From positions 1,370,072-1,434,071 of the forward strand of contig OY843751.1 of the NCBI GenBank assembly GCA_963693055.1: a DNA stretch of 64,000 nt, written 5' to 3'. The notes beneath the pieces were generated by a model. That model was not told the DNA's origin. It did not search any database and was given only the letters and a program-made list of their open reading frames with translations. How positions within the stretch are numbered: position 1 is the stretch's first letter; the number at the start of each line of letters is the position of its first letter. Made by a program: the position numbers and the translations under genes. This document shows, piece after piece, positions 1 through 64,000 of the stretch. This DNA is from a bacterium. Lineage in GTDB: Bacteria > Zhuqueibacterota > Zhuqueibacteria > Residuimicrobiales > Krinioviventaceae.

Positions 1-277
1 TCGCCAGTAGTATGGTCAGTTCCGCTGAGCCATGCGCTATGAAAGTCATATGCACTGTATCCTACACTATAGTAACCTTCAGGTCCAAGTTCATTATTAA
101 TACCAACCTGGTCTGCAATAAAAGTATAACCGCTTGAAAAGCCAGAATTTCCCAATGAAAAATCTCCGTTAACTATTACAATTCTTTCAGCATAAATCAT
201 CATTGTTGTACTGAAAATATAGATTGCAATTGTCATACAAAAATTGACAGGTGTAATTCTTAATAAATTGTGTTTCA
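1..277 (-). CDS. Hypothetical secreted protein, N-terminal fragment (gene continues past window start)
   Basis: Reverse-complement ORF begins ATG at 275-277 (MKHNLLRITPVNFCMTIAIYIFSTTMM...) with a hydrophobic signal-like N-terminus and runs off the window edge; not in the ORF track because it is truncated. Confidence 0.35.
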
Positions 278-670
278 TGCTATTTTCTTTCCCTCATTCT
301 TCAAGTCTGGAGCCTGACTTGTTGTGTTGATCTTGAAATTTGAACTTGATTGTCATTTTTTAGTCAGGTTGATCTATTCATGACATGTACCCAGAATTCT
401 CCAGCAAGCATCATTCCTTAGATTCTTGCTGAGAAAAGTACAGCACGGTAGGGCTCAAGTTAGTTCATCCGCAAGAAAAACGGTAAAAATAATATAATGT
501 TTAGCCATTTTTGTTTATACTGTTTTGTATTTTTACCCATTGATATAAAAATTATATTAATTTGTTTAAAGTTAAAAAATTTCTATATTTACAACATAAT
601 TGTATTTGTTAAAATTGGTAAAACTTTACATTAATGATAAAGATTAAACGGTATTGATAAAATATATGGA

Positions 671-2413
671 GTGAATGATTTGGGAAAATTCAGTTTATTA
701 ATACAGTTTGTTTTTATGTTTTGTTTTGTCCTCCTGGGATCCCCAACTGCTCAATCAAACACATTTGATTTTGACGCTCAGATACGTGGTTTGGATACAT
801 TGAATATTGAACAATTCCGTTTGGAAATTGATACATTATATTTTGAACTGGAACGTATCAATGACTATGAAATTAAAAAGGAATATGCCGATCGTCTTTT
901 TGCCATCACTAAGGAGAGGGACGAGTTGGCTCACATTCGTTCGTTGGTTTATCCGGTAATCTATCCGGATTCTATCAAAGTACTTTATATGAATGAAGCC
1001 TTTGAAATTGCGAAAAGATTAAACTCTGTTAAAGAATTAGCATGGTTGGAGGAAAGGCGTTGTCGTTATTTTATGGGAAAAGCCCAGTATGATTCGGCAA
1101 TGATAAGCTTATTAATATTGAGAGATGAATTCAGTCCCAGCCCTGGCAGTGAAGAATACCTGAATATTGAAAACCTATTGGGAGATATTTACTATAGAAC
1201 CGGTATGTATGAACAAGCATTGACTGCCTACCAAAATATTTATAAAGAGTTTGTAAAGCAGGACAAATGGAATTATTGGCGACCTTTTGTTCTCATGAAC
1301 AATATGGGTTTAATAGGTATAGTAACATCTGATTATCAATTAGCAGAAAACTGGTTTAGCAAGTCATTAGAAAAAGCCAGACAATATTTGATGGTTCCTG
1401 AAAAAAATAATATCATTGCTTATATTTTGGTGAAATTAATGCAAGTAAATATCGAAAAGGAAAGCTATGATGTAGCCAGAAATTATTTACAGCAAATATT
1501 ATCTATACCACAAGATCAATTTTATACTGATGTTCACCAGGAACTTTTGTTTTGGAAAAGTATGCTATTGTTAAAAGAGGGGGATGCAGATGGAGCATTG
1601 GAACAGGTACAAGCTTTATTAGATTATGGTAAAAAAAGACAAGCTGCTGTGCGGTTTAAAACTGAAGTTAATTTATTGCTATCTCAAATATACAAAGCGC
1701 AAGGTAAACGCCAATTGGCTTTACAGCATTTGGAAAAATATACAGTTGTAAATGATTCTTTAATGAAATATAATCACTCTATTCGTTCGTTACTTTTACT
1801 GGCAGAAAAAGATCATAAACTTACAAGAGAAAAGTTGAAAGCTGCCAAACGTCAGGAATTATGGTTGTTTTCATTCATAGCAATTATATTATTAGCCTTG
1901 GTGATTGTTGTTCTGTTATACAGGCGTCTTTATCTGTCAAAATTGAAAATGGTTGATAATGCAATGGAAAAAGAATTAAAAGGTGAAAAACAATCTGTAT
2001 CAACCCGATTTAATGAGTTGCCAAAAGATACTGAACAGCAAGAGGGCACGTTTCAACTACTTTTCCAGTTGGACGAATTAATAAATGAGAAAAAAATATA
2101 TCTTGATCCTGATTTGAATATTCAAAAAACAGCAGACTATTTATCTACTAATCGAACCTATTTATCTACAGCTATAAATAATACCTACAATATGAACTTT
2201 CCTACCTATATTAATCGCTTGCGTATACAGGAATCTATACACCTGATTGCTGAGGGTTTTACAAAAAATCAGACACTGGAAGCATTGGCATCACAATCCG
2301 GCTTTGCCAATCGGGTAGTATTTGTAACAGCGTTTAAAAAGTATACCGGTGTTACTCCGTCCTTTTTTATCAAGAATTTTGAGCATTATCATGCAAAGCT
2401 GGTTGAAAAATAA
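671..2413 (+). CDS. Membrane-anchored AraC-family transcriptional regulator with N-terminal TPR-like repeat region
   Basis: 580 aa. N-terminal signal/hydrophobic segment, TPR-like helical repeats, one TM helix (LWLFSFIAIILLALVIVVLLY), and a C-terminal AraC-type HTH (YLSTNRTYLSTAIN...FANRVVFVTAFKKYTGVTPSFF). GTG start at 671 with GGAG upstream; a TTG at 680 is an alternative start. Confidence 0.7.
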   Translation: MNDLGKFSLLIQFVFMFCFVLLGSPTAQSNTFDFDAQIRGLDTLNIEQFRLEIDTLYFELERINDYEIKKEYADRLFAITKERDELAHIRSLVYPVIYPDSIKVLYMNEAFEIAKRLNSVKELAWLEERRCRYFMGKAQYDSAMISLLILRDEFSPSPGSEEYLNIENLLGDIYYRTGMYEQALTAYQNIYKEFVKQDKWNYWRPFVLMNNMGLIGIVTSDYQLAENWFSKSLEKARQYLMVPEKNNIIAYILVKLMQVNIEKESYDVARNYLQQILSIPQDQFYTDVHQELLFWKSMLLLKEGDADGALEQVQALLDYGKKRQAAVRFKTEVNLLLSQIYKAQGKRQLALQHLEKYTVVNDSLMKYNHSIRSLLLLAEKDHKLTREKLKAAKRQELWLFSFIAIILLALVIVVLLYRRLYLSKLKMVDNAMEKELKGEKQSVSTRFNELPKDTEQQEGTFQLLFQLDELINEKKIYLDPDLNIQKTADYLSTNRTYLSTAINNTYNMNFPTYINRLRIQESIHLIAEGFTKNQTLEALASQSGFANRVVFVTAFKKYTGVTPSFFIKNFEHYHAKLVEK

Positions 2414-2451
2414 TAACTATTTTTTCATAACAAAATTTATTTTAGAAAAGT

Positions 2452-2487
2452 GTATAGCTCTTTCGGTATTTTCCGAAAGAGCTATAC
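2452..2487. terminator. Bidirectional rho-independent terminator between convergent genes
   Basis: Perfect 15-bp inverted repeat GTATAGCTCTTTCGG-tatttt-CCGAAAGAGCTATAC, flanked by AT/T-rich runs on both strands, lying between the 671..2413(+) stop and the 2506..3846(-) stop. Confidence 0.6.
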
Positions 2488-2505
2488 AAATTTTGTTATA
2501 AAATA

Positions 2506-3846
2506 TTATTTGATAAACAATACTTTTTGTGAATGAGTTGTGTTCCCTGTATTCATCTGAATCAGATAAGTACCGCTTGGGGTAAGCTGACCGCTATCTG
2601 TAGAGCCATTCCACTGGACCGAATATTCTCCTGCAGGCTGTTTTTGGTTAATCAGCTGTTTGATCTGACGACCCAAAACATCATAAACTGTCATGGTAAT
2701 GTGGTTGTCTTTTGCTAAATTATACTTGAGCGTTGTGGTTGGATTAAACGGATTTGGATAGGCTGTAAATAATTGTGTGGAAACAGGCACTGTTTCGTTA
2801 ACAGATGTTGTACCAATAATGTTTATTGTTCCGGTTATGCTGGCTTCGGTGAGACGATAGATGTAATTCATTCCCGCTGAAGCATTCTTGTCTGTATAAA
2901 TATATTGCGATGGGGAAGAGGTAGTACCTTGACCCGTTAATTCCGTATGGGTTTTGTACGAGGCGATCTGCAGCCAATGGGTATCATCGGTTTTACGATC
3001 GATAATAAAACCGAGATTATCTCTTTCGCTGGAAGTGATCCATTCGATATCGATCCCCATTGAGGTAGAAACTGCAGTTAAGGATTGTAAAGCGACAGGC
3101 AAACTTCCATCCAGTCCTGTACCTTGTATGGAAAAGCTAAAGGAACTTTCGTCTTGATCATCGTTGGATATTGTAATTGTTGCCGAGCGTGTTCCCTGTA
3201 CAGTAGGATCAAAGGTTACCTGAAAGGTTGATGAGCTGCCTATACCAATTTCAGAATTGGGATCAAGAGTGACAGAAAAATCACCAGCATGAGTACCGCC
3301 AATCTCAACCAGGGGGGCGCCTGTTAATCCTAATGGCCATACCCCACTGTTAGATATAGTAAAAGAGTGAACTACTGTTTGAGATGTAATATCGGCATCA
3401 CCAAAGTCTGTATTGTCGGTAAGCGATGGTAAAGGATCGTTGTTTTTAATGTTTTGTCCATTACCGGATACAGATATTTCTGGCCAAAGTACAGTAACCA
3501 GAGGAGTGCCGGTTGCTTCACCCCACAAAACCCACCCCGAAGCTGGCGGTTCAGATGGGGGTGCCTCCGGATCTCTATATTCTACGAAATATAAAATATC
3601 ATCATCATCATTATAGTTGGTATCAATATTCCAGTATTCAACGCCGCCGTACCAGTCACAATAGACGTAATTTCCGTCAACGTCCATCCAGTATTTGTAA
3701 CCATCACTATCTACACCTTGTACACTATAGGTGCCGTTTACATTTGCAGGAGTAGTGATTCCGGTAATTTTCAAACCCTGACTGTAAACCTTTAAAGTAG
3801 TAATTATTACAAATACCAGAAAAATTGTTTGATTTAATTTTTTCAT
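2506..3846 (-). CDS. Secreted T9SS cargo protein: N-terminal domain + conserved FN3-like module + Por/T9SS C-terminal sorting domain
   Basis: 446 aa with a signal peptide (MKKLNQTIFLVFVIITTLKVYSQ). It carries the conserved module SLPVALQSLTAV...IEWITSSERDNLGFIIDRKTDD...YIYRL and the CTD LFTAYPNPFNPTTTLKYNLAKDNHITMTVYDVLGRQIK...GTYLIQM...QKVLFIK. Confidence 0.8.
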   Translation of the reverse strand: MKKLNQTIFLVFVIITTLKVYSQGLKITGITTPANVNGTYSVQGVDSDGYKYWMDVDGNYVYCDWYGGVEYWNIDTNYNDDDDILYFVEYRDPEAPPSEPPASGWVLWGEATGTPLVTVLWPEISVSGNGQNIKNNDPLPSLTDNTDFGDADITSQTVVHSFTISNSGVWPLGLTGAPLVEIGGTHAGDFSVTLDPNSEIGIGSSSTFQVTFDPTVQGTRSATITISNDDQDESSFSFSIQGTGLDGSLPVALQSLTAVSTSMGIDIEWITSSERDNLGFIIDRKTDDTHWLQIASYKTHTELTGQGTTSSPSQYIYTDKNASAGMNYIYRLTEASITGTINIIGTTSVNETVPVSTQLFTAYPNPFNPTTTLKYNLAKDNHITMTVYDVLGRQIKQLINQKQPAGEYSVQWNGSTDSGQLTPSGTYLIQMNTGNTTHSQKVLFIK

Positions 3847-3873
3847 TTTCTTTCTCTTGTTTACTAATACTTT

Positions 3874-4431
3874 TTAAAATGGATTTTCACCATTTACACA
3901 AATATAATATCGAAGTACTAGAACCGGTTGAATATTGGAATGTGGTTGATTTTCACCGGACGATATAATTACACCTGGGGCCATTGTTGTTGAAGAGATG
4001 GAAGGAGAGGAATAGTATTTTAGATCATCATACTTTTCATCCATTTCTTTTATTTTTGCAGGATAATTGTTTTCAATTTCCAAGTTGTCTGCATCTTTAT
4101 TAGAGCAAAATACCGAATGATTATGGGAAGGTATTTGAGATTTGGTTAAAGTTACTTCACTAGCCCCCCCTGTTTCTCCCAAAGTACGTGCTGTTAGTTT
4201 CGCTCGTTTACCCACTCCAACCACTACTCTGTCTTTCAGGTTCGGAATTGCAAAATTGTTGACCCCATCTCCTCCGAAATGATTTCCAATTATTGCAAAT
4301 AATTCAGGATATTCTGTAATTTTTAACAGACGGCCATCGCAATATTTCCAATTTGTAGTAATAAATTCTCCGTACAGATTGTAGGGGAATGCTTCTATTG
4401 TACCCATAAAACTGGTTTCACTGGCCATCAT
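3874..4431 (-). CDS. Phage tail collar domain protein (MdpB-like), paralog 3 of a tandem triad
   Basis: Collar-domain signature FAIPNLKDRVVVGVGK...SHNHSV...NIQPVLVLRYYICVNG. The start was moved to ATGATG at 4431/4428, which has an AAGGAG RBS 4 nt upstream; the track ORF's 5' extension to 4476 overlaps the upstream gene. Confidence 0.7.
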   Translation of the reverse strand: MMASETSFMGTIEAFPYNLYGEFITTNWKYCDGRLLKITEYPELFAIIGNHFGGDGVNNFAIPNLKDRVVVGVGKRAKLTARTLGETGGASEVTLTKSQIPSHNHSVFCSNKDADNLEIENNYPAKIKEMDEKYDDLKYYSSPSISSTTMAPGVIISSGENQPHSNIQPVLVLRYYICVNGENPF

Positions 4432-4987
4432 GTTCTCCTTTGTTTTCAGATTCATGCCTTGGGGGAAAGATACCATTTATACATATAATATAATTTAAAC
4501 AGAAAAATGGCATCATATTCTCATGACCCTCGCCATCGCCTGTCATACCAATCATATTTTTTTTCATTAATACATCTTTATCTTTTCTATAAAAATGATA
4601 TTTGTTAGAACTACTGTTTTGTGCCGGATAATTATTTTCAGGATCATTAACCAAACCTGTTCTACCTGGTGTTGTAGTACATTGTAAAAGGTGATTATGT
4701 AATGGCATTTGATCTCTTTCCAATATTATTTTTTCATATCCACCATGATTCCCAAGATTGAAGTTTGACGATTCTCCTTGACCGGTCCCAACCGGTATAC
4801 ATCCGCGCAAATCCGGCAATGCTATTGTAGTTCGGCCATCACCCCCAAAATTGTTGCCGATTAGGGCTGCAAGTGCCTTGTGATCTGAAATGGATAATAG
4901 TGATCCATCACAAATTGCCCAATTGGTAGGGATTTTGGGGCCAGCAAAAAGTGCAATTTCTCCCAGAAAACTGTTTAAACCTGCCAT
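4418..4987 (-). CDS. Phage tail collar domain protein (MdpB-like), paralog 2
   Basis: FAGPKIPTNWAICDGSLLSISDHKALAALIGNNFGGDGRTTIALPDLRGCIPVG...LHNH...NMMPFFCLNYIICINGIFP matches the tail-collar (microcystin-dependent protein) family. Confidence 0.75.
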   Translation of the reverse strand: MAGLNSFLGEIALFAGPKIPTNWAICDGSLLSISDHKALAALIGNNFGGDGRTTIALPDLRGCIPVGTGQGESSNFNLGNHGGYEKIILERDQMPLHNHLLQCTTTPGRTGLVNDPENNYPAQNSSSNKYHFYRKDKDVLMKKNMIGMTGDGEGHENMMPFFCLNYIICINGIFPPRHESENKGEHDGQ

Positions 4988-5003
4988 TTTTTATCTCCTG
5001 AAT

Positions 5004-5531
5004 TTATTCAACTGGTTCCTGTTCATGAGGATATGTACCTTCAACACATATGATATAATGCAAAGCCAAAAAAGGCTGCATGTTAGAGTGCCCGTTGATA
5101 CCACCTTCCTGGCTTATTATCTCATCTCCCATTGTTTTGTTATCATGTTCTGCGCAATAACATAAAATGTTTTCAAGGTTTGGTTTTGCGAAAATATTGT
5201 TTTGGGGCTCGAAAGATTTTGTTGTATCACTAACATCACAAAATACAGAGTGGCTATGAGACGGTGTATGATATTTTTGTAGATTAGATTTTTCTTTTCC
5301 CAGATAGGTTGCAAGATTATAGTTGCCTTCTCCCATTACTGCTCTGCCATTTAGGTTAGGTAAAGCAAAATATTCATGACCGTCCCCTCCATATTTTATA
5401 TGAATAATAGAATACAGTTTTGTGTATTTTACAATCTTTAGCATATCACCATTACAGAACATCCAGTTCTTGGGTAGATAACTCCCGGCATAAAGTTTAA
5501 TGGTTCCAATAAAATCATTGTTTTCTTGCAT
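5004..5531 (-). CDS. Phage tail collar domain protein (MdpB-like), paralog 1
   Basis: YAGSYLPKNWMFCNGDMLKIVKYTKLYSIIHIKYGGDGHEYFALPNLNGRAVMG...SHSHSV...NMQPFLALHYIICVEGTYP. Confidence 0.75.
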   Translation of the reverse strand: MQENNDFIGTIKLYAGSYLPKNWMFCNGDMLKIVKYTKLYSIIHIKYGGDGHEYFALPNLNGRAVMGEGNYNLATYLGKEKSNLQKYHTPSHSHSVFCDVSDTTKSFEPQNNIFAKPNLENILCYCAEHDNKTMGDEIISQEGGINGHSNMQPFLALHYIICVEGTYPHEQEPVE

Positions 5532-5849
5532 AAACCCTCCTGTTTGATTTTTGAATTTGGAATTGTCAAACCAGTCCCCTTAATTTTGCCCGGTTTTATT
5601 AACAGGAATTGTATTGGAGGGACCAATTTATTCATATACAAATGCAACTGAATTGATGTAAAGATATGGAATATATTGATGCCCTAACAAGCACATATGT
5701 TTCAAAATGCAGAGATTATGTTGCATTTGAGATGTTGAAAGGTGATTTTTCGAGAAAAAATTGTATTTTGCGGATAATTGGTTTATGAATTGAAAAACTT
5801 TAATTCAGGGTTCTGATAGTATTTAAATTGTGAATGGTGTGTAAAGAAA

Positions 5850-5879
5850 CCTCCCCGGAATCATCGATTCCAGGGAGGG
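5850..5879 (-). terminator. Candidate rho-independent terminator of 5886..7061
   Basis: Inverted repeat CCTCCCCGGAATC-atc-GATTCCAGGGAGG, with one G.U position on the minus-strand RNA, 7 nt downstream of the minus-strand stop and followed on that strand by GUUUCUUUAC. Confidence 0.45.
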
Positions 5880-5885
5880 AGATAG

Positions 5886-7061
5886 TTATTTTAAAAGTTG
5901 AATTTTCTGGCTCTGATGGTAACGTGCTGTATGCATACGAACCAGATAAGTCCCGCTTGCTGCTGTTACGCCTGAATCCGTTGAGCCGTCCCATTGGATG
6001 GTATATTCACCGGCGGCCTGGTGCTGATCGGCCAGCATTTTGATCTGGCGGCCCAATATGTCATAAACAGCGAGAGTCATATGGCTGTCTATCGCTAACT
6101 GGTATTTGAGCATTGTGGTTGGATTAAAAGGATTGGGATACGCTGCGAACAACTGTGTAGTTAAAGGCACAGTTGATTTAGCAGATGTTGTTCCGATCTC
6201 GTTCCTGTCACCGTTTATATTGACTTCAAACAATCGATAACTGTAATCTGCTCCTGCTGTAATATTTGCATCCGTAAAACTGTAATCAGACGGGGAAGAC
6301 GTTGTTCCTTGTCCCGCCATTCTGTCATCGGATTGGTATGAAGCGATCTTTTGCCAGTCGGATTTATCTGTTTTGCGCTCGATGATGAACCCGAGATTAT
6401 CGGATTCGCTGGCGGTGGTCCATTGCAACTCTACAGAATTGCCTTTACCTATTGCTGAAAAGGAGAGCAGTTCAACGGGCAGGGAGGCGTCAGCTTCAAA
6501 CTGAAAATCATCTATCATTAAATAAATAACATTGTTTGTACCATAAGGTTCTATAATAAATTCAAGTTCATCCAATGTGTATGATGAATAACTGCTTAAA
6601 TCGATATATGTGAAATAATTATTTGTAGAAGTGGTGTTGAATTCGTTATAATTGATTGTATGGGTAAACTGTGTACCTCCATCGAGTTTTCCTCTTATTA
6701 ATATATTGTTATATTTTACAATCTGCTTTGAGGTATTGAGGGGAATGATATACAATTCATGAACTTTAAAATCGCTGGTAGTGTTGGTAAATGAACCCAC
6801 AGTTCCACCCCCGTATACCGGGTTGGCAAAATTAGATATAAAATAATCATCATCAAATCCCCAGCCGGCCTTGTAATCCACTTCTAACTGGCTGGTAACG
6901 TTGAAATTTAATGTTCCTTCCGAAAAGGATTTGTCACCATCGGAATGATCTGCAAATTTTTCAGTAGTTTGTGAATAAACACTTGATACAAATAAAAGCA
7001 GGGATAAAAAAATGTAGACTATAAGCGCTCTCTTTATTGAAAAATTTGAAAAATATTTCAT
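5886..7061 (-). CDS. Secreted T9SS cargo protein (N-terminal beta-rich domain + FN3-like module + T9SS CTD)
   Basis: 391 aa with a signal peptide. Module ASLPVELLSFSAIGKGNSVELQWTTASESDNLGFIIERKTDKSDW...YSYRLFEVNINGDRNEIGTTS and CTD LFAAYPNPFNPTTMLKYQLAIDSHMTLAVYDILGRQIKMLADQHQAAGEYTIQWDGSTDSG. The last ~220 nt are ~97% identical at the DNA level to the 3' end of 8496..11114. Confidence 0.8.
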   Translation of the reverse strand: MKYFSNFSIKRALIVYIFLSLLLFVSSVYSQTTEKFADHSDGDKSFSEGTLNFNVTSQLEVDYKAGWGFDDDYFISNFANPVYGGGTVGSFTNTTSDFKVHELYIIPLNTSKQIVKYNNILIRGKLDGGTQFTHTINYNEFNTTSTNNYFTYIDLSSYSSYTLDELEFIIEPYGTNNVIYLMIDDFQFEADASLPVELLSFSAIGKGNSVELQWTTASESDNLGFIIERKTDKSDWQKIASYQSDDRMAGQGTTSSPSDYSFTDANITAGADYSYRLFEVNINGDRNEIGTTSAKSTVPLTTQLFAAYPNPFNPTTMLKYQLAIDSHMTLAVYDILGRQIKMLADQHQAAGEYTIQWDGSTDSGVTAASGTYLVRMHTARYHQSQKIQLLK

Positions 7062-7171
7062 TTTGCCTCCTGTACAGTTTTTTTTAGGGTTTTTTGTCCC
7101 AATTTGAAATTTTATGAAATTTGTAATATTATACCAATAAAAAATATTTTTTCATCAGACATGAAAAATGA

Positions 7172-8050
7172 TAAGATAAAGTTACTTTATAAGCATAATT
7201 TTTTGTAACTGGTTAAGACCATTTGCCTGCATGCGCACCAGGTACGTGCCGCTTGGCGCGGCAGCTCCCGAGTCCATTGTTCCGTTTCATTGAATAGAAT
7301 ATTCACCTGCTGATTGTTCAGCATTTTAATCTGTCTGCCCAGTACGTTATATACTGCCAACGTTACGTGGCTATCTTTTGCCAGATTATAATTCAGGGTT
7401 GTTGACGGATTGTAGTACACCGCGAACAACTGTGTAGTTACAGGCACAGTTGATTTATCAGATGTTGTACCTATCTCGTTTCTGTCACCGTTTATATTGA
7501 CTTCGGAGAGGCGATAATCGTTATCCATTCCAGCGGTTACATCGGTATCGCTATAGCTGTATTGTGACGAGGAGGAGGTGGTGCCTTTTCCCACGAGCGC
7601 GTTATCGGTTTGGTAAGATGCAATCTTTTGCCAGTCGGATTTATCTATTTTGCGCTCGATGATGAAACCGAGATTGTCGGATTCGCTGGCGGTGGTCCAT
7701 TGCAACTCGACTAAATTGTTTTTACCTGCAGCAGAGAAGGAAAGCAGTTCAACGGGCAGGGAGGCGTCCGTAACAGTACCACTTCCACTAACTGGGGCAA
7801 AATTTAAACCTAAAGGTGAGGCAGGTGCAGTACCTACTACATAGTATGGAGTATAATAAAATAATATATCCTCTTTATCATTAGTGTTATCATCTATAAT
7901 CCAGTAATCATAGGTGCCGTTTGCGGCAATAGGAGATGTTATACCGGAAACGGTCAAATCTCCAGCCCAAAGCGGTAAATTCGATCCTAATAGTAGAAAT
8001 AAAAACAATAGGTGATCCGATCTTAATTGTAATTTTTGTAACAATTTCAT
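7172..8050 (-). pseudogene. Decayed paralog of the FN3-module/T9SS-CTD family (frameshift plus in-frame TGA at the conserved CTD Trp)
   Basis: The track ORF 7187..8050 reads out of frame after GRQIKML. In the conserved frame the sequence reads AEQSAGEYSIQ*NGTMDSGAAAPSGTYLVRMQANGLNQLQKIMLIK*, with TGA (7288-7290) where paralogs have TGG (IQW). A frameshift sits near 7325, and the PNPFNP motif is degenerated to LFAVYYNPSTTLNY. Confidence 0.65.
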
Positions 8051-8398
8051 ATTTACTACTTTTTTTGTTTCGAGAATATTTTAGTATGATACGTATGATT
8101 TTTGATCAGGGTTAAAATTAAGGTTAGAGCAAGTGCATAAATTTGACACTTGAATTTTATTATAAATTTCCTGAATGCATATACTAATGCTTATCATGTT
8201 CCACGTATTATCTTTAGTATTGTAGAAACTTTTGTCTATTAACGTGTCGTAATGTTACTTGTCGTACAGATAAATGTACAGTAATATGTAAATTTTGATC
8301 AAATTGATATTGTTTTTCTATGGTAAGGTAAAGTTTGTTATTGATTAATATAAAAATCTAATAATGAAAAGTCAATGTTTAAAAAGGATTTACGTAAA

Positions 8399-8431
8399 AA
8401 AAGCCCTTCCTGGAAATTCCGAAAGGGCTTT
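8399..8431 (-). terminator. Rho-independent terminator of 8496..11114
   Basis: AAAGCCCTT-cctggaaattccg-AAGGGCTTT hairpin followed on the minus strand by a U7 run; downstream of the minus-strand stop at 8496. Confidence 0.55.
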
Positions 8432-8495
8432 AATTATTTTGAAAAAAGTAAGTCGGGATATTAGTATATCTAATCCATGACGAGATGGAGTTGAA

Positions 8496-11114
8496 TTACT
8501 TTATTAATAATATTTTTTGTATCTGGTTAAATCCATTTGCCTGCATTTTTACCAGATATGTTCCGCTTGCTACTGTTACGCCTGAATCCGTTGAGCCGTC
8601 CCATTGGATGGTATATTCACCGGCAGCCTGGTGCTGATCGGCCAGCATTTTGATCTGGCGGCCCAATATGTCATAAACAGCGAGAGTCATATGGCTGTCT
8701 ATCGCTAACTGGTATTTGATCATTGTGGTTGGATTAAAAGGATTGGGATACGCCGCGAATAACTGTGTAGTTGTGGGGATTGCGCTCATATCTACAGCCG
8801 TTGTCGAAATAACGGATTTTAGTCCGGTTGTGCTGACTTGGAAGAGGCGATAATCGTAATCCATTCCAGCGGTTACATCGGTATCGCTATAGCTGTATTG
8901 TGACGAAGAGGAAGCAGTGCCTTTTCCCACGAGCGCGTTATTGGATTGGTAGGAAGCGATCTGCTGCCAGTCGGATTTATCTGTTTTGCGCTCAATGATA
9001 AAGCCCAGGTTGTCAATTTCGCTGGCTGTGGCCCAGGTCAGTTCAACGGCGCTGTTTTTAGGTGTGGCGTTAAACGCGACCAGTTCAACAGGCAGCGAGG
9101 CGTCGCCACCGGAGAGTGGACCGTTAGAGATAGAGCTTGCAAGCGTGCCGTTACTCAGGGTCAGGCTGGCATCATTCACCAATACGCCCTGCACAACGCC
9201 CGTGGCCGCGCCTGAAACATCTCCGGTGAGAAAATAGTAAACACCACCGGTGCTGATGGCGCTGGTGAATCCTGAGAAAGAAGCGGAATTTTCATCGCCG
9301 GGATCGGAAACGACCGTGGCGCCGAGCTGGGTATCGGCCCCGGACTCAAAAGTAGCGTCCGTGGATGACCACAGTTTAAGGTTTGAGAGTCCGGTACGGG
9401 TACCGTTGAGTTGAATAGAGGCGGCGGTCAGGTCTGCACCTGCCACATCGCCGGTCAATTGAAACCGCCCCAGGGCTTGGTCCGTACTGCCTTGTGAAAC
9501 AACGGGTGAAAAACCGCTGCCGTTGGTAAAGGTAATGGTAGCACTGTTTGTGGTTACATTGTTAGGATTTCCAGTCTCTGACCCGGTCAAATAAAGCTCT
9601 GACCCGGCGCCCTGATTATATTCGCAAACATGTATACGATAGGTCGTTCCCGGGGCAAGGCCGCTGACAGATTCGCTTGTGCCCGGTCCGTTATAAATAC
9701 AATACCAGCCGGAAGAACCAATCTGGCTACCAGAGCCGAATGTTGTGTTGGCAGTGTATGTGCTGTTATCTACCGGACTTGCAGTGCCGGAAGATGTAGC
9801 TGCCATAAACACGGCACAATTGGCGCCGTCTCCCCGGGTCCAGGATATTGTTGCGCTTGCTGCCGTCAGGTTGGAAAAAGTAACATCCGTGGCCTGGCTT
9901 GTTGGCGCGGCAATTAACTCAAAAGCCCCAATATCTGCATTTGTTCCACAGGGACGAGAGTAACCCCGCTGGTCTGTAGGATAAACACCGTTATAAGAAT
10001 TTCCACCTTCTGGAATGGCATTGATTGCGGCGCTGCCGGTTAAAAGAGCATGAGTTTTTGTACTTCCTCCATTGTTTGCCAAAGTGCCAATGTTTAATGT
10101 GCCGCTTTGTATATCACCGGTCCCGGTTAAAGAAGCCAAAACCCCATTACAAAGATTGTATCCTTGTGAATTAAGAGAGCCACTGCCACTGGTATTTAAA
10201 TTTGCACCTGTAGAAGCCGTGTTGTTGGCAAGAATTGTGTTTTTCATATTAACGGTGGCAGTTCTTAAATTAATACCACCACCGTTTGTTGCCGAGTTGT
10301 TAACAATAGTACACGAATTTATGTTTATTGTGTTATTGGCCGTTCCATCAGAATAAGCGCCCCCTTGATTGGTGGCACTATTACCTGATAGTGTAGAGTT
10401 TTTTATATTAACATTCCCGTCATACCAATAGATACCACCACCTATATCAGCTGACTGGTTATTACTTATCGTGCAATTGGTAACAGTTAAACTTCCGGTA
10501 GATTGATACTGTCCAATGGCAGCGCCCATGTCGGCATTATTATTTTCAAGGGTACAATTTTCTATTGTAATACTTCCGTTATAAGAGCCCACAGCGCCTC
10601 CCCTGTCTGCTGCTGTGTTCCCTGAAAAAACAGAGTTTGTTATTTGCACAGTTCCATTATAATTATCAACAGCTCCTCCGCTCCCGCTGCCTGTAACCTG
10701 GTTCCCGGAAAAAAAACAGTTATTTATAGTCAATGTTCCTAGATTGTTCTCTATTCCGGCACCATAATTTGATACAAAGCCATTTATTATAGATAAATTA
10801 TTAATCTCAACAGTAGCACTAACTTCTATTACTCTGGAAGAATTTCCTCCGCTAATTGTTAGTTGAGAAGCACCGGGTCCGTTAATTGTTAGGTTCTTGG
10901 AAATAGAAAGTTGAGAAGAAAGAGTAATTGTACCGGTAACAGAAAAATCAATATCATCGCCCGGAGATGCATCGGTAATGGCCTGCCTTAAAGAACCAGC
11001 ATTGGAATCGTTTGTATTCGTAACAGTAATAGTTGCAGCTAAAGTCTGTTGATAGATACCAAGAAAAACCAGACAGATTATGAAAAGACTTTTTTTTAAG
11101 ATGATTTTTATCAT
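8496..11114 (-). CDS. Large secreted adhesin-like protein: PMP-like right-handed beta-helix repeats + FN3 + FN3-like module + T9SS CTD
   Basis: 872 aa with a signal peptide. Repeated GGAV/GGAI...FSGN motifs (polymorphic outer-membrane-protein / parallel beta-helix type). An FN3 segment (ISWTRGDGANCAVFMAATSSGTASPVDNSTYTANT...TTYRIHVCEYN) is nearly identical at DNA level to 11386..13410. Module ASLPVELVAFNATPKNSAVELTWATASEIDNLGFIIERK plus CTD. Confidence 0.85.
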   Translation of the reverse strand: MIKIILKKSLFIICLVFLGIYQQTLAATITVTNTNDSNAGSLRQAITDASPGDDIDFSVTGTITLSSQLSISKNLTINGPGASQLTISGGNSSRVIEVSATVEINNLSIINGFVSNYGAGIENNLGTLTINNCFFSGNQVTGSGSGGAVDNYNGTVQITNSVFSGNTAADRGGAVGSYNGSITIENCTLENNNADMGAAIGQYQSTGSLTVTNCTISNNQSADIGGGIYWYDGNVNIKNSTLSGNSATNQGGAYSDGTANNTININSCTIVNNSATNGGGINLRTATVNMKNTILANNTASTGANLNTSGSGSLNSQGYNLCNGVLASLTGTGDIQSGTLNIGTLANNGGSTKTHALLTGSAAINAIPEGGNSYNGVYPTDQRGYSRPCGTNADIGAFELIAAPTSQATDVTFSNLTAASATISWTRGDGANCAVFMAATSSGTASPVDNSTYTANTTFGSGSQIGSSGWYCIYNGPGTSESVSGLAPGTTYRIHVCEYNQGAGSELYLTGSETGNPNNVTTNSATITFTNGSGFSPVVSQGSTDQALGRFQLTGDVAGADLTAASIQLNGTRTGLSNLKLWSSTDATFESGADTQLGATVVSDPGDENSASFSGFTSAISTGGVYYFLTGDVSGAATGVVQGVLVNDASLTLSNGTLASSISNGPLSGGDASLPVELVAFNATPKNSAVELTWATASEIDNLGFIIERKTDKSDWQQIASYQSNNALVGKGTASSSSQYSYSDTDVTAGMDYDYRLFQVSTTGLKSVISTTAVDMSAIPTTTQLFAAYPNPFNPTTMIKYQLAIDSHMTLAVYDILGRQIKMLADQHQAAGEYTIQWDGSTDSGVTVASGTYLVKMQANGFNQIQKILLIK

Positions 11115-11385
11115 TTTTGCTCCTATGGAATTTTGGGTTTAAACTGCAATCACACATAAAGTAAAAATTAATATACAATGATTCAATGAAAAATATAAAG
11201 CAGTCAGTTTTATAATACTCTGTTGTAAATGTAAGCATTGTTGGGGACTGAAACCAAGTCTGTAAGTTGCAAAAGGCCGATGCTATGTTGCATTAAAGAA
11301 AAGTAGGGAAAAATTTGTCAAGTAAGCGGTGAAAAATATGGGGGGGACCGGCAAATGGGCGCCAGTCCCTAACAAAAGCAAGAAT

Positions 11386-13410
11386 TTATTTCATCAAGAT
11401 AATTTTTTGTAACTGCGACCGGCCACCTGCCTGCAAACGCACCAGGTAGGCGCCGCTGGGCGCAGCCAGTCCGGCGTTTGTTGTGCCGTTCCAGGTGGCT
11501 GCGTACTCACCCGCAGATTGTTGTTGGTTAACCAATTGTTTGACCTGGCGGCCCAACACATCGTACACGGCCAGGGTCACGTGACTGTCGTTTGCCAACT
11601 GGTATTTGAGTGTGGTCTGCGGATTAAACGGATTGGGATACGCCGCGAACAGTTGCGTGGTGGTTGGCGTTACAGCGGCAGTAACCTCAGTTGTGGCAAG
11701 AGCATTAACCTGACCATTCACATCCACATCAGACAGTCGATATGTATAGCTGCCGCCCGCTGTCACATCTTTGTCGGTATAGCTGTATAGTTTTGGCGAG
11801 GAAGCAGTGCCTTTTCCCACGAGCGCGTTATTGGATTGGTAGGAAGCGATCTGCTGCCAGTCGGATTTATCTGTTTTGCGCTCAATGATAAAGCCCAGGT
11901 TGTCGGTTTCACTGGCAGTGGTCCATTCCACTGCAACACTATTGCCTTTTTTTGTGGCTGAAAAAGAAACAAGCTCAACCGGCAGGGAAGCGTCGCCATT
12001 AGAAAGCGGGGCGTTGGTTATAGTACCGGACAGTGTACCGGAGGCAATGGTCAGGCTGCTGTTATTGACGAGCACACCCTGCACGACACCGGTAGCATCA
12101 GAGGCCACATCACCGGTAAGAAAATAATAAACATCGCTGGTACCTATTGCGCTGGTAAAACTTGCAAAAGTCGCCGTGCTGCCGTCTCCGGGATCAGCAG
12201 TCACAGTGGCCCCGAGTTGTGTATCCGAGCCGAATGCTGCATCAGCAGACATCCATAGTTTCAGGTTCGAGAGACCTGTACGGGTGCCGTTGAGCTGGAT
12301 GGATGCATCTGTGAGTGACGCGCCTGCAACATCACCGGCCAACTGGAAGCGACCTAAAACCTGATCAGTACTGCCTTTGGTGATGTCGGGAGCAAAACCG
12401 CTGCCGTCTGTGAATGTTACGCTGGCATCGGCTGTGATTACATTATCAGGATTATCGGTGCCGGTTGTAGTCATATATACTTCGGAACCGGGGCCCCCGT
12501 TATATTCGCAAACATGTACACGATAGGTTGTATTTAAACTTAATCCACTGACAGATACACTCGTTCCTGTACCATTATAAACACAATACCAGCCGCTGGA
12601 ACCGACTTGCGTTCCTGAACCGAATGCTGTATTAGCAGTGTAGGTGCTGTTATCTACCGGACTTGCAGTGCCGGAAGATGTAGCTGCCATAAACACGGCA
12701 CAATTGGCGCCGTCTCCCCGGGTCCAGCTAATGGTTGTTCCGGAAGCAGAAGTACTGGAAAATCCTACGTTTGAAGCCTGGGTGGTGGGGGCGGGGGTGA
12801 CTGCCGTACCTATACTAATATTATTAAAGCCTGCTTTGATTTTAGTGCCGGAAACGTTTGTAATTCTTACTTCATCCACATTGCCAAAAATGCTGGTAGA
12901 AAAATCTGACAAGGTAAATGTTTCCTCATGCGAGGTGCCATTGACGCTCAAGTTTACCGAACCCGTGGATACATTGTCTTTGAATCCTTCAAAGTTTGAT
13001 GTGGCCTGGCTGTTGTCAAACAAATAATCCGTGATGTAAATGGATTGAAAGCTGAATTCACTTCCGTCATTGCTCATTATAACGATTACTGTAGGTAAAT
13101 TATTTTCTTCAACAATCGTATTCCCGGTTGTAACATCAATAGGTATCACCTGGTCGTGCGTCATAAACATATATTCTTTTGAATAAAAAACAAAACTACC
13201 GGTATTGGTGCGGGACGTAGCATCCGCGTCTGTCATAGCACCAAAAACATTCAATTGTATGCCGGGAATGTCATTTGAAAAAATGCCGTCATGAAGAATT
13301 TGTCCTATATTGGTCTCATCTGTCCCTGTAAACGCAACGGTGCCGGTTTGGGCGAATAGGGATGTGGAATTGAATAGTACCAAGATTGATAAGCAGATTA
13401 ACTTTTTCAT
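11386..13410 (-). CDS. Secreted adhesin-like protein: N-terminal domain + FN3 + FN3-like module + T9SS CTD (paralog of 8496..11114)
   Basis: 674 aa with signal peptide MKKLICLSILVLFNSTSLFAQ. It shares an identical nucleotide block (12643-12725 = 9763-9845) with 8496..11114. Module ASLPVELVSFSATKKGNSVAVEWTTASETDNLGFIIERK; CTD LFAAYPNPFNPQTTLKYQLANDSHVTLAVYDVLGRQVK. Confidence 0.85.
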   Translation of the reverse strand: MKKLICLSILVLFNSTSLFAQTGTVAFTGTDETNIGQILHDGIFSNDIPGIQLNVFGAMTDADATSRTNTGSFVFYSKEYMFMTHDQVIPIDVTTGNTIVEENNLPTVIVIMSNDGSEFSFQSIYITDYLFDNSQATSNFEGFKDNVSTGSVNLSVNGTSHEETFTLSDFSTSIFGNVDEVRITNVSGTKIKAGFNNISIGTAVTPAPTTQASNVGFSSTSASGTTISWTRGDGANCAVFMAATSSGTASPVDNSTYTANTAFGSGTQVGSSGWYCVYNGTGTSVSVSGLSLNTTYRVHVCEYNGGPGSEVYMTTTGTDNPDNVITADASVTFTDGSGFAPDITKGSTDQVLGRFQLAGDVAGASLTDASIQLNGTRTGLSNLKLWMSADAAFGSDTQLGATVTADPGDGSTATFASFTSAIGTSDVYYFLTGDVASDATGVVQGVLVNNSSLTIASGTLSGTITNAPLSNGDASLPVELVSFSATKKGNSVAVEWTTASETDNLGFIIERKTDKSDWQQIASYQSNNALVGKGTASSPKLYSYTDKDVTAGGSYTYRLSDVDVNGQVNALATTEVTAAVTPTTTQLFAAYPNPFNPQTTLKYQLANDSHVTLAVYDVLGRQVKQLVNQQQSAGEYAATWNGTTNAGLAAPSGAYLVRLQAGGRSQLQKIILMK

Positions 13411-13594
13411 AAGAACCTCATTTGTTTAGAATAGCTATTTATAATGACGGTTAGTTATTGGTAATTTCAAAACATAAATATCACAATTTTTATGCCAGGT
13501 TTTTTAGTTTGCGTTTCGGAGAGAAGAAAGAAAAGAGAACCCCCAAAGTCCTTTGTTTAGGGCTTTGAGGGTTGTAAAAGTTTTTTATGATTTT

Positions 13595-15418
13595 TTACTT
13601 CATCAATAGGATCTTTTGTACCTGTGATGTATTACCTGCTTGAAATCTTGTCAGGTACATTCCGCTTGGAGCTGCTGTACCGGAATTAGTTGTACCGTCC
13701 CAGGAGACAGATTGTTCTCCGGCTGTTTGCTGCCCGCTGACCAGTGTTTTGATCTTGCGACCCAGAACGTCGTAAACAGCCAATGTTACATGGCTGTCTT
13801 TTGCCAGATTATAATTCAGTGTTGTAGTGGGATTGAATGGATTGGGATACGCCGCAAACAGTTGCGTGCTGGTTGGTGTTCTAGTTATTTCAACAGTTGT
13901 CGTTGATAGAACATTCACCTGACCACTGGTACTGACTTCTGACAAGCGATAGGAATATTGGTTGTCAGGTAAAACAGAGGTATCGTTATAGCTGTAATGT
14001 GTAGATGATTGTTTGGCGCCTTGTCCTGTTAATTGCTCGTTTTGCAAATAAGAAGCAATCTGCTGCCATTGTGTGTTTTTGGATTTGCGCTCGATGATAA
14101 ATCCCAGGTTGTCAATTTCGCTGGCTGTGGTCCATTCCAGGTGAATTGTGTTGGCTTTGTATGATGCTGTAAAGGAGACCAGTTCCACGGGTAATGCATC
14201 GTCACCGACTTTGTACTCATATGTACCCATGTCGATGGTGCCCGCCGCTCCTGTGGTTTTATCCAGTTTTCGGTCGTAGCCGTTACCGCGGATATCATAA
14301 CTTTCAGTGCAATAGCTGTCGTTACCGGTATCGGCACAGGGAGAAATACCGGAAATACTGTAGGGATGATCTGCATTGTTGGATACACCAACAAATAGTG
14401 GATTGGTAGTGATGCAATTATTGGTGGCCGTTAGCGTGCCGCCATTATTATAAATGTCACCTGCATCGTTTCCATAGCAGCTATAATTTAAAATGGGCGC
14501 TCCTGTGTCTATATAGATTTCATTACCATTGGTAGTACTTGAATTACCCCAAATGATACAGTTATATAATTCAGGATCAGAATTGTTCGAGTATATTCCT
14601 CCTCCATTGTCCGCGGAATTACCAGTAATGGTTACATTTGTCATTTGCATGGCTGATGATAACAAACATATACTGCCACCGTCTCCATCACATGTGTTAT
14701 CACTGATCAATCCATTGATGAGAATGGGGGCGCCGGATGTATTATAAATTGCACCACCGGATACTGTTGCATAATTGCCAGTGAATGAGCAGTTGGTCAT
14801 GCTTAAACCTGATCTTGTGTTAAGTATGGCACCACCGTATTTCGCTTCATTGTTTTTAAAAGTAACATTTACAAGCGTTGGTGTGCAGGTATTATTATAC
14901 ATTCCACCACCATAAACGTGCTGTGGTTGCTCTGAGTCAACATAATATGCCATGCCATCACTGATGGTTACACCATCAAGTACAGCTGTATTATCCAGGC
15001 TGATACTATTATGATAGAATACATGGTAACAATGATCACCGCCCAGGTCGCCACTGAGAATGGTCTCATTGTCTTGTCCCGGGGCATAATTGGTGCGTTC
15101 GCTAACAACAGATTCTGTCCCTGCGAATCCACCATAGACAGTTACACCATTGATCAATCTGAAATGGTTATAAGTCGATCTGTTTCCACCAGCAAGGCCA
15201 TAGTCGTAGGAGGGGACGTAGGTGCCTTTGGCGATCCAGATTTCATCGGGAGATGCCGCAACGTTCAAGGCTGATTGTAATGAGGTGTAGGCGTGGGTCC
15301 AACTGCTACCATCATCGTTTCCAGATGCATTGATATCAACATAGATGGTGGCGCTCCATAGGGGTAGAACAATAGCAAGAGAAACAAGAACCATGAGTAT
15401 AGTCTTTTTCATGATCAA
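13595..15418 (-). CDS. Secreted PMP-like beta-helix protein + FN3-like module + T9SS CTD
   Basis: 607 aa with a signal peptide. Parallel beta-helix/PMP-type repeats (GGAILNTRSGLSMTNCSFTGN...SGGAIYNTSG...GGSICLL); module ALPVELVSFTASYKANTIHLEWTTASEIDNLGFIIERK; CTD LFAAYPNPFNPTTTLNYNLAKDSHVTLAVYDVLGRKIK. Confidence 0.85.
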   Translation of the reverse strand: MIMKKTILMVLVSLAIVLPLWSATIYVDINASGNDDGSSWTHAYTSLQSALNVAASPDEIWIAKGTYVPSYDYGLAGGNRSTYNHFRLINGVTVYGGFAGTESVVSERTNYAPGQDNETILSGDLGGDHCYHVFYHNSISLDNTAVLDGVTISDGMAYYVDSEQPQHVYGGGMYNNTCTPTLVNVTFKNNEAKYGGAILNTRSGLSMTNCSFTGNYATVSGGAIYNTSGAPILINGLISDNTCDGDGGSICLLSSAMQMTNVTITGNSADNGGGIYSNNSDPELYNCIIWGNSSTTNGNEIYIDTGAPILNYSCYGNDAGDIYNNGGTLTATNNCITTNPLFVGVSNNADHPYSISGISPCADTGNDSYCTESYDIRGNGYDRKLDKTTGAAGTIDMGTYEYKVGDDALPVELVSFTASYKANTIHLEWTTASEIDNLGFIIERKSKNTQWQQIASYLQNEQLTGQGAKQSSTHYSYNDTSVLPDNQYSYRLSEVSTSGQVNVLSTTTVEITRTPTSTQLFAAYPNPFNPTTTLNYNLAKDSHVTLAVYDVLGRKIKTLVSGQQTAGEQSVSWDGTTNSGTAAPSGMYLTRFQAGNTSQVQKILLMK

Positions 15419-15936
15419 TTCCTTGTTGTTTTGATTCGCAAACTGTTTTTTTATATGGAGATTTGAGAAAAGTAATATTGAATATAGAAAACTAGATTGT
15501 AAAAATCAAATCTAAATCATTAATTATTTTATAAATATGTTTTTTTTGATTTTGTCTCCAAATCGCATTTGGATCGGAGAGTTGTTGGTTTTTTCAAGAT
15601 TATGACCTTTTTCAATACTCACTTTGAGGCTAGGTTCCGATTATTAGAACCTGCAAATGAGATACTGTCTGCGAACGGTCTGTTTATGTTATGCTGAGAT
15701 TTCGTAAACATGAATTTATTAAAACTTTCAACTGGACAAAATATTAAAGGTTGTCCGAAATTATTTGATACGTATCTGGATAAATGTCTCAATTTCTCAT
15801 TTATCCATTTGCAGAATAGTTTCAATTCAGGTTATAAATAGTGTCTTTCGGGAATGTAGCCCTTGCTTTCAAATTCCAAAGTTTGTAATTTAAAAATTAT
15901 AGATTTTAATTATTTTTTTGTAAAGGAGGGTTATAA

Positions 15937-17982
15937 ATGCAACATTCTCTTTTTCGTTTCTTTCTTTTGGGTACTCTATTCTTTTCATTATCTCTTGTTG
16001 CTGGCCCGTCTCAATCGCGACCTTTTACAGTGCATGAACTTTTAGCCATGGAGCGTATTGGAGCCCCTCAGGCTTCACCTGATGGACAGCAAATCGTTTT
16101 TTCCATTCGTAAAACCAATCTTGAAAAAAACAAAGGAGAATATGATCTCTATCTTGTGGATATAAACGGCAATTCTTTCAAAAGGCTGACGACCCATCCT
16201 TCTATTGATACCAGTCCCTGCTGGTCTATGGATGGGCAATGGATTTATTTTCTCTCTGCGCGGTCTGAATTTATGCAGGTGTGGCGAATTAGGCCGGACG
16301 GGGGCGAAGCGGAAAGAGTAACAAGCCTTGACCTGGATATTAACGATTATACAGTCGTTCCTTCTGGCAAAGGTCTGCTCCTTTCCATTGATGTATTCCC
16401 CGGTAAATCCATTCAGGAAACAAGTGAGGTGCTGCAAGCGCATGAAAACAGTAAAGCCACCGGTAAACTTTATAATCAGGCACTGTTCCGTCATTGGGAT
16501 GTGTGGGCAGATGGACGTTTTGCCCATTTGTTTTACCTTGATTTTGAAACAATGACACCTGTTGATCTGATGAGTGACATGCAGGCTAATGCTCCAACTA
16601 AACCCTGGGGGGGAATGGAAGAGATTGCATTTACCCCTGATGAACAAAGTGTCATTTTTACCGCCAAAGATGTGGGTGACCAGTCCGCCTGGTCTACAAA
16701 TTATGATTTGTTCAAGGTACCGCTCGATGGTACCCAGGCCCCGGAATGCCTGACTGCAACAAATAAAGCTTGGGATACCCAGCCGACGTTCTCCCCGGAC
16801 GGAAAAACCCTGGCGTATCTCGCCATGGCCAGGCCTGGCTTTGAAGCAGACCAATACCATATTATGTTGCGGGATTGGCAAACCGGTACTGCCAGAGAAC
16901 TTGGAAGTACCTGGGACCGTTCTCCATCTGCTATTTTCTGGAGTCCGGATGGTAAGATTCTATTTGCGGTTGCCGAAAATCTGGGACAGCTCGCCCTCTT
17001 TGCCATTGATGTAAAGTCAGAAAAAGTAACTCCGGTGATTGAACAGGGAACCATTCGCTCTCCGGTATTTGCGGGCGAACGCATTGTATTTGGACTGGAT
17101 CACTTAAAGTCTCCGGTTGAGCTCTATTCCATACGTCCTGATGGCAAGGACCGACAACAGATCACTCATGTAAATGACGAACTTGTAAAGCAGATTGCCT
17201 GGGGTGAACCAGAACAGTTTACTTTTAAGGGATGGAATAACGAGACAGTTTATGGCTATGTTGTTAAACCAGCAAATTTTGATCCTGCAAAAGAATATCC
17301 TGTGGCATTTTTAATTCACGGCGGACCGCAAGGGTCTTTTGGTAATGATTTTCACTATCGTTGGAATCCACAAGCCTATGCAGGGGCAGGGTACGCCGCT
17401 GTAATGATCGATTTTCATGGGTCTACAGGATACGGACAGGCCTTTACCGATGCTATCCGTGAAAACTGGGGTAGCCGGCCTTTTGAGGATTTGCAAAAAG
17501 GACTTGCCGCAGCCCTGGTGAAATATCCGTGGCTAGATGGGGACAAGGTGGGCGCTCTTGGTGCATCCTATGGAGGCTATATGATCAACTGGATTGCGGG
17601 AAACTGGCCTGACCGGTTCAAGTGTTTGGTCAATCATGATGGTAATTTTGATATTCGTATGGCGTATTACGATACAGAAGAACTCTGGTTTCCCGAGTGG
17701 GAGCATGGTGGTACACCCTGGGAACGTTCTGAAGTTTATGAACTACATAATCCCGTAAATCATGTAGACAAATGGAAAACACCCATGCTCGTTGTTCATG
17801 GTGAACTGGATTATCGTGTTCCTGTCACCCAGGGTATTGGAGCGTTCAACGCTTTACAGCGCAAAGACATTCCCAGTCAGTTCCTCTGTTTCCCGGATGA
17901 AAACCACTGGGTGCTCAAACCTCACAACTCTATCTTGTGGCACAACACGGTGATTGGCTGGTTGGACAAGTGGCTAAAGTAG
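15937..17982 (+). CDS. S9 family serine peptidase (prolyl oligopeptidase / acylaminoacyl-peptidase-like), secreted
   Basis: 681 aa. Signal peptide, N-terminal beta-propeller region, C-terminal alpha/beta-hydrolase domain with GASYGGYM (GxSxG), HGELDYRVP and DENHW catalytic-triad context. AAAGGAGGG RBS 8 nt upstream. Confidence 0.85.
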   Translation: MQHSLFRFFLLGTLFFSLSLVAGPSQSRPFTVHELLAMERIGAPQASPDGQQIVFSIRKTNLEKNKGEYDLYLVDINGNSFKRLTTHPSIDTSPCWSMDGQWIYFLSARSEFMQVWRIRPDGGEAERVTSLDLDINDYTVVPSGKGLLLSIDVFPGKSIQETSEVLQAHENSKATGKLYNQALFRHWDVWADGRFAHLFYLDFETMTPVDLMSDMQANAPTKPWGGMEEIAFTPDEQSVIFTAKDVGDQSAWSTNYDLFKVPLDGTQAPECLTATNKAWDTQPTFSPDGKTLAYLAMARPGFEADQYHIMLRDWQTGTARELGSTWDRSPSAIFWSPDGKILFAVAENLGQLALFAIDVKSEKVTPVIEQGTIRSPVFAGERIVFGLDHLKSPVELYSIRPDGKDRQQITHVNDELVKQIAWGEPEQFTFKGWNNETVYGYVVKPANFDPAKEYPVAFLIHGGPQGSFGNDFHYRWNPQAYAGAGYAAVMIDFHGSTGYGQAFTDAIRENWGSRPFEDLQKGLAAALVKYPWLDGDKVGALGASYGGYMINWIAGNWPDRFKCLVNHDGNFDIRMAYYDTEELWFPEWEHGGTPWERSEVYELHNPVNHVDKWKTPMLVVHGELDYRVPVTQGIGAFNALQRKDIPSQFLCFPDENHWVLKPHNSILWHNTVIGWLDKWLK

Positions 17983-18027
17983 GTTGTAAATAATTGATTC
18001 ACTGCCGGGGGCGTTAGTTAATAAAAT

Positions 18028-18056
18028 TTGCCAGGCACATTTCTAGTGCCTGGCAA
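18028..18056. terminator. Bidirectional rho-independent terminator between convergent genes
   Basis: Perfect 11-bp inverted repeat TTGCCAGGCAC-atttcta-GTGCCTGGCAA between the 15937..17982(+) stop and the 18075..20000(-) stop, with AT-rich flanks. Confidence 0.6.
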
Positions 18057-18074
18057 TTGTAATTCAAACGTCTG

Positions 18075-20000
18075 TTATTTAATCATCATTACTTTTTGTA
18101 TAGAGGAACAATTACCTGCCTGCAAACGCACCAGGTAGGTACCGCTGGGTGCAGCTACCCCTGAATTGGTAGATCCATCCCATTCCACCTGATATTCAGC
18201 GGCGGATTGCTGCTGATTTACCAGTGTTTTAATTTCACATCCGAGTATATCATAAACGATCAGGGAAACATGACTGTCCGTTACCAGTTGATATTTCAAT
18301 GTAGTAGACGGATTAAAGGGATTGGGATAAGCCGCAAACAATTGTGTGGTCATTGGAATTGATTGAACATCTATGGATGTTGTACCAATTTCTGTTTGAA
18401 CTCCGTCTGTACTGACTTCCATCAGACGATAGGTATAACTTGATCCACTGGTTACATTTGCATCGGTTATGCGGTAATGTGACAGGGAGGAGGTTGTGCC
18501 TTGTCCGGTCAGTTCAGAGTGGGTTTGGTAGGATGCGATCTGCTTATAATCGAAATTTTCTGTACTGCGTTCAATGATGAATCCCAGATTGTCTTTTTCG
18601 CAGGCAGTGGACCATGTCAATTCTATAGAGTCTTTATCGTATTTAGCGGTAAAGGATTGCAGCTTGACCGGTAATGCTGTGTCGCTGCCGTTTTGCCATC
18701 CCAGAAAGGGGTAACCGTCATTAATGGTCCCGGAAGGGTCAATGTCCCAAATATCCTGACTGCCATTGGTAATTTCAATACTAAAGTCCCAACCAGCATA
18801 GGTAAATGTGGAAAGCGTTTTCATTTTTTCTGTGGTTTTGGGGGAAGCAGAATTTGTATCGTTTTGTCCTGTGGTTTCAGAATCATAAAAATTTGCACTT
18901 GCTGATATAGTCGTAGCCAGGGTAATGCCACCAGTAACGCTTCCGGTAACTGTACCCTTTGCGTAGCAATAGTGAATTTCGCTTTCCCCGTATACATTAC
19001 AGGCCAGAGCGGTTATCCGGTATGTTCCGAATGTATTTCCTGTTGCATAACAATTGTTAATATCACAATTATCACAATAGCCAATCAATCCACCAATATC
19101 TGCATGGCCAGTAACCTTACCTGTTGCGAAACACTGATTGATATTCGTATCTTTTGTCCAGCCGATCAGTCCACCAAGATAGTCTTGACCACTGACCGCT
19201 CCTGTAGCAGAGCATCTGGTCACTTGGCCATGATTCGTACCTATCAATCCACCTACATTATCAGTGGTGGCATTGACGCTGCCGGAAGCGTGGCAATCTG
19301 TGATTTGCCCGTAAAAACGTCCTGCCAGGCCGCCTATACTGGTGCCATTTTGCACATTCACACTGCTGCTACAGTTACTGATGATGGCATCTACATATAC
19401 GCCACCAATTATTCCTCCGGCAAGTGCGTCAGAACAAGTAACAGTTCCGGATAAAGTACAACCGGATATAGTGGTGTTTTCATAAACAGAACCAACCAGA
19501 CCTCCCACAAATCCATAAGCAGAGATATTTAAGCTTTCCATTTTAATATTATTTAATTCAGCGTTGGTAACATCCCCAAATAAACCGGCATAATTTGACT
19601 CGGGTCTGTTTATATACAGACCCGTGATGGTGAAACCTTGACCGTCATAGGTGCCTTCAAAAGGTGATAAAATAGTGCCAATGGGGCTAAAACCGGCGTA
19701 TCCGCCGTCTCCATCGGGATTCAGGGTTGCGCTTGCAGAGGCGTCAATATTATCGGTTTGTGTAAAGTGACGTGACCAGATAGTTGATGTTGTGCTGATC
19801 CATATCAGATGGTCAAATTCAGAAATAAGATACGGATCATAATATGCACCTGTGCCGGGCGGCTGCGTACCCGCAGCCAATAAAGGGCCTGTAAATGTCA
19901 GAGTAATGCAAAATATAGACAGATATTTTTTACTTTTGAAAAATATTCTGTGGTTTGTGATAAGAAAAGAGTTGATAAAATATGATAATAAAATTTTCAT
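18075..20000 (-). CDS. Secreted GLUG-repeat protein + FN3-like module + T9SS CTD
   Basis: 641 aa. Multiple GGLVG/GGLIG/GGLAG repeats (GLUG motif, as in IgA1-protease-like and Bacteroides surface proteins); module ALPVKLQSFTAKYDKDSIELTWSTACEKDNLGFIIERS; CTD LFAAYPNPFNPSTTLKYQLVTDSHVSLIVYDILGCEIK. Confidence 0.8.
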   Translation of the reverse strand: MKILLSYFINSFLITNHRIFFKSKKYLSIFCITLTFTGPLLAAGTQPPGTGAYYDPYLISEFDHLIWISTTSTIWSRHFTQTDNIDASASATLNPDGDGGYAGFSPIGTILSPFEGTYDGQGFTITGLYINRPESNYAGLFGDVTNAELNNIKMESLNISAYGFVGGLVGSVYENTTISGCTLSGTVTCSDALAGGIIGGVYVDAIISNCSSSVNVQNGTSIGGLAGRFYGQITDCHASGSVNATTDNVGGLIGTNHGQVTRCSATGAVSGQDYLGGLIGWTKDTNINQCFATGKVTGHADIGGLIGYCDNCDINNCYATGNTFGTYRITALACNVYGESEIHYCYAKGTVTGSVTGGITLATTISASANFYDSETTGQNDTNSASPKTTEKMKTLSTFTYAGWDFSIEITNGSQDIWDIDPSGTINDGYPFLGWQNGSDTALPVKLQSFTAKYDKDSIELTWSTACEKDNLGFIIERSTENFDYKQIASYQTHSELTGQGTTSSLSHYRITDANVTSGSSYTYRLMEVSTDGVQTEIGTTSIDVQSIPMTTQLFAAYPNPFNPSTTLKYQLVTDSHVSLIVYDILGCEIKTLVNQQQSAAEYQVEWDGSTNSGVAAPSGTYLVRLQAGNCSSIQKVMMIK

Positions 20001-20146
20001 ACAACATCTCCCTTTCGTTCAAAAGGTTGTCGGTTTGTTATCTATAGCAATATCAAACGTCGAAATTGCTGGAGATGTTTGGGATTATATTCATAAATTA
20101 ATAATAATCCCCCATAAAGGCAACAATGTTTTTAGGGTTGTAGATG

Positions 20147-20770
20147 GGGGAATTTCGACGGATAGAAAAAATTCCCAGACACCGATGAGGTGCCTGGGAA
20201 TAGTAATGTTCTATATGTGAAATAGGGATGGTTTTTATGGAACCTGCGAATTTTTACCACTATTGGGTTTAACCACCAAATAGTCTGTAGCGTTAACACT
20301 GCCATTCATGTTACAGTCAGAGGGATTATAACTCGCTGATCCGCTTTGGCCTTTGACAGTGAGATAGTCGGTCGCGTTTATAATACCGCTGTTATTCGCG
20401 TCTCCACTAAACATACCGTAAATGCCGGTTTCTAACTGTGCAGCGCTGCCGCCGTAATATTTGTCATAGGGTGTTGATTCATCCACGGTAAAATTATAGG
20501 TTGTCAGTGTACCGCTTAAACTCTGTGCTGTGGCGCTCATGATTGCCAAATGATTGCGGTGACGAATGACAATGTAATAGTCGCCCGGTGCCAGACCTGT
20601 GAGGGTGAGGTTGGTTACGGTACCATCGTCCTCAGCCAGATAGCCGTCGCTGCGCAGGATATAAGAGCGGCTGTACACAGCTTCACCATCTACAGTTGAG
20701 CGTAATTCCATACAAACCCAGTCGGTAATGCCTTCGGGGATACTGCCGGCATTACGATTGTCAGAATAGA
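20147..20770. repeat. Near-identical ~0.6-kb duplicated block (copy A) covering the 3' coding end of 20235..22340 plus its terminator
   Basis: 20147-~20770 is essentially identical to 23627-~24250. The encoded C-terminal ~170 aa are nearly identical (NRNAGSIPEGITDWVCMELRSTVDGEAVYSRSY...NSGKNSQVP), as are the 88 bp downstream of the stop. Confidence 0.8.
20161..20200 (-). terminator. Rho-independent terminator of 20235..22340 (inside the duplicated block)
   Basis: Minus-strand RNA forms UUCCCAGGCACC-ucauc-GGUGUCUGGGAA (12 bp, one G.U) followed by UUUUUUCUAUC. Confidence 0.55.
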
Positions 20771-22340
20771 AAGAGGTTGCGGGAATAATGCCTGCCAGAT
20801 TTGTGCCCATATTGTGGGCGCCGCTATCATAGGGGCCTTGCAGATAGACTTTGACGGCAAGCTGGGGCGTTCCTTCGTCAGTGGTAAACGATTTTACATT
20901 GCCATAAAAAGTGCCGTAACAATTGGAACAAAAAGTGCGATGATAATAGGTGGTGTTGGGCGCAAGACTGGTCACTGTGCCTGAAAAAAAGCCAAATCCG
21001 CTGCCCATGGGTGCTTGTTCATCTGCCAGGGTAGGTGTTTTGTTGGTGGAGCTGTAACAAACACCCCGACGAAGTGTAGTGACTCCATTGTATTCATAGA
21101 CATTGCCGCCAAACTCGGCAGTGGTGGCGGTAATGCTTTCCGCGTCGTACGAAGCGATGCAGTAAGGATCAATATAATATGTATCTGAGCTGCCTTTTTT
21201 AATACCCACAATGCCGTCGTCACTGCCCACCAAGAGGTCAACTCTTCTATCGCCGTTCAGGTCGGTTTGGGCCAGAACAGATTTGTCGCCTACATCAATG
21301 TCATTCCAGTTTGTGGTTACTCTGGAAAACGATAATGATGCAATACCGCTTTGCTGATAAAGCTGAATTTGACCGTCAACATTGCCAATAAAAAACTCAT
21401 ATCTAGAGTTATTATCATAATAACAAAACATGGGTGACGGCAGCTCGCCAACGTCAATGGAATTGAAATTATCGCTGACAAGCGTAAAAGTGGTAGATGT
21501 CCCGCTGTCTTGTTGGTAATGGTAAATGGCGCCGCCCAGGTTGCCCACCAGCAGATCGAGGCGGCCATTCCGATCGAGATCGGTAAAAGTAGGTTTAGAG
21601 TACCCACCCACATCAATACCGCTCAGGGCACCGACAAGGGTAAACGACGCGGAGCGGTCGCTGTCTTGTTCAAAATGGCGCAGGGTACCGTCGTCGCGGC
21701 CCATGATCAGGTCAAGCAGGCCGTCATCATCCAGGTCTGTAACCGTGGGGAAATTACAGGTGCCTACATCAATATTGTTAAAGTAAGATGTGATGAGATT
21801 GAATGAAAACGAGTTGATCTCAGATTGTTCATATCGCGATATTCTGCCGTTTTTATTGCCTACCAGCATGTCCAGCAGGCCATCTCCATCAATGTCGGTT
21901 ATGGTGGGGGCGGCGTTTTCGCCCACGTTGATATTGGTCATGTCTGACGTTTCAAATTGTAGTGAATAACCATAGCTGCCCGTACCGGCGCGGTTGGTGG
22001 CGCTGACCCGCCAAAAATAGTAGGTACTGTTGGCGGGCAGATCAACAGCATAGTTTGTGTCTTCTATGCCGGTATATGTTCCCACAATGTCGGTAAATTG
22101 ATAATCATTCGCGATCTGAACGTTATAAGTCAGGGCATGGTCTATGTTTTCCCAAAATAAATAGGCCCGGCAAGAGAGCAGCTCAAGATTGGGATATCTG
22201 GGACCGACCAGTTCAGGCGCCGGACTTGGCGCTCTGGATGTGAGGGATACCGCTCCTGATTCGCCATTTCCCGTTTGTGCAAATGTTGTGCTGGTAAAGG
22301 CCAAAACCCATACTACCAAAAGAACAAATAATTTTTTCAT
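20235..22340 (-). CDS. Secreted FN3 + FG-GAP/beta-propeller repeat protein with dockerin-like C-terminal double calcium-binding repeat
   Basis: 701 aa with signal peptide MKKLFVLLVVWVLAFTSTTFAQ. It has an FN3 domain, repeated FG-GAP-like motifs (DIDGDGLLDMLVGN, TDLDDDGLLDLIMG, TDLDRNGRLDLLVGN), and a C-terminus GDANNSGIINATDYLTVK...DCNMNGSVNATDYLVVK (two 12-residue Ca-loop-like segments each followed by a YLxVK helix start). There is no T9SS CTD. Confidence 0.8.
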   Translation of the reverse strand: MKKLFVLLVVWVLAFTSTTFAQTGNGESGAVSLTSRAPSPAPELVGPRYPNLELLSCRAYLFWENIDHALTYNVQIANDYQFTDIVGTYTGIEDTNYAVDLPANSTYYFWRVSATNRAGTGSYGYSLQFETSDMTNINVGENAAPTITDIDGDGLLDMLVGNKNGRISRYEQSEINSFSFNLITSYFNNIDVGTCNFPTVTDLDDDGLLDLIMGRDDGTLRHFEQDSDRSASFTLVGALSGIDVGGYSKPTFTDLDRNGRLDLLVGNLGGAIYHYQQDSGTSTTFTLVSDNFNSIDVGELPSPMFCYYDNNSRYEFFIGNVDGQIQLYQQSGIASLSFSRVTTNWNDIDVGDKSVLAQTDLNGDRRVDLLVGSDDGIVGIKKGSSDTYYIDPYCIASYDAESITATTAEFGGNVYEYNGVTTLRRGVCYSSTNKTPTLADEQAPMGSGFGFFSGTVTSLAPNTTYYHRTFCSNCYGTFYGNVKSFTTDEGTPQLAVKVYLQGPYDSGAHNMGTNLAGIIPATSFYSDNRNAGSIPEGITDWVCMELRSTVDGEAVYSRSYILRSDGYLAEDDGTVTNLTLTGLAPGDYYIVIRHRNHLAIMSATAQSLSGTLTTYNFTVDESTPYDKYYGGSAAQLETGIYGMFSGDANNSGIINATDYLTVKGQSGSASYNPSDCNMNGSVNATDYLVVKPNSGKNSQVP

Positions 22341-22393
22341 GTTAACCCCTATTATAGTTGTTAATTAATAACATCTTTGTTTATGATCATTGG

Positions 22394-23332
22394 TTAATCT
22401 TTGACCAGGCGGATAGAAAATCCGTAAGTAAAACTTTGATTTGAGCGTGTAATCTCTGTATCGCCGTTGTATAATCCTCGCGTCCATGCGGCCTTTTGGG
22501 GATTCCCAGACAAAACATATTGAGTGGATGACCAAAAATCAGTTGATGATCCCAATAGGGAGCTAATTTTATCGAATCGATAACCACCTGGAAGAGCGGT
22601 AAAACGGCTTTTGTTGGTAGCCCCGGTGTTTGGGCTGTCCCAATGGGTTGTTCCTGTTTCTTTAAGTTTCCCTCCGGCCATTGTACCCCCAAGTGTATTT
22701 TGTAATGTGTTCCATTCGTCATCCGTAGGAACATGCCAGCCGTTTGGAGCTATGCTTCTGCTATCATTTACTGCATACCAATTATATAAATAACCGTATG
22801 TTTCAATAAACGTTACAGCCGATGAATAGCCATAACGTGCACCAGTACTTATGTTCTTCCAAGATGTATTATAGTCAACTTTAGGTATTTCGTCACCATT
22901 TCTGTACTGTGTTTCTTTTAAATTCTCAGCCATCCACCACTGGTCGCCAATCTTGACGGTTTTGTACACCGTGCCGTCGTTGCCGGTCATGGTGCTGAAA
23001 AAATAGTAGAGTACACACACTTTGAACTGGCTGCCACTGGTATTGGGATTGTCCGCGTAAAAGTCCCACACAATGTGCTTGTCTGTGCCCGCTGTTATGT
23101 CCACACCAAGGTCGCCGGAAAGGCTGACGCATTTCAGGTCCCATGTTGCGCCGTTGTCGTTAGAGGCTTCGACTGCAATTTCAGTATTATACCCTTGGGG
23201 ATTGCTGAAATCGTAATAGATGTCGACCATGAAATTGCCGTCTGTGCGTTGTGCCACCCGTATGTTGGAAACCTGGGCGAACAGGCAGCCGGTCAGTGAA
23301 ATCAACAATAAAGCAGTGAATAGTAATCTCAT
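22394..23332 (-). CDS. FISUMP-domain (Fibrobacter succinogenes major paralogous domain, TIGR02145-like) secreted protein/lipoprotein, tandem paralog 1
   Basis: TMTGNDGTVYKTVKIGDQWWMAENL...YGYLYNWYAV...APNGWHVPTDDEWNTLQNTLGG...KLKETG...FTALPGGYR...FWSST...AWTRGLYNG...GFSIRLVKD. Lipobox-like LTGC after the signal peptide. Start placed at the second ATG (GAGGAG RBS). Confidence 0.8.
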   Translation of the reverse strand: MRLLFTALLLISLTGCLFAQVSNIRVAQRTDGNFMVDIYYDFSNPQGYNTEIAVEASNDNGATWDLKCVSLSGDLGVDITAGTDKHIVWDFYADNPNTSGSQFKVCVLYYFFSTMTGNDGTVYKTVKIGDQWWMAENLKETQYRNGDEIPKVDYNTSWKNISTGARYGYSSAVTFIETYGYLYNWYAVNDSRSIAPNGWHVPTDDEWNTLQNTLGGTMAGGKLKETGTTHWDSPNTGATNKSRFTALPGGYRFDKISSLLGSSTDFWSSTQYVLSGNPQKAAWTRGLYNGDTEITRSNQSFTYGFSIRLVKD

Positions 23333-23543
23333 TGTTCTCCTCATTCGTTATGTAAAAACCAATGCTTAACTCTAAATACCCGGGCATTGCTATTCCATAC
23401 TTTTTGTAGGAAATGCTTGTTACGGTATCTGCATCTGCATATTTTTATTCCCTCAAAAAGAACAGGCACTGCTGTAGTATTCAGAACCTAATAAAATGTC
23501 AATGTTGGAAAAGTGTTAGATTGAATTTAAGCAATTTCGCAAT

Positions 23544-23594
23544 ACAGTACCAAGCACACATGTCGCAAAAACCAGTACATATGTCGCATTTGAA
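23544..23594 (-). promoter_or_regulatory. Candidate operator: two direct copies of ACA(C/T)ATGTCGCA spaced 20 bp, upstream of FISUMP gene 22394..23332
   Basis: ACAGTACCAAGCACACATGTCGCAAAAACCAGTACATATGTCGCATTTG; the same 50-bp element recurs at 30054..30103 upstream of another FISUMP paralog. The core ACATATGT is palindromic. Confidence 0.4.
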
Positions 23595-23626
23595 TCGATT
23601 TTTAATGCTTTGGGGGTTGGAGCTGG

Positions 23627-24250
23627 TGGGAATTTCGACGGATAGAAAAAATTCCCAGACACCGATGAGGTGCCTGGGAATAGTAATGTTCTATATGTGA
23701 AATAGGGATGGTTTTTATGGAACCTGCGAATTTTTACCACTATTGGGTTTAACCACCAAATAGTCTGTAGCGTTAACACTGCCATTCATGTTACAGTCAG
23801 AGGGATTATAACTCGCTGATCCGCTTTGGCCTTTGACAGTGAGATAGTCGGTCGCGTTTATAATACCGCTGTTATTCGCGTCTCCACTAAACATACCGTA
23901 AATGCCGGTATCTAACTGTGCAGCGCTGCCGCCGTAATATTTGTCATAGGGTGTTGATTCATCCACGGTAAAATTATAGGTTGTCAGTGTACCGCTTAAA
24001 CTCTGCGCTGTGGCGCTCATGATTGCTAAATGGTTGCGGTGACGAATGACAATGTAATAGTCGCCCGGGGCCAAGCCAGTGAGGGTGAGGTTGGTTACTG
24101 AACCATCGTCCTCAGCCAGATAGCCGTCGCTGCGCAGGAGATAAGAGCGGCTGTACACAGCTTCACCATCTACAGTTGAGCGTAATTCCATACAAACCCA
24201 GTCGGTAATGCCTTCGGGGATACTGCCGGCATTACGATTGTCGGCATGGG
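23627..24250. repeat. Near-identical ~0.6-kb duplicated block (copy B) covering the 3' coding end of 23715..25802 plus its terminator
   Basis: See copy A (20147..20770); identity extends through the terminator hairpin and 3' flank. Confidence 0.8.
23641..23680 (-). terminator. Rho-independent terminator of 23715..25802 (duplicate of 20161..20200)
   Basis: Sequence identical to the hairpin and U-run at 20161..20200. Confidence 0.55.
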
Positions 24251-25802
24251 GAGAAGTTGCTGGTATTTTACCGGCCAAATTCATACGCATGGCGTGCGCG
24301 GCGGTATTATATGTGCCTTGCAGAAAGACTTTGACGGCAAGTCGGGGGTCGCCTTCATCGGTGGTAAATGATCTTGTTGTTCCATAAAAGGTGCCGTAAC
24401 AATTGGACCCAAACGTACGGTAATAATAGGTAGTATTGGGAGCAAGCCCGGTCACAATGTCTGAAAAACTTCCTGACGAACTGCCCATTGAGACCATGTT
24501 GTCTGTCATGACGGGCGGATTGGTGGTACTGTAAATGACACCGCGTCGCTGCACCGGTACGCCATTATGATTAGAAAAACGACCACCCAGTTCAGCGGAT
24601 GATTCGGTTATGTTTTCCGCCGCGTCCGTTGACATGGAAACATCAATACGATAAGTATCTCCTTTTTTAATACCAACAATGCCATCACCACCACCGACCA
24701 ACAGGTCAACGCGTTTATTACCGTCCAGATCGGTTTGAGCCAGTATTGATCTTTCGCCAACATCAATGTCATTCCAATCCGTGGTTGCACTGGAAAACGA
24801 TAATGATGCAATACCGCTTTGCTGATAAAGCTGGATTTTACCGTTTTCAGCACCTATAAAAAGCTCTAAATTATTTCCCGCATCGTAATAACAAAACATG
24901 GGTGAAGAGTCACCGCTGACATCAATAGAATTGAAATTATCACTAACCAAGGTAAAGGACAATGAATACTTGGCGTCCTGTTCGTAATGACGAATGGTGC
25001 CCTCCAAGGTGCCCACCAGCAGGTCAAAGTAGCCATCCAAATCCAGGTCAGTAAAAGTGGGTTTAGACCAAGAGCCCGCATCGATGCCGCTCAAAGCGCC
25101 AATATAGGTAAAGGATGCTGAACGCTCGCTGTCTTGTTCATAATGTTGCAGGGTGCCGTCGCCGCGGCCTATGAGCAGGTCAAGCAAGCCGTCGCCATCC
25201 AGATCAGCAACTGTGGGGGAACTACCAACACCGACATCAATATCGCTAAAATTTGACGTAATGAGGTTTAATGAAAACGAGTTGACAGCCGTTTGTTCAT
25301 AACGGGTCAGTGTACCGTCATGATTGCCCACCAGCATATCTAACAGACCGTCGGCGTCAATATCGGTCATGGTTGGGGCGGCGTAACTGCCCACGTTGAT
25401 GCTGGTCATATCTGATGTTTCAAATTGCAGTATATAACTATATTGGCCTGTGCCGGCGCGGTTGGTGGCACTGACCCGCCAGTGATAGGTGGTACTGTTG
25501 GCGGGCAGATCGGCAGCATACTCTGTTTCTGTTATGCCGGTATATGTTCCTATTATATTGTCAAATTCCCAATCAGTTGCGATTTCTAAGTTATAGGTTT
25601 GGACATGGTCCATGTTTTCCCAAAATAGATAGGCCCGGCAAGATAGCAGGTCTGTATTGGGGTATCTGGGACCGACCAACTCTGGCGAACCGGGAGGCAT
25701 GGAAGTCAGAGACACTGTAGAAGATTCGACGCTACCATTAGCTGTTAAACCGCATACGGCAAATAACAAAAGCATTAAAATTATCATGTTTAAATTTTTC
25801 AT
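23715..25802 (-). CDS. Secreted FN3 + FG-GAP/beta-propeller repeat protein with dockerin-like C-terminus (paralog of 20235..22340)
   Basis: Start moved to MKNLNMIILMLLLFAVCGLTANG at 25802 (AAAGGA RBS); the track ORF extends spuriously to 25964. FG-GAP motifs DIDADGLLDMLVGN, ADLDGDGLLDLLIG, TDLDLDGYFDLLVG; the C-terminal ~170 aa are identical to the paralog. Confidence 0.8.
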   Translation of the reverse strand: MKNLNMIILMLLLFAVCGLTANGSVESSTVSLTSMPPGSPELVGPRYPNTDLLSCRAYLFWENMDHVQTYNLEIATDWEFDNIIGTYTGITETEYAADLPANSTTYHWRVSATNRAGTGQYSYILQFETSDMTSINVGSYAAPTMTDIDADGLLDMLVGNHDGTLTRYEQTAVNSFSLNLITSNFSDIDVGVGSSPTVADLDGDGLLDLLIGRGDGTLQHYEQDSERSASFTYIGALSGIDAGSWSKPTFTDLDLDGYFDLLVGTLEGTIRHYEQDAKYSLSFTLVSDNFNSIDVSGDSSPMFCYYDAGNNLELFIGAENGKIQLYQQSGIASLSFSSATTDWNDIDVGERSILAQTDLDGNKRVDLLVGGGDGIVGIKKGDTYRIDVSMSTDAAENITESSAELGGRFSNHNGVPVQRRGVIYSTTNPPVMTDNMVSMGSSSGSFSDIVTGLAPNTTYYYRTFGSNCYGTFYGTTRSFTTDEGDPRLAVKVFLQGTYNTAAHAMRMNLAGKIPATSPHADNRNAGSIPEGITDWVCMELRSTVDGEAVYSRSYLLRSDGYLAEDDGSVTNLTLTGLAPGDYYIVIRHRNHLAIMSATAQSLSGTLTTYNFTVDESTPYDKYYGGSAAQLDTGIYGMFSGDANNSGIINATDYLTVKGQSGSASYNPSDCNMNGSVNATDYLVVKPNSGKNSQVP

Positions 25803-25855
25803 ACTATCCTTTCTACTTGATTTATACAGGTCTTCAGGAAACCCTTTTTGTAAAA

Positions 25856-26827
25856 TTAATCTTTGACCAACCGTACTGAAAATCCATACCCGGCAATTGC
25901 AGACCGTCTCTGGATACCGGATTCGTAATAAAAAAGCATGCGTATTGTATTTGTAGATGCCCAATATCCGGTTTCATAGCCCAAAGGGGGATAGGAATTC
26001 ATTATACCTCCATCCCAAGCACTTTTGCGAAAAGACCCTGGTGTGGCAGAAAAATGCCAGATGTCAGAAGAACCATATCCATCCATGTACCATCCTCTTG
26101 TAGTTTTTAATTGATTCCCTTGATCCGTGCCGCGATATACACCTCCCTTATTGGCTTCTTCTTCACTCATGCCCATAAACATTTCCAGTTCTATCCAGTC
26201 CTCATCCGTGGAAAGGTGCCACCCGGGAGGGGCAATGTTTCTGCTATCCGCACAAGCATACATATTATATACATAACCATAGCTTTCAGCATAACTTTCA
26301 TCATTGTCATATACACCTCGTGCTCCAATTTCATTCTCGTTACAATCTTGCCATCCCGCAATATCATCCGGGTAAACAATGTCAGAGCCGTCACGGTATT
26401 TTGTTTCTCTTAAATTTTCACGCATCCACCACTGGTTGCCAATTTTAATGGTCTTGTATATCCTGTCGTCATTGCCGGTCATGGTCCCATATAAAGTATA
26501 CAAAATTTGAATTTTGAGCTGGCTGCCGCTGGTATTGGGATGGTCGGCGTAATAGTCCCATACGATGTGTTTGTCTGTTCCGGGTGTAGTCACATATCCT
26601 TTATCACCCGAGAGGCTGGAACATTTTAAATTCCACGTAACGCCATTATCTTCTGAAGCTTTGATTCCGATATCTGCAGCTTCACATACCGGATCAACAA
26701 TGTCATACCATATGTCAACCATAAAAGTGCCATCGGTGCGTTGTTGCACGCGCAGGTTGGTGACCCCTTGCGCCAACAGGCAGCCAACGGTCAAGAGTAA
26801 TGTTGTTACTGTTGTTGAAAATTTCAT
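25856..26827 (-). CDS. FISUMP-domain secreted lipoprotein, tandem paralog 2
   Basis: MKFSTTVTTLLLTVGCLLAQ (lipobox), then an N-terminal Ig-like domain and a FISUMP domain (IYKTIKIGNQWWMRENL...YGYVYNMYA...APPGWHLSTDEDWIELE...GFSVRLVKD). Start at 26827 with a GAGGGA RBS. Confidence 0.8.
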   Translation of the reverse strand: MKFSTTVTTLLLTVGCLLAQGVTNLRVQQRTDGTFMVDIWYDIVDPVCEAADIGIKASEDNGVTWNLKCSSLSGDKGYVTTPGTDKHIVWDYYADHPNTSGSQLKIQILYTLYGTMTGNDDRIYKTIKIGNQWWMRENLRETKYRDGSDIVYPDDIAGWQDCNENEIGARGVYDNDESYAESYGYVYNMYACADSRNIAPPGWHLSTDEDWIELEMFMGMSEEEANKGGVYRGTDQGNQLKTTRGWYMDGYGSSDIWHFSATPGSFRKSAWDGGIMNSYPPLGYETGYWASTNTIRMLFYYESGIQRRSAIAGYGFSVRLVKD

Positions 26828-26934
26828 GATATCCCTCATTTCTGTATCCGGGTTAGCTCTTTAATCTCGCACACACCGGAAATTGACTCTACACTTTTAA
26901 TAATTGTAACTGTACATGACGCGCCACAAATGAA

Positions 26935-27873
26935 TTAATCTTTAATTAAACGCAGAGAACATCCACATTCCCTGTACTCTTCATCAAATATGACATAAGT
27001 AGCAGCACTGGCTAATAGCATAATATCCGCGAAGAAAGAACGAGATGATGTTGAGGCCCATAGGGATGATGCATTTTCAAGATTTCGAAAATATCCTGAT
27101 AAAGGAGCATCCAAACGGACAAACCGGTCTCCCGCGCCAAGGGCTGTAAATCCGCTTGAATTTGTTGCATTAACATTATAAGAGTTCCAATGCATGGTAC
27201 CCTGTTCTTTAAGTTTGGAACAGGCGTCATTAAAAAGATAGTTTTTTAGCGCATTCCACTCTCCCTTTGAAGGCACATGCCATCCCTCGGGCGCTATTTG
27301 ACGGGCATCATCAACCACAAACCAGTTGTAAAGGTAACCATAAACATTGCCAAGCGAGTCCGAATTGTTATAAGAACAGCGTGCCCCGGTAGACAATCCA
27401 TACCAATTATAATTATTTTTCTCTACAGGTATCGGGTCGCCATTTCTGTATAATGTCTCTTTTAAATTCTCCGCCATCCAAACCTGATTGCCGATTATAA
27501 CGGTTTTATACAGTTTTCCGTCATTGCCCATCATATAGTCATCTCTGGCAGTTAAACGTACTTTGTATTGATTGCCTGAGACATTGGGATTGTCTGCATA
27601 AAAATCCCACACAATATGTTTGTCCGTACCCGGGGTGATATTTCCACCCACATCACCCGTCAGGTGTGTGCACATTAAATCCCATGTCGCTCCGTTATCT
27701 GCCGAGGCTTCAACCAATATGGCAAGCATATTCTCCCCAGAATAAGCTAAATTGTACCAGATATCCGTTATAAATGTGCCGTCGGTGCGCTGCTGCACGC
27801 GCACGTTTGAGACCTGGGCGTACAGGCAGCCAACGGTCAAGAATAATGTTGTTACCGTTGTTAAAAATTTCAT
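26935..27873 (-). CDS. FISUMP-domain secreted lipoprotein, tandem paralog 3
   Basis: MKFLTTVTTLFLTVGCLYAQ, then LYKTVIIGNQVWMAENLKETLYRNGDPIP...YGYLYNWFVV...APEGWHVPSKGEWNALKNYL...GFTALGAGDR...CGCSLRLIKD. Start at 27873 with a GAGGAA RBS. Its upstream intergenic region is about 85% identical to that of paralog 2. Confidence 0.8.
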   Translation of the reverse strand: MKFLTTVTTLFLTVGCLYAQVSNVRVQQRTDGTFITDIWYNLAYSGENMLAILVEASADNGATWDLMCTHLTGDVGGNITPGTDKHIVWDFYADNPNVSGNQYKVRLTARDDYMMGNDGKLYKTVIIGNQVWMAENLKETLYRNGDPIPVEKNNYNWYGLSTGARCSYNNSDSLGNVYGYLYNWFVVDDARQIAPEGWHVPSKGEWNALKNYLFNDACSKLKEQGTMHWNSYNVNATNSSGFTALGAGDRFVRLDAPLSGYFRNLENASSLWASTSSRSFFADIMLLASAATYVIFDEEYRECGCSLRLIKD

Positions 27874-27980
27874 GTTATTCCTCATTGCTGTATCCAGGTC
27901 AGAGCTTTGATCTTGCACACACCGGTAATTGACCATACACTTTCAATAATTGTAACTATATATGACGCACCACAAATGAA

Positions 27981-28916
27981 TTAATCTTTTATTAAACGTA
28001 TTGTACATCCGTGCTTTTTATTAATCAAATAATTATACATAGTATCTGTATTGTAACTCATTGTTAAGCTCCCACCATTAATGCCGTTAACATCTTGTTG
28101 GGCTAACCATATCCAGGCGTCCTCCCATATGTCATTAAAATTACCATCGTCATTTCGTCTTCCGGCCGCTATTGCTGTAAAGCCGCTTTCATTTGTGGCG
28201 GCGGTATTGGGATAATCCCAATGAGCATATCCGGTTTCTTTCATTTTTCCACCTTTCGAACCCCCTAAAAAATCATATAAATCACTAAAATCATAATAAG
28301 TTGGAACATGCCATCCGGAAGGCGCAAGATTACCGGTTGCGACAACATACCAATTATATAAATAACCATAGCTGTTTGTGTAATTTTCATTATTATTATA
28401 CACACACCGGGCGCCGGTTTCCAAAGTGGACCATGTGGAACTGCTGGCTACAACCGGTATACTACTAATACCGTTTCTGTATTTTGTTTCCCTTAAATTT
28501 TCAGCCATCCACCATTGGTTACCAATCTTGACGGTTTTGTACACTTTACCGTCGTTACCGGTCATGGTGCTGTTATAAAAAAACAAAAGACGGACCTTGT
28601 ACTGGTTACCACTGGTGTTAGGATGGTCGGCGTAAAAGTCCCATTCAATGTGCTTGTCCGTTCCCGCGGTAATTCCTTCACCCACATCGCCGGTGAGGCT
28701 AGAGCAAGACAGGTTCCATGATGCTCCATTGTCATGAGAAGCTTCTATTATTATTTCGGCGGTTTTTGTATAAGAATCTCCCTCAAAACCCAGATCATAC
28801 CAGATATCAACCACAAAATTGCCATCTGTGCGTTGAACCACCCGCACGTTGGAGACCTGAGCGTACAGGCCGCCGGTCATAAGGAGGAATGTCATTATTG
28901 TAATTTGAAATCTCAT
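27981..28916 (-). CDS. FISUMP-domain secreted protein, tandem paralog 4
   Basis: VYKTVKIGNQWWMAENLRETKYRNG...YGYLYNWYVV...APSGWHVPTYYDFSDLYDFLGG...GFTAIAAGRR...GCTIRLIKD. Start at the second ATG (GAGGTA RBS). Confidence 0.8.
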   Translation of the reverse strand: MRFQITIMTFLLMTGGLYAQVSNVRVVQRTDGNFVVDIWYDLGFEGDSYTKTAEIIIEASHDNGASWNLSCSSLTGDVGEGITAGTDKHIEWDFYADHPNTSGNQYKVRLLFFYNSTMTGNDGKVYKTVKIGNQWWMAENLRETKYRNGISSIPVVASSSTWSTLETGARCVYNNNENYTNSYGYLYNWYVVATGNLAPSGWHVPTYYDFSDLYDFLGGSKGGKMKETGYAHWDYPNTAATNESGFTAIAAGRRNDDGNFNDIWEDAWIWLAQQDVNGINGGSLTMSYNTDTMYNYLINKKHGCTIRLIKD

Positions 28917-28950
28917 TCTGTACCTCATTATTTATACATTAGCTCAACAG

Positions 28951-29926
28951 TTAGTTCTTTACTAGACAGACCGAATGTCCTTTTCCTTTTTCGTCATAAA
29001 GACGGTAAATATTTAAATTATAACAGAGTATGTAACGTTTCAATGCTTCATTTTCGCCATAGGATGAAGCAGACCAAAAATAGGCACGGATTCTCTTGTC
29101 AATAAAAATGCCTTGAATGTTGGAACAACAACCGCCCGGTGTCGCTGTAAAAAGGCTTACGGCAAAATTAACATCATTTTTTGAAACATCATCTTGTAAC
29201 AAATTTGCACGATCCGCCAGTTTACTACCTTCATCATCTCCGTAATCCAGATTTATTTTTGTCATCTACACTCATACCCAATGCGCGTTCCAGTTCCTTC
29301 CAGTCGGCATCTGTGTGAACATGCCAACCGTTTGGAAAAAAATCATGCGGATTTTCCAGATCCACAACTTACCAATTGTATAAATAACCAAAAGTTGAAG
29401 CATTATCTGGATTATTATCAAAATAACAATAAGCGCCAATATTAATATTAGTCCAATCCTGATTGTTTACTGTGGTTGCTATGGTTGACCCATCGTTATA
29501 ATGCTTTCCCCTTAAATTTTTTGCCATCCACCATTGGTTACCAATTTTTATTGTTGGGTACACATTAGCATCGTAATCCCTCATGGTGTCGGTTAATAAA
29601 AGAATTACACGTATTTTAAACTGATTACCGTTAGTGTTAGGGTTGTTTGTGTAAAAATCCCAAACAATGTGTTTGTCCGTACCCGCTGTGATATCCTCAC
29701 CAGCGTCGCTGGTAATGCTGGAACAATTCAGATCCCAGGTTGTGCCATTGTCGTCAGAGGCTTGAATAATTATTTCGTTATCACATCCTTCGGAATTATT
29801 GAAATCGTACCAGATATCAACTATAAAAGTGCCGTCTGTGCGTTGTTGAACTCTCATGTTGGAAACCTGGGTGAATAGACTGCCGGTTATATTAATTATT
29901 AAAAATATAGTATATAGTGATCTCAT
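28951..29926 (-). pseudogene. Disrupted fifth FISUMP paralog (premature stop after YGYLYNW plus at least two frameshifts)
   Basis: ORF 29369..30067 encodes the N-terminal domain plus the first half of FISUMP (PTIKIGNQWWMAKNL...FGYLYNW*). The continuation FPNGWHVHTDADWKELERALGMSV is in a second frame, and ORF 28951..29265 (FTATPGG...FWSASSYGENEA...SVCLVKN) is in a third. Homopolymer runs A7/T7 lie at the junction. Confidence 0.6.
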
Positions 29927-30053
29927 AAAAATTCTTGTATATTTGAATTGTCTTACAAATAGGCAAGATTCCTGGAAAGATTTAGACGGCATGTTGTAAA
30001 AAAAATTTTTACAACGATTTATTCTTGTTTTAAAATTTACAAAAATAAACAAA

Positions 30054-30103
30054 ACAGTACCAAGCACATATGTCGCAAAAACCAGTACATATGTCGCATT
30101 TGG
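30054..30103 (-). promoter_or_regulatory. Second copy of the ACATATGTCGCA x2 operator-like element, upstream of the disrupted FISUMP paralog and just downstream of the hybrid kinase gene
   Basis: ACAGTACCAAGCACATATGTCGCAAAAACCAGTACATATGTCGCATTTG matches 23544..23594 except for one base. Confidence 0.4.
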
Positions 30104-30121
30104 AATTTTTAGAAGTGTTAT

Positions 30122-32926
30122 TTAAAAAGTGTATTGGGAAGGAGATTTGCCAAACCGTTTTTTAAAGCAGCGTCTGAAATAGTCAGGGCTGCCGAACCCG
30201 GTTTGGTAGGCAATTTCTGATATGGTGGCGGTTTTACTTTCTAACATTTGAATAGCATGTTTTAGCCGGATTGAATGGATAAAATCAACAACAGTTTGGT
30301 TGGTAAGCGCATGGATCTTGCGGTGCAATTGTGAGCGAGACAAGGCCATCTTACTGCTTAACCAGTCTACACTCAGATCGGGATTGTTTAAATGCATTTC
30401 AATCAAATCCGCCGCACGCTTTAAAAAAACCTCATCGGCAGGCATGACCGCAATATCTTTAAGGGGGGTTGTGATTTGTTTGTTAAATCGTTGGCGCAGT
30501 TTTCGGCGCTGATCGATAAGGTTTTTGATCCGTACTTTGAGCTCGTCCGGTTCAAAAGGTTTGGTAAGATAGTCGTCAGCACCCAAGGTAAGGCCTTCAA
30601 TTTTGCTGGCACTGTCTGAACGGGCGGTAAGTAACACAACAGGTATATGGCTGGTGCGTTCATCGGTTTTCAATTTTTCACAGAACTGGTACCCGTCCAT
30701 GTTGGGCATCATTACATCACTGATTACCAAGTCGGGAATGCAATTGATTGCCTGTAGCAAACCGTCTTTGCCATCGACTGCTTCCAGTATTTCATATTCA
30801 TCTTCAATAATCTCATGAATATAGGCGCGCAGCTCTGAATGGTCTTCGGTAATGAGAATGATGGGGGCATCTTTTTTCTTTGAATGTCGAACAGGAACAG
30901 GCTTGTCATCCTTGTCATGTATATCCACAGGTGGTTGTTTGGTACTCTTGAAATTCAAAGAGGGTACTGGTGCAAAATCTTGTTCTGAAAAATGATCTTT
31001 TCCCAAAGGCAGATGTACAGTAAATGTGCTGCCCTTGTCTATTTCACTGGATACTGAAATTTTACCACGATGCAGAAGCACAAGTTCGCGAGCCAGTGCC
31101 AGCCCAATTCCGCTGCCTTGCTGGTTTTGTGGGTATCCGTTTTCAACCTGGTAAAACCGATCGAAAATATGTTCAAGGTGCTCATCTGGAATCCCTGGAC
31201 CGGTGTCTGATATGCTGATTTCCAGGGAATCGTTTTGAGAAACCGAAACTTTGATCTCTCCACCGGTGGGTGTGAATTTAACAGCATTTGATAAAAGATT
31301 GCCTAGTACTTTGTCGATTTTATCCCGATCAATCCAGACATAGGCAGCATTTAAACCGGTTTCATATATCAAACTGATTTGATGATGAACTACATGAGAT
31401 TCAAATGTCTGACATACACCTTTAATTAGTGGCCAAATATCTGTTTTTTTAACTTTTAATTCCATACGTCCTGATTCAATGCGGGAAAGGTCAAGCAGCT
31501 CATTCACCAGGTTTAAAAGTCGGCGACCATTCTTTAACTGTAAACGTGACCTCTTTCGTATGTTTTTATCTTGTGATTCATTCAGAATCTGTTGTGCTGT
31601 ACCCAGAATCAGGGTGAGGGGGGTACGGAATTCATGGGAAATATTGGCAAAAAATCGGGATTTCATTTTATCAATTTCTTTAAACTTTTCCGATTCGATG
31701 ACTTTTTTCTGAGCAATCTCTTTTTGGCGATTGTTTTCAATATACCTGTCAATGATGATCAATGTAAGACAGATAACAAAACCCAGGGTGCCGAAATGAA
31801 TCAGTCTGATATTTGATGATATATTGATCACATAATGCAGAAAAAGTTCAAGACCACCAAATAAATAAAAAATAATCAATCCTATAAAAAGTAACTTGAT
31901 TTCGCGCTTACCTTTGGTTGAACTCTTGATCACCAGAATAAAATTGGTTGTGGCGCTTGTGGAAGTAATTATAAAAAATAATTGATAAAACAGATCCGTA
32001 AAACGGTTCTTGATAATAATCATTGACAATATTGATAGTAATAGAAAAAACAGGTGGCCCTTCCAAAAACGTCTGACGACAGGTTTGAATTTTTTAGTGA
32101 TAATCTGTTCCGTGAGATACAAGCCGCCAATGGGTGAAGACATTAATGAGAAAAAATCCAGTAAAAAAAAGAGTCGCGGAGCATAGACCATTGTTTGAAG
32201 AAAGTAAGAATTGCTTCCTGTAAAGATACCAATTGAAATTAAAAATGTAGCAATTCCAATCAATAGATTGTTTCTCTGCACAAATAAATAAATAAATAAT
32301 AGTACAAAGCCAAGAATAATAAAAAGCGGGGCAAAGATGATTTCATCTATATCTTTGATAAATAGTTTTTTTAAAATAATGTCTGCCGGGGCAAGCCAGA
32401 TGGGTTGATTTAAACCTATTGTAGATTTATCGGACCAGATTCGAAAACAAAGAATACCTTTGGAATAATCATCGGGAAGACGTACAAGCATCATATGCCA
32501 GCCAACAAACAAATCTTTGTTTGTTGTGAAATCACCAAATTGATAGATTTGTTGGTCATTTAGGTAAACCTGAACAATTTGCCTTACACTGGGGAAAAAT
32601 AACGCAGGGTCTGAGTCTTTAGTATCCGGAAGCTGTGTTCGTATCCACAAACTATTATATCCCGTATTGGGGATGTCGTCAAAGTTTTCTACGGATATCC
32701 ATTTGTTTGAATCAATACCGTCATCCAACCAGATTAAATGTCCGTTTGCATCTTTAGGAGAATCCCCAATACGATACTGCCAACCGTTCTCAATATTATA
32801 TATCTCGTTTGATGTATTGGTATTATAGTTAATGATATTCGTTTCTTTGCCGAAACAAAGCGTTGAATATAATATAATTACAAACAAAATATATGTTAAG
32901 ACCAATGGTCGATTAGTCAGAATCAC
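30122..32926 (-). CDS. Hybrid two-component system sensor histidine kinase/response regulator with 7TMR-DISM sensor and C-terminal AraC-type HTH
   Basis: 934 aa. It has an N-terminal extracytoplasmic 7TMR-DISMED2-like domain plus a 7-TM region, HisKA (FFANISHEFRTPLTLILG), HATPase_c (GSGIGLALAREL), a receiver (DLVISDVMMPNMDGYQFCEKLK) and an AraC HTH (QTGFGSPDYFRRCFKKRFGKSPSQY). Confidence 0.85.
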   Translation of the reverse strand: MILTNRPLVLTYILFVIILYSTLCFGKETNIINYNTNTSNEIYNIENGWQYRIGDSPKDANGHLIWLDDGIDSNKWISVENFDDIPNTGYNSLWIRTQLPDTKDSDPALFFPSVRQIVQVYLNDQQIYQFGDFTTNKDLFVGWHMMLVRLPDDYSKGILCFRIWSDKSTIGLNQPIWLAPADIILKKLFIKDIDEIIFAPLFIILGFVLLFIYLFVQRNNLLIGIATFLISIGIFTGSNSYFLQTMVYAPRLFFLLDFFSLMSSPIGGLYLTEQIITKKFKPVVRRFWKGHLFFLLLSILSMIIIKNRFTDLFYQLFFIITSTSATTNFILVIKSSTKGKREIKLLFIGLIIFYLFGGLELFLHYVINISSNIRLIHFGTLGFVICLTLIIIDRYIENNRQKEIAQKKVIESEKFKEIDKMKSRFFANISHEFRTPLTLILGTAQQILNESQDKNIRKRSRLQLKNGRRLLNLVNELLDLSRIESGRMELKVKKTDIWPLIKGVCQTFESHVVHHQISLIYETGLNAAYVWIDRDKIDKVLGNLLSNAVKFTPTGGEIKVSVSQNDSLEISISDTGPGIPDEHLEHIFDRFYQVENGYPQNQQGSGIGLALARELVLLHRGKISVSSEIDKGSTFTVHLPLGKDHFSEQDFAPVPSLNFKSTKQPPVDIHDKDDKPVPVRHSKKKDAPIILITEDHSELRAYIHEIIEDEYEILEAVDGKDGLLQAINCIPDLVISDVMMPNMDGYQFCEKLKTDERTSHIPVVLLTARSDSASKIEGLTLGADDYLTKPFEPDELKVRIKNLIDQRRKLRQRFNKQITTPLKDIAVMPADEVFLKRAADLIEMHLNNPDLSVDWLSSKMALSRSQLHRKIHALTNQTVVDFIHSIRLKHAIQMLESKTATISEIAYQTGFGSPDYFRRCFKKRFGKSPSQYTF

Positions 32927-33112
32927 TTTGTTCCTCAGACGATTACTAATGGAAGTATATTTTATCTATATAAAATATAATAATTATTATAAAAAACATA
33001 ATTTTTTTACGAATTAATTTTAAAAAAACGCTGACAAGCATTTCTGCCTTGCCAGCGTTAAATGTGATAAATGACAGGCAACAAATACCTATCTGAGAAT
33101 ATTTGATTCGAA

Positions 33113-34210
33113 TTATTTCATAAACAATACCTTTTGTACCTGGGAAGTATTTCCAGTCTGCATGCGCACCAGGTAGGTTCCGCTGGGTGCCATTACACCG
33201 GCATCGGTTGAGCCGTCCCATTGGACCGAGTATTGCCCGGCGGTCTGGTACTGATCGCTGAGCAGTTTGATCTGACGGCCTAATACGTCATATACTGCCA
33301 GAGTTACATGGCTGTCTTTTGCCAGATTGTATTTTATATTGGTTGACGGATTAAAAGGATTGGGGTACGCCGTGAATAGCTGTGTGGTTGAGGGGATGGC
33401 TGCTTTAACGGATGTTGTGCCGATCTCTGATTTTTCTCCATTTATATCTATTTCTGACAAACGGTAATCGTAATCTGCTCCTGCAGATATAGTATTGTCT
33501 ATAAAATCGTATTGAGATGGGGAAGAGGTAGTACCTTGTCCGGTCAGTTCTGCATCGTGTTTATAAGATGCAATTTGCCGCCAGCCGGTATTTTCGGATT
33601 TACGCTCAATGATAAATCCCAGATTGTCGGTTTCGCTTACGGTGGTCCATTCTAATTCGACTGTATTGTTGCTGTGGGGCGCGGAAAAGGAGGTCAGTTC
33701 CACGGGCAACGAAGCATCACCTAAAATTAAATCGTCAAACGCAAAGCCACTTAATTCTTCGCTTTTTGTAACAGTAAATGATGTTACATTTGTCCAATTA
33801 AGCGTGACTGTTTGACCCGTTGCTTTAGCAATTGTATCATTTACCGGTGAATTTGATCCACCCGTAGGAGTATATGTCCAGGTACCATCATAACTTCCGC
33901 TTGCGTTAACGGCATATATTGTAAGGATATCTACAGATTCCGAAAAAGTAAAAGTAATTGTCTGAATATTGGTTACGGATGCCATGACAACATTTCCGGA
34001 AGCTCCACCAAAACCAGCAGATGCAAAAAGTTGTATATAACGTCCCCCACCGGCATCCGCAGTAGTTACAGTAACAGTAATATCACTAACCGTTTCCTGA
34101 ACAATAGTTGCCTGAGATTCACCAATTTCTGTTGCGGTTTCCCAGGTAAAAGTTTGTGCAAAAAGTATGAAAGGTAGTAAGAGAAAAAGTGTCAATAACA
34201 ATTTTTTCAT
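33113..34210 (-). CDS. Secreted protein with FN3-like module + T9SS CTD
   Basis: 365 aa with signal MKKLLLTLFLLLPFILFAQ; module ASLPVELTSFSAPHSNNTVELEWTTVSETDNLGFIIERKSENTGW; CTD LFTAYPNPFNPSTNIKYNLAKDSHVTLAVYDVLGRQIK...GTYLVRMQTGNTSQVQKVLFMK. Confidence 0.8.
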   Translation of the reverse strand: MKKLLLTLFLLLPFILFAQTFTWETATEIGESQATIVQETVSDITVTVTTADAGGGRYIQLFASAGFGGASGNVVMASVTNIQTITFTFSESVDILTIYAVNASGSYDGTWTYTPTGGSNSPVNDTIAKATGQTVTLNWTNVTSFTVTKSEELSGFAFDDLILGDASLPVELTSFSAPHSNNTVELEWTTVSETDNLGFIIERKSENTGWRQIASYKHDAELTGQGTTSSPSQYDFIDNTISAGADYDYRLSEIDINGEKSEIGTTSVKAAIPSTTQLFTAYPNPFNPSTNIKYNLAKDSHVTLAVYDVLGRQIKLLSDQYQTAGQYSVQWDGSTDAGVMAPSGTYLVRMQTGNTSQVQKVLFMK

Positions 34211-34327
34211 TGTTTAACTCCAATTGTGTGGGGTAGAGATTTAGGAAAAGTTTTAAATGGACTGGTGTAGTGATATTATTATTATATCGGCAGAAATTAT
34301 CAATACTTTGATTAAAAATGATATAAA

Positions 34328-34361
34328 AAAAGCCCTCTCGGCAAATTTCCGAAAGGGCTTT
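34328..34361 (-). terminator. Rho-independent terminator of groEL
   Basis: AAAGCCCTCTCGG-caaattt-CCGAAAGGGCTTT (13 bp, one mismatch) followed on the minus strand by a U7 run. It shares the TTTCCGAAAG loop/stem motif with the terminators at 2452 and 8399. Confidence 0.6.
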
Positions 34362-34391
34362 GTATTTTGAAAGGAAAGTAAGGTCTGTATA

Positions 34392-36026
34392 TTAGTACAT
34401 ACCACCCATACCACCCATGTCGCCGCCAGGAGGCATTGGCATGGCTGATTTTTCTTCGGGTTTGTCTACAATTGTTGCTTCGGTCATGAGTAACAGAGAT
34501 GCAACACTTGCAGCATTTTCTAAAGCAATACGAGTAACTTTGGTTGGGTCAATTACGCCGGCTTCATAAAGATCTTCATAAGTTTCTGAAGCAGCGTTGA
34601 AACCAAAACCATCTTTGCCTTCTTTAACTTTTTGAATAACGATAGAACCTTCAAGTCCTGCATTTTCAGAGATCTGACGCAGAGGTTCTTCAAGAACGCG
34701 TTTCAAGATATTGATACCAATTTCTTCATCGCCGTCAACTTTAACTTTATCCAGTGCGGGAAGTGCGCGAATGATTGCAACACCACCACCAGGGATGATA
34801 CCTTCTTCAACTGCTGCGCGGGTTGCGTGCAGAGCGTCTTCAACGCGGGCTTTCTTTTCTTTCATTTCTACTTCAGTTGCAGCGCCTACGTTCAATACAG
34901 CAACACCACCGGCCAATTTTGCCAGACGTTCCTGCAATTTTTCTTTATCATAGTCAGAAGAAGTGGTTTCGATCTGTTTTTTGATTTGTGCAATTCTACC
35001 TTTAATATCTTCGGTTTTGCCAGCGCCTTCAACGATAGTTGTGTTGTCTTTATCGATGGTAACGCGTTTTGCAGAACCCAGATCGGTTACAGTTGCGTTT
35101 TCAAGTTTGAAACCGGTTTCTTCAGAAACAACGCGTCCACCCGTCAGGATAGAGATATCTTCCAGCATGGCTTTACGACGATCACCAAAACCAGGAGCTT
35201 TAATAGCTGCAACGCGCAGGGTGCCACGCAATTTGTTAACAACCAAAGTTGCCAATGCTTCGCCTTCAATATCTTCAGCGATGATCAATAAGGGTTTGCC
35301 CATTTGAGCAACTTTTTCAAGAATTGGCAGCAAGTCTTTCATTGCGCTGATTTTTTTGTCATGGATGAGGATCAATGCTTCATCCAAAACGGCTTCCATG
35401 CTTTCCTGATCGGTAGCAAAATAGGGAGAGAGGTAACCACGGTCAAACTGCATACCTTCAACAACTTCAAGATAAGTATCGGTTGTTTTGGCTTCTTCAA
35501 CAGTAATAACACCGTCTTTACCAACTTTTTCCATAGCGTCTGCAATCAAGTCACCAATTTCAGAGTCATTGTTTGCAGAGATAGAGCCAACCTGTGCAAT
35601 TTCTTTTTTGCCAGGAAGAGGTTTGCTCATGCTTTGTAATTCCTCGATAACGGCTTTAACGCCTTTTTCGATACCACGTTTAATAGAAGTAGGGTTAGCA
35701 CCAGCGGTCACGTTTTTCAGACCTTCGCGGCAAATTCCCTGAGCCAGAACGGTTGCAGTAGTGGTTCCATCACCGGCAATATCACTGGTTTTGGAAGCAA
35801 CTTCTTTAACCATCTGTGCGCCCATATTTTCCAATGGATCTTCAAGTTCAATTTCTTTAGCAACGGTAACACCGTCTTTAGTTACTGTAGGAGCACCAAA
35901 TTTTTTGTCGATAACAACGTTACGGCCTTTGGGTCCCAGAGTAACTTTAACGGCATTTGCTAATTGATCAACGCCGCGTTTCAGGGCGTTTCTTGCCTCT
36001 ACATCAAAGGTTACAATCTTTGGCAT
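34392..36026 (-). CDS. groL: Chaperonin GroEL (60-kDa chaperonin)
   Basis: 544 aa. [38 protein letters not shown]...[24 protein letters not shown]...C-terminal GGMGGMY tail. Confidence 0.97.
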
Positions 36027-36083
36027 GTTTAACTATCCTCCATACTTGTATGGTTAATTTAATGATTCAAAGTAATTTAAATA

Positions 36084-36368
36084 TTATATAACTGCCAGAA
36101 TATCGCTTTCGCGCATAATCAGGTAATCTGTTCCATCGATAGTCACTTCCGTACCGGAATATTTTCCGTACAATACAGTGTCGCCAACTTTGACTTCGAG
36201 GTCAACTTTGGAACCACTGTCAGCAACTTTACCAGGACCTACAGCTACGATTTTTCCCTGCATGGGTTTTTCTTTTGCTGTATCCGGAATGATTATGGTG
36301 CCCTGTGTTTGTTCTTCGGCTTCAGTAGGTTGTACGACAACGCGATCTGCCAATGGTTTGATGTTCAT
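36084..36368 (-). CDS. groS: Co-chaperonin GroES
   Basis: 94 aa. [46 protein letters not shown]...; immediately upstream of groEL. Confidence 0.95.
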
Positions 36369-36425
36369 AGATTATCCTCCTGTTTCAATATATAAGGTTT
36401 AAATGTTATGTTTTTTACTTTTTTG

Positions 36426-36452
36426 TTAGCACTCTCTTTTAAAGAGTGCTAA
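36426..36452. promoter_or_regulatory. CIRCE element (HrcA operator) upstream of groES
   Basis: TTAGCACTC-tcttttaaa-GAGTGCTAA is a perfect match to the CIRCE consensus TTAGCACTC-N9-GAGTGCTAA, about 60-85 nt upstream of the groES start. Confidence 0.9.
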
Positions 36453-36585
36453 CACCGTAAAAAGATATAATATTCCCCCAAGAAAAGCAAGAAAAAATTT
36501 TAAAATTGATTGATTTTTTTAACAAATACGCCGTAAAACATGGGGGAAATGTGATGTTTTTTACAATTTTTTACTTTTTTTTCTT

Positions 36586-36614
36586 GACATTATTACATCA
36601 TATGGATATATTCA
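36586..36614 (+). promoter_or_regulatory. Candidate sigma70-type promoter for the KH-domain protein gene
   Basis: TTGACA-N17-TATATT on the plus strand, about 130 nt upstream of the 36749 start. Confidence 0.4.
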
Positions 36615-36748
36615 AAAAGGGAGGCCATACATAGTTGTTTAGTATTACTTTAGGGAGGGTTGTGTTTCCACAAAAGTGCCAAATCGTATGAATATCATCA
36701 TGTTCGAATGGAAAATGACATTAATCCTATCAGAAGGGGATTTTGGTT

Positions 36749-36979
36749 ATGAAGGAATTTGTTGAACACATTGTAAAGCACCTCGTCGATAATCCTGACG
36801 CTGTTAAAGTTACTGAAGTTTTTGGTGAAACAACTGTCGTCTATGAACTTCGCGTTGATCAACCGGATATGGGTAAAGTTATTGGTAAAAACGGCAGAAC
36901 TGCTCACGCAATACGAGTAATTTTAAGCGCAGTAGCTAGAAAGGCTGGAAAACACGCCACCCTTGAAATATTAGAATAA
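36749..36979 (+). CDS. KH-domain RNA-binding protein (YlqC/UPF0109 family)
   Basis: [59 protein letters not shown] contains the KH GxxG loop (GKNG). The ATG at 36749 with an AAGGGGA RBS is preferred over the track's TTG at 36743. Confidence 0.75.
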
Positions 36980-37064
36980 ATAGCAAAGATTACAATGTCT
37001 TTGTAGTACTAGACTCAGGAAAATGGTTTTTAAAAAGACCATCTGCATCCGCATGATGGTTTTT

Positions 37065-37532
37065 TTATTTATGATATTTTTCTCCTCTTAGAATGGTATG
37101 CGCTCTGTAGATTTGTTCAAGCAGCATGACAGCTGCCAGTTCATGTGGAAACGTCATTTTTGAAAATGATACTTTTTGTTCCGCTTTACTGACAATCTCA
37201 GGCGCAAGCCCATGGGGACCCCCAATAATAATGGTTACAGATTGCCTTCCATTATTTTGCTGGACCTGAATCCAATTTGCAAACTCTATTGAAGAGAATT
37301 GTTTCCCCCCTTTATCCATGACTATGGTATACTCTGTGGGTGACAGTTTTTTTTCCAGCTTGATCTTTTCCCGCTCAAGTATTTCAGATTCTGACAGTTT
37401 GGCAATCTTTTCAGGTTTTATAAAATCCATTTCAATGGCAGTATAGTGCTTTATTCGTTTGAGGTACATGTCTATTGCTGCTTTGAATTGCGGATTTTCG
37501 GGTTTGCCAACTGTTAATATTCTGATCTTCAT
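37065..37532 (-). CDS. rlmH: 23S rRNA (pseudouridine1915-N3)-methyltransferase RlmH (SPOUT family)
   Basis: 155 aa. MKIRILTVGKP...YLKRI...SVTIIIGGPHGLAPEI...KVSFSKMTFPHELAAVMLLEQIYRA is typical of YbeA/RlmH. Confidence 0.85.
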   Translation of the reverse strand: MKIRILTVGKPENPQFKAAIDMYLKRIKHYTAIEMDFIKPEKIAKLSESEILEREKIKLEKKLSPTEYTIVMDKGGKQFSSIEFANWIQVQQNNGRQSVTIIIGGPHGLAPEIVSKAEQKVSFSKMTFPHELAAVMLLEQIYRAHTILRGEKYHK

Positions 37533-37538
37533 TTGTCT

Positions 37539-38729
37539 CTATAAAAAGGATTTGATGGATTCTGCCACAAGTTCAACACCGTGCGCTATTTTGTCTTCAG
37601 GGGTATTGCAAAATGAAATTCGCATACAATTGTTTCGTTCACCTAACGGATCAAACGTATTACCAACAACAAATACGGCGCCTTTATCAATTGTTTTTTT
37701 CAAAATGTCCATTGCGTTCAATTGTTCCGGCAAAGTGACCCAGATATAGAATCCACCTTTGGGGCGTGTCCAGGTTACTCCCTCTGGCATAACAGCGTCA
37801 AGTGCTTCCAGCATCAATTCTGATCTTTTTTTGTAGGCTTTTCGTAATTTTGCCAGATAGTCCGGTAAACGGTTTTGTACCAGAAATTCATGAGCCAAAA
37901 CCTGACTAAGAGTAGATGTACATGCATCTAATGATTGTTTTGCCAGATCACATTTTTCAATGATCTCATTCGGGGCCAACAGCCAGCCAATCCGAAGTCC
38001 CGGACCGATGTATTTTGAAAACGATGACGTATAACATATGGGCACGGTCTCCGGGCCTGTTGCTTTGATGGGTACGGTTAATTCTTTGTCCTTTTCATCA
38101 AAATAGAGCTCTCCATACGCATCATCCTCGATCAATATGACATCATGTCCTTTGAGGGCTTGCATCAGCTCTTGTCTGCGTTGTTTGCTGTAAAGAATAC
38201 CAGCGGGATTATGAAAATAGGGGGTAACATAAACAAATTTGGGTAACGGTTTGGACGAGTTTAAAATATTTTCAAGTTCCTGTATATTCGCACCATCATC
38301 ATCCAGGGAGATGGTTTCAAAATCCGCCTGAAAGGATTTAAAAGCCGAGATGGCACCAATAAATGCGGGATATTCCGTAATTACCCGGTCACCGGGATCA
38401 ATAAAGATCTTTGAGAGTATACTTATTGCCTGCATAGAACCGGTAGTTACAATCAGGCCATTGTCTTCTACCGGCAGTCCTTTTTCTTTCAAAAACCCTT
38501 TTAAAGATTCCAGAAAAGGCGGGTATCCACCTGTGGGCCCATATTGCAGCGCCTGTTTTTTAACAGCGGGAGAAAGCGAGTTATAAATCTCGTCAATTTC
38601 CTGAACGGGTAACAGGTCATTATTGGGCATGCCACCGGAAAAAGAAATGATATCCGGTTTGGATGCCAGGCTCATCAACTCGCGAATTGCGGATGAGCGC
38701 ATACTGGACGCACTGGTGGAAAATCGCAT
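37539..38729 (-). CDS. PLP-dependent aminotransferase, class I/II fold (2-aminoadipate/aromatic aminotransferase-like)
   Basis: 396 aa. ...ISFSGGMPNNDLLP...YGPTGGYPPF...ITEYPAFIGAISAF...SFSKYIGPGLRIGWL...TRPKGGFYIWVTLPE. Confidence 0.8.
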   Translation of the reverse strand: MRFSTSASSMRSSAIRELMSLASKPDIISFSGGMPNNDLLPVQEIDEIYNSLSPAVKKQALQYGPTGGYPPFLESLKGFLKEKGLPVEDNGLIVTTGSMQAISILSKIFIDPGDRVITEYPAFIGAISAFKSFQADFETISLDDDGANIQELENILNSSKPLPKFVYVTPYFHNPAGILYSKQRRQELMQALKGHDVILIEDDAYGELYFDEKDKELTVPIKATGPETVPICYTSSFSKYIGPGLRIGWLLAPNEIIEKCDLAKQSLDACTSTLSQVLAHEFLVQNRLPDYLAKLRKAYKKRSELMLEALDAVMPEGVTWTRPKGGFYIWVTLPEQLNAMDILKKTIDKGAVFVVGNTFDPLGERNNCMRISFCNTPEDKIAHGVELVAESIKSFL

Positions 38730-38744
38730 TATAGGTGCCTTTCT

Positions 38745-39170
38745 TTATATTTCGTATATCTCATTGGCTTTGATCAGTTCTACTTTGTGTTTTTGCAATA
38801 CGTCGATTGCCGCTTGCAGGGCTTCGGTACGGATGATAACCGATGCTTTTTCTCCAAATTCGAACGCGTACATGTATTCAATGCCAATCTTTGCGTTTGA
38901 TAGAATCTCGAGCGCTCTTGCGAGCCCGCCTGGAGTATGGGGAACGGTTAGACAGATCACATCCGTTGAATTGACGGTAAAGTTTCTCGCTTTTAGAGAT
39001 TCTACCGCTTTATCCGGATTGGTTACAATAAGGCGTAGAATACCGTATTCAGCCGTATCTGCAATACTAAGCGCGGAAATGTTTATATTGGCTTCTTCAA
39101 GTGCTTTGGTCACTTCGGTTAGCCGACCTGATTTATTTTCAAGAAATATCGATAATTGTTTAATGATCAT
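38745..39170 (-). CDS. ACT-domain protein (tandem ACT domains), commonly paired with PaaK
   Basis: 141 aa. Two ACT-like halves (LSIFLENKSGRLTEVTKALEEANINISALSI and TVPHTPGGLARALEILSNAKIGIEYMYAF); directly downstream of paaK. Confidence 0.7.
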   Translation of the reverse strand: MIIKQLSIFLENKSGRLTEVTKALEEANINISALSIADTAEYGILRLIVTNPDKAVESLKARNFTVNSTDVICLTVPHTPGGLARALEILSNAKIGIEYMYAFEFGEKASVIIRTEALQAAIDVLQKHKVELIKANEIYEI

Positions 39171-39185
39171 GTGAGATCCTCCTGG

Positions 39186-40484
39186 TTACATGCTTCGTTT
39201 GTCGATGACACGTTTGGCCTTGCCTTCACTGCGCTCGATTGTTTTGTGCTCTACCAGTTTGACTTTGACACTGAGTCCCAGTGTGCTGTCAATGTTGTGT
39301 TTGATTTTTGCAGACAGTGCTTCCAGTTTACGGATTTCATCAGAGAAAAATTCATTTTCCACTTCAACCCAGACTTCCAGATTGTCAAGATTATTGACAC
39401 GGTCCACAATCAATTGATAATGCGGTTTGGTCTCGCTCATTTCAAGCAGAACGCTTTCAATCTGAGACGGGAACACGTTAACACCGCGAATGATGAGCAT
39501 ATCGTCCGAGCGACCCAGACATTTTGCCATGCGCACCATGGTACGTCCGCATTCACAGGTCTCGTAATTGAGCACGGTCAGATCGCGGGTGCGGTAACGC
39601 AGCAGGGGGAGTCCCTCTTTGGTGAGCGTTGTAAACACCAATTCACCAATTTCACCCGGGGGAAGGACCTCGAGCGTTTTGGGGTCAATGATCTCGGGAT
39701 AAAAATGATCTTCGAAAACGTGCAAACCTGTCTTGTGCACACATTCAGTGGAAACACCCGGTCCAATGACCTCACTGAGTCCGTAAATATCAATCGCCAG
39801 TATGCCCAGTTTATCTTCAATTTCTTTGCGGATGTTCTCGGTCCAGGGTTCCGCGCCAAAGATACCCACACGCAGGGGCAGGTCTTGTGGAGACAGGCCT
39901 GCTTCTTCCAGGGCTTCGGCCAGATAAAGCGCGTACGAGGGCGTGCACGCAAGCACGGTACTGCCAAAATCTTTCATCAACTGGATCTGACGCTTGGTGT
40001 TGCCGCCGGAAATGGGAATGACTGTTGCTCCGACTTTTTCCGTACCGTAATGGATGCCGAGTCCGCCGGTAAACAATCCATAACCGTATGCGATCTGTAC
40101 AACATCGTCTTTGCCTGCACCGGCACAGTTGAGGGTGCGCGCAACCACTTCGGACCACAGGTTAATATCGCGACGGGTATAGCCAACTACTGTGGGTTTG
40201 CCGGTGGTACCGCTTGAAGCGTGCACACGTACAATATCGCTCATGGGTGCGGCAAACAGGTCGAACGGGTAATTGTCGCGCAGGTCCTGTTTTGTGGTAA
40301 AGGGCAGGTTTTTTAGGTCGTCAATGCTTTTTACATCGCCGGGGTCCATGCCCTGTTCCTGGAATTTTTTGCGATAAAAAGGTACGTTGTAATAGAGACG
40401 TTCAACCATATTGACCAGCCGTTCGCTCTGCACACGGGTGAGCTCCTGGCGGTCCATACATTCAAAATGTTCATTCCAGATCAT
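39186..40484 (-). CDS. paaK: Phenylacetate-CoA ligase family adenylate-forming enzyme (PaaK / F390 synthetase-like)
   Basis: 432 aa. [45 protein letters not shown]...[19 protein letters not shown]... is the classic PaaK N-terminus and AMP-binding motif. Confidence 0.85.
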
Positions 40485-40654
40485 TCTTTTCTCCGGTCAT
40501 TGGTGTGTATATTGAGGAAACGCGTTGTATTCCGGTAGTTTGATTTGCAGTTATAAAATAATTGAATCTATTGGATTATGCAAGAAACTTTTTTTCTACG
40601 TGAGAAGAAAGATGTGAGACGGGAGAGGTGAAAAACTTGACCTGATTGGGGGGA

Positions 40655-40740
40655 GATTTGCCTGGACATTTGTCCTGATTCTTCAAGAATTGCATGGGAC
40701 AAATGTTTCATTTGAATATTCTGCGATGCAGGAATCTGTG
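40655..40740. repeat. Partial copy 1 of a structured ~140-bp MITE-like intergenic repeat
   Basis: GCCTGGACATTTGTCCTGATTCTTCAAGAATTGCATGGGACAAATGTTTCATTTGAATATTCTGCGATGCAGGAATCTG is homologous to the 3' two-thirds of the elements at 41733 and 42699; it lacks the 5' TIR. Confidence 0.55.
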
Positions 40741-40985
40741 AAATGGGTTTCTATGATGGAGGATGATAAAAATGAATATTTTTTTCTTTTTGGTGAAAAT
40801 TTATTGTTTGTTTAACGGATAATTGTTAATTTATATAACGATAAATGGGGCAGCTTTTCATTTTTCATCAAAAATATTGTCTATCAATTTATTCAAGTGT
40901 CTTTATCTACAACATAATGTCTTTTTAATAGTACTAAAAATTTGAGTGTATTGCTTTGAATGCATTCAAAAATCAGGAGTTTTGG

Positions 40986-41609
40986 ATGAAAAAAATCTTT
41001 TTTGTAATCTTGTTTTTTTCAGTTATTGTCAATTCCAGTTTTGCGGAATACAAGTTTGGTGTTGTTGCGGGGACAAATATAGAAAAGATGATTTTTGAAA
41101 AGAGAACTATTTACAAGCATCACAATCCTTATGGTTATTCTTATGGGATTTACTTTGAGAGAGCGTTAGGAGAACGTTTCTCTCTACGTTCTGAATTGTC
41201 TAATAATAAATCAACCATAAAATTTGAAAATTTTACAACACAAGGCGATCATTATAAAATTTTTATTGAAAAAGATTATTTGTCAATACCAATTCTTTTC
41301 AAATATCACTTTTGGAAATCTTTGAATATATCTGGTGGTTTACAGTTAAATTGGAATCAAGATATTAATTATACATTTGAAGAAATGTATACGAATAGAG
41401 CAATCAAATCTTTTAGTATTACATCCAAAGTATCAAAGTTTGATACATATATTTGTATTATTTTAAGTAAAGATTTTTTTCTCTTTAATAAGAATTTAGA
41501 TATTGGCATTCGGATATTAAAAGGAATAAATAAAATAGAAGAAAACTGGTACTTGGATGATAAAGCCAAATATTTACAATTTCAATTGTTGTTCAGTTTG
41601 CAGTTGTAG
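40986..41609 (+). CDS. Outer-membrane beta-barrel protein (OmpA-like porin family/opacity-type small barrel)
   Basis: Signal peptide MKKIFFVILFFSVIVNSSFA with an AGGAG RBS; amphipathic beta-strand pattern and a C-terminal ...LQFQLLFSLQL motif ending in aromatic/hydrophobic residues. Confidence 0.5.
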   Translation: MKKIFFVILFFSVIVNSSFAEYKFGVVAGTNIEKMIFEKRTIYKHHNPYGYSYGIYFERALGERFSLRSELSNNKSTIKFENFTTQGDHYKIFIEKDYLSIPILFKYHFWKSLNISGGLQLNWNQDINYTFEEMYTNRAIKSFSITSKVSKFDTYICIILSKDFFLFNKNLDIGIRILKGINKIEENWYLDDKAKYLQFQLLFSLQL

Positions 41610-41732
41610 AGCATATAAATTTAGTTTGGTACATTGATGATGGTTGCCTTGCACCTCCGAGGATACCGGGCAATTGGTTATACTTTTAAAATAAATATGA
41701 TCACACGGCATGTCTATGTTGTGCTGAATATA

Positions 41733-41870
41733 TGATCGCCCGGTAATCCGCCAGCTGGCGGATGCAGGACGGAATATTTACCAGGACATTTGTCCTGATA
41801 CTCGGAAAATTGCCTGGGACAAAAATCCCGCTTTAATTTTCCGCGGGGCAGGGATCTGCATCGCGATCAA
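41733..41870. repeat. Copy 2 of the MITE-like structured intergenic repeat (terminal inverted repeats TGATCGC...GCGATCA)
   Basis: Starts ATGATCGCCCGG and ends CTGCATCGCGATCA. Internal palindromes: CAGGACA-tt-TGTCCTG, GGGAC(n)GTCCC, and GCGATGCAG-n4-CTGCATCGC degenerate. Confidence 0.6.
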
Positions 41871-41970
41871 TGACGCACCAGGAAGAAATGGAGGCTTTTA
41901 AGCAGATCAACAATACTGTGACATCTGCTATAGTTAAAGAGAAATTATTATTATATACAGGATGGTAGTA

Positions 41971-42690
41971 ATGAGAAAAGTATTTTTTTTAGTGATAATT
42001 ATTCCATTGTCATTGTTCTCTTATGTAAATGATGGCCCGCCAAAAAATGGTTATTTTGGTGGTTCAAGAGTTGCAAATTATTGTCATTTTAATATTCCTT
42101 TTTACATGAGTTATTTGGGGGACAATAATAATGCTTTTTCATTATTATGGCCCGGACTTGCCAGTCCGATAGGTCAAATTCAATATACTAAAAGATATAA
42201 TGAAAATTCTAAATTGGGCATAGGGCTAGGGCTCCCTTTTATTTCAATATATGCTGATAGAGACTTTAATATCAGTAAAAATAAAAAAATTAATACCAGC
42301 TTTTTGGTTGGGATACCATTCTTCTCACTATCATCAAAAGTGTTCTACCCCTTTGATGATGTTGGGAGATATAAGCAAGGAGTTTCATTTAATTATATCT
42401 ATTATTCTGGATATTATAGCTGGTCTATGGTTGGAAATATGGATATTTATCCTGGATCACAAGTATTATCTTTAAATTATGAAGGTTTGATTACTCCAAA
42501 GAACAATGGCAAAGTTAATTTGTTCTTTTCTATTGGAGCTAATTATTTATTTTTGAGCTATGCGATTCGTCAAGCTGATAATGAAAATTATGGATTCAAG
42601 AATTTCGTGAATTTATATGATTATGCATTATCTGATGTTTCCTGGGATAAAAATATATGTTGGAGCCTGTCATTTGGAATTAATTTTTAA
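41971..42690 (+). CDS. Hypothetical secreted protein (possible outer-membrane beta-barrel)
   Basis: Signal peptide MRKVFFLVIIIPLSLFS; beta-rich composition with alternating aromatic residues and a C-terminal ...WSLSFGINF; no recognisable catalytic motif. Confidence 0.45.
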   Translation: MRKVFFLVIIIPLSLFSYVNDGPPKNGYFGGSRVANYCHFNIPFYMSYLGDNNNAFSLLWPGLASPIGQIQYTKRYNENSKLGIGLGLPFISIYADRDFNISKNKKINTSFLVGIPFFSLSSKVFYPFDDVGRYKQGVSFNYIYYSGYYSWSMVGNMDIYPGSQVLSLNYEGLITPKNNGKVNLFFSIGANYLFLSYAIRQADNENYGFKNFVNLYDYALSDVSWDKNICWSLSFGINF

Positions 42691-42698
42691 AAAGAACC

Positions 42699-42847
42699 TG
42701 ATCGCTCAGATTATTATGATCGCTCGGTATATTTATTCCGGGCGGAATATTTACCAGGACATTTGTCCTGATACTCGGAAAATTGCCTGGGACGAATGTA
42801 ATGTCCCGCTTGAATATTCCGCGATGCAGGGAGCTGCATCGCGATCA
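42699..42847. repeat. Copy 3 of the MITE-like structured intergenic repeat
   Basis: Starts (C)TGATCGCTC...ATGATCGCTCGG and ends CGCGATGCAGGGAGCTGCATCGCGATCAG (10-bp stem, 4-nt loop). About 90% identical to copy 2 over the core TTTACCAGGACATTTGTCCTGATACTCGGAAAATTGCCTGGGAC. Sits between convergent genes. Confidence 0.6.
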
Positions 42848-42855
42848 GTTTTTTC

Positions 42856-43689
42856 TTAATTCTCCGAATTAATGTCGAAAATCCAGTTTCTTACAAGCTC
42901 CAGGTAAGCTTCGTATCCCATAATATCCGGGATGTCGGTGTGGTTGGCATCCTGGACCAGTACCATGGATTTGGGCTCAGGTGCGTTTGCGTACACCACT
43001 TTGCCATTGTCGCGATAGCGTACAAAATCGTCTTGAGCGCCATGGATCAGTAGAAACCGGGTATTGATGTTTTGGATCTGCTTTGCATTGTCAAACGAAC
43101 CGGTTGTGAGCCACTGCGAAGGAATATCCAACACCGTGCTGCCCTGGGTTAACGAGTTTGCTGATGCAAATGGAGACTCGGCAATCAAACAGCGGGGGTC
43201 TACTTTTTGTCCCGCAAGATAGATTGAGGCTACATTCCCCAGCGAATATCCGTAAATGCAGAGTGAATCCGCGGGTACGTTCTGCTCGTTCATGACATAG
43301 TTGAGTGCAGCGTCACTATCCTGATAGAGTCCCGTCTCGGAAGATTTTCCCTCGGACTTGCCGTATCCGCGATAATCATAGATAAATATATTCACGCCCA
43401 GTTCATACATCAGCATGACACGGTCCCAATATTCATCAATATTGTGCTTGTTGCCGTGACAATAGAGAATGGTAATGCCGGGACGCTCACCATTGGATTC
43501 TACCCAATAGCCGTAAATTTTGTTGCCGCCGCTGTTGAGAGACACTTCCTGCAGATGGTCTTGTGGAATGGAATTGCCGGGCAGTTTGTATTCGTCCAGT
43601 GATTCGGTGTTGAATAAAAATCCGTCCAGTTCACAGGCGGTAAATATTGTTGAAAAGAGTAGTATTAAGAGTAGGGAAAGCTTTTTCAT
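42856..43689 (-). CDS. Alpha/beta-hydrolase fold lipoprotein (serine hydrolase, GYSLG nucleophile elbow)
   Basis: Start reassigned to MKKLSLLLILLFSTIFTAC (lipobox) at 43689. ILYCHGNKHN...YDYRGYGKSEG...IYGYSLGNVAS...HGAQDDFV. Overlaps the upstream gene by 4 nt (ATGA). Confidence 0.7.
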   Translation of the reverse strand: MKKLSLLLILLFSTIFTACELDGFLFNTESLDEYKLPGNSIPQDHLQEVSLNSGGNKIYGYWVESNGERPGITILYCHGNKHNIDEYWDRVMLMYELGVNIFIYDYRGYGKSEGKSSETGLYQDSDAALNYVMNEQNVPADSLCIYGYSLGNVASIYLAGQKVDPRCLIAESPFASANSLTQGSTVLDIPSQWLTTGSFDNAKQIQNINTRFLLIHGAQDDFVRYRDNGKVVYANAPEPKSMVLVQDANHTDIPDIMGYEAYLELVRNWIFDINSEN

Positions 43690-44351
43690 TTGAAACTCCT
43701 TTCCAGCGCAAACAGGGTGGTAATGGCGCCATAGCCGGAAATGGGTAGATAATCCACTGCCAGGTTTTCGCTGGCAATGTTGGAGCCGTTCCATTTAATC
43801 TCGGTAATGAGTCGGGTATTTCTGCCGAGTTTCCACTCGTAGCCGACAAATGGAGAAAAGATCAGGGATTCCGCATCGTCATCATAATCGGGATCAGAGA
43901 TGGGTGCGGCCATATCCAGACCGCCAAAGAACTGTCCTTTTCCGGTCTGCCAGGCGGATGAAAAAGATACAACCGGGTAAATACGATATTTTTCTTCAAT
44001 ATCAGATTTCAAGCTGGCAAAGCACATTAAAAACGGGTGAATGCCAATGGTGGGTTTTAATCCATCTTGTTCAATGGGGTACCAGGAAAATCCGGCATCA
44101 AGTCCTGCCATTTTGTATGCCAGGGGCAGCAAATGCAGGTTGCTGAACAGGTTAACCTTTTCAATTACCCCGTATTCAATACCTCCGGTCACATATGGCA
44201 CCGGGATTTGCGTGCCCAGTGCTTTAATAATGGGGCCACCAAAGCTTACGTTGGCATCCACATTACCTTTACCCAGGGGCTGCAAATGTGTATGTGCCGC
44301 ACAGGAAAAGAGTAGTAAACTGCTTAATAACAAGAGAATTATTTTCTTCAT
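43686..44351 (-). CDS. Hypothetical lipoprotein/outer-membrane protein
   Basis: MKKIILLLLSSLLLFSC lipoprotein signal with a GAGGT RBS; translationally coupled to the downstream hydrolase gene. Confidence 0.5.
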   Translation of the reverse strand: MKKIILLLLSSLLLFSCAAHTHLQPLGKGNVDANVSFGGPIIKALGTQIPVPYVTGGIEYGVIEKVNLFSNLHLLPLAYKMAGLDAGFSWYPIEQDGLKPTIGIHPFLMCFASLKSDIEEKYRIYPVVSFSSAWQTGKGQFFGGLDMAAPISDPDYDDDAESLIFSPFVGYEWKLGRNTRLITEIKWNGSNIASENLAVDYLPISGYGAITTLFALERSFK

Positions 44352-44524
44352 TCATACCTCGGATTAGGAAATTTTGGGGAGCTATTTCTACTAGAATTTA
44401 ATTTTACTGTGTCAAAAATTAGACCAGAATGAACCGGGGGAACCGGAAGCGTGTGCGAGAATTAAATATAGTTAATATTCAGGCATTTTCAATTTACCTG
44501 AATATTAACTATTTGTCAAATGTT

Positions 44525-47500
44525 TTATTGTATCGATTGAAGTATCAGGTTAGCATCAATATTCAGCGGGTCTGTTTCAAGGGCTTTTGTGAATAATGAA
44601 ATTGCCTGGTCTTTTTCGCCCAGTCCTAAATGTCCCAGACCTTGCATATAGTATGACGAAACGTGCAGTTTTTTTCTCTGCAATTCTTTGTTGAGCTGGA
44701 AAATTCTGCCTGAATGTTCCTCGTCTACAGTTACGGTAATGTGTCGACTGTCTTTACCTTTATTGATGCGTTGCAGGCCATCCTCAATCAGTTTTTCAAA
44801 ACGTTTTTCGGCTCCTGATTTATCACCCAGTTCAATTTGTGCCAGTGCTTTATAATACTCTATTTCCGGGAAATCGCCGGCGCCCCAGCCCTTGTTGAAT
44901 GTATAGTTGACCATCTTTTCGTACCAGGATTTTGCTGCTTTTTTATCATTCGCCAATGCTGCATTTTGTCCCAAATAGTAATAGGCAATACCAACTTTGC
45001 TGTTTCGTTCGGCTTCAAGATTTTTGGGGAATTCCATTGCCTGCATGAAAAAGGATTCTGCTTTTTTATGGTCCTTGTTATTCATGTATTGAATACCGGT
45101 TTGCAGATTGGCATCGAACCATAGCACATGGGGATTAAATGTTGCGCCTTCTTTGATATGATAGTTTATTTCGTTCAACAAACCAAGGGCTTTATCATAA
45201 TTGCCATAGTAATTGGACAGTTTAATTTCCATTATCTGAATGTCTACAATGTCTTTACCCAGTGTTCCGTATTCATCGAGAAATTGAGCAAGCTGTTCTG
45301 GTGACATGCTGGAATAAGACATGTAGAGATCCGCTTCGTTAAAATAGCGCGGTTCAGTGGGATCTAATGAAATCGCTTTTATGATATTTGCCAATGCATT
45401 GGGCATATCCTGCAGATGGTTTGCCTCAATGTATGCAATATTCCGGTAAATTATGGATTCGCTGCTTTTGATTTCGGCGGCCATTTTCCAATATTTTATG
45501 GCATTTTCATGTTGATAGTCAGCCAATGCATTACCAAGCAGATAACATGCAGACACATCCCGGGAATCCTGAGAAACGGCATATTTCAATACCTTGATAG
45601 ATTCACTGCCATAGGGGAAACAAAGCTCCAGAGGCAGATTGCCGGCCTTGTTCAAGGCGTCTTGAGATTTATCGGTTTTGCCTGCAAGATCATAATACAT
45701 GGCTAGATGATAATAAATCATGGGGTATGCATTCAACTCTTTTAAAGAAGAGGATGCCGCAAGTTCAAGTACATTAGAGGCATCGGTATAGAGTCCCATT
45801 TCGCTATAGCGTGTAGCCGTTTCAATATAGTTATAAGGTTCTGACCGGAAATGCTTGGCAATATCCATATAGTGAGCAAGATTTTGATCGGTTTTTATAT
45901 GTGTGTCCAGTATTCTCAATTCGTTCATAGCAATCAGGCAAAGTGGATCAACCGTAAGGGCATCTTTAATCGTTTCAAGGGCTTGGGGGTAATCACCCTG
46001 TTTACGTAATATAATGGCTTTACTGACAAGTGCTTCAACGTTCTGGGTATTGGCTTTGCATGCCCGGTCTGCGGCATCGTAAGCCTTGTTCCAATCATTT
46101 TGCAGTGCTTCGAGTCGTGAAACAAGCGTATATCCCGCGGATGTCCATTCATAGTCCCAGGTTGCTCTGTAAAGCATATCCAATGCTTTTTCAATTTCCC
46201 CCTGTTGCATATAGCAGATACCCAGGTAAAAAAGGGAAGTGGCATCCTGAGCTTTTTTATGGTTTCCGGTTACAATCTTTACCGCTTTTTCAAGATGTTT
46301 TTGTGCTTTGGAGTAAGCACCTCTTTTGAGATAAACGGTTCCGATCTGGGTATTCGCCAGCACATTGTTTGGGTCTCTTGCCAGTGCAGCTTTATAATAT
46401 GCCATATAATCATAATTGGTGTTGCCAAACTGCTCCAGTTTCAGTCCTGCAAAAAAGAGGTCCTGGCTGTTTGTATAAGAATCTGGAGTTGAGGGGTCCT
46501 CATATGTTTCCGGAAAAGGCTCGTTCAAGGGCGGTTGTTTTTGCCATGACAGCATTTGTGTGCCTTGTGAAGACAAGAGTGTGATTGCAAGGTCCTCATA
46601 CGCTGTATTCTTGTTGATCTTGATTTCGGTTTGGAATGGTTTGACGGGAGAGATTTCCAATGTTTTTGTGAAAATGGTCTCGCCTTTATCTTTGAGAATG
46701 ATTTGGGTGCCTTTTTGTACACTGGTAGCATTGATCTGAATGAGGGCTTTGTGGTTTTCAAGTTCAAGATTTACGGCAAAGTCTTTGTTGACTTCTTTCA
46801 TGTTGCTGAGATTTTTAATACCATACATGTACATGGTACCATATTTGGTTTCAAAGGGTGCAACAAAGTTGTAATCGGGTTGATTGTCAGAATAGAAACC
46901 CATCATCAACTCTGCATAGGGGCCGTCGGTATCTGTTAGTTTTTCGTCCCAGACTTTTTGTACTTCATTTTTACCCCAGTTCCAGAGTTTTTTACCCTTG
47001 AATATCCGATGGTCTCCCACCATGGCTACGCCAGCTTTTTTGCCGTGATCAATACCACCCATAAAATCCTGATGAGATCTGGTAACAAAAAAGGATGTAG
47101 GCTGTTTGGCGGCATTCCACCAGGACAGATCTTCTCCATGGGTATAATCGTATGATTGATATACCTGGTTCAGTATAGGCCACCGGGTAAATTCTGTTAC
47201 ATAGTGAAAATTCATCATCTCAACATCGGGTGGGAAAATGAATTGGTAATCGTCATTTGTGTGTACCGCATTGTTTGCAAAAAACAAAGCCGGATATTGA
47301 AAAGGAGTTACATTCAGGGTTTTGAATTCCATTTTTACATAGGACTTGCCGGGCTCCAGTGTCATACCTACCAGCCAACGGGTCTGGCTTCTTTTTTCAT
47401 ATTCGCCAACCCAAACCGTTTTGCTGCCGTCCGCATGTTCAGTTATGGTATAATCCACTGGCAATAAACTGGTGGCTCTGTGGTGATGCGGCGTGTTCCA

Positions 47501-47896
47501 CTCGGTTCCTCCGGATGTCCAGGCGCCAAGTGTTCCTATTAACGCGGGTTTAACAACGCGATTGTTATATATCATGTCATAGTTGTTGGTTTTATCAAGG
47601 GCGTAATACAGTCTGCCGCCCATTTCCGGGGTAACGCATATTTTTATATATTCATTCTCCAAAACAACTGCCTTGTAATCTATATTTGTTTTGACCTCGG
47701 TCTGAACATTATAGAATGGATAGGGGTATATATGTCTTTCTGCAAGCTGAACTTCTTCGTTGCGAAAAAAAAGAGGGATTTTATCCGGATCAGGTACCTT
47801 GTACGTGGGTAAAGTCATTGTTTCTTCGTATACCCTTACCTGAGAAAAACAGATTGAGCTAAATACTAGCAGCAAGACATATAGATGCGATTTCAT
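44525..47896 (-). CDS. Large secreted protein: DUF5107-like N-terminal domain followed by multiple TPR repeats
   Basis: 1123 aa with signal peptide MKSHLYVLLLVFSSICFSQ. The N-terminal ~480 aa is a non-repeat domain; the C-terminal ~600 aa is TPR-like (YYKAALARDPNNVLANTQIGTVYLKRGAYSKAQKHLEKA...). The DUF5107 assignment is from memory of this family's architecture and was not verified. Confidence 0.55.
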   Translation of the reverse strand: MKSHLYVLLLVFSSICFSQVRVYEETMTLPTYKVPDPDKIPLFFRNEEVQLAERHIYPYPFYNVQTEVKTNIDYKAVVLENEYIKICVTPEMGGRLYYALDKTNNYDMIYNNRVVKPALIGTLGAWTSGGTEWNTPHHHRATSLLPVDYTITEHADGSKTVWVGEYEKRSQTRWLVGMTLEPGKSYVKMEFKTLNVTPFQYPALFFANNAVHTNDDYQFIFPPDVEMMNFHYVTEFTRWPILNQVYQSYDYTHGEDLSWWNAAKQPTSFFVTRSHQDFMGGIDHGKKAGVAMVGDHRIFKGKKLWNWGKNEVQKVWDEKLTDTDGPYAELMMGFYSDNQPDYNFVAPFETKYGTMYMYGIKNLSNMKEVNKDFAVNLELENHKALIQINATSVQKGTQIILKDKGETIFTKTLEISPVKPFQTEIKINKNTAYEDLAITLLSSQGTQMLSWQKQPPLNEPFPETYEDPSTPDSYTNSQDLFFAGLKLEQFGNTNYDYMAYYKAALARDPNNVLANTQIGTVYLKRGAYSKAQKHLEKAVKIVTGNHKKAQDATSLFYLGICYMQQGEIEKALDMLYRATWDYEWTSAGYTLVSRLEALQNDWNKAYDAADRACKANTQNVEALVSKAIILRKQGDYPQALETIKDALTVDPLCLIAMNELRILDTHIKTDQNLAHYMDIAKHFRSEPYNYIETATRYSEMGLYTDASNVLELAASSSLKELNAYPMIYYHLAMYYDLAGKTDKSQDALNKAGNLPLELCFPYGSESIKVLKYAVSQDSRDVSACYLLGNALADYQHENAIKYWKMAAEIKSSESIIYRNIAYIEANHLQDMPNALANIIKAISLDPTEPRYFNEADLYMSYSSMSPEQLAQFLDEYGTLGKDIVDIQIMEIKLSNYYGNYDKALGLLNEINYHIKEGATFNPHVLWFDANLQTGIQYMNNKDHKKAESFFMQAMEFPKNLEAERNSKVGIAYYYLGQNAALANDKKAAKSWYEKMVNYTFNKGWGAGDFPEIEYYKALAQIELGDKSGAEKRFEKLIEDGLQRINKGKDSRHITVTVDEEHSGRIFQLNKELQRKKLHVSSYYMQGLGHLGLGEKDQAISLFTKALETDPLNIDANLILQSIQ

Positions 47897-47972
47897 ACAT
47901 ACCTCTGGATAGTTAATTTTTTTCTTAAATATTTATGATAAAATAAAAATTTTTTTATTAAATCAAAGCAAT

Positions 47973-48914
47973 TTACGGTTGGTGGGTATTGCTCCAGTTC
48001 AAACCGTTCTTGTGATTGATACTGTGTGCAATGTCAGAAGCAATTTTGAAATATTCTTGCATTTCTTTTGAATTGTGGGTTGTTTTGTAAAAATCATATA
48101 GCGCTTGCGCACTGGTCATCATAGCAAATGGAGCATTTATATCAACTGCAATATCATAGGCGGTAAGCAAATATTCCAATGCAGTTTCTGTATTACCCCT
48201 AGCTGATTCCAGCTGCCCCATGGTAATGTATGAAAATGGCAGGAACGGTTTTAATCCGATTTGCTGACGCAGTCCCAGCGAGCGTTTGTGGAGCGGATAA
48301 GAAGCGTCTACATCTCCATTGCGTTGATGCGCTTTACCCAGATGTCGGATTGCAAATGAAAGTTCGTACTGATATTGATAATCCTCTGCAATACTGCCTG
48401 CTCTTGAGAAATGTTCAACAGCCCTTTCAAACTGCTGTTCTTGTTCATCTGTCTGACCCAAATGAATTAATACTTTGCAAACACCAATACTGTGGTCATA
48501 GTTTTCATAAATTTTTAATGCAGTATCGAAATGATTGCGGGCCTCAGCAAGACTGCCGGATTGCTGGTGTTCAAACCGGTGCAGCATGGCATTACCAATC
48601 TCGTCATTGGCATCTGCAATTTGCAAGTCTGCATCAATCTGTTTTGCCAAATCTAATGCTTTGTTAAGGGAAAACAGGGCCTCGTCATAACTGCTGTTAT
48701 GTAGAAATGCTGTCATCTCCTGAATACGTCCCAGTTGCACCCACAAAGAAACGCGGTTCTGGGCCCATTTTGCATATTCCGGGATGCTGCTTAGTGCGGT
48801 TTCTACCAAAATTTCTGCTTCTTTTAGCTGACCATTGTTGTATTGGCGGCAGGACAACTCGTAAACGGATTGGTAATAGGTATGGAAATTTTTGTTATCT
48901 TTGAAACTGGTCAT
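47973..48914 (-). CDS. Tetratricopeptide-repeat protein (cytoplasmic)
   Basis: 313 aa, no signal peptide. Repeated helical hairpins with TPR-like spacing (ALDLAKQIDADLQIADANDEIGNAMLHR...ALKIYENYDHSIGVCKVLIHLGQ...). Confidence 0.55.
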   Translation of the reverse strand: MTSFKDNKNFHTYYQSVYELSCRQYNNGQLKEAEILVETALSSIPEYAKWAQNRVSLWVQLGRIQEMTAFLHNSSYDEALFSLNKALDLAKQIDADLQIADANDEIGNAMLHRFEHQQSGSLAEARNHFDTALKIYENYDHSIGVCKVLIHLGQTDEQEQQFERAVEHFSRAGSIAEDYQYQYELSFAIRHLGKAHQRNGDVDASYPLHKRSLGLRQQIGLKPFLPFSYITMGQLESARGNTETALEYLLTAYDIAVDINAPFAMMTSAQALYDFYKTTHNSKEMQEYFKIASDIAHSINHKNGLNWSNTHQP

Positions 48915-49093
48915 TATATTTCCTTATTTTAGTATTGGAGATACTTATTAGAACCACAATGAAACCATAAATCATCCATAAATCAATTCCGGTATACATT
49001 AAATTCCTTGACTTTGTAAATCGTGTTGCTGAAATTACAGGGTATTCACATCCGAATATATTCACAACATTGCAGTAAAAAGCGGAGTTGATA

Positions 49094-50611
49094 ATGAAGA
49101 GAATGCTATTAATATTCTCCATGCTCTATTTCTATATAAACAGTTTTGCGCAAATTTTTAATGAGCTTCCCTATACAGCGGATTTGGGCAGTGGAATGTA
49201 TCAAAATCCCATATTGGCAGGAGATTATGCCGATCCTTCAATTTTAAGAGATGGTGATGATTTTTATATGACCCATTCCTCGTTTTATTACTGTCCTGGA
49301 TTGATGGTGTGGCATTCAAAAGATTTGGTGAACTGGCAGCCTATTGGACATGCATTGCATGAATACCTGGGATCGGTTTGGGCTCCCGAATTGATCAAGC
49401 ATAAGGACAAATACTATATTTATATTCCCATAGAAGGTACCAATTATGTGGTAACAGCAGATTCTCCGGCAGGTCCCTGGAGTGAACCGGTTGAGATCCT
49501 AGTCGAGAAAATAGATCCCGGGCACGTTGTGGGACCGGATGGTACCCGCTACCTCTATTTTTCCGGCGGGTATTATGTAGAGCTGTCAGATGATGGATTG
49601 TCTGCTATAAGCGAAATGAAGCAGGTTTATGAGGGTTGGCCTATTCCTCAGGAGTGGCTGATACAGTGCATGTGCCTGGAATCTCCCAAGATTATTTTTC
49701 ATGATGGATATTATCATCTTATTGTTGCCCAGGGAGGAACAGCTGGGCCTCCAACCGCACATATGGTAGTAACGGCCCGTTCCAAATCTCCCACAGGGCC
49801 CTGGGAAAACTCGCCTTTTAATCCTATTGTGCACACCTGGAGCAGCAGTGAAAAATGGTGGGCAAAAGGGCATGGAACTATGGTGCAGGACCTGGATGAC
49901 AAGTGGTGGATTGTCTACCATGGTTATGAAAAAGGATACTATACGCTGGGACGTCAAACCCTGATGGAGCCTATTGAATGGACTGCGGATGGATGGCCGC
50001 GGGTACCTGCAACGATCCGGACTGATTTGCCTATTCAAAAGCCCGCGGGTGGGGAATCTCGCCCGACTTTAACATTATCTGATGATTTTTCAAATCAATC
50101 CCTGGGGTACCAATGGACCTTTTATAAAGCCTGGGAACCGGAGCGGTTTTGTATCAAAGATGGCTCACTGTTTCTGGATGCGTGCGGGAACAGTCCCAGA
50201 GCCAGTTCTCCCATGCTGTGTATGCCGGCGCATCATTCCTACGAGGCGCAGGTAGAGTTTGAGATCACTGGTGAAGCAACTGCAGGTTTGCTATTATTCT
50301 ACAGTGAAAAAGCATACGGGGGAATTGCAACTGATGGAAAAAAGATCAGTCAATATCGTCGTGCTGAAAAGGGTAACGCTGGTAATTGGCCCTTTGAAAA
50401 ACATGGGTTCCTCAAGCTGGTAAATAATACACATACGGTTGCATTTTATTACAGTCAGGATGGTAAAGACTGGAAAAAGCTGGACCGTTCCATTCAAACA
50501 GACGGTTATCATCATAATGCTTTTGGTGACTTTATGGCGTTACGGATAGGGCTGGTATCTATGGGCAGTGGTACGGTTCGTTTTGATAATTTTAAATATC
50601 ATGAGAATTAG
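49094..50611 (+). CDS. Glycoside hydrolase family 43 (beta-xylosidase/alpha-L-arabinofuranosidase-like) with C-terminal concanavalin-like/beta-sandwich domain
   Basis: NPILAGDYADPSILRDGDDFYMTHSSF...VWAPELIKHKDKYYIYIP...ESPKIIFHDGYYHLIVAQGG is the GH43 five-bladed propeller signature. ATG at 49094 with a GGAG RBS; the track's start at 49088 is TTG. Confidence 0.85.
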   Translation: MKRMLLIFSMLYFYINSFAQIFNELPYTADLGSGMYQNPILAGDYADPSILRDGDDFYMTHSSFYYCPGLMVWHSKDLVNWQPIGHALHEYLGSVWAPELIKHKDKYYIYIPIEGTNYVVTADSPAGPWSEPVEILVEKIDPGHVVGPDGTRYLYFSGGYYVELSDDGLSAISEMKQVYEGWPIPQEWLIQCMCLESPKIIFHDGYYHLIVAQGGTAGPPTAHMVVTARSKSPTGPWENSPFNPIVHTWSSSEKWWAKGHGTMVQDLDDKWWIVYHGYEKGYYTLGRQTLMEPIEWTADGWPRVPATIRTDLPIQKPAGGESRPTLTLSDDFSNQSLGYQWTFYKAWEPERFCIKDGSLFLDACGNSPRASSPMLCMPAHHSYEAQVEFEITGEATAGLLLFYSEKAYGGIATDGKKISQYRRAEKGNAGNWPFEKHGFLKLVNNTHTVAFYYSQDGKDWKKLDRSIQTDGYHHNAFGDFMALRIGLVSMGSGTVRFDNFKYHEN

Positions 50612-50640
50612 AATTTATCCGCAATGAGGGATAGCTTGAA

Positions 50641-51594
50641 ATGAAACATGTCATCATTGGCATTCATGGATTGGGAAACAAACCACCAAAGCCGGTTTTG
50701 AAAAAATGGTGGAAATTGTCCATGCGAGAGGGTTTGATCAAAGCTGGGAAGGAGCGGCTGTTCATTCCCTTTGAACTGGTTTATTGGGCTGATTTGCTGC
50801 ACGAAAAGCCGCTTGAAATAAAAATGACCAACCACCATAATCCATTGTTAGACAGAGAGCCATACCTGCCCGGGACCCTGCTTGAAGCGGAACCGCAGGC
50901 CAAACCGTCATGGCTGCTGGGATTCATTGAAAACCAACTGGACAAGATTTTTTTAAACGATGATATGAGTCTCAATCTCAGGGGCGTAACAGACAAGATT
51001 ATTCACAAATATTTCAAAGATTTAGAGTCCTATTATACCGAATCCCGGTTGACGCTGGATGAGCAGGAATCAGTCAAAATTGCAATCCAGAATCGTTTGC
51101 TCAGGGTTTTGCACAAGTACAGGCATTATAAGATTTTATTGATTGCGCATTCCATGGGATCCATAGTAGCATATGATGTCCTGAGTCCGCAGGAACAGCC
51201 CATGGTGCATTCAATGGTGACCATTGGCTCTCCATTGGGATTACCGGTTATTGTGGGACGTATCCTGGCTGAGCAAAAAGAGCGTGGTAATGATCTCGAC
51301 AAACCCCGGGTACCGGAAAGTATACGGGGTACATGGGTAAACATGTCCGATTATCGGGATAAAGTCGCACTGGACCATACCCTGGCAGACGACTATGAGA
51401 GAAACAGTCGGGGACTTTTAGTAGCGGACAAGTTTGTATATAATGACTACAGTGTGGATGGAGAAGCCAATCCCCACAAAGCCTATGGCTACCTGCGTAC
51501 TAAAGAAATGGCAGAGGTTGTTAATGAATTTCTACCGGACAGGATTTGGGACAAGATGTATCGGGTGGTAAGAGAGAAAAGAAGAAAGAATTAA
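50641..51594 (+). CDS. Alpha/beta-hydrolase (esterase/lipase-like, AHSMG nucleophile motif)
   Basis: MKHVIIGIHGLGNKPP...LLIAHSMGSIVAYDVL...VTIGSPLG resembles PGAP1/DUF676-type lipase-fold proteins. Confidence 0.6.
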   Translation: MKHVIIGIHGLGNKPPKPVLKKWWKLSMREGLIKAGKERLFIPFELVYWADLLHEKPLEIKMTNHHNPLLDREPYLPGTLLEAEPQAKPSWLLGFIENQLDKIFLNDDMSLNLRGVTDKIIHKYFKDLESYYTESRLTLDEQESVKIAIQNRLLRVLHKYRHYKILLIAHSMGSIVAYDVLSPQEQPMVHSMVTIGSPLGLPVIVGRILAEQKERGNDLDKPRVPESIRGTWVNMSDYRDKVALDHTLADDYERNSRGLLVADKFVYNDYSVDGEANPHKAYGYLRTKEMAEVVNEFLPDRIWDKMYRVVREKRRKN

Positions 51595-51651
51595 CTTAAT
51601 CAGAATACATGTTATTGTGTTAATTATCTTTTAATTTTGATATATTGTATT

Positions 51652-52323
51652 ATGAAAATACATTTTTACATTTTTTATTTGTTTCTATTCTCGATTGTGA
51701 CTGGTTGCACCAATCCCGAAACATCAATCAAACTTGAACCGGGGGACCTGCTGTTTCAGGATCTGGATGGCAGTCCTTTTTATGATGCTATTGAAAAAGT
51801 AACGCAGGGATATAAAGGAGCGAATTTCGCCCATATCGGGATTATTGTTGATGGCCCGCACGAAGAACCGGTGGTGCTTGAGGCTATTGGGCGGGGAGTT
51901 TGCACCACACCGGTGGATACGTTCCTGGCGCGTAGTCATGACAGTAATAACCATCCCAAAGTGATTGTGGGGAGGTTAAAACCGCAATACCGTCACCTCA
52001 TTGCACCTGCGCTGGAACGATTGAATGGGTACCTTGGTAAACCCTATGATCATATTTTTGATATCAATAACGACACTTATTATTGCTCGGAACTGGTTTA
52101 TCTTTCCTATCTTGATGAAACCGGCAAATCTCTGTTTAAACTGTATCCCATGACATTTATCGACCCCGATACGCGTGAGACCTTTCCAGCCTGGGTGGAC
52201 TATTATCAGGAATTGGGTGTTGATATTCCCGAGGGTGAGCCGGGACTGAATCCCGGTGGTATTTCACGCTCCCCGGTATTGGATATTGTACACATGTATG
52301 GAAATCCGGATGGAATGAATTGA
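51652..52323 (+). CDS. Lipoprotein, YiiX-like permuted papain-fold (NlpC/P60 superfamily) hydrolase candidate
   Basis: MKIHFYIFYLFLFSIVTGC lipobox; GDLLFQDLDGSPFYDAIEKVTQG...AHIGIIV...YYCSELVYLSY (Cys/His arrangement as in YiiX/DUF830). Confidence 0.45.
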   Translation: MKIHFYIFYLFLFSIVTGCTNPETSIKLEPGDLLFQDLDGSPFYDAIEKVTQGYKGANFAHIGIIVDGPHEEPVVLEAIGRGVCTTPVDTFLARSHDSNNHPKVIVGRLKPQYRHLIAPALERLNGYLGKPYDHIFDINNDTYYCSELVYLSYLDETGKSLFKLYPMTFIDPDTRETFPAWVDYYQELGVDIPEGEPGLNPGGISRSPVLDIVHMYGNPDGMN

Positions 52324-52426
52324 CTATCTGCTCTGTAATCGTAATAAAGTGATGTAATTTTATAATATTCATGGTGTGTTTATTCATCCAATCTTTTACA
52401 GAATCGTTTAAAAAAGGGGCAAAAGA

Positions 52427-54400
52427 ATGAAACGATTTATGTTTATACTCTTGGTTTTTCTTGCAACTAGTACTCTTGCAAAAGAGATTCAATCTGAATC
52501 TAAAGTGGCTTCTGCTACAGTTTTCCGCAATCGGGCAATGGTGGTCCGTGAGGCATCCGTCAATGTGAGCAAGGGACAGAATACGATCAAAATTTCTGAA
52601 ATGACCAGTGATCTTTTGGATGAGACGGTTCGCGTGTCTGTTCAGGGGAATTTCCGGGTCAAGATTCTGGATGTGAATGTGGAACGACAATATACAATCG
52701 AGATTCAAAAAGAGCGAATCCGGTATATGCAAGCCAAAATCGATTCTCTTGAAGAATTGAAAAAAGCAGCATCAGACCAGCTTGCGATCCTTGAAAGTAA
52801 AAAGGCTTTTGTAGAGTCGTTAAAAGCGGAATCGGTCAAGCTTGAAAACCAGAAAATGTTGCTGGAAAAATCAACAGTCCAGGATTGGTCCAATATGCTG
52901 GGTTTTGTAGATACCAATTTGAATGCTATTTACAAAGATATGCGCAAGCAAAATCAACACATCAAAGAACTGGATGAAGAAATCGCCGCCATTCAACAGA
53001 ACATGCGCCAAACCCAGCGGGATGAGGCCAAAGATTTCAAGGAAATCTTTATAGAATTGGATGCAGACAGAGCCGCTTCTATTGTTTTAGATATATCATA
53101 TATTACCCAAAGCGCGAGCTGGTATCCTACATATGATGCAAGGGTAGACATTGATGATCAAACCATTGAACTGTCATATTACGCAATGGTACAGCAATCC
53201 ACCGGTGAGGACTGGCAGGATGTTGACCTGGACTTTTCAACCGCTGAACCCTTGTCCGTGAAATCAATCCCTGAACTACAACGCTGGTATTTGAATACAC
53301 GTACCCCCGCACTGAGACGATCAAGACCCAGTACTCCCAGTGCACCCAGTGCGAGTTATCCGCGTATCAATGTGGATTATACTCCCAATTTTGGTCTGGC
53401 AAACGGTATTGGTGCCATATCGGGATACGTCAGGTCGGCAACTGATAGAGATCCGTTGCCTGGTGCAAATTTAAGTTTACAGGGAACACGATTAGGGGCA
53501 GCATCGGACAGAAATGGAAAATTTTATATAGCAAATGTACCGATGGGCAGTTATCAGCTTGATGTTAATGTGATTGGTTATGGTCGGCAGATCGTAAAAG
53601 TTGATGTGCTTGCAAAACAAACAGCGAGTTTGAACATTACACTTGCAGAGCAGGCGCTTGAGGGCGAAGCTGTAACAGTTATGGCAGAAAGAAATACGTT
53701 TTTAGACCAGTCAAAATCTTTTGAGACTGGGGCAGGTTCCCTTGAAAAGGAAAAAGCTGTTTATACTCAGGTTGAACAAAGTGAACTGGCAACCACTTTC
53801 AAAGTGCCGGTTAAAAGTTCTGTGCCGGGTGATAACAACACCCATAAAGTAACACTTGCCATTGATGAGATGCCCGTATCGTTTGATTATACCAGCATCC
53901 CCAAAAAAGTACCTGCTGTATTTCTCAAAGGCAAAGCCGCCAATACAAATGACTATCCATTATTGGAAGGCAATATCAACGTATTTGTAGATAACGAGTT
54001 TGTAAACAAAACCTATTTAAAGAATATAGTACCTACGGACACATTGGAACTGACACTGGGCGTGGACAATCATATAACTGTTGAAAAGAACCTGATTAAC
54101 AAGTTTACAGAAAACAAGGGCCTCATCAAAGGCAGTAGAAAAATTACCTATGAATACGAGATTGTTCTTAAAAATAATCGCAAGACAGAAAAGACTATTC
54201 GCTTGTACGATCAACTGCCAATCCCCATGGATGAAAAGATAAAGGTGGAACTGATAGAACCGGACAAGGAAATGAAAGATTTAAGTAATGATCGAAAACT
54301 GGACTGGACATTGAAAATCAAAGCGGGTGAAGAAAAGAAAATTCCTTTAAAATATGTGGTTGAATTTCCACAAAATCTGTCTGTATATGGATTGGAATAA
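52427..54400 (+). CDS. DUF4139/DUF4140 (MuiA-like) family protein with inserted carboxypeptidase-regulatory-like domain
   Basis: 657 aa with a signal peptide. N-terminus ...ATVFRNRAMVVREASVNVSKGQNTIKISEMTSDLLDETVRVSV... is typical of TIGR02231/DUF4140, followed by a long coiled coil. Insert ISGYVRSATDRDPLPGANLSLQG...YQLDVNVIGYGRQIVKVDV (CarboxypepD_reg-like). Confidence 0.6.
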   Translation: MKRFMFILLVFLATSTLAKEIQSESKVASATVFRNRAMVVREASVNVSKGQNTIKISEMTSDLLDETVRVSVQGNFRVKILDVNVERQYTIEIQKERIRYMQAKIDSLEELKKAASDQLAILESKKAFVESLKAESVKLENQKMLLEKSTVQDWSNMLGFVDTNLNAIYKDMRKQNQHIKELDEEIAAIQQNMRQTQRDEAKDFKEIFIELDADRAASIVLDISYITQSASWYPTYDARVDIDDQTIELSYYAMVQQSTGEDWQDVDLDFSTAEPLSVKSIPELQRWYLNTRTPALRRSRPSTPSAPSASYPRINVDYTPNFGLANGIGAISGYVRSATDRDPLPGANLSLQGTRLGAASDRNGKFYIANVPMGSYQLDVNVIGYGRQIVKVDVLAKQTASLNITLAEQALEGEAVTVMAERNTFLDQSKSFETGAGSLEKEKAVYTQVEQSELATTFKVPVKSSVPGDNNTHKVTLAIDEMPVSFDYTSIPKKVPAVFLKGKAANTNDYPLLEGNINVFVDNEFVNKTYLKNIVPTDTLELTLGVDNHITVEKNLINKFTENKGLIKGSRKITYEYEIVLKNNRKTEKTIRLYDQLPIPMDEKIKVELIEPDKEMKDLSNDRKLDWTLKIKAGEEKKIPLKYVVEFPQNLSVYGLE

Positions 54401-54480
54401 CTGTGATGCATTGGTAATGCGCTTGTGGGAATCATACAGGATTTGTATATTTCACGAGTAAAGTTGTATAGGAGGTCGTT

Positions 54481-56091
54481 GTGAAAAGATTGTATGTATT
54501 GCCCTTAATTTTATTTTTATTCTTGAATTGCAGCAAGCCCAAGTTAACTTTGGATGAAATGCTGCCAACTAAAGATGAGGTTGGGGCTGCAGTTATGCCG
54601 GCTGAAATTGCTCCTATACAGGCACCGTTTGATATGTCTGCGGTTAAACGTCCGCAATTTCCGGAGCGTAGTTACAATATCACGGACTTTGGAGCGGTTG
54701 AGGGAGGAGAAACCCTTTGTCGGGATGCAATCCAGGCTGCAATTGATAAAGCCAGCGCCGATGGCGGAGGCAAGGTACTCATTCCGGCAGGTAAATGGCT
54801 GACCGGACGTATTGAATTGAAATCCAATGTTAATCTGGAATTGGCAGAGGGAGCAGAATTACATTTTAGCGGAGAGATACAAGATTACCTGCCGCCGGTA
54901 TTTTGTCGTTCAGAAGGGCTTGAGGTGTTTAGCCTGGGTGCGTTTATTTACGCGTACAAACAGGAAAATATTGCGCTCACCGGAAAAGGTACATTGATAG
55001 GACCAGATGAAGGACCTGCCCGTGAAAGTGTATTGAAAACCGTATCCGATAAAATTGTATCCGTAGATACGCCGGTTAAAGATCGTATTTATGATGGTAC
55101 TCACGATCCGGTTTACTTTAGGCCCTATTCAATCAGTCCTGTTGAATGCAAGGGTGTTTTGGTTGAAGGTGTAACAATTGTGCATGGAGCTTTCTGGAAT
55201 GTGGTACCGGTATATTGTGACAATGTGATCGTACGCGGTGTCCAGATCGAGAGTGTTGGGGTAGTTAATGGTGACGGAGTCAATATTGAATCCAGTCGAA
55301 ATGTACTGGTCGAGTACTGTACCGTGCGTACGGGGGACGACAGCTATTGCTGCAAAGCCGGTAGAAACGAAGATGGTATCCGCACCAACCGTCCCGTTGA
55401 AAATGTAGTATTCCGCAACCTGCTAACGCTGGGTGGTCATGGTGGTATAACATTTGGCAGTGAGACAGCAGGACAAATACGAAATGTATATGTGCATGAT
55501 TGTGTTTTTGATCGTAATGATATGGGCATTCGCTTTAAAACCCGTAGGCCTCGTGGTGGCGGTGGTGAATTCCTGACCATTGAAAATATTCGTATGGATG
55601 TGAAAAAAAATGCCATCGAATGGGACATGCTGGGCCTTGCCATGTGGGTGGGTGAACTTGCAGAGCGGTTACCCCTGCGCCCCACAACACCGTTAACGCC
55701 ATATTATCGTAATATTACAATCCGGAATGTGTTGGGAAAAACAGGCAGACATTGTATCCAGATGGAGGGACTACCCGAGAGTACCGCGAAAGATGTCCTC
55801 ATTGAGAATATTCAATTGGAATGCCTGCGTGGAATTACACTCACAGATGGTGAGAATATAGAACTTAAAAATATTGATATCACATTTACTGAAGAACCCC
55901 TATTTAATGTGCGTGACAGCTGGAACATTGCAACTGAAAATGTTAAGATGAAAACACCACTTGAACCCACAGTCAAAATCTTTGGTGAGCGCTGTGCAAA
56001 TATCAATCTGGATGGATTGATAATAAACGACGGCCAAAAGCCAAAGCTCGTTGCCGAAGAACAGGCTGATCCGGCGACTGTTAAATTTTAG
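54481..56091 (+). CDS. Glycoside hydrolase family 28 (polygalacturonase-like, pectin lyase fold) lipoprotein
   Basis: GTG start with a GGAGG RBS. ITDFGAVEGGETLCRDAIQAAIDKA...GKVLIPAGKWLTGRIELKSNVNL; motifs NGDGVNIESS, RTGDDSYCCKAG, GGHGGITFGSE and GIRFKT correspond to the GH28 NTDG/GDD/GHG/RIK signature. Confidence 0.75.
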   Translation: MKRLYVLPLILFLFLNCSKPKLTLDEMLPTKDEVGAAVMPAEIAPIQAPFDMSAVKRPQFPERSYNITDFGAVEGGETLCRDAIQAAIDKASADGGGKVLIPAGKWLTGRIELKSNVNLELAEGAELHFSGEIQDYLPPVFCRSEGLEVFSLGAFIYAYKQENIALTGKGTLIGPDEGPARESVLKTVSDKIVSVDTPVKDRIYDGTHDPVYFRPYSISPVECKGVLVEGVTIVHGAFWNVVPVYCDNVIVRGVQIESVGVVNGDGVNIESSRNVLVEYCTVRTGDDSYCCKAGRNEDGIRTNRPVENVVFRNLLTLGGHGGITFGSETAGQIRNVYVHDCVFDRNDMGIRFKTRRPRGGGGEFLTIENIRMDVKKNAIEWDMLGLAMWVGELAERLPLRPTTPLTPYYRNITIRNVLGKTGRHCIQMEGLPESTAKDVLIENIQLECLRGITLTDGENIELKNIDITFTEEPLFNVRDSWNIATENVKMKTPLEPTVKIFGERCANINLDGLIINDGQKPKLVAEEQADPATVKF

Positions 56092-56150
56092 AATAATTTG
56101 TCATTCGGATACCGATTTGATCGGTATCCGTTTTAATATATGAGGATGCT

Positions 56151-56597
56151 ATGAAAGAAATTGCAGAGCAGTTGAATGAATTGATAACAGATGCAAAACC
56201 GGGCTTGATGCAATTGGAACCTGGAATGGTTAAAAATAAGCCAAACCCTGAAAAATGGTCAAAGCAGGAAATATTGGGGCACTTGATCGATTCTGCTTCC
56301 AATAATCATCATCGTTTTGTGAGGGCTGGTTATGATGCGGTTAAAGACTTTCCTCCATACGATCCCGATAACTGGGTGAAATTGCAGCAGTATAACGAGA
56401 TGCCTTGGAACAATATGGTGGAATTGTTTTGCCTTTATAATTTACACCTGGTACATGTTTTAAATATTTTCCCCGTTGAAAAGTTGAATAGCATGTGTTA
56501 CTTTGTTGGTAAAGATAATCCGGTTACCATTGAATATGTTATTCGCGATTACCTTCGTCATTTAAAACACCACCTGGACCAAATTTTAGAAAAATAG
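56151..56597 (+). CDS. DinB-family (DinB_2/YfiT-like) four-helix-bundle metal-binding protein
   Basis: KWSKQEILGHLIDSASNNHHRFVRAGYD...HLKHHLDQIL carries the His triad of the DinB superfamily. Confidence 0.65.
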   Translation: MKEIAEQLNELITDAKPGLMQLEPGMVKNKPNPEKWSKQEILGHLIDSASNNHHRFVRAGYDAVKDFPPYDPDNWVKLQQYNEMPWNNMVELFCLYNLHLVHVLNIFPVEKLNSMCYFVGKDNPVTIEYVIRDYLRHLKHHLDQILEK

Positions 56598-56601
56598 CTG
56601 A

Positions 56602-57495
56602 ATGATTAAAGAAATAATTAGCTTTGTGCAGCGGAACAGTGTGCTTCCACCGGCATTTCAAACCATGTTGATAAGTGCATTAAATCTCGTTAAAGAAGAG
56701 GATGAAAGGCAAGAGCTTTGTGAACTGGCTTGTGCTGTCTCTAACAGATCCTGGCAGGATTGGATAGCCGATCGAAAGCCGGAAGATAATCGCAAAGAGC
56801 ATGAGTGGATCGTGTTTTTGAATTTGATGCGTATTGCCCAATGTGAAAAATTATCACTGTCTGAAAAACGGATTGCAACCGCATTCGCATTTACACATGA
56901 TTCCTATTTTATCAAGCGGATCATGGAAGCCACCATTGAAGAAATAAAAGAGGATGCAAAGCGATTACTCGAAATAAATCCTGAGCAATCCCTACAATTA
57001 ATGGACAAGGCGGAAAAGCTGGAAAAAGATAAAGCAGATCAACGCAACCAGCATATGAACAAAGGTGCTGAAAACGCCAGGATACTGCTTGATGACTTGA
57101 CAGGATTTGAAACTGACCGAAAATTAATGGCACTTGAGGAAATTGATCGCTGTTGTGAAATTATTAGGAATCATGACAAGTGGAAAACCAGAGTGCCGTA
57201 TCCGCTCGGGAGTGACAAACTAGCAGTCGTCTGTGTTGAAGCAGATGCCCTTTGGCCCATGCACCCATTAGGTGTATTGGCAGATATTGAACGTCCTGAT
57301 GAAAATGGTAACACTCTGGATCCTGATGATCCGAATAGCTGGCGACAAAAGGTTGATGAAAGTCTGGGAACGCTTTTACGTTATCAACAAAACTGGTATG
57401 GATTAGGGGAATCTTTTAAAGACGCTGATTCCATATTCCGTACCCCTGAAGGTTTCCGGATATTTAATCAGTGGCGTGAGTTTTGGGGGATTTAA
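56602..57495 (+). CDS. Hypothetical protein (possible degenerate HD-type domain)
   Basis: 297 aa, no signal peptide; contains FAFTHDSYF and a coiled-coil middle segment; no confident family assignment. Confidence 0.35.
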   Translation: MIKEIISFVQRNSVLPPAFQTMLISALNLVKEEDERQELCELACAVSNRSWQDWIADRKPEDNRKEHEWIVFLNLMRIAQCEKLSLSEKRIATAFAFTHDSYFIKRIMEATIEEIKEDAKRLLEINPEQSLQLMDKAEKLEKDKADQRNQHMNKGAENARILLDDLTGFETDRKLMALEEIDRCCEIIRNHDKWKTRVPYPLGSDKLAVVCVEADALWPMHPLGVLADIERPDENGNTLDPDDPNSWRQKVDESLGTLLRYQQNWYGLGESFKDADSIFRTPEGFRIFNQWREFWGI

Positions 57496-57653
57496 GAAAA
57501 GTTATTATTTAGATACTGCCCACCTTGAAAATATTAATTTACTTTTTCTTATTTTATTCTTTTTTGAAAAAACTTTTTAAAAATTCATGTTTTTATTTAT
57601 CATTTAACAAAAATTGTTTTTTCTGTTTATGGTTTTTTTTGTAAATATTTTTC

Positions 57654-57682
57654 TTGATTCTTAATAAATTCTGCTTTATACT
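57654..57682 (+). promoter_or_regulatory. Candidate sigma70-type promoter for the HK/sigma54-activator operon
   Basis: TTGATT-N17-TATACT about 67 nt upstream of the 57749 start, in an AT-rich 250-bp intergenic region. Confidence 0.35.
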
Positions 57683-57748
57683 ATAAGTCGATAGGGAAGT
57701 TTTGGGTATCTTTTAGTTAATCTAGAAGTAAAATTAAAGTGGGACACC

Positions 57749-58861
57749 TTGGGGCTAGATTTCAAAAATATAGACTTGGTGAATGATCACGTTAGAGACG
57801 TACAGGCACTTTTTGCTCTAAACCGGGTAACGGATTCTATACAAATTATGGATGAATTGGGAAAAAGTGTCTTCCACAATGATTCGTTTATCAATTTGTT
57901 TGGCTATACAGTTGACCAGTTGAATGAAGCGGGTGGTTTGTATGCTATTCTTAAAGATCCTCAAATTGCAAATATTATTGTAAACGAGTTGGAAGTTAAG
58001 CCCGGTTGGATGGGTAAAGTTCAAATTTATACATTAGCGGGCAACCTTGTTTCAGTTGTATTGAGGATTAACAAGGTTAAAACAGAAAATAATGAAAACC
58101 AGGGATACGTTTGTTTTTTTTCAAACAATCTGTATCAGTATAATGTATATGCTGAAAAAGGCAAATATTACAGACACTTTGAAGAAGCAGAAAAGCTCGC
58201 CAGATTGGGGTATTTCTCATCAGTTATTTCTCATGAATTAAACAATCCTTTAAACATTATTAATACAAAGATTTATTTTTTGCAAAGAGAGCTGGAATCG
58301 ATTTCTAAAGAATCTGAAGTGTGGGAACATTTAACAAAGATCAAACAGCAACTCAAACGGTTGAAAAATCTAGCAAGCAGTGTTTTGCAATATGCCAGAC
58401 ATGATGTAAAAAAAGATTATCTTGTTAATGTTAACCAGGTGATACAGCGTACTTTGGAATTCTTTGATGATCAGCTTACAGATGAAATAATTGTAATAAA
58501 TAGATTAGATAAAGAAGTATCGCTTGTTCCTGCAGATTCAACGGGGTTAGAGATTGTATTTAAAAATTTGATATCTAATGCAATTGAAGCGTTGGAAGAA
58601 TCCGGCACAATCACAATATCCACCCGAAATGTAAATGAAAAATTTATTGAAATTACAATATCTGATTCCGGTAAAGGTATATCCGAAGATTTGCAGGAAA
58701 AGGTATTTGACCCCTTTTTCACCAGTAAAAGTAAAGAAGGGGGCTATGGATTGGGTCTAAGTATTTGTGAAAATATTATACATGAGCACAATGGAATGAT
58801 TAATCTAAGAAGCAGGATTGGCAGAGGAACAACGTTTGTCTTACTATTACCCCGTTTGTAA
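57749..58861 (+). CDS. Cytoplasmic PAS-domain sensor histidine kinase
   Basis: N-terminal PAS-like region; HisKA (FSSVISHELNNPLNII); HATPase_c (NLISNAIEA...ISDSGKGIS...GGYGLGLSICENIIHEHNGMINLRSRIGRGTTF). Confidence 0.8.
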   Translation: MGLDFKNIDLVNDHVRDVQALFALNRVTDSIQIMDELGKSVFHNDSFINLFGYTVDQLNEAGGLYAILKDPQIANIIVNELEVKPGWMGKVQIYTLAGNLVSVVLRINKVKTENNENQGYVCFFSNNLYQYNVYAEKGKYYRHFEEAEKLARLGYFSSVISHELNNPLNIINTKIYFLQRELESISKESEVWEHLTKIKQQLKRLKNLASSVLQYARHDVKKDYLVNVNQVIQRTLEFFDDQLTDEIIVINRLDKEVSLVPADSTGLEIVFKNLISNAIEALEESGTITISTRNVNEKFIEITISDSGKGISEDLQEKVFDPFFTSKSKEGGYGLGLSICENIIHEHNGMINLRSRIGRGTTFVLLLPRL

Positions 58862-58876
58862 TAAGGGATTTATTAT

Positions 58877-60253
58877 ATGTTCAAAGTACTGCTGGTTGAT
58901 GACGAAATAGAAATTCTAAGAGATTACTCTCGTTTGATCATGGAAATGGGTTATCAATGCATTATTGCCAGAAATGGTGAAGAAGCGATCGAGTTGTTGA
59001 AACAAGAACATCCGGATATAATTTTGACGGATCAGAAAATGCCCAAAAAGGGTGGCATGTCTGTATTGCAGGAAGCATATGCGCTAGACAAGTCCATACC
59101 AGTGATTCTGATTACAGGGTATGGCTCTGTAAAAAATGCCGTGGATGCCATGAAGTTTGGTGCGTTTGATTATCTGCAAAAGCCATTTGATCCTGAAAAA
59201 ATGCAGGAATTGCTGAAAAAGGCGGAAAAGTTTCGTAAAGAAAAATTAAATATTCCTATCGTTGAACTGGATGGGGATTACAGCAAGCCGCTTGAAGGGG
59301 TAATAGGGAAAAGCAAAGTTATTACCGATATTACAAAACGAGTATACAAAGTAGCGCCATCCATTTCTAATGTGTTAATCTATGGAGAATCTGGTACCGG
59401 CAAAGAACTTGTTGCCCGCAACATCCACTTGAACAGTAAACGTAAAGATCAACCCTTTATACCACTGGATTGCAGTGCGCTCCCGGCAAATCTGTTAGAA
59501 AGCGAAATGTTTGGCTATGAAAAAGGCGCGTTTACAGGGGCTGATAGGGAAAAACCCGGAGTTATTGAGCTTGCGCATAAAGGTACTTTGTTTCTGGATG
59601 AAATAACAGAACTGGATGCCAGCTTGCAATCAAAGTTGTTACGTTTTATTCAGGAACGGCATTTCCGTAAAGTGGGAGGCCAGAAATTAGTCAAAGTTGA
59701 TGTTCGTATTATTTCAGCAACCAATCGAAATCCTGAAGAGGCAGTTAAAGAGAAATTGTTACGTAGTGATCTGTATTATAGATTAAATGTAGTTCCTTTC
59801 TTTATTCCTCCTTTGAGAGATCGAAGTGAAGATGTTTCCATACTCGTACAGCATTTCATTGAAAAGTTTAATCCTTCATTCGCACGCGAGATCAAGGGAG
59901 TGAGTTCAGATGCCATGTTGTGTTTAAAGCGATTCAACTGGCCGGGTAATGTTAGGGAGCTTCAGAATGTGATTGAACAAGCCATGTCTTTGGCAGATAA
60001 AAATATAATCGATTTGTCAGATTTGCCACCCCATGTGCGGGAAAACCACAACAACTATGTAGATCAGGTCCATCATGGACAAACATTCAAAGATGCAAAA
60101 GAGAAAATATTAAAACAGTTTGGTAAAAGATATTTTCAAGACCTGCTTGTTCAGTGTGATGGCAATATCTCAAAAACCGCGAAAATAGCAGGTATCAGTA
60201 GAAGTTCATTTTATCGTATACTTGATGAATTTGATATAAAACTGCCCGATTAA
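58877..60253 (+). CDS. Sigma54-dependent NtrC-family response regulator (REC + AAA+ sigma54 activator + Fis-type HTH)
   Basis: Receiver (MFKVLLVDDE...DIILTDQKMP); Walker A GESGTGKELVARNIH; the GAFTGA motif (EKGAFTGADREKPG); C-terminal HTH (ISKTAKIAGISRSSFYRIL). Confidence 0.9.
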   Translation: MFKVLLVDDEIEILRDYSRLIMEMGYQCIIARNGEEAIELLKQEHPDIILTDQKMPKKGGMSVLQEAYALDKSIPVILITGYGSVKNAVDAMKFGAFDYLQKPFDPEKMQELLKKAEKFRKEKLNIPIVELDGDYSKPLEGVIGKSKVITDITKRVYKVAPSISNVLIYGESGTGKELVARNIHLNSKRKDQPFIPLDCSALPANLLESEMFGYEKGAFTGADREKPGVIELAHKGTLFLDEITELDASLQSKLLRFIQERHFRKVGGQKLVKVDVRIISATNRNPEEAVKEKLLRSDLYYRLNVVPFFIPPLRDRSEDVSILVQHFIEKFNPSFAREIKGVSSDAMLCLKRFNWPGNVRELQNVIEQAMSLADKNIIDLSDLPPHVRENHNNYVDQVHHGQTFKDAKEKILKQFGKRYFQDLLVQCDGNISKTAKIAGISRSSFYRILDEFDIKLPD

Positions 60254-60484
60254 TTGTATTTGTACTATTCTTGACACACCCTTCCTATTACTTGTTTTTA
60301 TTAGACATCCATTCATTTAGTCCTTTGTATGCTCTGTTTTTGAATCAATTTTCGCATTTTTCGTAAATTATATCGAAATAGTGGTTTTTTAACTGTTTAA
60401 TTATCAAAGTGTTATCTTGATTGCTACAGGTAATTGTGGCCCTTTTTTTGTTTATTGTGTCATAATTCATCGTGGGAAAATATC

Positions 60485-60886
60485 ATGTGTTCACTTGCGT
60501 TAATTTCTTCAACAGATATTCAGTTGATAAACGAGATCAATTCTCTGTTATTAACCAGGAATTTTTCTGTACTGGTTGAGAAATCCAGAGTGTCTTTACT
60601 ATACTTGATTCTAAAACATGATATTAATTTTATCCTCTTGGACATTGGTTATATGGATCCTGAAGCGATCAAAGTGCTTTACATAATTAAGCAGTTGCGT
60701 CCCAAATTGCCAGTTATTGTTTTAACCCCGGACAATTCGGTAGTTCACAATCAGGTATTAAAATCAATGGATGTGTTTTATGTTGGTTTTAAGCCATTGC
60801 ATTATCAAAATTTTTCAATGATTATAGATACCTTGCTATTACTTCGTGGTAAAAGTACCGAATATTTATTAGACTCGATTGAATGA
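60485..60886 (+). CDS. Stand-alone receiver (REC)-like single-domain response regulator
   Basis: Start at ATG 60485 preferred over the track's TTG at 60434. DINFILLDIGYMDPEAIKVLYIIKQLRPKLPVIVLTPDNS...VGFKP retains the phospho-acceptor Asp, the Thr and the Lys positions, but the N-terminal acidic pocket is atypical (STD). No output domain. Confidence 0.45.
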   Translation: MCSLALISSTDIQLINEINSLLLTRNFSVLVEKSRVSLLYLILKHDINFILLDIGYMDPEAIKVLYIIKQLRPKLPVIVLTPDNSVVHNQVLKSMDVFYVGFKPLHYQNFSMIIDTLLLLRGKSTEYLLDSIE

Positions 60887-61164
60887 GCTATATAATTGAC
60901 TTGTTTTGTACGTTTTGTAGTACACTATCGTAATTGTAATAAAATTAAATTCTTAGCAGTTGTTTTGCTTTGTAATGTCTTATTTTTAGTACAATTCAGG
61001 AAGAGTTCGAGGTTTTTTGCGAATTATTAGTTTTTTCGCTTCATAATTTACAAGTATTTAGCTCAAGAAATTGAAGCGATTAAAATCAAGTATGGCATAA
61101 TCATTGGATAAGAAGTGTATATAATTTCAAATAAGATTAAAATGCTTTTTGGGGCAATGCGGGC

Positions 61165-61770
61165 ATGGGACTAGTAGGTTTTGTGATTAACATTTACAAT
61201 GGCAAGCAAAAGCTTGATAGGGTATTGATTTGTATAATCATAATGTTAATGACAAATATTAATTTTGTTTTCTCTCAAGATCAAGATTCTACATCTGTGG
61301 ATTCTGTAAAGCAAAGCAAGACCCGGGATATTTTGCAGAAATTGTTGAATCAGGCAACTCAGGAATCTATTCAGGATGTAATGGAAAAGCAAAAAGCCAT
61401 TGCGAAAAAAGATAGTGTCAAAGACAGCTCAGATGAAGGTCTTGAAATTGATGGATTATTGATCAATGAAACCAAAACTAAAATTGGCCAGGACTTTTAC
61501 GAATTCTTTTTCAATTTTTGGCAGGCACCTGAGAATGCTAAAGATTTTACATTGTTTGTGTCTGAAAGACCAACAGGAAACAGCGGAAGCTGGATCTGGG
61601 TAAATGTGAATGAAACCACAGTATTTCAAAACCGATTAACCCCCAAAGCCGACTTGATTGAGGAAACTGCACAAAGCGCTGTATCTATTGTCACAAATTA
61701 TTTGATAAATCTGGATCAAAACCAAAGACAGCTTGCTGGTGATGAAATGGCTGGGACTGGAATTTTTTAA
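61165..61770 (+). CDS. csgE: Curli assembly/transport component CsgE homolog
   Basis: EIDGLLINETKTKIGQDFYEFFFNFWQ...FTLFVSERPTGNSGSWIWVNVNETTVFQNRL aligns with E. coli CsgE (GLLTDHTVSSIGHDFYRAF...[24 protein letters not shown]). The start is uncertain among 61165, 61183 and 61243. Confidence 0.75.
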   Translation: MGLVGFVINIYNGKQKLDRVLICIIIMLMTNINFVFSQDQDSTSVDSVKQSKTRDILQKLLNQATQESIQDVMEKQKAIAKKDSVKDSSDEGLEIDGLLINETKTKIGQDFYEFFFNFWQAPENAKDFTLFVSERPTGNSGSWIWVNVNETTVFQNRLTPKADLIEETAQSAVSIVTNYLINLDQNQRQLAGDEMAGTGIF

Positions 61771-61782
61771 GGAGATGGATGA

Positions 61783-62208
61783 ATGCCTCGGGTAGTTAAA
61801 TGTTTTATACTTTTAATTTTATTTGCAAGCAGTGCATTTGCAACTGAATTGGTTTTTACGTTTGTTAATCCTGCTTTTGGCGGTTACTATTATAATGCTA
61901 CATGGTTGTTGAATTCTGCACAACTTCAAGATGATACCGGTGAATCTTCAAGTTCTTATGCCAGCAGTTATTATTCTGGATCATCCCTGGAAGATTTTGA
62001 AGAAAGTATAAACCGTCAGATTCTGAGTCGTTTATCCAGCAAGCTTGTGACGCAAATATTTGGAGAAGAAGATCTGGAACCTGGTCACTATGAGATTGGT
62101 GATTTTCAGATTGATGTAACTCCATCAGACAATGGGATACGTGTTGAAATAAATGATCCGGTTAATGGCGGCGAAACAGTTATAGAATTACCCTATTATG
62201 GTGACTGA
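61783..62208 (+). CDS. csgF: Curli assembly/transport component CsgF homolog
   Basis: Signal peptide, then ELVFTFVNPAFGGYYYNATWLLNSAQLQ matching the CsgF N-terminus ([28 protein letters not shown]); ...SINRQILSRLSSKLV matches CsgF QSQILGGLLS. Confidence 0.8.
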   Translation: MPRVVKCFILLILFASSAFATELVFTFVNPAFGGYYYNATWLLNSAQLQDDTGESSSSYASSYYSGSSLEDFEESINRQILSRLSSKLVTQIFGEEDLEPGHYEIGDFQIDVTPSDNGIRVEINDPVNGGETVIELPYYGD

Positions 62209-63640
62209 GAGTAGTGTAAATATGAAAATGAGACCTGTATTCTATACAATTTTTATAATTATTTTGATTTTTATGGGGTGTGCTCCCTATTTACAGCAAA
62301 GTAATCCTGTTCACACCACCCCGGCTACATTGGGGTATACCACTGCAATACATAGCGATTTGCTTTCATTGCCTGAACCACGTGAAAAGATTGTTGTTGC
62401 GGTATACAAGTTTAGAGACCAGACCGGACAGTACAAAGCTTCGTCAAGTGGAATGACATGGTCCACAGCTGTTACCCAGGGTGCTACATCTATGCTGCTA
62501 AAAGCTATGGAAGAATCTGGTTGGTTTATTGTTGTGGAGCGGGAAGGCATTTCAAACCTGTTGAATGAAAGAAAGATCATTCGTTCTACCCGAGAGAATT
62601 ATACGGACGACCAGGGACAGCAATTACCCCCATTACCTCCATTGCTTTATGCCGGAGTTACAATAGAGGGTGGAATAATTTCGTACGAAACCAATACATT
62701 AACCGGTGGTTTTGGCGCACGATATTTCGGCATAGGGGGTAATAACGAGTTTCGCAGTGATCAGGTAAATATTTATTTACGTTCGGTTGCAACAAAATCC
62801 GGTCGGATTTTAAATCAGGTAAATACTACAAAGACAATATTATCTCAAGCTGTAGATTTTAGTGTATATAAATTTGTAAGAGAAAGCCGTTTGTTAGAGA
62901 TTGAGAGCGGTTATTCTACCAACGAACCTCCACAAATGTGTGTGCTGGAAGCCATAGAAAAAGCCGTACTGGCTCTTGTTTGTGAAGGTATTGTATCAAA
63001 GAGCTGGGAGCTGAAAAATCCTGCGGATATTAAATCCCCGGTAATACAGCGGTATCTTGAGGAAAAGCAAAACACAACAAAATATACGTTGCAGAATAGT
63101 ATGCTCAACAGCAGATATGCAAAACCTCAATATGGTTATGACAAGGGATTAGGGCTCACCTTGAATTTGGGAAGTCATTTATACCAGGGCGATTACGCGA
63201 ATTCTGAAATTCGTCCAATGGGTGACGCTTCCATTTTGTGGGGTTTGCATCCCAATGTTTTGTTGGAATTAAATGGCAGTATAGGGCGGATTGCAAATAA
63301 AGATAATTTTTATACTGATTTGGGTTATTTGAATTTACAAAGCCGTTTTACATTTTGGTCTAATTCAAGATTTCGGCCATTCGGAATTTTGGGAGCGGGA
63401 GCAATGAATTTTAGAGCACGGGATAAAGCGGGTGTGTACATTCCACGTAAGAAACGGTTTAAAGGCTGGGAGCCTGTAATGATTTCTGGTTTAGGCGTTG
63501 AATATTTTATTAATCCCAGTTTGAGTATGAATCTAAGCTTTATAAATCAATATACCTTTACAGATTACCTGGATGGGGTTATCCATGGAAGTTATGATGA
63601 CTATTTCTGGGGATTCAAGCTGGGGTTTAGTTATTATTAG
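62198..63640 (+). CDS. csgG: Curli secretion channel CsgG homolog with ~190-aa C-terminal beta-barrel-like extension
   Basis: Lipoprotein signal (FMGCAP). KIVVAVYKFRDQTGQYK...GWFIVVEREGISNLLNERKIIRS...GGFGARYFGIGGNNEFRSDQVNIYLRSV...TILSQAVDFSVYKF...ESGYSTNEPPQMCVLEAIEKAV aligns along the full E. coli CsgG. An extra C-terminal region (residues ~290-480) has alternating hydrophobic strands and ends ...FWGFKLGFSYY. Overlaps csgF by 11 nt. Confidence 0.9.
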   Translation: MVTESSVNMKMRPVFYTIFIIILIFMGCAPYLQQSNPVHTTPATLGYTTAIHSDLLSLPEPREKIVVAVYKFRDQTGQYKASSSGMTWSTAVTQGATSMLLKAMEESGWFIVVEREGISNLLNERKIIRSTRENYTDDQGQQLPPLPPLLYAGVTIEGGIISYETNTLTGGFGARYFGIGGNNEFRSDQVNIYLRSVATKSGRILNQVNTTKTILSQAVDFSVYKFVRESRLLEIESGYSTNEPPQMCVLEAIEKAVLALVCEGIVSKSWELKNPADIKSPVIQRYLEEKQNTTKYTLQNSMLNSRYAKPQYGYDKGLGLTLNLGSHLYQGDYANSEIRPMGDASILWGLHPNVLLELNGSIGRIANKDNFYTDLGYLNLQSRFTFWSNSRFRPFGILGAGAMNFRARDKAGVYIPRKKRFKGWEPVMISGLGVEYFINPSLSMNLSFINQYTFTDYLDGVIHGSYDDYFWGFKLGFSYY

Positions 63641-63882
63641 GATCAGTTGAATACTGAAAGCTATCTGATTGGGATCTGGTAAGGGCAGATAGAATAAGTG
63701 AACATCACGCAGATGTAAAGAACAAACGTATTTTGACAATTTAATTGCATCAACAGGCAATCATTAAATTATTACTCTCAAAGGATTCACTGTTGATACC
63801 TGTGGAAATGAACTGTTCATTTCCCAATGTAAACAATTGCTACATGAAAAAATGCAATGCAAAGCGTAGTTGAGGAGTGAGG

Positions 63883-64000
63883 ATGAGAATTTTCATGTCT
63901 GTTCTACTGGCACTGTTGTTATTTTCAAGTGTTGGTATTGGTGCAGAAAACAGTGTGACTGCTAATGTAAACGGTAATTTCAATCAATCAACAGTTACGC
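63883..64000 (+). CDS. Curlin-like (CsgA/CsgB-type) secreted amyloid subunit candidate, N-terminal fragment (runs off window)
   Basis: GAGGAGTGAGG RBS, MRIFMSVLLALLLFSSVGIGA signal peptide, then ENSVTANVNGNFNQSTVT resembling the N/Q/G-rich S-x5-Q-x-G-x-x-N repeat start of curlins. Only ~39 codons are visible. Confidence 0.35.
   Translation, partial: MRIFMSVLLALLLFSSVGIGAENSVTANVNGNFNQSTVT

Follow-up and report, generated by a model that had tools for sequence, protein, structure and literature searches.

ERIC/IRU elements of Enterobacteria are imperfect palindromes of about 127 bp that lie in transcribed intergenic regions. Their copy number is low in some species, and variants with internal insertions or deletions exist. 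REP sequences are abundant units of 20–40 nt with a conserved 5′ tetranucleotide, and they flank the gene for a RAYT (a Y1 transposase). Both REP and ERIC have been shown to act as mRNA 3′ protectors or weak terminators. In streptococci and neisseriae, MITE-like structured repeats include the BOX, RUP and Correia (CREE/NEMIS) elements; co-transcription is possible for them, and they may change mRNA stability or supply promoters. Correia elements have terminal inverted repeats (TIRs) of 26 bp and a TA duplication, and occur in hundreds of copies.

Here we describe a hairpin-rich, non-coding repeat of about 140 bases from an FCB-group metagenome-assembled genome (MAG). Three copies, all on the + strand, bracket two small genes, ORF1 and ORF2, in the window (the whole 64-kb stretch of DNA analysed, from whose first letter all positions are counted). 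With moderate confidence we regard it as a structured extragenic repeat akin to REP/BIME, ERIC, BOX and Correia elements, MITE-like in character and probably transcribed in 3′ UTRs.

Three copies of a structured repeat bracket two small genes

A preliminary description had placed three clustered copies at this locus. A profile built from them returned hits at 41733–41871, 42699–42849 and 40648–40745, which bears out that placement, with copies at 40648–40745, 41733–41869 and 42699/42717–42847. A covariance-model (CM) scan of the window agreed with the profile scan. No fourth copy was found in the 64-kb window, where the best remaining profile hit had an E value of 0.4, palindromic reverse-strand self-hits aside. 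A 40-nt core occurs exactly twice, against 0 expected in shuffles. The features of the locus are:

40648..40745, + strand: copy A, a relic (nhmmer E 4e-29; CM 100 bits)
40986..41609, + strand: ORF1, a small outer-membrane beta-barrel gene (207 aa, 27% GC; Pfam OMP_b-brl_2, E 8e-11)
41644..41695, + strand: degenerate 29-bp REP-like palindrome (TTGCCCGGCACCTCCGAGGTGCCGGGCAA) with a T-rich tail; perfect copies elsewhere
41698..41708, + strand: extra 5′-end motif TGATCACACGG, found by pattern search 24 nt upstream of copy B
41733..41869, + strand: copy B, full length, modules P0–P5 (nhmmer E 3e-45; CM 139 bits)
41971..42690, + strand: ORF2, a small beta-barrel-like gene (239 aa, 30% GC; no Pfam hit)
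42699..42847, + strand: copy C (nhmmer E 5e-43; CM 128 bits)
42848..42912, − strand: 3′ end of an alpha/beta-hydrolase gene (42856–43794) that abuts copy C

ORF1 lies between copies A and B and ORF2 between copies B and C, so that single co-oriented ORFs fill copy spacings of 1120 and 973 nt. The elements occupy divergent, tandem and convergent gene intervals, as had been proposed from the gene arrangement.

Copy B carries the complete set of modules and begins and ends with TGATCGC (41733–41739) and GCGATCA (41863–41869). Copy C starts 8 nt past the ORF2 stop codon with an 18-nt partial 5′ module (42699–42716), followed by the full element (42717–42847). Its start is therefore an 18-nt tandem repeat of 1.9 units, with TGATCGCTCAG at 42699 and TGATCGCTCGG at 42717. 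Copy C also has a variant P1, a perfect 10-bp hairpin as P5, and the GCGATCA end at 42841–42847. Copy A retains the core, namely the P2 5′ arm, P3 (CTGGACATTTGTCCTG), the middle segment, P4 (GGGAC..GTTTC), the P2 3′ arm and the P5 5′ arm. It had been described as 5′-truncated; it does lack P0 and P1, but the 3′ arm of P5 is missing as well, so it is shortened at both ends. The extra 5′-end motif seen upstream of copy B also precedes copies 5 and 6 at the syntenic locus of a sister genome (L008).

The 7-bp TGATCGC...GCGATCA ends proposed for the full copies are present in B and C and recur in the sister copies, six full copies in all; a solo copy in the sister genome (L1) has the variant TGATCGC...GCGATTA. 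Both element ends are exact against four differing flanks. A core identity of about 90% holds for B versus C (87%; 88.9% over 108 nt), but copy A is only 71% identical to either. Of the nested palindromes attributed to each core, two are degraded in copy B: the 10-bp hairpin is mismatched at two positions (CGCGGGGCAG), and GGGAC/GTCCC has shrunk to GGGA/TCCC.

The flanking genes and their terminators

Both flanking genes had been taken for outer-membrane-protein genes. For ORF1 the Pfam match supports this. A search of 5.8 billion proteins found just two homologues, ORF1 itself and the sister-genome allele, which shares ~96% identity with it across the first 48 aa and ~40% beyond. ORF2 forms a single cluster at 90% identity among 5.8 billion proteins and has 7 representatives among 1.84 billion. 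A signal peptide and a C-terminal ...GINF motif are present in the protein, and its AF2 model is all-beta with ~10 strands (pLDDT 58, pTM 0.60; pLDDT 32 for a single-sequence model). The top Foldseek matches of the model were all outer-membrane barrels, yet none was significant (E > 0.04); that ORF2 encodes an outer-membrane protein is therefore plausible but not proven. GC content of the ORFs between copies is 27–30% versus 42–53%. Local tandem gene duplication can be rejected as the origin of the locus because ORF1 and ORF2 are unrelated.

The palindrome and T-rich tail at 41644–41695 are likely the ORF1 terminator. Perfect 29-bp versions occur at L008 5041–5069 and 5337–5365, where they look terminator-like with stems of 13–16 bp, and at L015 10984–11012, a third sister locus; three element copies carry the palindrome along on their 5′ side. 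A MITE-like family with 52-bp TIRs in the same genome shares these intergenic regions with it, as in BIME-like clusters. A strong terminator-type hairpin that belongs to ORF1 itself precedes copy B, in agreement with the earlier view that the elements are not simply terminators. The distribution of T-runs agrees as well: P5 followed by ATCAGTTTTT is found only in copy C and in sister copies with the same flank, which supplies the run, and no U-tract follows copies B, L8_2, L8_3 or L1.

Two smaller candidates were discarded. A small ORF in the element (a 39-aa call in L008) has no start codon in copy B and is broken by frame-shifting indels among copies. For a Bacteroidetes-type promoter, with the invariant gACATTTG read as the −7 box TAnnTTTG, there is no enrichment of the motif ahead of the window's genes, where it was found 3 times in sense and 3 times in antisense among 45 genes.

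A modular element with a shared multi-hairpin fold

Family members are ~112–150 nt long, non-coding and modular, with a variable 5′ module (P0/P1), a conserved core and a GC-rich 3′ hairpin (P5). Within the core, P2 (CGGAATATT/AATATTCCG) surrounds the hairpins P3 (CAGGAC-ATTT-GTCCTG) and P4 (GGGAC-AAAT-GTCCC). Minimum-free-energy and consensus folds are multi-branched, and the copies have a multi-hairpin fold in common that is closed by the 7-bp ends. Fold z-scores against shuffles on the + strand were −3.0, −4.6 (copy B, −57.4 kcal/mol) and −6.1 (copy C), in keeping with the earlier reading of a discrete, highly structured repeat with short TIRs. The reverse strand folds equally well (z −4.7 and −6.9).

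Conservation of the structure, proposed earlier as a check, was seen in pairing, but covariation is weak. Standard pairs occupy 91.5% of pair cells, compared with 32–44% when partners are slid. Two-sided pair changes numbered 5 against 2.3 in shuffles, a value reached in 22 of 500 shuffles; this signal rests nearly all on one divergent copy and was not significant by stricter measures. In the solo copy L1, P1 and P2 are kept through C-G to A-U and U-A to C-G changes, and in copy C the outer P1 stem is preserved despite replacement of the inner hairpin. Changes in partner arms are almost all transitions that preserve G.U pairing on one strand. On the gene strand, G.U exceeds A.C by 24 to 9 cells, which as events corresponds to ~15 versus 7 pair columns; counted in this way, the excess is only suggestive.

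The 11-mer ATTTGTCCTGA and GGGAC are invariant in all ten copies, and the 12-mers of P3 and P4 (GGACATTTGTCC and GGACAAATGTCC) are exact reverse complements of each other. Such a combination could mark a protein-binding DNA site. Inversion of the segment between the 12-mers was rejected, the two middle-segment alleles not being reverse complements of each other.

The family appears small and confined to one lineage

Ten copies and one diverged relative are known, the ten being counted within ~150 kb of the two genomes. In the sister MAG we found six copies at L008, one solo copy at L001 (L1) and the diverged relative at L015, three loci altogether. The solo copy lies between housekeeping genes, 39 nt past a hydrolase stop codon. 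Since it occupies an unrelated locus and a relative occupies another, the cluster is more than a local triplication. All nine copies of the hot spot (window and L008) share one orientation. The L015 relative follows an ORF2 paralogue encoded on the same strand, and because the two ORF2-family paralogues with downstream elements are only 43% identical, the association between element and ORF2 family appears to be old.

Wider scans returned little. One strict pattern, which fits only 4 of the 10 known copies, found L001 of the sister assembly and nothing else in 185,579 species genomes; a single extra locus from a scan of the whole sister assembly suggests that copies are few. Two JGI metagenome scans gave 0 hits and then 4 chance-level hits, IMG/VR gave chance 16-mers but no members, and blastn against plasmids and phages gave no relevant match. 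Rfam reported nothing in the window at the gathering threshold; at E ≤ 10 over 40500–43000 its hits were at chance level and covered no element meaningfully. A hammerhead-like reading of CUGAU..GAAA was dropped after no stem II could be seen by eye. The element is missing from more distant relatives of the flanking PaaK locus, and a literature search on the core palindrome found nothing relevant. On these comparisons, the family is real, small and confined to one lineage.

On L011, an unrelated contig from a metagenome, the element's 14-bp palindrome recurs as a 17-bp tandem array, a match that is possibly due to chance, as ~10 pattern hits are expected.

Recombination between direct copies has reshuffled the locus

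Comparison of the window with L008 revealed a mosaic of relationships. Sister copy 1 (L008 9705–9802) is the orthologue of copy A, 94% identical over the core, and keeps in degenerate form the 3′ end that copy A has lost by deletion. The nearest relative of copy B is sister copy 5 (94%), while its positional orthologue, copy 2, is only 83% identical; the stretch from 41644 to 41869 matches L008 5365–5141 at 93%. Copy C is a hybrid that is collinear with sister copy 3 in its 5′ part but with sister copy 6 in its 3′ part and flank. The middle segment of sister copy 6 is itself chimeric, which indicates variable breakpoints.

Gene content differs as well. Between its copies 3 and 4 the sister locus carries an additional gene, for a 635-aa esterase, that is absent from the window, and the variable content includes an inverted gene and ORF-less units. 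Tandem repeat analysis (TRF) identified a 296-bp unit repeated 2.6 times at L008 4782–5536, in which the element is joined to a REP-like hairpin and to 65 bp from the 3′ end of the hydrolase gene. L008 5078–5248 and 5374–5536 both match 42910–42735 of the window, so that the ~65-bp hydrolase end was duplicated together with the element. Three sister copies stand in tandem with no gene between them. Truncated relics are present in both genomes (copy A and L8_1), and sister copies 3 and 4 are truncated too.

As read from these alignments, homologous recombination and gene conversion between direct copies have reshuffled the locus between the two sister genomes. The outcomes are gene gain or loss by indel, the 296-bp tandem duplication and mosaic copies, which make the locus a hypervariable island whose accessory genes are small and of outer-membrane type. 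A passive repeat explains the cassette-like layout of repeat, single low-GC ORFan and repeat, all in one orientation, only through local duplication.

Discussion

The element most likely is transcribed within the 3′ UTR of the upstream gene or as intercistronic RNA, since it lies downstream of co-oriented genes at three loci and keeps its fold with a slight G.U excess. In the RNA of the upstream gene it would then form a stable block of several hairpins. By analogy with REP and ERIC, this block may serve as a 3′-end protector or weak terminator. The first spread of the element could have come about by transposition in trans or by duplication together with neighbouring genes.

The preliminary description had called the repeat MITE-like. 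If it were a genuine MITE, a transposase encoded elsewhere would mobilise the element in trans through TGATCGC...GCGATCA, the local cluster being a secondary duplication. The discrete ends, of the TG...CA type, suit a small non-coding MITE, as do the solo copy in an unrelated housekeeping context, the diverged copy at a third locus, the truncated relics, and the presence of a second MITE-like family in the same genome. We nevertheless consider a genuine MITE unlikely. Target-site duplications, which the preliminary description had proposed to look for, are absent from four independent flank pairs, the solo copy included (ATA|..|ATG for B, TTA|..|GTT for C, ACC|..|GTC for L8_3 and TTG|..|AGT for L1), and a TIR of 7 bp is very short for a MITE. 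No transposase or integrase was found within ~20 kb of the locus. The search for a transposase with matching TIRs fared no better: the only one in ~150 kb, an rve element (L008 from 20707), has unrelated ends and was ruled out as a parent IS. The single extra locus that the strict pattern found in the sister assembly suggests a low copy number, other genomes and metagenomes scanned contained no members, and the strain differences look recombinational, with crossovers at differing points inside copies in place of precise insertion or excision.

An alternative that we hold to be equally doubtful is a functional structured RNA of small outer-membrane-protein genes, acting as a 3′-UTR sRNA, a stability or processing element, or a cis-regulator, with the loop and stem of AUUUGUCCUGA conserved. 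Strong fold z-scores, the high proportion of paired cells, the compensatory changes in L1 and the excess of G.U over A.C would all fit, together with a downstream, co-oriented position at three loci and, in some copies, a terminal GC-rich hairpin followed by a U-run. The covariation is too thin to demonstrate selection on structure, however, and folding is equally good on the reverse strand. Relics persist in both genomes, the three tandem sister copies have no gene between them, the solo copy follows an unrelated hydrolase, and Rfam has no match for the element.

We also compared the locus with integron attC sites and CALINs (Cury et al., 2016; PMC4889954). The elements could be folded recombination sites of an attC/CALIN-like system in which a low-GC ORF and its downstream repeat form a cassette moved by a non-IntI recombinase. 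The locus has at least two same-strand sites within 4 kb with single ORFs between them, a likeness to CALINs in layout only. It further shares with CALINs dyad-symmetric repeats (here of ~130 bp) in one orientation, single short co-oriented ORFans of atypical GC, strain-variable content, a solo site elsewhere, and no nearby integrase, which is permitted for a CALIN. A related element again follows an ORF2 paralogue at another locus, and the slight G.U bias suits a single-stranded folded substrate.

Yet a scan of both strands over positions 40500–43000 of the window, L008 4700–10100 and L001 3001–3600 found no attC box pair (RYYYAAC/GTTRRRY, 50–160 nt apart) at or near any copy; the whole 64-kb window holds 8 such pairs. 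Unlike attC, which forms one imperfect hairpin with extrahelical bases and an unpaired central spacer, the element is without R″/R′ boxes and has a multi-branched fold. Tyrosine recombinases are absent within ~20 kb, and the window contains no tRNA. The breakpoints are unfixed and the duplicated units include parts of a neighbouring gene: varying crossover points and the 65-bp piece of hydrolase gene in the 296-bp unit point to homologous or illegitimate recombination, not fixed-site exchange. Canonical attC was ruled out, there being no R boxes and no integrase within ~20 kb, and we judge a non-IntI cassette system very unlikely. An attC analogue with other core sequences, in an undescribed system that works independently of integron integrase through a different recombinase, captures, shuffles and deletes small low-GC outer-membrane-protein genes and so generates surface variation, seems most improbable.

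Finally, a double-stranded protein-binding module, with the half-sites TTTGTCC...GGACAAA as operators or architectural sites for a dimeric protein that regulates or insulates the genes next to it, would account for best-conserved letters that are invariant and not covarying, for the mutually reverse-complementary 12-mers and for the array on L011, but it has little probability given that the L011 match may be chance, that no regulator gene is adjacent, that partner-arm transitions keep G.U pairing on one strand, which a duplex site does not need, and that P1, P2 and P5 are likewise kept as hairpins.

If the element is an ordinary structured extragenic repeat, as we favour, it adds a well-delimited family of this type from an uncultured FCB-group lineage that has been little studied. 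The locus also offers a clear two-genome example of how such repeats cause small outer-membrane-protein genes to be gained, lost, duplicated or replaced by another allele; the products of these genes are likely phage or predator targets. Such loci look like arrays of integron cassettes and could be mistaken for them. The importance would be greater if the repeat belonged to a dedicated recombination system, or were a functional RNA tied to the Pfam-less ORF2 family.

Among known repeats, the likeness to REP/BIME lies in extragenic palindromes placed in 3′ intergenic regions beside other repeats and used as recombination substrates. The two inverted 12-mers recall a REPIN doublet, with a 29-bp REP-like palindrome alongside the element. 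Unlike REP, the element is ~140 nt long and multi-branched. With 10 copies in ~150 kb it does not have the abundant 20–40 nt units with a conserved 5′ tetranucleotide and a RAYT that define REP/BIME/REPIN, and no Y1_Tnp-type gene is present among the annotated neighbours. BOX, RUP and Correia are closer in their size of 100–160 bp, modular build (boxA-B-C), TIRs and intergenic position, often by surface or virulence genes. In contrast to Correia, the TIR here is 7 bp, there is no duplication, and the loci are a handful.

The low copy number contrasts with the often abundant classical REP and ERIC families. The element has no sequence similarity to ERIC, its host belongs to a different phylum, and it is multi-branched with a separate 3′ hairpin and forms direct-repeat clusters around accessory genes. 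It is like ERIC in size, in being extragenic and non-coding, in lying downstream of genes, probably within transcription units, and in its long, imperfect multi-stem fold, and the internal indel variants of ERIC parallel the modular 5′ end seen here.

Three copies of a repeat bracket two low-GC genes

Sequence reading and a repeat finder revealed three related segments on the + strand within 40400–43100, and a profile built from these three copies recovered them where the preliminary description had placed them. A covariance model returned the identical list, and apart from palindromic reverse-strand echoes, the profile found no further copies in the 64-kb window.

Element copies and flanking genes in the window
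39186–40484, −, PaaK-type ligase, flanking gene
40648–40745, +, copy A (E 4e-29)
41733–41871, +, copy B (E 3e-45)
42699–42849, +, copy C (E 5e-43)
42856–43794, −, alpha/beta hydrolase, flanking gene

Copies B and C have a 40-nt core exactly in common (0 expected in shuffles) and are 88.9% identical over 108 nt, matching the ~90% core identity first reported; copy A falls short of that figure, with 79–83% in its aligned parts and 71% when the entire core is counted. The terminal inverted repeats TGATCGC...GCGATCA were found as described in the full copies B and C, and copy C starts with its own 5′ end duplicated in tandem over 18 nt. Copy A, initially called 5′-truncated, has lost its 3′ end as well.

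The bracketed genes, ORF1 (40986–41609) and ORF2 (41971–42690), have GC contents of 27% and 30%, compared with 42–53% in the flanks. Both had been considered outer-membrane-protein (OMP) genes. ORF1 matches Pfam OMP_b-brl_2, which establishes this assignment; for ORF2, which has no Pfam match, it is reasonable but not proven. ORF2 and its relatives carry a signal peptide and a C-terminal ...G-x-x-F beta-signal-like motif. An exhaustive HMMER search of 1.84 billion proteins yielded seven representatives of the family, and the AF2 model based on their alignment is all-beta with about ten strands (pLDDT 58, pTM 0.60); the PDB structures closest to it are outer-membrane barrels without exception, though no match is significant. 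No relationship was found between ORF2 and ORF1, which rules out a tandem gene duplication at the locus. Among 5.8 billion proteins, each matched only itself and one sister-genome allele, and by this measure both are near-ORFans. The very small ORF2 family (41971–42690 and P0124–P0129) comprises Pfam-less proteins of about 230–250 aa ending in a ...W-N-x-x-x-G-x-x-F motif. Two short members, P0126 and P0129, resemble fragments of a P0124-like gene and may represent a pseudogenised paralogue in the genome from which the window comes.

No integrase, transposase or tRNA gene was found within about 20 kb of the copies. The window encodes T9SS C-terminal tails, Fib_succ_major and FlgD_ig domains, and the best named relative of its PaaK comes from a Calditrichaeota MAG (82%); together these assign the organism to the FCB group. 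Four or five tandem or nearby Fib_succ_major (Fibrobacter succinogenes major domain) paralogues (26935–30067 and 22394–23344) adjoin FG-GAP/dockerin and T9SS-tailed proteins, forming another paralogue-rich surface-protein region.

The element is modular and structured

Modules were defined from an alignment of ten copies: the three in the window, six at the syntenic locus (L008) of a sister genome, MAG CAXXMD01, and a solo copy (L1) at another of its loci (L001).

Modules of the element
P0, TGATCGC/GCGATCA
P1, CCCGG/CCGGG, closing ATCCGCC-AGCT-GGCGGAT
P2, CGGAATATT/AATATTCCG
P3, CAGGAC-ATTT-GTCCTG
middle segment, 17 nt, two alleles
P4, GGGAC-AAAT-GTCCC
P5, CGCGATGCAG-NNNN-CTGCATCGCG

On the + strand, the window copies fold much more stably than their shuffles, with z-scores of −3.0, −4.6 and −6.1; the − strand of the full copies folds about equally well, as palindromic DNA should. 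Since the 12-mers of P3 and P4 are perfect reverse complements of each other, they could alternatively form one long-range helix of 12 bp, the pairing that RNAalifold favours. In the structure we specified, standard pairs occupy 91.5% of the pair cells, compared with 32–44% for slid partners. Covariation is weak: five pairs changed on both sides, compared with 2.3 in shuffles (22 of 500 reached the observed value), and nearly all compensatory changes came from the divergent L1 (P1 C-G to A-U; P2 U-A to C-G). One-sided changes are mainly transitions giving G.U on the + strand. The excess of G.U over A.C (24 vs 9 cells; roughly 15 vs 7 as pair columns) hints at folding of the + strand, either in RNA or in single-stranded DNA.

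The P2-to-P5 core is kept in all ten copies. The element can do without its 5′ module: in sister copy 3, P0 runs straight into P2, the module is missing from sister copy 4 and from copy A, and copy C carries a variant form. As already proposed, the elements are not simply terminators; a terminator-like hairpin belonging to ORF1 already precedes copy B, and a U-run is supplied only by the flank common to copy C and three sister copies.

Other repeats occur at these loci. One, TTGCCCGGCACCTCCGAGGTGCCGGGCAA, is a perfect palindrome of 29 bp, distinct from the element and with a T-rich tail behind it; it is present at L008 (5041–5069, 5337–5365) and at a third sister locus, L015 (10984–11012), with degenerate versions in the window (41644–41673) and at L015 (9940–9965). 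It repeatedly adjoins small OMP-like genes at several loci and seems to form a distinct family, either of REP-like elements or of terminator hairpins. Downstream of an ORF2 paralogue, L015 also holds two copies, 253 bp apart, of another MITE-like repeat of about 155 bp (10764–10916, 11018–11170), whose roughly 52-bp terminal inverted repeats are 79–80% complementary. Judging from this separate repeat, the lineage carries several structured intergenic repeat families.

The family is dispersed within one lineage

A strict core pattern was scanned against 185,579 species, each represented by one genome, and matched at only one site, L001, which lies in MAG CAXXMD01 on a contig of 3.64 Mb. This is a complete solo copy (3203–3339, E 3e-26) flanked by a hydrolase gene on one side and ubiE-menF-menD on the other, all on the same strand. 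The syntenic locus L008 was located via a PaaK 99% identical to that of the window; its flanking DNA is 91–97% identical to the window, and it contains six copies in a single orientation. The strict pattern matches four of the ten known copies and none of the six at L008, and the genome-wide scan therefore undercounts. At L015, an ORF2 paralogue (P0124; 43% identity, 31% GC) is followed about 470 nt downstream, on the same strand, by a diverged element relative (21 bits, local E about 5e-6). This relative combines a 5′ module of the C type with a GGTGGAA/TTCCGCC helix at P2, a single CAGGACACATGTCCTG palindrome and an ...GGCGATCA end.

No true members were found in JGI metagenomes (two patterns), IMG/VR, plasmids and phages, more distant relatives of the PaaK locus, or contigs of remote ORF2 homologues. 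The occurrences at L001 and L015 contradict a merely local triplication, and on these searches the family is real and dispersed, apparently low-copy and lineage-confined. A 17-bp tandem array, CTGGGACAAATGTCCCA (×6.7), ends an unrelated AT-rich metagenome contig (L011; JGI contig Ga0315327_10236644, 1033–1146); its unit contains the 14-bp palindrome of hairpin P4, either by chance or as a shared binding motif.

Recombination between copies

Compared with L008, the window lacks two copies of the element and the gene for a T9SS esterase of 635 aa, and copy C is a hybrid, its 5′ side collinear with sister copy 3 and its 3′ side with sister copy 6. In the sister genome, a unit of 296 bp is repeated 2.6 times. 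Its parts are the element, 65 bp from the 3′ end of the hydrolase gene, a perfect copy of the 29-bp palindrome together with its T-rich tail, and a further 37 nt. Copies are mosaic: copy B is nearest to sister copy 5 (94%, vs 83% for its positional orthologue), and the middle segment of sister copy 6 is itself chimeric. Because breakpoint positions vary and the duplicated unit takes in part of a neighbouring gene, these patterns indicate that the direct repeats have undergone gene conversion and homologous or unequal recombination, not fixed-site exchange.

Over the first 48 residues, which span the signal peptide and the initial strand, the ORF1 alleles (window 40986–41609; L008 8803–9432) are about 96% identical; past that point identity drops to about 40%. 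With flanks 92–97% identical, this split indicates that a surface protein has been subject to diversifying selection or to replacement of its allele. The intergenic region between the divergent PaaK and ORF1 genes also holds a tandem repeat of heptanucleotides, GACGTGA/GAGACGG (window ~40603–40632; L008 9819–9887). It has 9.9 units in the sister genome, and the window lacks about 35 nt of this array; placed ahead of the OMP gene, it may be a simple repeat of the phase-variation type. A second strain-variable spot lies about 6 kb from the element locus, where L008 (16270–20683) carries a tandem trio of Por_Secre_tail/FlgD_ig paralogues and, after them, a gene for an rve transposase, against a single Por_Secre_tail/FlgD_ig gene in the window (33113–34210).

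Nature of the element

The evidence best supports an extragenic, structured repeat of the same kind as REP, ERIC, BOX and MITE elements, whose demonstrable effect here, as read from the compared loci, is to provide dispersed homology that makes an outer-membrane-gene island plastic. From its position just downstream of a co-oriented gene at three independent loci, its kept fold and its strong terminal hairpin, we infer that the element would be transcribed within 3′ UTRs or intercistronic RNA, where its RNA would serve as a 3′ structure block. Less probable alternatives are a dedicated RNA module and, less probable still, a protein-binding DNA module; both are kept alive by the invariant ATTTGTCCTGA/GGGAC letters and the recurrence of an element downstream of two ORF2-family paralogues.

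Short inverted ends and dispersed copies would fit an active MITE, another less probable reading. However, a search for target-site duplications, as originally proposed, found none at the copies, and neither a matching transposase nor a precise insertion polymorphism was seen in the DNA examined. The array layout closely resembles that of CALINs (PMC4889954), as would be expected of attC-like cassette sites, but the defining R boxes are absent from both strands, the fold is multi-branched, no recombinase lies nearby and the crossover points vary. That small outer-membrane genes are shuffled here by a cassette system other than an integron is improbable.

The extragenic repeat matches no Rfam family, and no sequence similarity was found beyond the lineage. 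It differs from MITEs in having no target duplication and from integron attC sites in having no core boxes; its likeness to ERIC, BOX and Correia-type elements is functional and architectural.

Follow-up and report, generated by a model that had tools for sequence, protein, structure and literature searches.

Regulation of curli has been worked out chiefly in Escherichia coli and Salmonella, in which the regulator is CsgD. The curli clusters of Bacteroidetes comprise csgEFG together with several csgA/B homologs, with csgC and csgD absent (PMC3521004; PMC12822426). The composition CsgA/B+CsgEFG is among the five most abundant for curli gene clusters, and curli operons are widespread in the Bacteroidota (PMC3521004; PMC12822426). 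Surveys of these systems (Dueholm et al. 2012, PMC3521004; a 2025 review, PMC12822426) name no regulator and suspect 'alternative regulatory pathways'; for the many csgD-less curli clusters of the FCB group, no proposed regulator was found in the searchable literature. In Pseudomonas fluorescens, the functional-amyloid operon fapA-E has a -24/-12 promoter and an adjoining gene, brfA, for an enhancer-binding protein (EBP), and matrix production is lost in rpoN or EBP mutants (PMC9207406). The brfA gene lies downstream of fapA-E and is encoded on the other strand, the figure of the fap promoter marks GG and GC elements, and the available part of the report mentions neither a kinase nor a stand-alone receiver (PMC9207406). 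The fap system provides an earlier case of a functional-amyloid operon governed by RpoN and an adjacent EBP (PMC9207406).

The window analysed here, a 64,000-nucleotide stretch of DNA from an FCB-group bacterium, ends in a genuine curli (type VIII secretion) gene cluster. Open reading frame calls and Pfam searches confirmed genes for a histidine kinase (HK), an EBP, a small receiver, CsgE, CsgF and CsgG, followed by an ORF cut by the window end, each on the + strand at the coordinates given below. Homologs of CsgE, CsgF and CsgG had been proposed by the first-pass annotation and were recovered with high scores. CsgE (61165..61770, +, 201 aa) matched its Pfam family at 91.5 bits against a cut-off of 25; the domain spans residues 95-194 and the signal peptide is followed by a charged, low-complexity stretch of approximately 70 aa. 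It also matched E. coli CsgE (2na4; E = 3e-12). CsgF (61783..62208, +, 141 aa) scored 132.6 bits and matched E. coli CsgF (6l7a; E = 2.4e-11), including the N-terminal motif FxFxNPxFGG...LLNSAQ; the alignment with 6l7a chain J starts at residue 3 and pairs FTFVNPAFGG...LLNSAQ with FQFRNPNFGG...LLNSAQ.

CsgG (62198..63640, +) is a long-form lipoprotein of 480 aa, or 472 aa if translated from the ATG at 62222, that matched its Pfam family (PF03783) at 206 bits (cut-off 20.8) and has a lipobox, FMGC, visible in the translation. Behind the CsgG domain come a linker helix and, at the C-terminus (residues ~318-480, nucleotides 63149-63637), an OmpA-like beta-barrel of 8 strands. The barrel was detected by Pfam as OMP_b-brl (E = 0.009) and modelled by AlphaFold with a pLDDT of ~90. 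Foldseek matched the protein to the E. coli CsgG fold (41-42% identity, E = 6e-20) and the barrel to the transmembrane domains of OmpA, NspA, Ail and OmpX. Fusions of CsgG to a barrel were seen widely across the FCB group, and may be of interest for the study or engineering of the CsgG pore.

A curlin-like gene had been reported to follow csgG. The window holds the first 39 codons of this ORF (63883..64000, +), encoding a signal peptide and first repeat, and the gene cannot be demonstrated to be a curlin from the window by itself; the claim stands through comparison with locus L001, from a relative that shares 88% DNA identity with the window across the locus. Like all the compared loci (L-numbers), the L001 sequence comes from a metagenome assembly. 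The 39 residues are identical at 38 positions to the start of the protein encoded by L001 11662-12975, which has 437 aa and matches Curlin_rpt (PF07012) at 99.9 bits (E = 6.9e-29). Downstream of it lie five further complete curlin genes (Curlin_rpt 100-187 bits) and another that is cut, so that L001 encodes at least seven curlin paralogs, all large (362-813 aa).

No CsgD-type regulator with a LuxR HTH is present, as the first-pass annotation had noted. The gene order, which the annotation set apart from that of proteobacterial csgDEFG, is in itself not new, since a description of csgD-less Bacteroidetes curli clusters containing several csgA/B paralogs dates from 2012 (PMC3521004). The locus is therefore to be seen as a new regulatory variant of a known system.

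Three regulatory genes precede csgE. The kinase (57749..58861, +, 370 aa) contains PAS_9, HisKA (37.1 bits) and HATPase_c (95.7 bits) domains. Averaged over 19 residues, its Kyte-Doolittle hydropathy reaches at most 1.1; a transmembrane segment is therefore not predicted and the protein is considered cytoplasmic; codon differences to L001 comprise 94 synonymous and 13 non-synonymous changes. The EBP gene (58877..60253, +) starts 16 bp after the end of the HK gene, the arrangement of a cognate pair, for which phosphotransfer is predicted. The EBP, of 458 aa, is of the NtrC type with the order REC - AAA+ - HTH_8 (Sigma54_activat 228.6, Response_reg 92.7 and HTH_8 23.2 bits, with AAA_lid_14 also present) and a GAFTGA motif at nucleotide 59525. 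No ORF with an RpoN box was found within the 64-kb window.

The third gene (60485..60886, +) encodes a diverged stand-alone receiver of 133 aa. Its Response_reg score of 21.9 bits falls below the cut-off of 30.2, and a family member in L088 reaches 39.6 bits. Codon differences to L001 (47 synonymous versus 6 non-synonymous) indicate a real gene. Residues D53, T81, K103-P104 and the acidic D11 are conserved across the family, and the first three sites align with NtrC1 and with the receiver of the EBP itself; S-T replaces the canonical DD pair, with a family-conserved Asp one position later. Pfam identified neither an HTH nor any other output domain in the protein.

A strict search for GG-N10-GC, as suggested by the first-pass annotation, yielded nothing usable in the window or its spacers. 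Two sigma-54-like -24/-12 elements were recognised solely through comparison with related loci. P1, TGGCCCTTTTTTTGTT (60437..60452, +), lies 48 bp before the receiver ATG, overlaps a terminator-like hairpin and T-run at 60423-60450, and is identical in L001; the corresponding positions read TGGTCTCTTTTTTGTA in L085 and TGGTATGTTTTTTGCG in L088. P2, TGGCATAATCATTGGA (61093..61108, +), lies 72 bp before the csgE ATG and forms a conservation island in alignment A2. Each has TGGC at -24 and TTG at -12, with the usual C absent (TTGT and TTGG). In the -12 GC doublet of sigma-54 promoters, the C is near-invariant. Canonical sites were present in orthologous cassettes, namely TGGCACCATAATTGCT in L093 and TGGCACAATGTTAGCA in L092, both at the place equivalent to P1, as well as TGGCACAAAATTAGCA in L091 and TGGCATGATATTAGCA in L067, 85 bp before csgF. 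Behind the EBP gene, 12 of 13 lineages carry exactly one copy of the motif TGG[CT]A[CT]-N5-TTG, on the coding strand and 67-156 bp ahead of the next gene, where 0.15 matches would be expected in 6169 bp; the thirteenth, L068, has the canonical TGGCCTGATTCTTGCT instead. Among 63 csg loci lacking an EBP, the motif was found within 1 kb upstream of csgE in four, compared with 1.5 expected. The TGGCA-N6-TTG element with its relaxed -12 is conserved and strongly enriched at EBP-linked loci, and sites of this kind would escape promoter-prediction pipelines.

Two kinds of inverted repeat lie upstream of both elements. Dyad B1, TGTACTATTCTTGACACA (TGTAC-N8-RYACA; 60261..60278, +), a candidate upstream activator site for P1, has its centre 168.5 bp ahead of the -24 element, in L001 as in the window. 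Dyad A1, TTCGTAAATTATATCGAA (TTCG-N10-CGAA; 60360..60377, +), a candidate EBP site for P1, lies 69.5 bp upstream in both. Ahead of P2, dyad B2 is a perfect TGTAC-N8-GTACA palindrome, TGTACGTTTTGTAGTACA (60907..60924, +), whose distance to the -24 element is 178.5 bp in both the window and L001 and 176.5 bp in L085. A degenerate copy of dyad B with an intact right half-site, TGTCTTATTTTTAGTACA (60976..60993, +), falls in a conserved block of alignment A2, and its counterpart at position 1512 of L085 reads TGTCCTGTTTGTAGTACA. Dyad A2, TTCGAGGTTTTTTGCGAA (TTCG-N10-CGAA; 61006..61023, +), a candidate EBP site for P2, lies 79.5 bp upstream in the window, L001 and L085, and 81.5 bp, with one mismatch, in L002. 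Exact matches to TTCG-N10-CGAA number only two in the 64-kb window, one before each promoter. The distances for P1 (69.5 and 168.5 bp) and P2 (79.5 and 178.5 bp) are offset by one helical turn, and are kept in L001, L085 and L002 to within approximately 2 bp although the surrounding spacer has diverged.

The csgG-curlin spacer (63641..63882, +, 242 bp) is 92% identical between the window and L001, compared with 75-84% for the other spacers, and contains no sigma-54-like site conserved across lineages. It shares no motif with L085, L002 or L088, has no Rfam match, and gave an RNA fold z of -1.0. As no sigma-54-like site was found in front of the curlin genes, their co-regulation is assumed.

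The cassette and its position were compared across relatives. The order HK-EBP-REC-csgEFG-curlins is kept in L001, L085 and L088/L089, whose CsgG proteins are 97%, 75% and 52% identical to that of the window. In L002 (CsgG 67% identical) HK-EBP-csgEFG occurs and the receiver is absent. The Calditrichia loci L086 and L007 have csgG-EBP-csgE-csgF, with the EBP inside the csg cluster and again no receiver, and the Ignavibacteria L008, L023 and L039 have HK-EBP-CheW-like-csgEFG, with a CheW-like protein in the receiver slot. Four Marinifilaceae carry HK-EBP-pseudo-REC, then a T9SS cargo gene and PorP, then csgEFG; Marinifilum flexuosum DSM 21950, a cultured strain, has a version of the circuit, and Marinifilum fragile has a CsgG homolog. 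L003 and L004 have the same csgEFG and P2 as L002, with unrelated DNA replacing HK-EBP, which is not found within 8 kb. Of 80 sampled FCB species loci, 12 have an EBP within 10 kb and approximately 85% do not; in the Bacteroidota, an EBP is missing from the neighbourhood of most csg loci. Among named EBP orthologs, the nearest that was found, at 70% identity, comes from KSB1 (L090) and has no adjoining csg genes; other orthologs, 53-59% identical, head exopolysaccharide (EPS) clusters. The receiver family likewise precedes EPS clusters and unrelated genes. The receiver gene occupies the third position in a portable cassette of kinase, activator and receiver, found at the head of EPS clusters as well, and its earlier designation as a stand-in for CsgD does not hold.

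Taken together, these data suggest an FCB-type curli locus whose transcription is probably controlled by the adjoining kinase, EBP and receiver genes through sigma-54-type promoters. The cytoplasmic PAS kinase would sense an intracellular signal and phosphorylate the receiver domain of the EBP, which would bind the TTCG-N10-CGAA and/or TGTAC-N8-RYACA dyads ~70-180 bp upstream of the two tandem promoters and open them at the expense of ATP. P1 (60437) would drive the receiver gene, and P2 (61093) csgE, csgF and csgG, probably reading on into a same-strand array of curlin-repeat subunit genes, of which 39 codons lie in the window. The 133-aa receiver would thus be a product of its own circuit and would most plausibly provide feedback, for instance by competing for phosphoryl groups from the kinase. 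A sigma-54 circuit acting through the kinase and EBP had been proposed by the first-pass annotation and remains the best-supported reading, given the recurrence of EBPs beside csg genes in several arrangements and the conserved -24/-12-like element and dyads before csgE; it was weakened by the absence of strict GG-N10-GC sites and of an rpoN gene from the window, by the closest EBP ortholog lacking csg genes and by the lack of an EBP near most Bacteroidota csg loci.

Some of the same observations would fit a real curli locus that the cassette does not control. At most, the cassette would then drive distant targets or, from P1, the receiver gene; an ordinary housekeeping-sigma promoter would serve csgEFG, and the adjacency would reflect the chance landing of a mobile cassette. 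Downstream of P2, a TATAAT box (61120..61125, +) is invariant in the four lineages of alignment A2. It could mark a region that melts close to the start site used by sigma-54, or else serve as the -10 box of such a rival sigma-70-type promoter. No -35-like hexamer lies 16-18 nt from this box, however, and a sigma-70 scan did not report the site; its distance from the -12 element, read from the sequences, differs by lineage (~1-2, 10, 11 and 18 nt), whereas the spacing within TGGCA-N-TTG is fixed. The missing -12 C of P2 and the hairpin overlapping P1 count against sigma-54, but dyads A and B recur before P2 in the arrangement seen at P1 and in helical phase. Independence from the cassette would also agree with the retention of csgEFG and the P2 region in L003 and L004, with the L090 ortholog, with the cassettes preceding EPS clusters and with the ~85% of sampled loci lacking an EBP. 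It accounts poorly for the EBP embedded within the csg cluster of Calditrichia and for a motif enrichment, in 12 of 13 lineages, that is specific to EBP-linked loci, and we regard it as unlikely.

A further reading makes the receiver a functional counterpart of CsgD, acting as master output regulator through protein-protein contacts, with the EBP serving only to produce it. The receiver lies directly ahead of csgE, is the first gene behind the sigma-54 promoter in L088, L092 and L093, and retains the phospho-acceptor Asp, Thr and Lys. As P2 lies downstream of the receiver gene, csgEFG has an EBP-type promoter module of its own; this, the lack of any HTH or output domain, the use of the family before EPS clusters and unrelated genes, and its absence from L002, Calditrichia and Ignavibacteria, the last with their CheW-like protein, make such a role very improbable. 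Hardly credible is the proposal that the locus is not curli at all and that a CsgG/HfaB-family lipoprotein channel exports another substrate, the repeat proteins being non-amyloid adhesins. CsgG does have non-curli paralogs within its larger family (PMC3521004), the window protein has an extra barrel domain, and amyloid fibres are predicted from the genes. Nevertheless, the curli-specific CsgE and CsgF both exceed their Pfam cut-offs, CsgF retains the segment aligning with the E. coli N-terminus, the downstream proteins score 100-187 bits on Curlin_rpt, and CsgG shares 41-42% identity with its E. coli homolog.

Under the preferred reading of cassette control, the locus and its relatives provide a concrete circuit consisting of a kinase, an EBP, two sigma-54-type promoters and defined dyad sites. 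If correct, it would represent a further functional amyloid under sigma-54 control, after Pseudomonas Fap. More tentatively, the portable PAS kinase, sigma-54 activator and auto-induced single-domain receiver might be a general controller of matrix production in the FCB group, placed before curli operons in some lineages and EPS clusters in others, with curli-linked sigma-54 promoters lacking the canonical -12 C. The curli machine under its control would then differ in structure too, since every CsgG protomer bears an 8-stranded OmpA-like barrel of its own.

In comparison with the curli systems of E. coli and Salmonella (csgDEFG and csgBAC), CsgE, CsgF and CsgG are homologous and the subunits likewise consist of curlin repeats. 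The enterobacterial systems have CsgD, whereas the window locus lacks it and is predicted to be controlled by sigma-54 and the EBP. No Pfam match to CsgC or CsgH was obtained among the genes called over 10 kb downstream in L001. Enterobacterial csgBAC is divergent, whereas the genes of L001 are all co-directional, with csgEFG followed by the curlins; E. coli has CsgA and CsgB where L001 has at least seven large paralogs, and the window CsgG has the C-terminal 8-stranded barrel in addition to what is found in E. coli CsgG. Relative to Bacteroidetes-type clusters, the locus adds a specific kinase-EBP-receiver cassette and promoter architecture, which only the smaller part of the FCB lineages possess. 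Fap and curli are different amyloid systems, Fap having its own fap gene set. The regulatory genes resemble NtrB-NtrC-type systems in combining a HisKA/HATPase kinase with a REC-AAA+(GAFTGA)-Fis-type HTH activator, and in the predicted arrangement of dyad sites ~100-200 bp from a -24/-12 promoter. They differ from those systems in their predicted target, an operon for amyloid secretion, in a -12 element that reads TTG-N, a relaxed form, in curli-linked lineages, and in a third conserved partner, a single-domain receiver predicted to be transcribed from the regulated promoter.

ORF listing and Pfam scans confirmed, with unchanged positions, every gene that the first-pass annotation had assigned to the csg locus, all of them on the + strand. 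The PAS histidine kinase gene (HK, 57749-58861) encodes PAS_9, HisKA and HATPase_c domains; its product has no hydrophobic segment, the highest Kyte-Doolittle 19-residue average being 1.1, and is therefore cytoplasmic. The NtrC-type sigma-54 enhancer-binding protein (EBP, 58877-60253) matched Response_reg (92.7 bits), Sigma54_activat (228.6 bits), AAA_lid_14 and HTH_8 and possesses the GAFTGA loop; it is a complete NtrC-class activator. A 133-aa stand-alone receiver ORF follows at 60485-60886, scoring 21.9 bits for Response_reg against a cut-off of 30.2. The Pfam HMM check yielded 91.5 bits for CsgE (61165-61770), 132.6 bits for CsgF (61783-62208) and 206 bits for CsgG (62198 or 62222 to 63640), by which the three are unambiguous homologs, as had been claimed. 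E. coli CsgF aligns with its counterpart here over the whole length including the N-terminal segment, CsgE matched the E. coli NMR structure 2na4, and the CsgG model shared 41-42% identity with E. coli CsgG. The G+C content falls to 0.31-0.36 over the HK gene and regulatory spacers within 57500-61500, below the 0.40-0.46 of the flanking 50-57 kb region. The CsgE domain is preceded by a charged, low-complexity stretch of approximately 70 aa, whereas CsgE of Ignavibacteria carries an N-terminal LysM domain (comparison loci L008 8612-9535, 41.8 bits, and L039 8669-9535, 27.4 bits), which suggests a periplasmic curli accessory protein anchored to peptidoglycan in that group.

CsgG is 480 aa in length, and its AlphaFold model places an 8-stranded beta-barrel at the C-terminus (residues ~318-480, pLDDT ~90; 63149-63637, + strand). 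The predicted barrel has structural matches in the transmembrane domains of OmpA, NspA, Ail and OmpX. In a long-form channel, nine such additional barrels would have to be accommodated around the 36-stranded pore. Long-form CsgG of 440-490 aa is dominant among the top matches from Calditrichia, Ignavibacteria and Bacteroidota; the short forms in L032 and L059 have no barrel, their N-terminal domain being 63-64% identical. No description of a CsgG-barrel fusion was found in the literature searched.

The curlin-like gene reported to follow csgG begins at 63883, with only 39 codons inside the window. A CsgG 97% identical to that of the window occurs on a 3.64-Mb MAG contig (CAXXMD010000003.1; L001, L005), and the locus designated L001, the closest relative, is 88.5% identical at the DNA level over 11.8 kb. 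The truncated ORF can be assigned as a curlin, since 38 of its 39 residues are identical to an L001 ortholog of 437 aa that scores 99.9 bits for Curlin_rpt; the earlier assignment is confirmed on this basis. In L001 the 437-aa curlin is succeeded by five further complete curlin-repeat genes (362-813 aa, 100-187 bits) and by an incomplete seventh, and arrays of similar length are present in L002, L085, L086 and L088; from these relatives we infer the window's array beyond the first 39 codons. OmpA-family and CarboxypepD_reg/Tricorn/PD40 genes lie 3' of the array in both L002 and L088. As no sigma-54-like site was found before any of the curlin genes of L001, their co-transcription with csgEFG is an assumption. 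The csgG-curlin spacer (63641-63882) contained no motif conserved across lineages, its predicted fold was no better than that of shuffled sequence (z = -1.0), and an Rfam search of 57400-64000 returned zero matches. The same spacer is 92% identical to L001, compared with 89-91% for flanking coding DNA and 75-84% for other spacers, and contains a perfect 9-bp hairpin, GGAAATGAA-CTG-TTCATTTCC.

Starting from CsgG, an EBP gene was located within 10 kb in 12 of 80 species-representative loci. The arrangement took several forms, among them an HK-EBP pair immediately beside the csg genes (window lineage; L008, L023, L039 and L068 of Ignavibacteria), the gene order csgG-EBP-csgE-csgF in Calditrichia (L007, L086), an EBP gene 1.1 kb before csgF-csgG in L067, and, in four Marinifilaceae, an HK-EBP pair approximately 7 kb upstream of csgEFG with a type IX secretion system (T9SS) cargo gene and PorP/SprF between. 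Most csg loci of Flavobacterium, Hymenobacter, Cyclobacteriaceae and Saprospiraceae had no EBP within 10 kb. Starting instead from the EBP, the picture was mixed: orthologs at 56-68% identity (L002, L088) were linked to csg genes, those at 53-59% identity stood at the head of exopolysaccharide (EPS) clusters, and a 70% identical ortholog in a KSB1 genome (L090) was followed by convergent, unrelated genes. Not every csg locus has a linked EBP, and the EBP is also linked to genes outside curli; the recurrence of the EBP-csg association in several forms nevertheless argues for function.

In Marinifilaceae the genes between the kinase-EBP pair and csgEFG (L019 2111-8800, also L011, L015 and L018) are three, encoding a degenerate receiver-like protein, a 1591-aa T9SS cargo protein with PKD and CHU_C domains, and PorP/SprF. 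A TGG(C/T)A-N6-TTGA element and three ATCCGAA-N3-TGGA repeats lie ahead of them, and the T9SS adhesin and curli may therefore share one switch in this family. Marinifilum flexuosum DSM 21950 is a cultured carrier of the module, and Marinifilum fragile likewise yielded a CsgG homolog. T9SS cargo genes with an InhA-like MAM domain precede the kinase-EBP pair in both L002 and L090, the latter lacking csg genes. Within the window itself, a run of large secreted proteins occupies 8496-25964 on the - strand, comprising FlgD_ig proteins with a T9SS Por_Secre_tail (8496-11114, 11386-13410, 13595-15418 and 18075-20000) and FG-GAP proteins with dockerin domains (20235-22340 and 23715-25964). A 934-aa hybrid at 30122-32926, also on the - strand, combines 7TMR-DISM, HisKA, HATPase, receiver and AraC HTH domains, a combination characteristic of Bacteroidota and termed a 'hybrid two-component system'. 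Both this hybrid and the proteins with T9SS sorting domains are in keeping with an FCB-group organism, for which KSB1 and Calditrichia are the nearest named relatives.

Beginning 55 bp beyond the end of the EBP gene, the sequences of L003 and L004 match that of L002 at 99.9% identity; on the other side of this breakpoint, near L002 8306, unrelated DNA takes the place of the kinase and EBP genes. Genes for a Polbeta nucleotidyltransferase and a SatD-like protein are among the replacement DNA, together with a 454-aa ORF. Replacement by a prophage was considered and is unsupported, the 454-aa ORF having no significant Pfam match; the difference could reflect a recent rearrangement, an insertion or mis-assembly.

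The strict GG-N10-GC search proposed in the first-pass annotation gave nothing usable in the spacers, and TGGCAC-N5-TTGCW with up to 2 mismatches occurred at chance level across the window (26 matches, 36 expected). The sites at 60954 (TAGCAG...) and 63734 (TGACAA...) were discarded as candidates: the -24 GG is missing from each, and neither is conserved in any locus more distant than the closest relative. Alignment of the spacers upstream of csgE from the window, L001, L085 and L002, with a mean column identity of 57%, revealed TGGCATA-T--TTG as an invariant island. In 12 of the 13 lineages with a linked EBP, the pattern TGG[CT]A[CT]-N5-TTG was present exactly once per lineage, on the coding strand and 67-156 bp before the first gene 3' of the EBP gene, with 0.15 expected by chance in 6169 bp (background 2.4e-5 per position); the thirteenth carries the canonical TGGCCTGATTCTTGCT. 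The pattern was defined after the data were inspected, but the excess is far beyond what post-hoc choice explains. Among csg loci without an EBP it was found within 1 kb upstream of csgE in 4 of 63, compared with 1.5 expected. Textbook sigma-54 sites occupy the same place in the orthologous kinase-EBP-receiver cassettes of L093 (TGGCACCATAATTGCT), L092 (TGGCACAATGTTAGCA) and L091 (TGGCACAAAATTAGCA), and in L067 TGGCATGATATTAGCA is located 85 bp before csgF.

Two such elements were identified in the window, both on the + strand: P1 at 60437-60452 (TGGCCCTTTTTTTGTT), 48 bp before the receiver gene and overlapped by a terminator-like hairpin, and P2 at 61093-61108 (TGGCATAATCATTGGA), 72 bp before csgE. 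The -12 C is absent from P1, P2 and most curli-linked sites, and this is the main reason for caution in reading them as sigma-54 promoters; non-canonical sigma-54 promoters have been documented, with E. coli examples listed (PMC12316311). Transcription of csgE could alternatively depend upon a housekeeping-sigma promoter to which the TATAAT box at 61120-61125 would belong. The box is invariant across the aligned lineages, yet its distance to the TTG differs among them and no -35 partner was found. Both P1 and P2 are accompanied by candidate upstream sites. The whole 64-kb window has just two matches to TTCG-N10-CGAA, one ahead of each promoter element (60360 and 61006), and three to TGTAC-N8-RYACA, two of which are at 60261 and 60907. 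The dyad centres lie 69.5 and 168.5 bp from the -24 element of P1 and 79.5 and 178.5 bp from that of P2, the same architecture offset by one helical turn. The distances are repeated in L001 (identical) and L085 (79.5 and 176.5), and L002 has a distance of 81.5 with one mismatch. Candidate dyads at phased distances of this kind are what one would expect upstream of an enhancer-dependent promoter. In Marinifilaceae a different repeated motif, ATCCGAA-N3-TGGA, lies upstream of the element, consistent with a diverged DNA-binding specificity.

The receiver ORF differs from that of L001 by 47 synonymous and 6 non-synonymous codons, and is therefore a gene under purifying selection. It can be aligned with NtrC1-type receivers, with the phospho-acceptor D53, T81 and K103-P104 in place; S-T stands where a DD pair is usual, and an Asp one position later is kept across the family. 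The idea of a receiver without any acidic pocket was dropped, as the family alignment shows this conserved Asp at position 11. Behind orthologous kinase-EBP pairs, stand-alone homologs 134-139 aa long are present in three further settings, namely ahead of csgEFG (L088/L089), of an SLBB/Wzz EPS cluster (L092, L094, L095) and of unrelated genes (L093), and a 128-aa relative precedes another EPS cluster in L091. The same slot holds a degenerate receiver in Marinifilaceae and a CheW-like protein in Ignavibacteria, and is empty in L002 and in Calditrichia. The CheW-like protein, an unusual partner for a kinase-EBP pair, is encoded as a stand-alone gene between the EBP gene and csgE (L008 8075-8584, L023 7905-8435 and L039 8025-8486; 32-44 bits). 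The occurrence of receiver homologs in csg, EPS and unrelated settings identifies the ORF as the last of three genes in a conserved cassette of kinase, EBP and receiver. The ORF is accordingly no curli-specific substitute for CsgD, and the earlier view of a receiver in the CsgD slot should give way to that of a portable cassette. A metagenome scan by receiver family recovered 4 loci only, too few to estimate curli-linked and EPS-linked shares.

The interpretation given in the first-pass annotation is supported in part. A sigma-54 circuit is likely, although the promoters on which it is based are non-canonical and the reasoning is comparative. Bacteroidetes curli clusters without csgC or csgD and with up to six csgA/B homologs have been described, with alternative regulation suspected (Dueholm et al., PMC3521004), and a 2025 review describes curli operons as widely distributed among Bacteroidota and counts CsgA/B with CsgEFG as one of the five most abundant compositions of curli gene clusters (PMC12822426). 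The gene layout of the window is therefore already known. No report tying curli directly to a sigma-54 promoter, rpoN or an EBP was found in the literature searched, and a 2025 survey of sigma-54 regulons mentions neither curli, csg nor amyloid. The novelty of the locus would lie in its proposed regulation. The nearest functional precedent is the fap amyloid operon of Pseudomonas, in which the promoter is RpoN-dependent and the EBP BrfA is encoded next to the operon (PMC9207406).

Follow-up and report, generated by a model that had tools for sequence, protein, structure and literature searches.

The outer-membrane secretion channel subunit CsgG encoded near the end of the window analysed here (64,000 nucleotides of contig OY843751.1, positions 1,370,072 to 1,434,071) carries, after a complete CsgG domain, a C-terminal extension that is absent from the E. 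coli protein, and the resulting fusion is confirmed as a genuine, continuous protein. The structural models support the identification of the extension as an integral, eight-stranded outer-membrane beta-barrel and, from the loci compared, CsgG proteins of Bacteroidota and related phyla usually have this barrel-fused form. CsgG serves as the model of amyloid export and has found wide use as a sequencing nanopore; to our knowledge, all structural and mechanistic work on it has been done on the enterobacterial form of approximately 260 residues. On balance, we favour a picture in which CsgG is joined by a flexible linker of approximately 30 residues to a PorG/OmpA-like barrel, the pore being nonameric and the barrels acting as a second anchor or assembly device.

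Gene and operon context

The open reading frame spans 62198..63640 of the forward strand and, from its first ATG, encodes 480 residues in a single, uninterrupted frame that closes with the C-terminal sequence KLGFSYY (...GFSYY) and a stop codon at 63638-63640. The gene as originally noted holds for its frame and its barrel-like end, but translation probably starts at 62222 rather than at 62198, since in a 97%-identical orthologue (P0001) gene callers use the second in-frame ATG, corresponding to position 62222 of the window, with a product of 472 residues. This probable start (MKMRPV...) opens a lipoprotein signal peptide (62222..62281, forward strand) ending in the lipobox FMG-C. The lipobox was read in the N-terminal sequence as ...IILIFMG-C28, in the numbering of the full frame, and at least 90% of 101 homologues share Cys28.

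The neighbouring genes are those of a curli operon. Upstream of csgG, and overlapping it by 11 nt when its first ATG is considered, lies a csgF homologue (61783..62208, forward strand; 141 residues; Pfam CsgF PF10614, E 1e-38), which is preceded by a csgE homologue (61165..61770, forward strand; 201 residues; Pfam CsgE PF10627, E 5e-26) with the CsgE domain at residues 95-194 and a long polar N-terminal insert ahead of it. Downstream, only the start of a first curlin-like subunit gene is contained in the window (63883..64000, forward strand), the gene continuing past the window end; its N-terminus matches a 437-residue repeat protein encoded at 11662..12975 of a 97% orthologous locus (L001), in which Curlin_rpt genes are found downstream of csgG. 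The arrangement is widespread: csgF precedes the fused csgG in 79 of the 81 loci compared and csgE is found in 75 of them, and almost all fused loci have the order csgE-csgF-csgG-curlin.

A gene for a sigma-54 activator adjoins the curli operon, and its presence prompted a promoter search upstream of csgE. The scan with the -24/-12 consensus gave 47 matches where 59 were expected by chance, and upstream of csgE just weak sites with 2 mismatches, at 60954 and 61093. A sigma-54 promoter is not claimed for csgE.

The CsgG domain

From sequence and fold comparisons the gene product is, as originally noted, a CsgG protein, here the channel subunit of a curli (type VIII secretion) operon in which several curlin-repeat subunit genes come after csgG. 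The CsgG domain (62252..63055, forward strand; residues 19-286) was delimited by Pfam, phmmer and Foldseek. Pfam CsgG (PF03783) matches residues 58-273 (E 5e-61) with 206 bits, the gathering cutoff being 20.8; phmmer against PDB CsgG (3x2r) returned E 7e-64, with gaps of no more than one residue across the channel-forming region (GGxGARYFGIG, TKTILS...LLE), and Foldseek against 4uv2 returned E 2.6e-21, 42% identity and a TMt of 0.81. The NCBIfam equivalog PRK15184 scored 234 bits, below its cutoff of 505, but this model is tuned to enterobacterial CsgG so that the missed cutoff indicates divergence and not lack of homology. In the alignment to 3x2r, segments matching the constriction loop and the two transmembrane hairpins of the E. 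coli protein (at the residues that we take to form them in the published structure) are present in the fused CsgG.

E. coli CsgG (4UV3, 4UV2, 3X2R, 6SI7, 6L7A) and the fused protein have in common a lipoprotein signal, the complete CsgG fold and the region that forms the channel, and each is encoded next to genes for its CsgE and CsgF partners and its curlin substrates. They differ in that the constriction-loop region of the fused protein is 1 residue longer and contains a conserved Trp (consensus WSTAV). At the C-terminus, E. coli CsgG aligns with residues 19-286 only and stops approximately 9 residues past the aligned region, whereas the fused CsgG runs for approximately 194 residues further, without canonical CsgG counterpart, to form a linker and the predicted eight-stranded barrel.

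The linker and the C-terminal barrel

The first part of the extension is a variable linker (63056..63148, forward strand; residues 287-317), partly helical in the model, which connects the barrel to the C-terminal helix of CsgG on the periplasmic side. Its mean column conservation is 0.29 as opposed to 0.79 in the CsgG domain, pLDDT falls below 50 at residues 302-308 of the full-length AlphaFold2 model, and the length of the entire extension ranges from 178 to 211 residues among homologues. The linker is therefore the least conserved part of the protein and variable in length, as expected of a tether.

The C-terminal domain (63149..63637, forward strand; residues 318-480, about 165 residues) was defined from AlphaFold2, Foldseek, Pfam, NCBIfam and strand amphipathicity. 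AlphaFold2 predicts eight long antiparallel strands arranged in a barrel in the full-length protein (pLDDT 91-98) and a closed eight-stranded barrel for the domain alone (pLDDT 92.6, pTM 0.85); for the full-length monomer pTM is 0.56, the orientation between the CsgG domain and the barrel not being fixed. The connections between strands are alternately long (8, 3, 15 and 15 residues) and short (2, 6 and 4 residues), and hydrophobic and polar residues alternate along the strands, with clearly different hydropathy on the two faces of six of the eight by a simple hydropathy count. The C-terminus is aromatic and beta-signal-like, with homologues ending in ...GxxYY[LF]. The approximately 190 residues of alternating strands ending in FSYY, from which the presence of the domain had first been surmised, are thus well borne out.

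With the barrel domain as query, all top Foldseek matches were solved eight-stranded outer-membrane proteins, namely the transmembrane domain of OmpA (9fzc_A; E 7e-9, TMq 0.70), NspA (1p4t; TMq 0.70, TMt 0.80, rmsd 3.0) and, further, OmpW, Ail, OprF-N and OmpX. The closed barrel obtained with AlphaFold2 for the extension, along with structural matches limited to membrane barrels, rules out a globular, soluble periplasmic domain and supports the fused outer-membrane barrel that was initially envisaged. At the sequence level, Pfam OMP_b-brl (PF13505) gives 16.6 bits with the window protein (E 0.009), below its cutoff of 28.7, and is a precomputed match on many homologues, reaching 40.6 bits in one of them (P0005). 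Of the solved barrel structures, OprF alone is matched by sequence, and marginally (E 0.01), so that the kinship is established by the predicted fold together with the PorG profile discussed below.

Within the barrel, conservation is highest in two loops for which an outward orientation is predicted, with values of 0.58 and 0.61 as opposed to 0.36-0.52 in the strands. They contain the motifs GDY (residues 331-333) and TDxLDGxxxGxxxD (residues 455-468), and four aspartates in them, D332, D456, D459 and D468, show no variation among 101 sequences.

Conservation of the fusion

The same architecture is found throughout the closest homologues. Among the best 120 database homologues, 119 span most or all of the query (422-662 residues), the exception being a protein of 324 residues (P0044). 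Genome loci were found with the full-length alignment (A1), and the counts cover the best 80 (or 81) of them: coverage of the query extends through residues 477-480 in 79 of the best 80, cultured isolates included, and the barrel was detected by tblastn in 80 of 81. Carriers of the fusion among the best 80 loci include Flavobacterium, Hymenobacter, Marinifilum, Draconibacterium, Ignavibacteria and Calditrichia, and within this set the fused lineages all belong to the FCB group. The nearest relatives of the organism from which the window derives are labelled KSB1, Calditrichia and Ignavibacteria, and are not strictly Bacteroidota. The unbroken frame and the recurrence of the fusion across many independent assemblies also exclude a frameshift as its origin. 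Thus, the comparison with homologues that had been suggested shows a conserved extension, and the protein, first regarded as unusual, is rather the standard form of CsgG in its lineage.

The sole unfused locus among the best 80 (L022, from Thermodesulfobacteriota) encodes a CsgG domain with 63% identity, and no barrel gene was found near it that would indicate a split arrangement of unfused csgG and separate barrel; its existence implies that some lineages, at least, can do without the barrel. Seven short, apparently 'stand-alone' barrel matches were inspected, and several of them look like fragments of fusions because their start falls inside the C-terminal helix of CsgG.

Fused proteins are already present in public databases under generic CsgG names. 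The literature searched in full text, in which subscription journals are thinly covered so that absence is unproven, contained no mention of a barrel-fused CsgG, and the fusion is likewise unmentioned in a curli phylogeny (PMC3521004), in OMPdb (PMC9581022), in the TCDB survey of outer-membrane proteins (PMC4827864) and in a 2025 amyloid review (PMC12822426). The size of CsgG has been described as unaffected by large differences in the size of CsgA (PMC3521004).

Relation to PorG and other barrels

A profile search with the barrel matched 2972 proteins. In a sample of ten analysed with Pfam, the barrel was found at the N-terminus of OmpA_C proteins, in proteins that combine it with a coiled coil and TPR and, in one case, in a CsgG with two barrels. 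Its N-terminal position in OmpA_C and TPR proteins indicates a reusable module that is joined to periplasmic domains. The motif of the fourth loop, L4 (DxLDG...D), is also present in the OmpA_C- and TPR-linked barrels and, given these non-curli contexts, characterises the barrel family as a whole and is not specific to curli.

By sequence, the nearest named family is PorG. All of the 30 CsgG-fused barrel domains tested match the NCBIfam model T9SS_PorG (NF052316; best E 1.5e-17), the window protein scoring 36.8 bits with the barrel and 32.4 bits at full length, below the cutoff of 130. Since all 30 match the model while the window protein scores well below its cutoff, the barrel is related to PorG without being a PorG. 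PorG is an eight-stranded outer-membrane barrel that acts jointly with a lipid anchor in tethering the PorK/N ring, Cys232 of its C-terminal tail forming a disulfide bond with PorK; it is substoichiometric to PorK and seems to be active beyond tethering (PMC12365241). The two systems have in common a small eight-stranded outer-membrane barrel of FCB-group bacteria that is covalently tied to a ring-forming secretion lipoprotein of the outer membrane, through a disulfide in the case of PorK and through the peptide chain in that of CsgG. They differ in that the Cys-bearing tail and the T9SS context of PorG are missing from the fused protein, which ends directly after strand 8, has no Cys in residues 300-480 and is encoded among curli genes, and in that the fusion fixes the ratio of CsgG to barrel at 1:1.

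The predicted fold is shared (TMq up to 0.70, TMt up to 0.80) with the N-terminal transmembrane domain of OmpA and OprF and with NspA, Ail, OmpX and OmpW. As in OmpA and OprF, the barrel is coupled to a periplasmic module, and direct relatives of this very barrel precede OmpA_C; however, the partner in OmpA-type proteins is a peptidoglycan binder, whereas here the barrel is C-terminal to a pore-forming oligomeric lipoprotein. FapF of Pseudomonas, a weak Foldseek match (5o68_F, E 2.4e-3), is also an outer-membrane beta-barrel for the export of amyloid subunits. In FapF the export path runs through the barrel itself, which is trimeric, plugged and 12-stranded, whereas in the fused CsgG the CsgG domain is expected to provide the path and the barrel to be accessory.

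Possible roles of the barrel

In the reading that we favour, the CsgG domains would still form the canonical nonameric 36-strand pore and bind CsgF and CsgE. The C-terminus of each protomer would be periplasmic, which is where an eight-stranded barrel must begin, and would lead into a small barrel of its own, inserted by BAM beside the pore, so that as many as nine satellite barrels would surround the pore like a collar. The barrel would then serve as a second, protein-based membrane anchor and/or as an assembly and targeting device for a ring-forming lipoprotein, as a covalent equivalent of PorG, which holds the lipoprotein ring of PorK in the T9SS by a disulfide bond. The union of the same barrel with OmpA_C and TPR periplasmic modules elsewhere and its kinship with PorG fit an anchor, one half of the early suggestion that the barrel could anchor or gate the channel; the other half, gating, found no support. 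Retention of the lipid anchor counts against the model, the need for a second one being unexplained, and loops more conserved than the strands are not what one would normally expect of a purely passive anchor, which hints at a specific role of the loops at the surface or in the structure.

Such a role has been considered in the form of a barrel that is active at the cell surface, where nine copies of the acidic loops would ring the pore exit. The loops could then be binding sites for divalent cations or LPS, or docking sites for CsgF, for the nucleator or for nascent fibres, and so aid the attachment or nucleation of curli. The first and fourth loops (L1 and L4), with their invariant aspartates, are predicted to be extracellular from the standard topology of outer-membrane proteins, and the apparent activity of PorG beyond tethering (PMC12365241) provides a precedent. 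However, conservation of the L4 motif in barrels unconnected to curli marks it as a generic structural feature, and the loops could equally fold into the barrel or cap it; a surface function is rated unlikely, if by no means far-fetched.

It is also rather doubtful that the barrel is mainly a device for biogenesis, which would make CsgG a substrate of BAM, direct it to the outer membrane and concentrate the protomers there, allowing pore formation where lipoprotein sorting is unlike that of E. coli, and which would have no function after assembly. The beta-signal-like C-terminus and the confinement of the fusion to FCB-group lineages among the best 80 loci are consistent with it, and a BAM route would be a real difference from E. 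coli CsgG, for which assembly without BamA or TamA is reported (Dunstan 2015, as cited in PMC12611786). On the other hand, the lipobox is kept, so that Lol-type targeting is presumably still in use, and nothing in the present results separates such a device from permanent anchoring, with which it overlaps.

A barrel that gates the CsgG channel, or forms a separate conduit beside it, is very improbable. OmpW and OprG, eight-stranded barrels that carry small hydrophobic molecules, are among the structural matches, but the best ones (the OmpA transmembrane domain, NspA, Ail and OmpX) are closed, non-conducting barrels; in the model the barrel lies outside the CsgG fold, attached through a tether that is long and variable, with nothing reaching the CsgG lumen or constriction loop; and periplasmic gating in known curli systems is performed by CsgE, the gene for which is present here. 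Finally, the notion of an artefact, either a frameshift or gene-calling error joining csgG to a downstream outer-membrane protein gene or a soluble periplasmic domain mistaken for a barrel, retains a negligible probability, since nothing was found in its favour beyond Pfam and NCBIfam barrel scores that lie below their cutoffs, and it is already refuted by the homologue, locus, tblastn, AlphaFold2 and Foldseek results.

If the anchor model is carried to its full extent, the curli pore of the FCB group would consist of a 36-strand CsgG channel ringed by nine PorG-like barrels (approximately 108 strands in all), with BAM-dependent assembly, a functional ring of acidic loops at the fibre exit and barrels on which the assembly of the pore, the attachment of fibres or secretion would depend, as the fused counterpart of the essential PorG-PorK link. 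This complete version is put forward tentatively, with perhaps a modest chance of being correct.

Implications

The comparisons indicate that the curli-operon CsgG of Bacteroidota, Ignavibacteria, Calditrichia and their relatives normally bears a small membrane barrel of its own. Such a fusion implies an assembly route and an outer-membrane footprint different from those of the enterobacterial protein, with a pore that would be ringed by satellite barrels, and points to a design that recurs in the FCB phyla, the covalent attachment of PorG-type barrels to secretion lipoproteins that form rings. Carriers of the fusion that are genetically tractable, such as Flavobacterium and Hymenobacter, make the idea open to direct testing. 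The practical gain is modest, in improved annotation and perhaps a scaffold for pore engineering.

The CsgG protein and its curli locus

The open reading frame at 62198-63640 (+ strand) is uninterrupted and encodes 480 aa ending in ...GFSYY. There is an 11-nt overlap between its first ATG and the end of the upstream gene; the 97%-identical orthologue in the orthologous locus L001 was called from the next in-frame ATG (window 62222, MKMRPV...), giving 472 aa. A typical lipoprotein signal ends in FMG-C, and 90% or more of 101 homologues share the Cys. The CsgG domain (aa 58-273) scores 206 bits against the Pfam gathering cutoff of 20.8, and the NCBIfam CsgG match covers aa 18-287, with the protein below the cutoff of the enterobacterial CsgG equivalog. 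Escherichia coli CsgG chains of the PDB align with E 7e-64 and a gap of at most one residue across the stretch that makes up the transmembrane hairpins in the published structure. The N-terminal half of the model matched CsgG 4uv2 in the PDB (Foldseek; E 2.6e-21, 42% identity, TMt 0.81). Its Pfam score, lipobox, hairpin segments and gene neighbourhood place the protein in the CsgG family. Since the E. coli alignment is limited to aa 19-286, approximately 194 residues are without a counterpart in canonical CsgG, so that the original prediction of a CsgG with additional C-terminal residues was correct.

Directly upstream lie csgF (61783..62208) and csgE (61165..61770, + strand). The 201-aa CsgE is longer than that of E. 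coli (approx. 130 aa); its CsgE domain (aa 95-194) follows a signal-peptide-like segment and an approximately 55-aa polar stretch rich in Lys, Asp, Ser and Gln. In CsgF, the mature N-terminus TELVFTFVNPAFGG presumably resembles the E. coli CsgF segment that inserts into the CsgG barrel in the published CsgG:CsgF structures. Downstream, a first curlin-like gene (63883..64000, + strand) is truncated by the window end. Its counterpart in L001, a locus with 88.6% DNA identity over 10 kb from an unclassified metagenome-assembled genome (MAG; contig of 3.64 Mb), opens a series of at least seven consecutive genes (11662..21419) encoding 437, 379, 369, 813, 362, 458 and 326+ aa, which exceeds E. coli csgBA by far in both number and size. 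Four of them match Curlin_rpt in Pfam, two weakly or faintly, and curlin-like repeats are visible by eye in the 437-aa and 813-aa products. The presence of csgE, csgF and downstream curlin genes thus identifies a genuine curli/type VIII secretion locus.

The operon is directly preceded by genes for a histidine kinase and a sigma-54-dependent response regulator (57749..60253, + strand). Between the latter and csgE is a degenerate receiver-only ORF (60434..60886, + strand; Response_reg E 2e-4, sub-cutoff), with a 136-aa gene called at the matching place in L001 (8261..8671), which could be a curli-specific regulator replacing the missing CsgD. Scanning for the -24/-12 sigma-54 consensus gave no excess over chance (47 matches versus 59 expected), the sites upstream of csgE being weak, with two mismatches (60954 and 61093).

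The C-terminal extension as a predicted outer-membrane barrel

In the full-length AlphaFold2 model, built from a 101-sequence alignment, the tail consists of eight long strands (aa 318-330, 339-351, 354-367, 371-385, 392-409, 425-437, 442-453 and 469-479) with pLDDT of 91-98. Modelled alone from 30 sequences, it gave the identical eight strands (mean pLDDT 92.6, pTM 0.85). One face is hydrophobic in most of the strands, the last strand is rich in aromatics (KLGFSYY), and the connections alternate between long (8, 3, 15 and 15 aa) and short (2, 6 and 4 aa). Foldseek matches of the tail in the PDB were solely small outer-membrane barrels, namely the OmpA transmembrane domain (9fzc_A; E 7e-9, TMq 0.70, TMt 0.73), NspA (1p4t; TMq 0.70, TMt 0.80, rmsd 3.0) and, lower-ranked, several entries for OmpW, Ail, OprF-N, OmpX and PagL. 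The C-terminal barrel originally proposed is thereby supported, and the tail has the predicted fold of the 8-stranded outer-membrane protein class. Both termini of such barrels are periplasmic in the standard topology, as is the C-terminal helix of CsgG in published structures, so that the fusion would be topologically consistent.

By sequence, OprF alone among solved structures was detectable (E 0.01); the Pfam OMP_b-brl match (aa 316-479; 16.6 bits, E 0.009) and the NCBIfam PorG match of the full protein were sub-threshold. T9SS_PorG was matched by all 30 aligned barrel domains (best E 1.5e-17; window barrel 36.8 bits), each below the 130-bit equivalog cutoff. Because the tail misses the curated cutoffs of PF13505 and PorG, it is called PorG/OmpA-like, a member of neither family. 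Overall, this structural description of the fused CsgG is very probably right.

Conservation of the fusion

Among 8000 candidates, 5579 protein homologues were found at E <= 0.001, and 119 of the best 120 cover 91-100% of the query with lengths of 422-662 aa, mostly 440-491 aa; the exception, P0044, has 324 aa. A genome scan with one genome per species returned 594 relatives, and in 79 of the best 80 loci the match extends through residues 477-480. The unbroken ORF and the retention of the fusion in these homologues and loci rule out a frameshift or an artefact of gene calling. The best 80 include the cultured isolates Flavobacterium frigoris PS1, F. pygoscelis, F. qiangtangense, Hymenobacter jeollabukensis, H. 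artigasi, H. pini, Sunxiuqinia rutila, Draconibacterium sp. and Puteibacter caeruleilacunae, and MAGs of Marinifilum, Saprospiraceae, Cyclobacteriaceae, Ignavibacteria, Melioribacteraceae and Calditrichia. Of 81 loci searched by tblastn with separate queries, 80 have the barrel, 79 csgF and 75 csgE, and about 55 have curlin-like genes within approximately 6 kb. Across these loci, identity is 49-65% for the CsgG domain (96% in L001 and L002) and only 23-40% for the barrel (97% in L001 and L002).

The sole unfused locus among the best 80, L022 from a Thermodesulfobacteriota MAG, has the order csgE-csgF-csgG-curlins, with a 306-aa CsgG (6001..6921) and no separate barrel gene found nearby. This CsgG is 63% identical to the window domain, at least as close as most fused relatives beyond the query's own clade, which suggests either barrel loss or horizontal operon transfer. 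Fused FCB-type operons also occur on contigs binned as Saccharibacteria (L003), Porticoccaceae (L036, Gammaproteobacteria) and Hyphobacterium (L042, Alphaproteobacteria), likely through bin contamination or horizontal transfer.

Thousands of CsgG-barrel fusions are already in public databases as 'CsgG/HfaB family protein' or 'curli production assembly/transport component CsgG', many with precomputed PF13505 and PF03783 matches. A full-text literature search, with subscription journals mostly outside it, found no description of a barrel-fused CsgG, and an earlier mention is possible. A reference survey of curli systems including Bacteroidetes found CsgG size unaffected by large differences in CsgA size (PMC3521004), and a TCDB survey gave 283 +/- 48 aa for the family (PMC4827864).

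Possible function of the barrel

In the window protein, a CsgG of the lipoprotein type that has every channel-forming segment is linked by a variable tether to an eight-stranded outer-membrane barrel predicted with confidence; the gene belongs to a curli operon, and the fusion is conserved across the FCB group. The CsgG domains would assemble into the usual nonameric pore, served by CsgE and CsgF, while each tail would fold as its own barrel, inserted by BAM beside the pore, so that up to nine satellite barrels may ring it, as a second anchor and/or as a driver of targeting and assembly.

Mean column conservation is 0.79 in the CsgG domain, 0.29 in the linker (aa 287-317), which varies in length (total extension, 178-211 aa among homologues), and 0.36-0.52 in the barrel strands. 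Loops L2 and L3 and turns T1 and T3 are at 0.27-0.29, turn T2 at 0.47, and loops L1 (GDY) and L4 (TDxLDGxxxGxxxD) at 0.58 and 0.61, with D332, D456, D459 and D468 invariant in 101 sequences. An active role of these conserved loops at the surface is doubtful: the L4 motif is also present in OmpA_C-linked and TPR-linked barrel relatives, which makes it a hallmark of the barrel family rather than a curli-specific site. The motif may bind a cation or LPS, or cap the barrel. That the barrel acts as a gate or a separate conduit is unlikely, as the tether lies outside the CsgG fold and the best structural matches are non-conducting barrels.

Of the two roles first put forward, gating is unsupported and anchoring plausible; we lean slightly towards the anchor/assembly mechanism. 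[quoted passage not shown] In the fused CsgG the polypeptide chain takes the place of the disulfide as the covalent link.

A barrel-only profile searched against 1.84 billion representative proteins matched 2972 at E <= 1e-3, of which 459 reached E <= 1e-10. The best 150 of the 2972 comprise CsgG fusions (barrel C-terminal in approximately 460-aa proteins), short proteins, several clearly fusion fragments, and 310-490-aa proteins with an N-terminal barrel (aa approx. 24-195). In a Pfam scan of ten sampled matches, the N-terminal barrel was joined to an OmpA_C peptidoglycan-binding domain in P0138, P0170 and P0159, and to a coiled-coil and a TPR (YfiO/BamD-like) module in P0161; in P0123, two barrels precede the TPRs. 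The TPR-linked architecture has no informative Pfam name except the repeats. The tail is thus a PorG/OmpA-like barrel module, joined in this group of phyla to various periplasmic partners. Fused CsgG is not peculiar to the window: it is the lineage-typical, apparently unstudied architecture of CsgG in FCB-group bacteria. In the metagenomic P0005 (662 aa), also among the ten, the CsgG domain is followed by two tandem barrels; if both insert, 18 satellite barrels would surround each nonamer.
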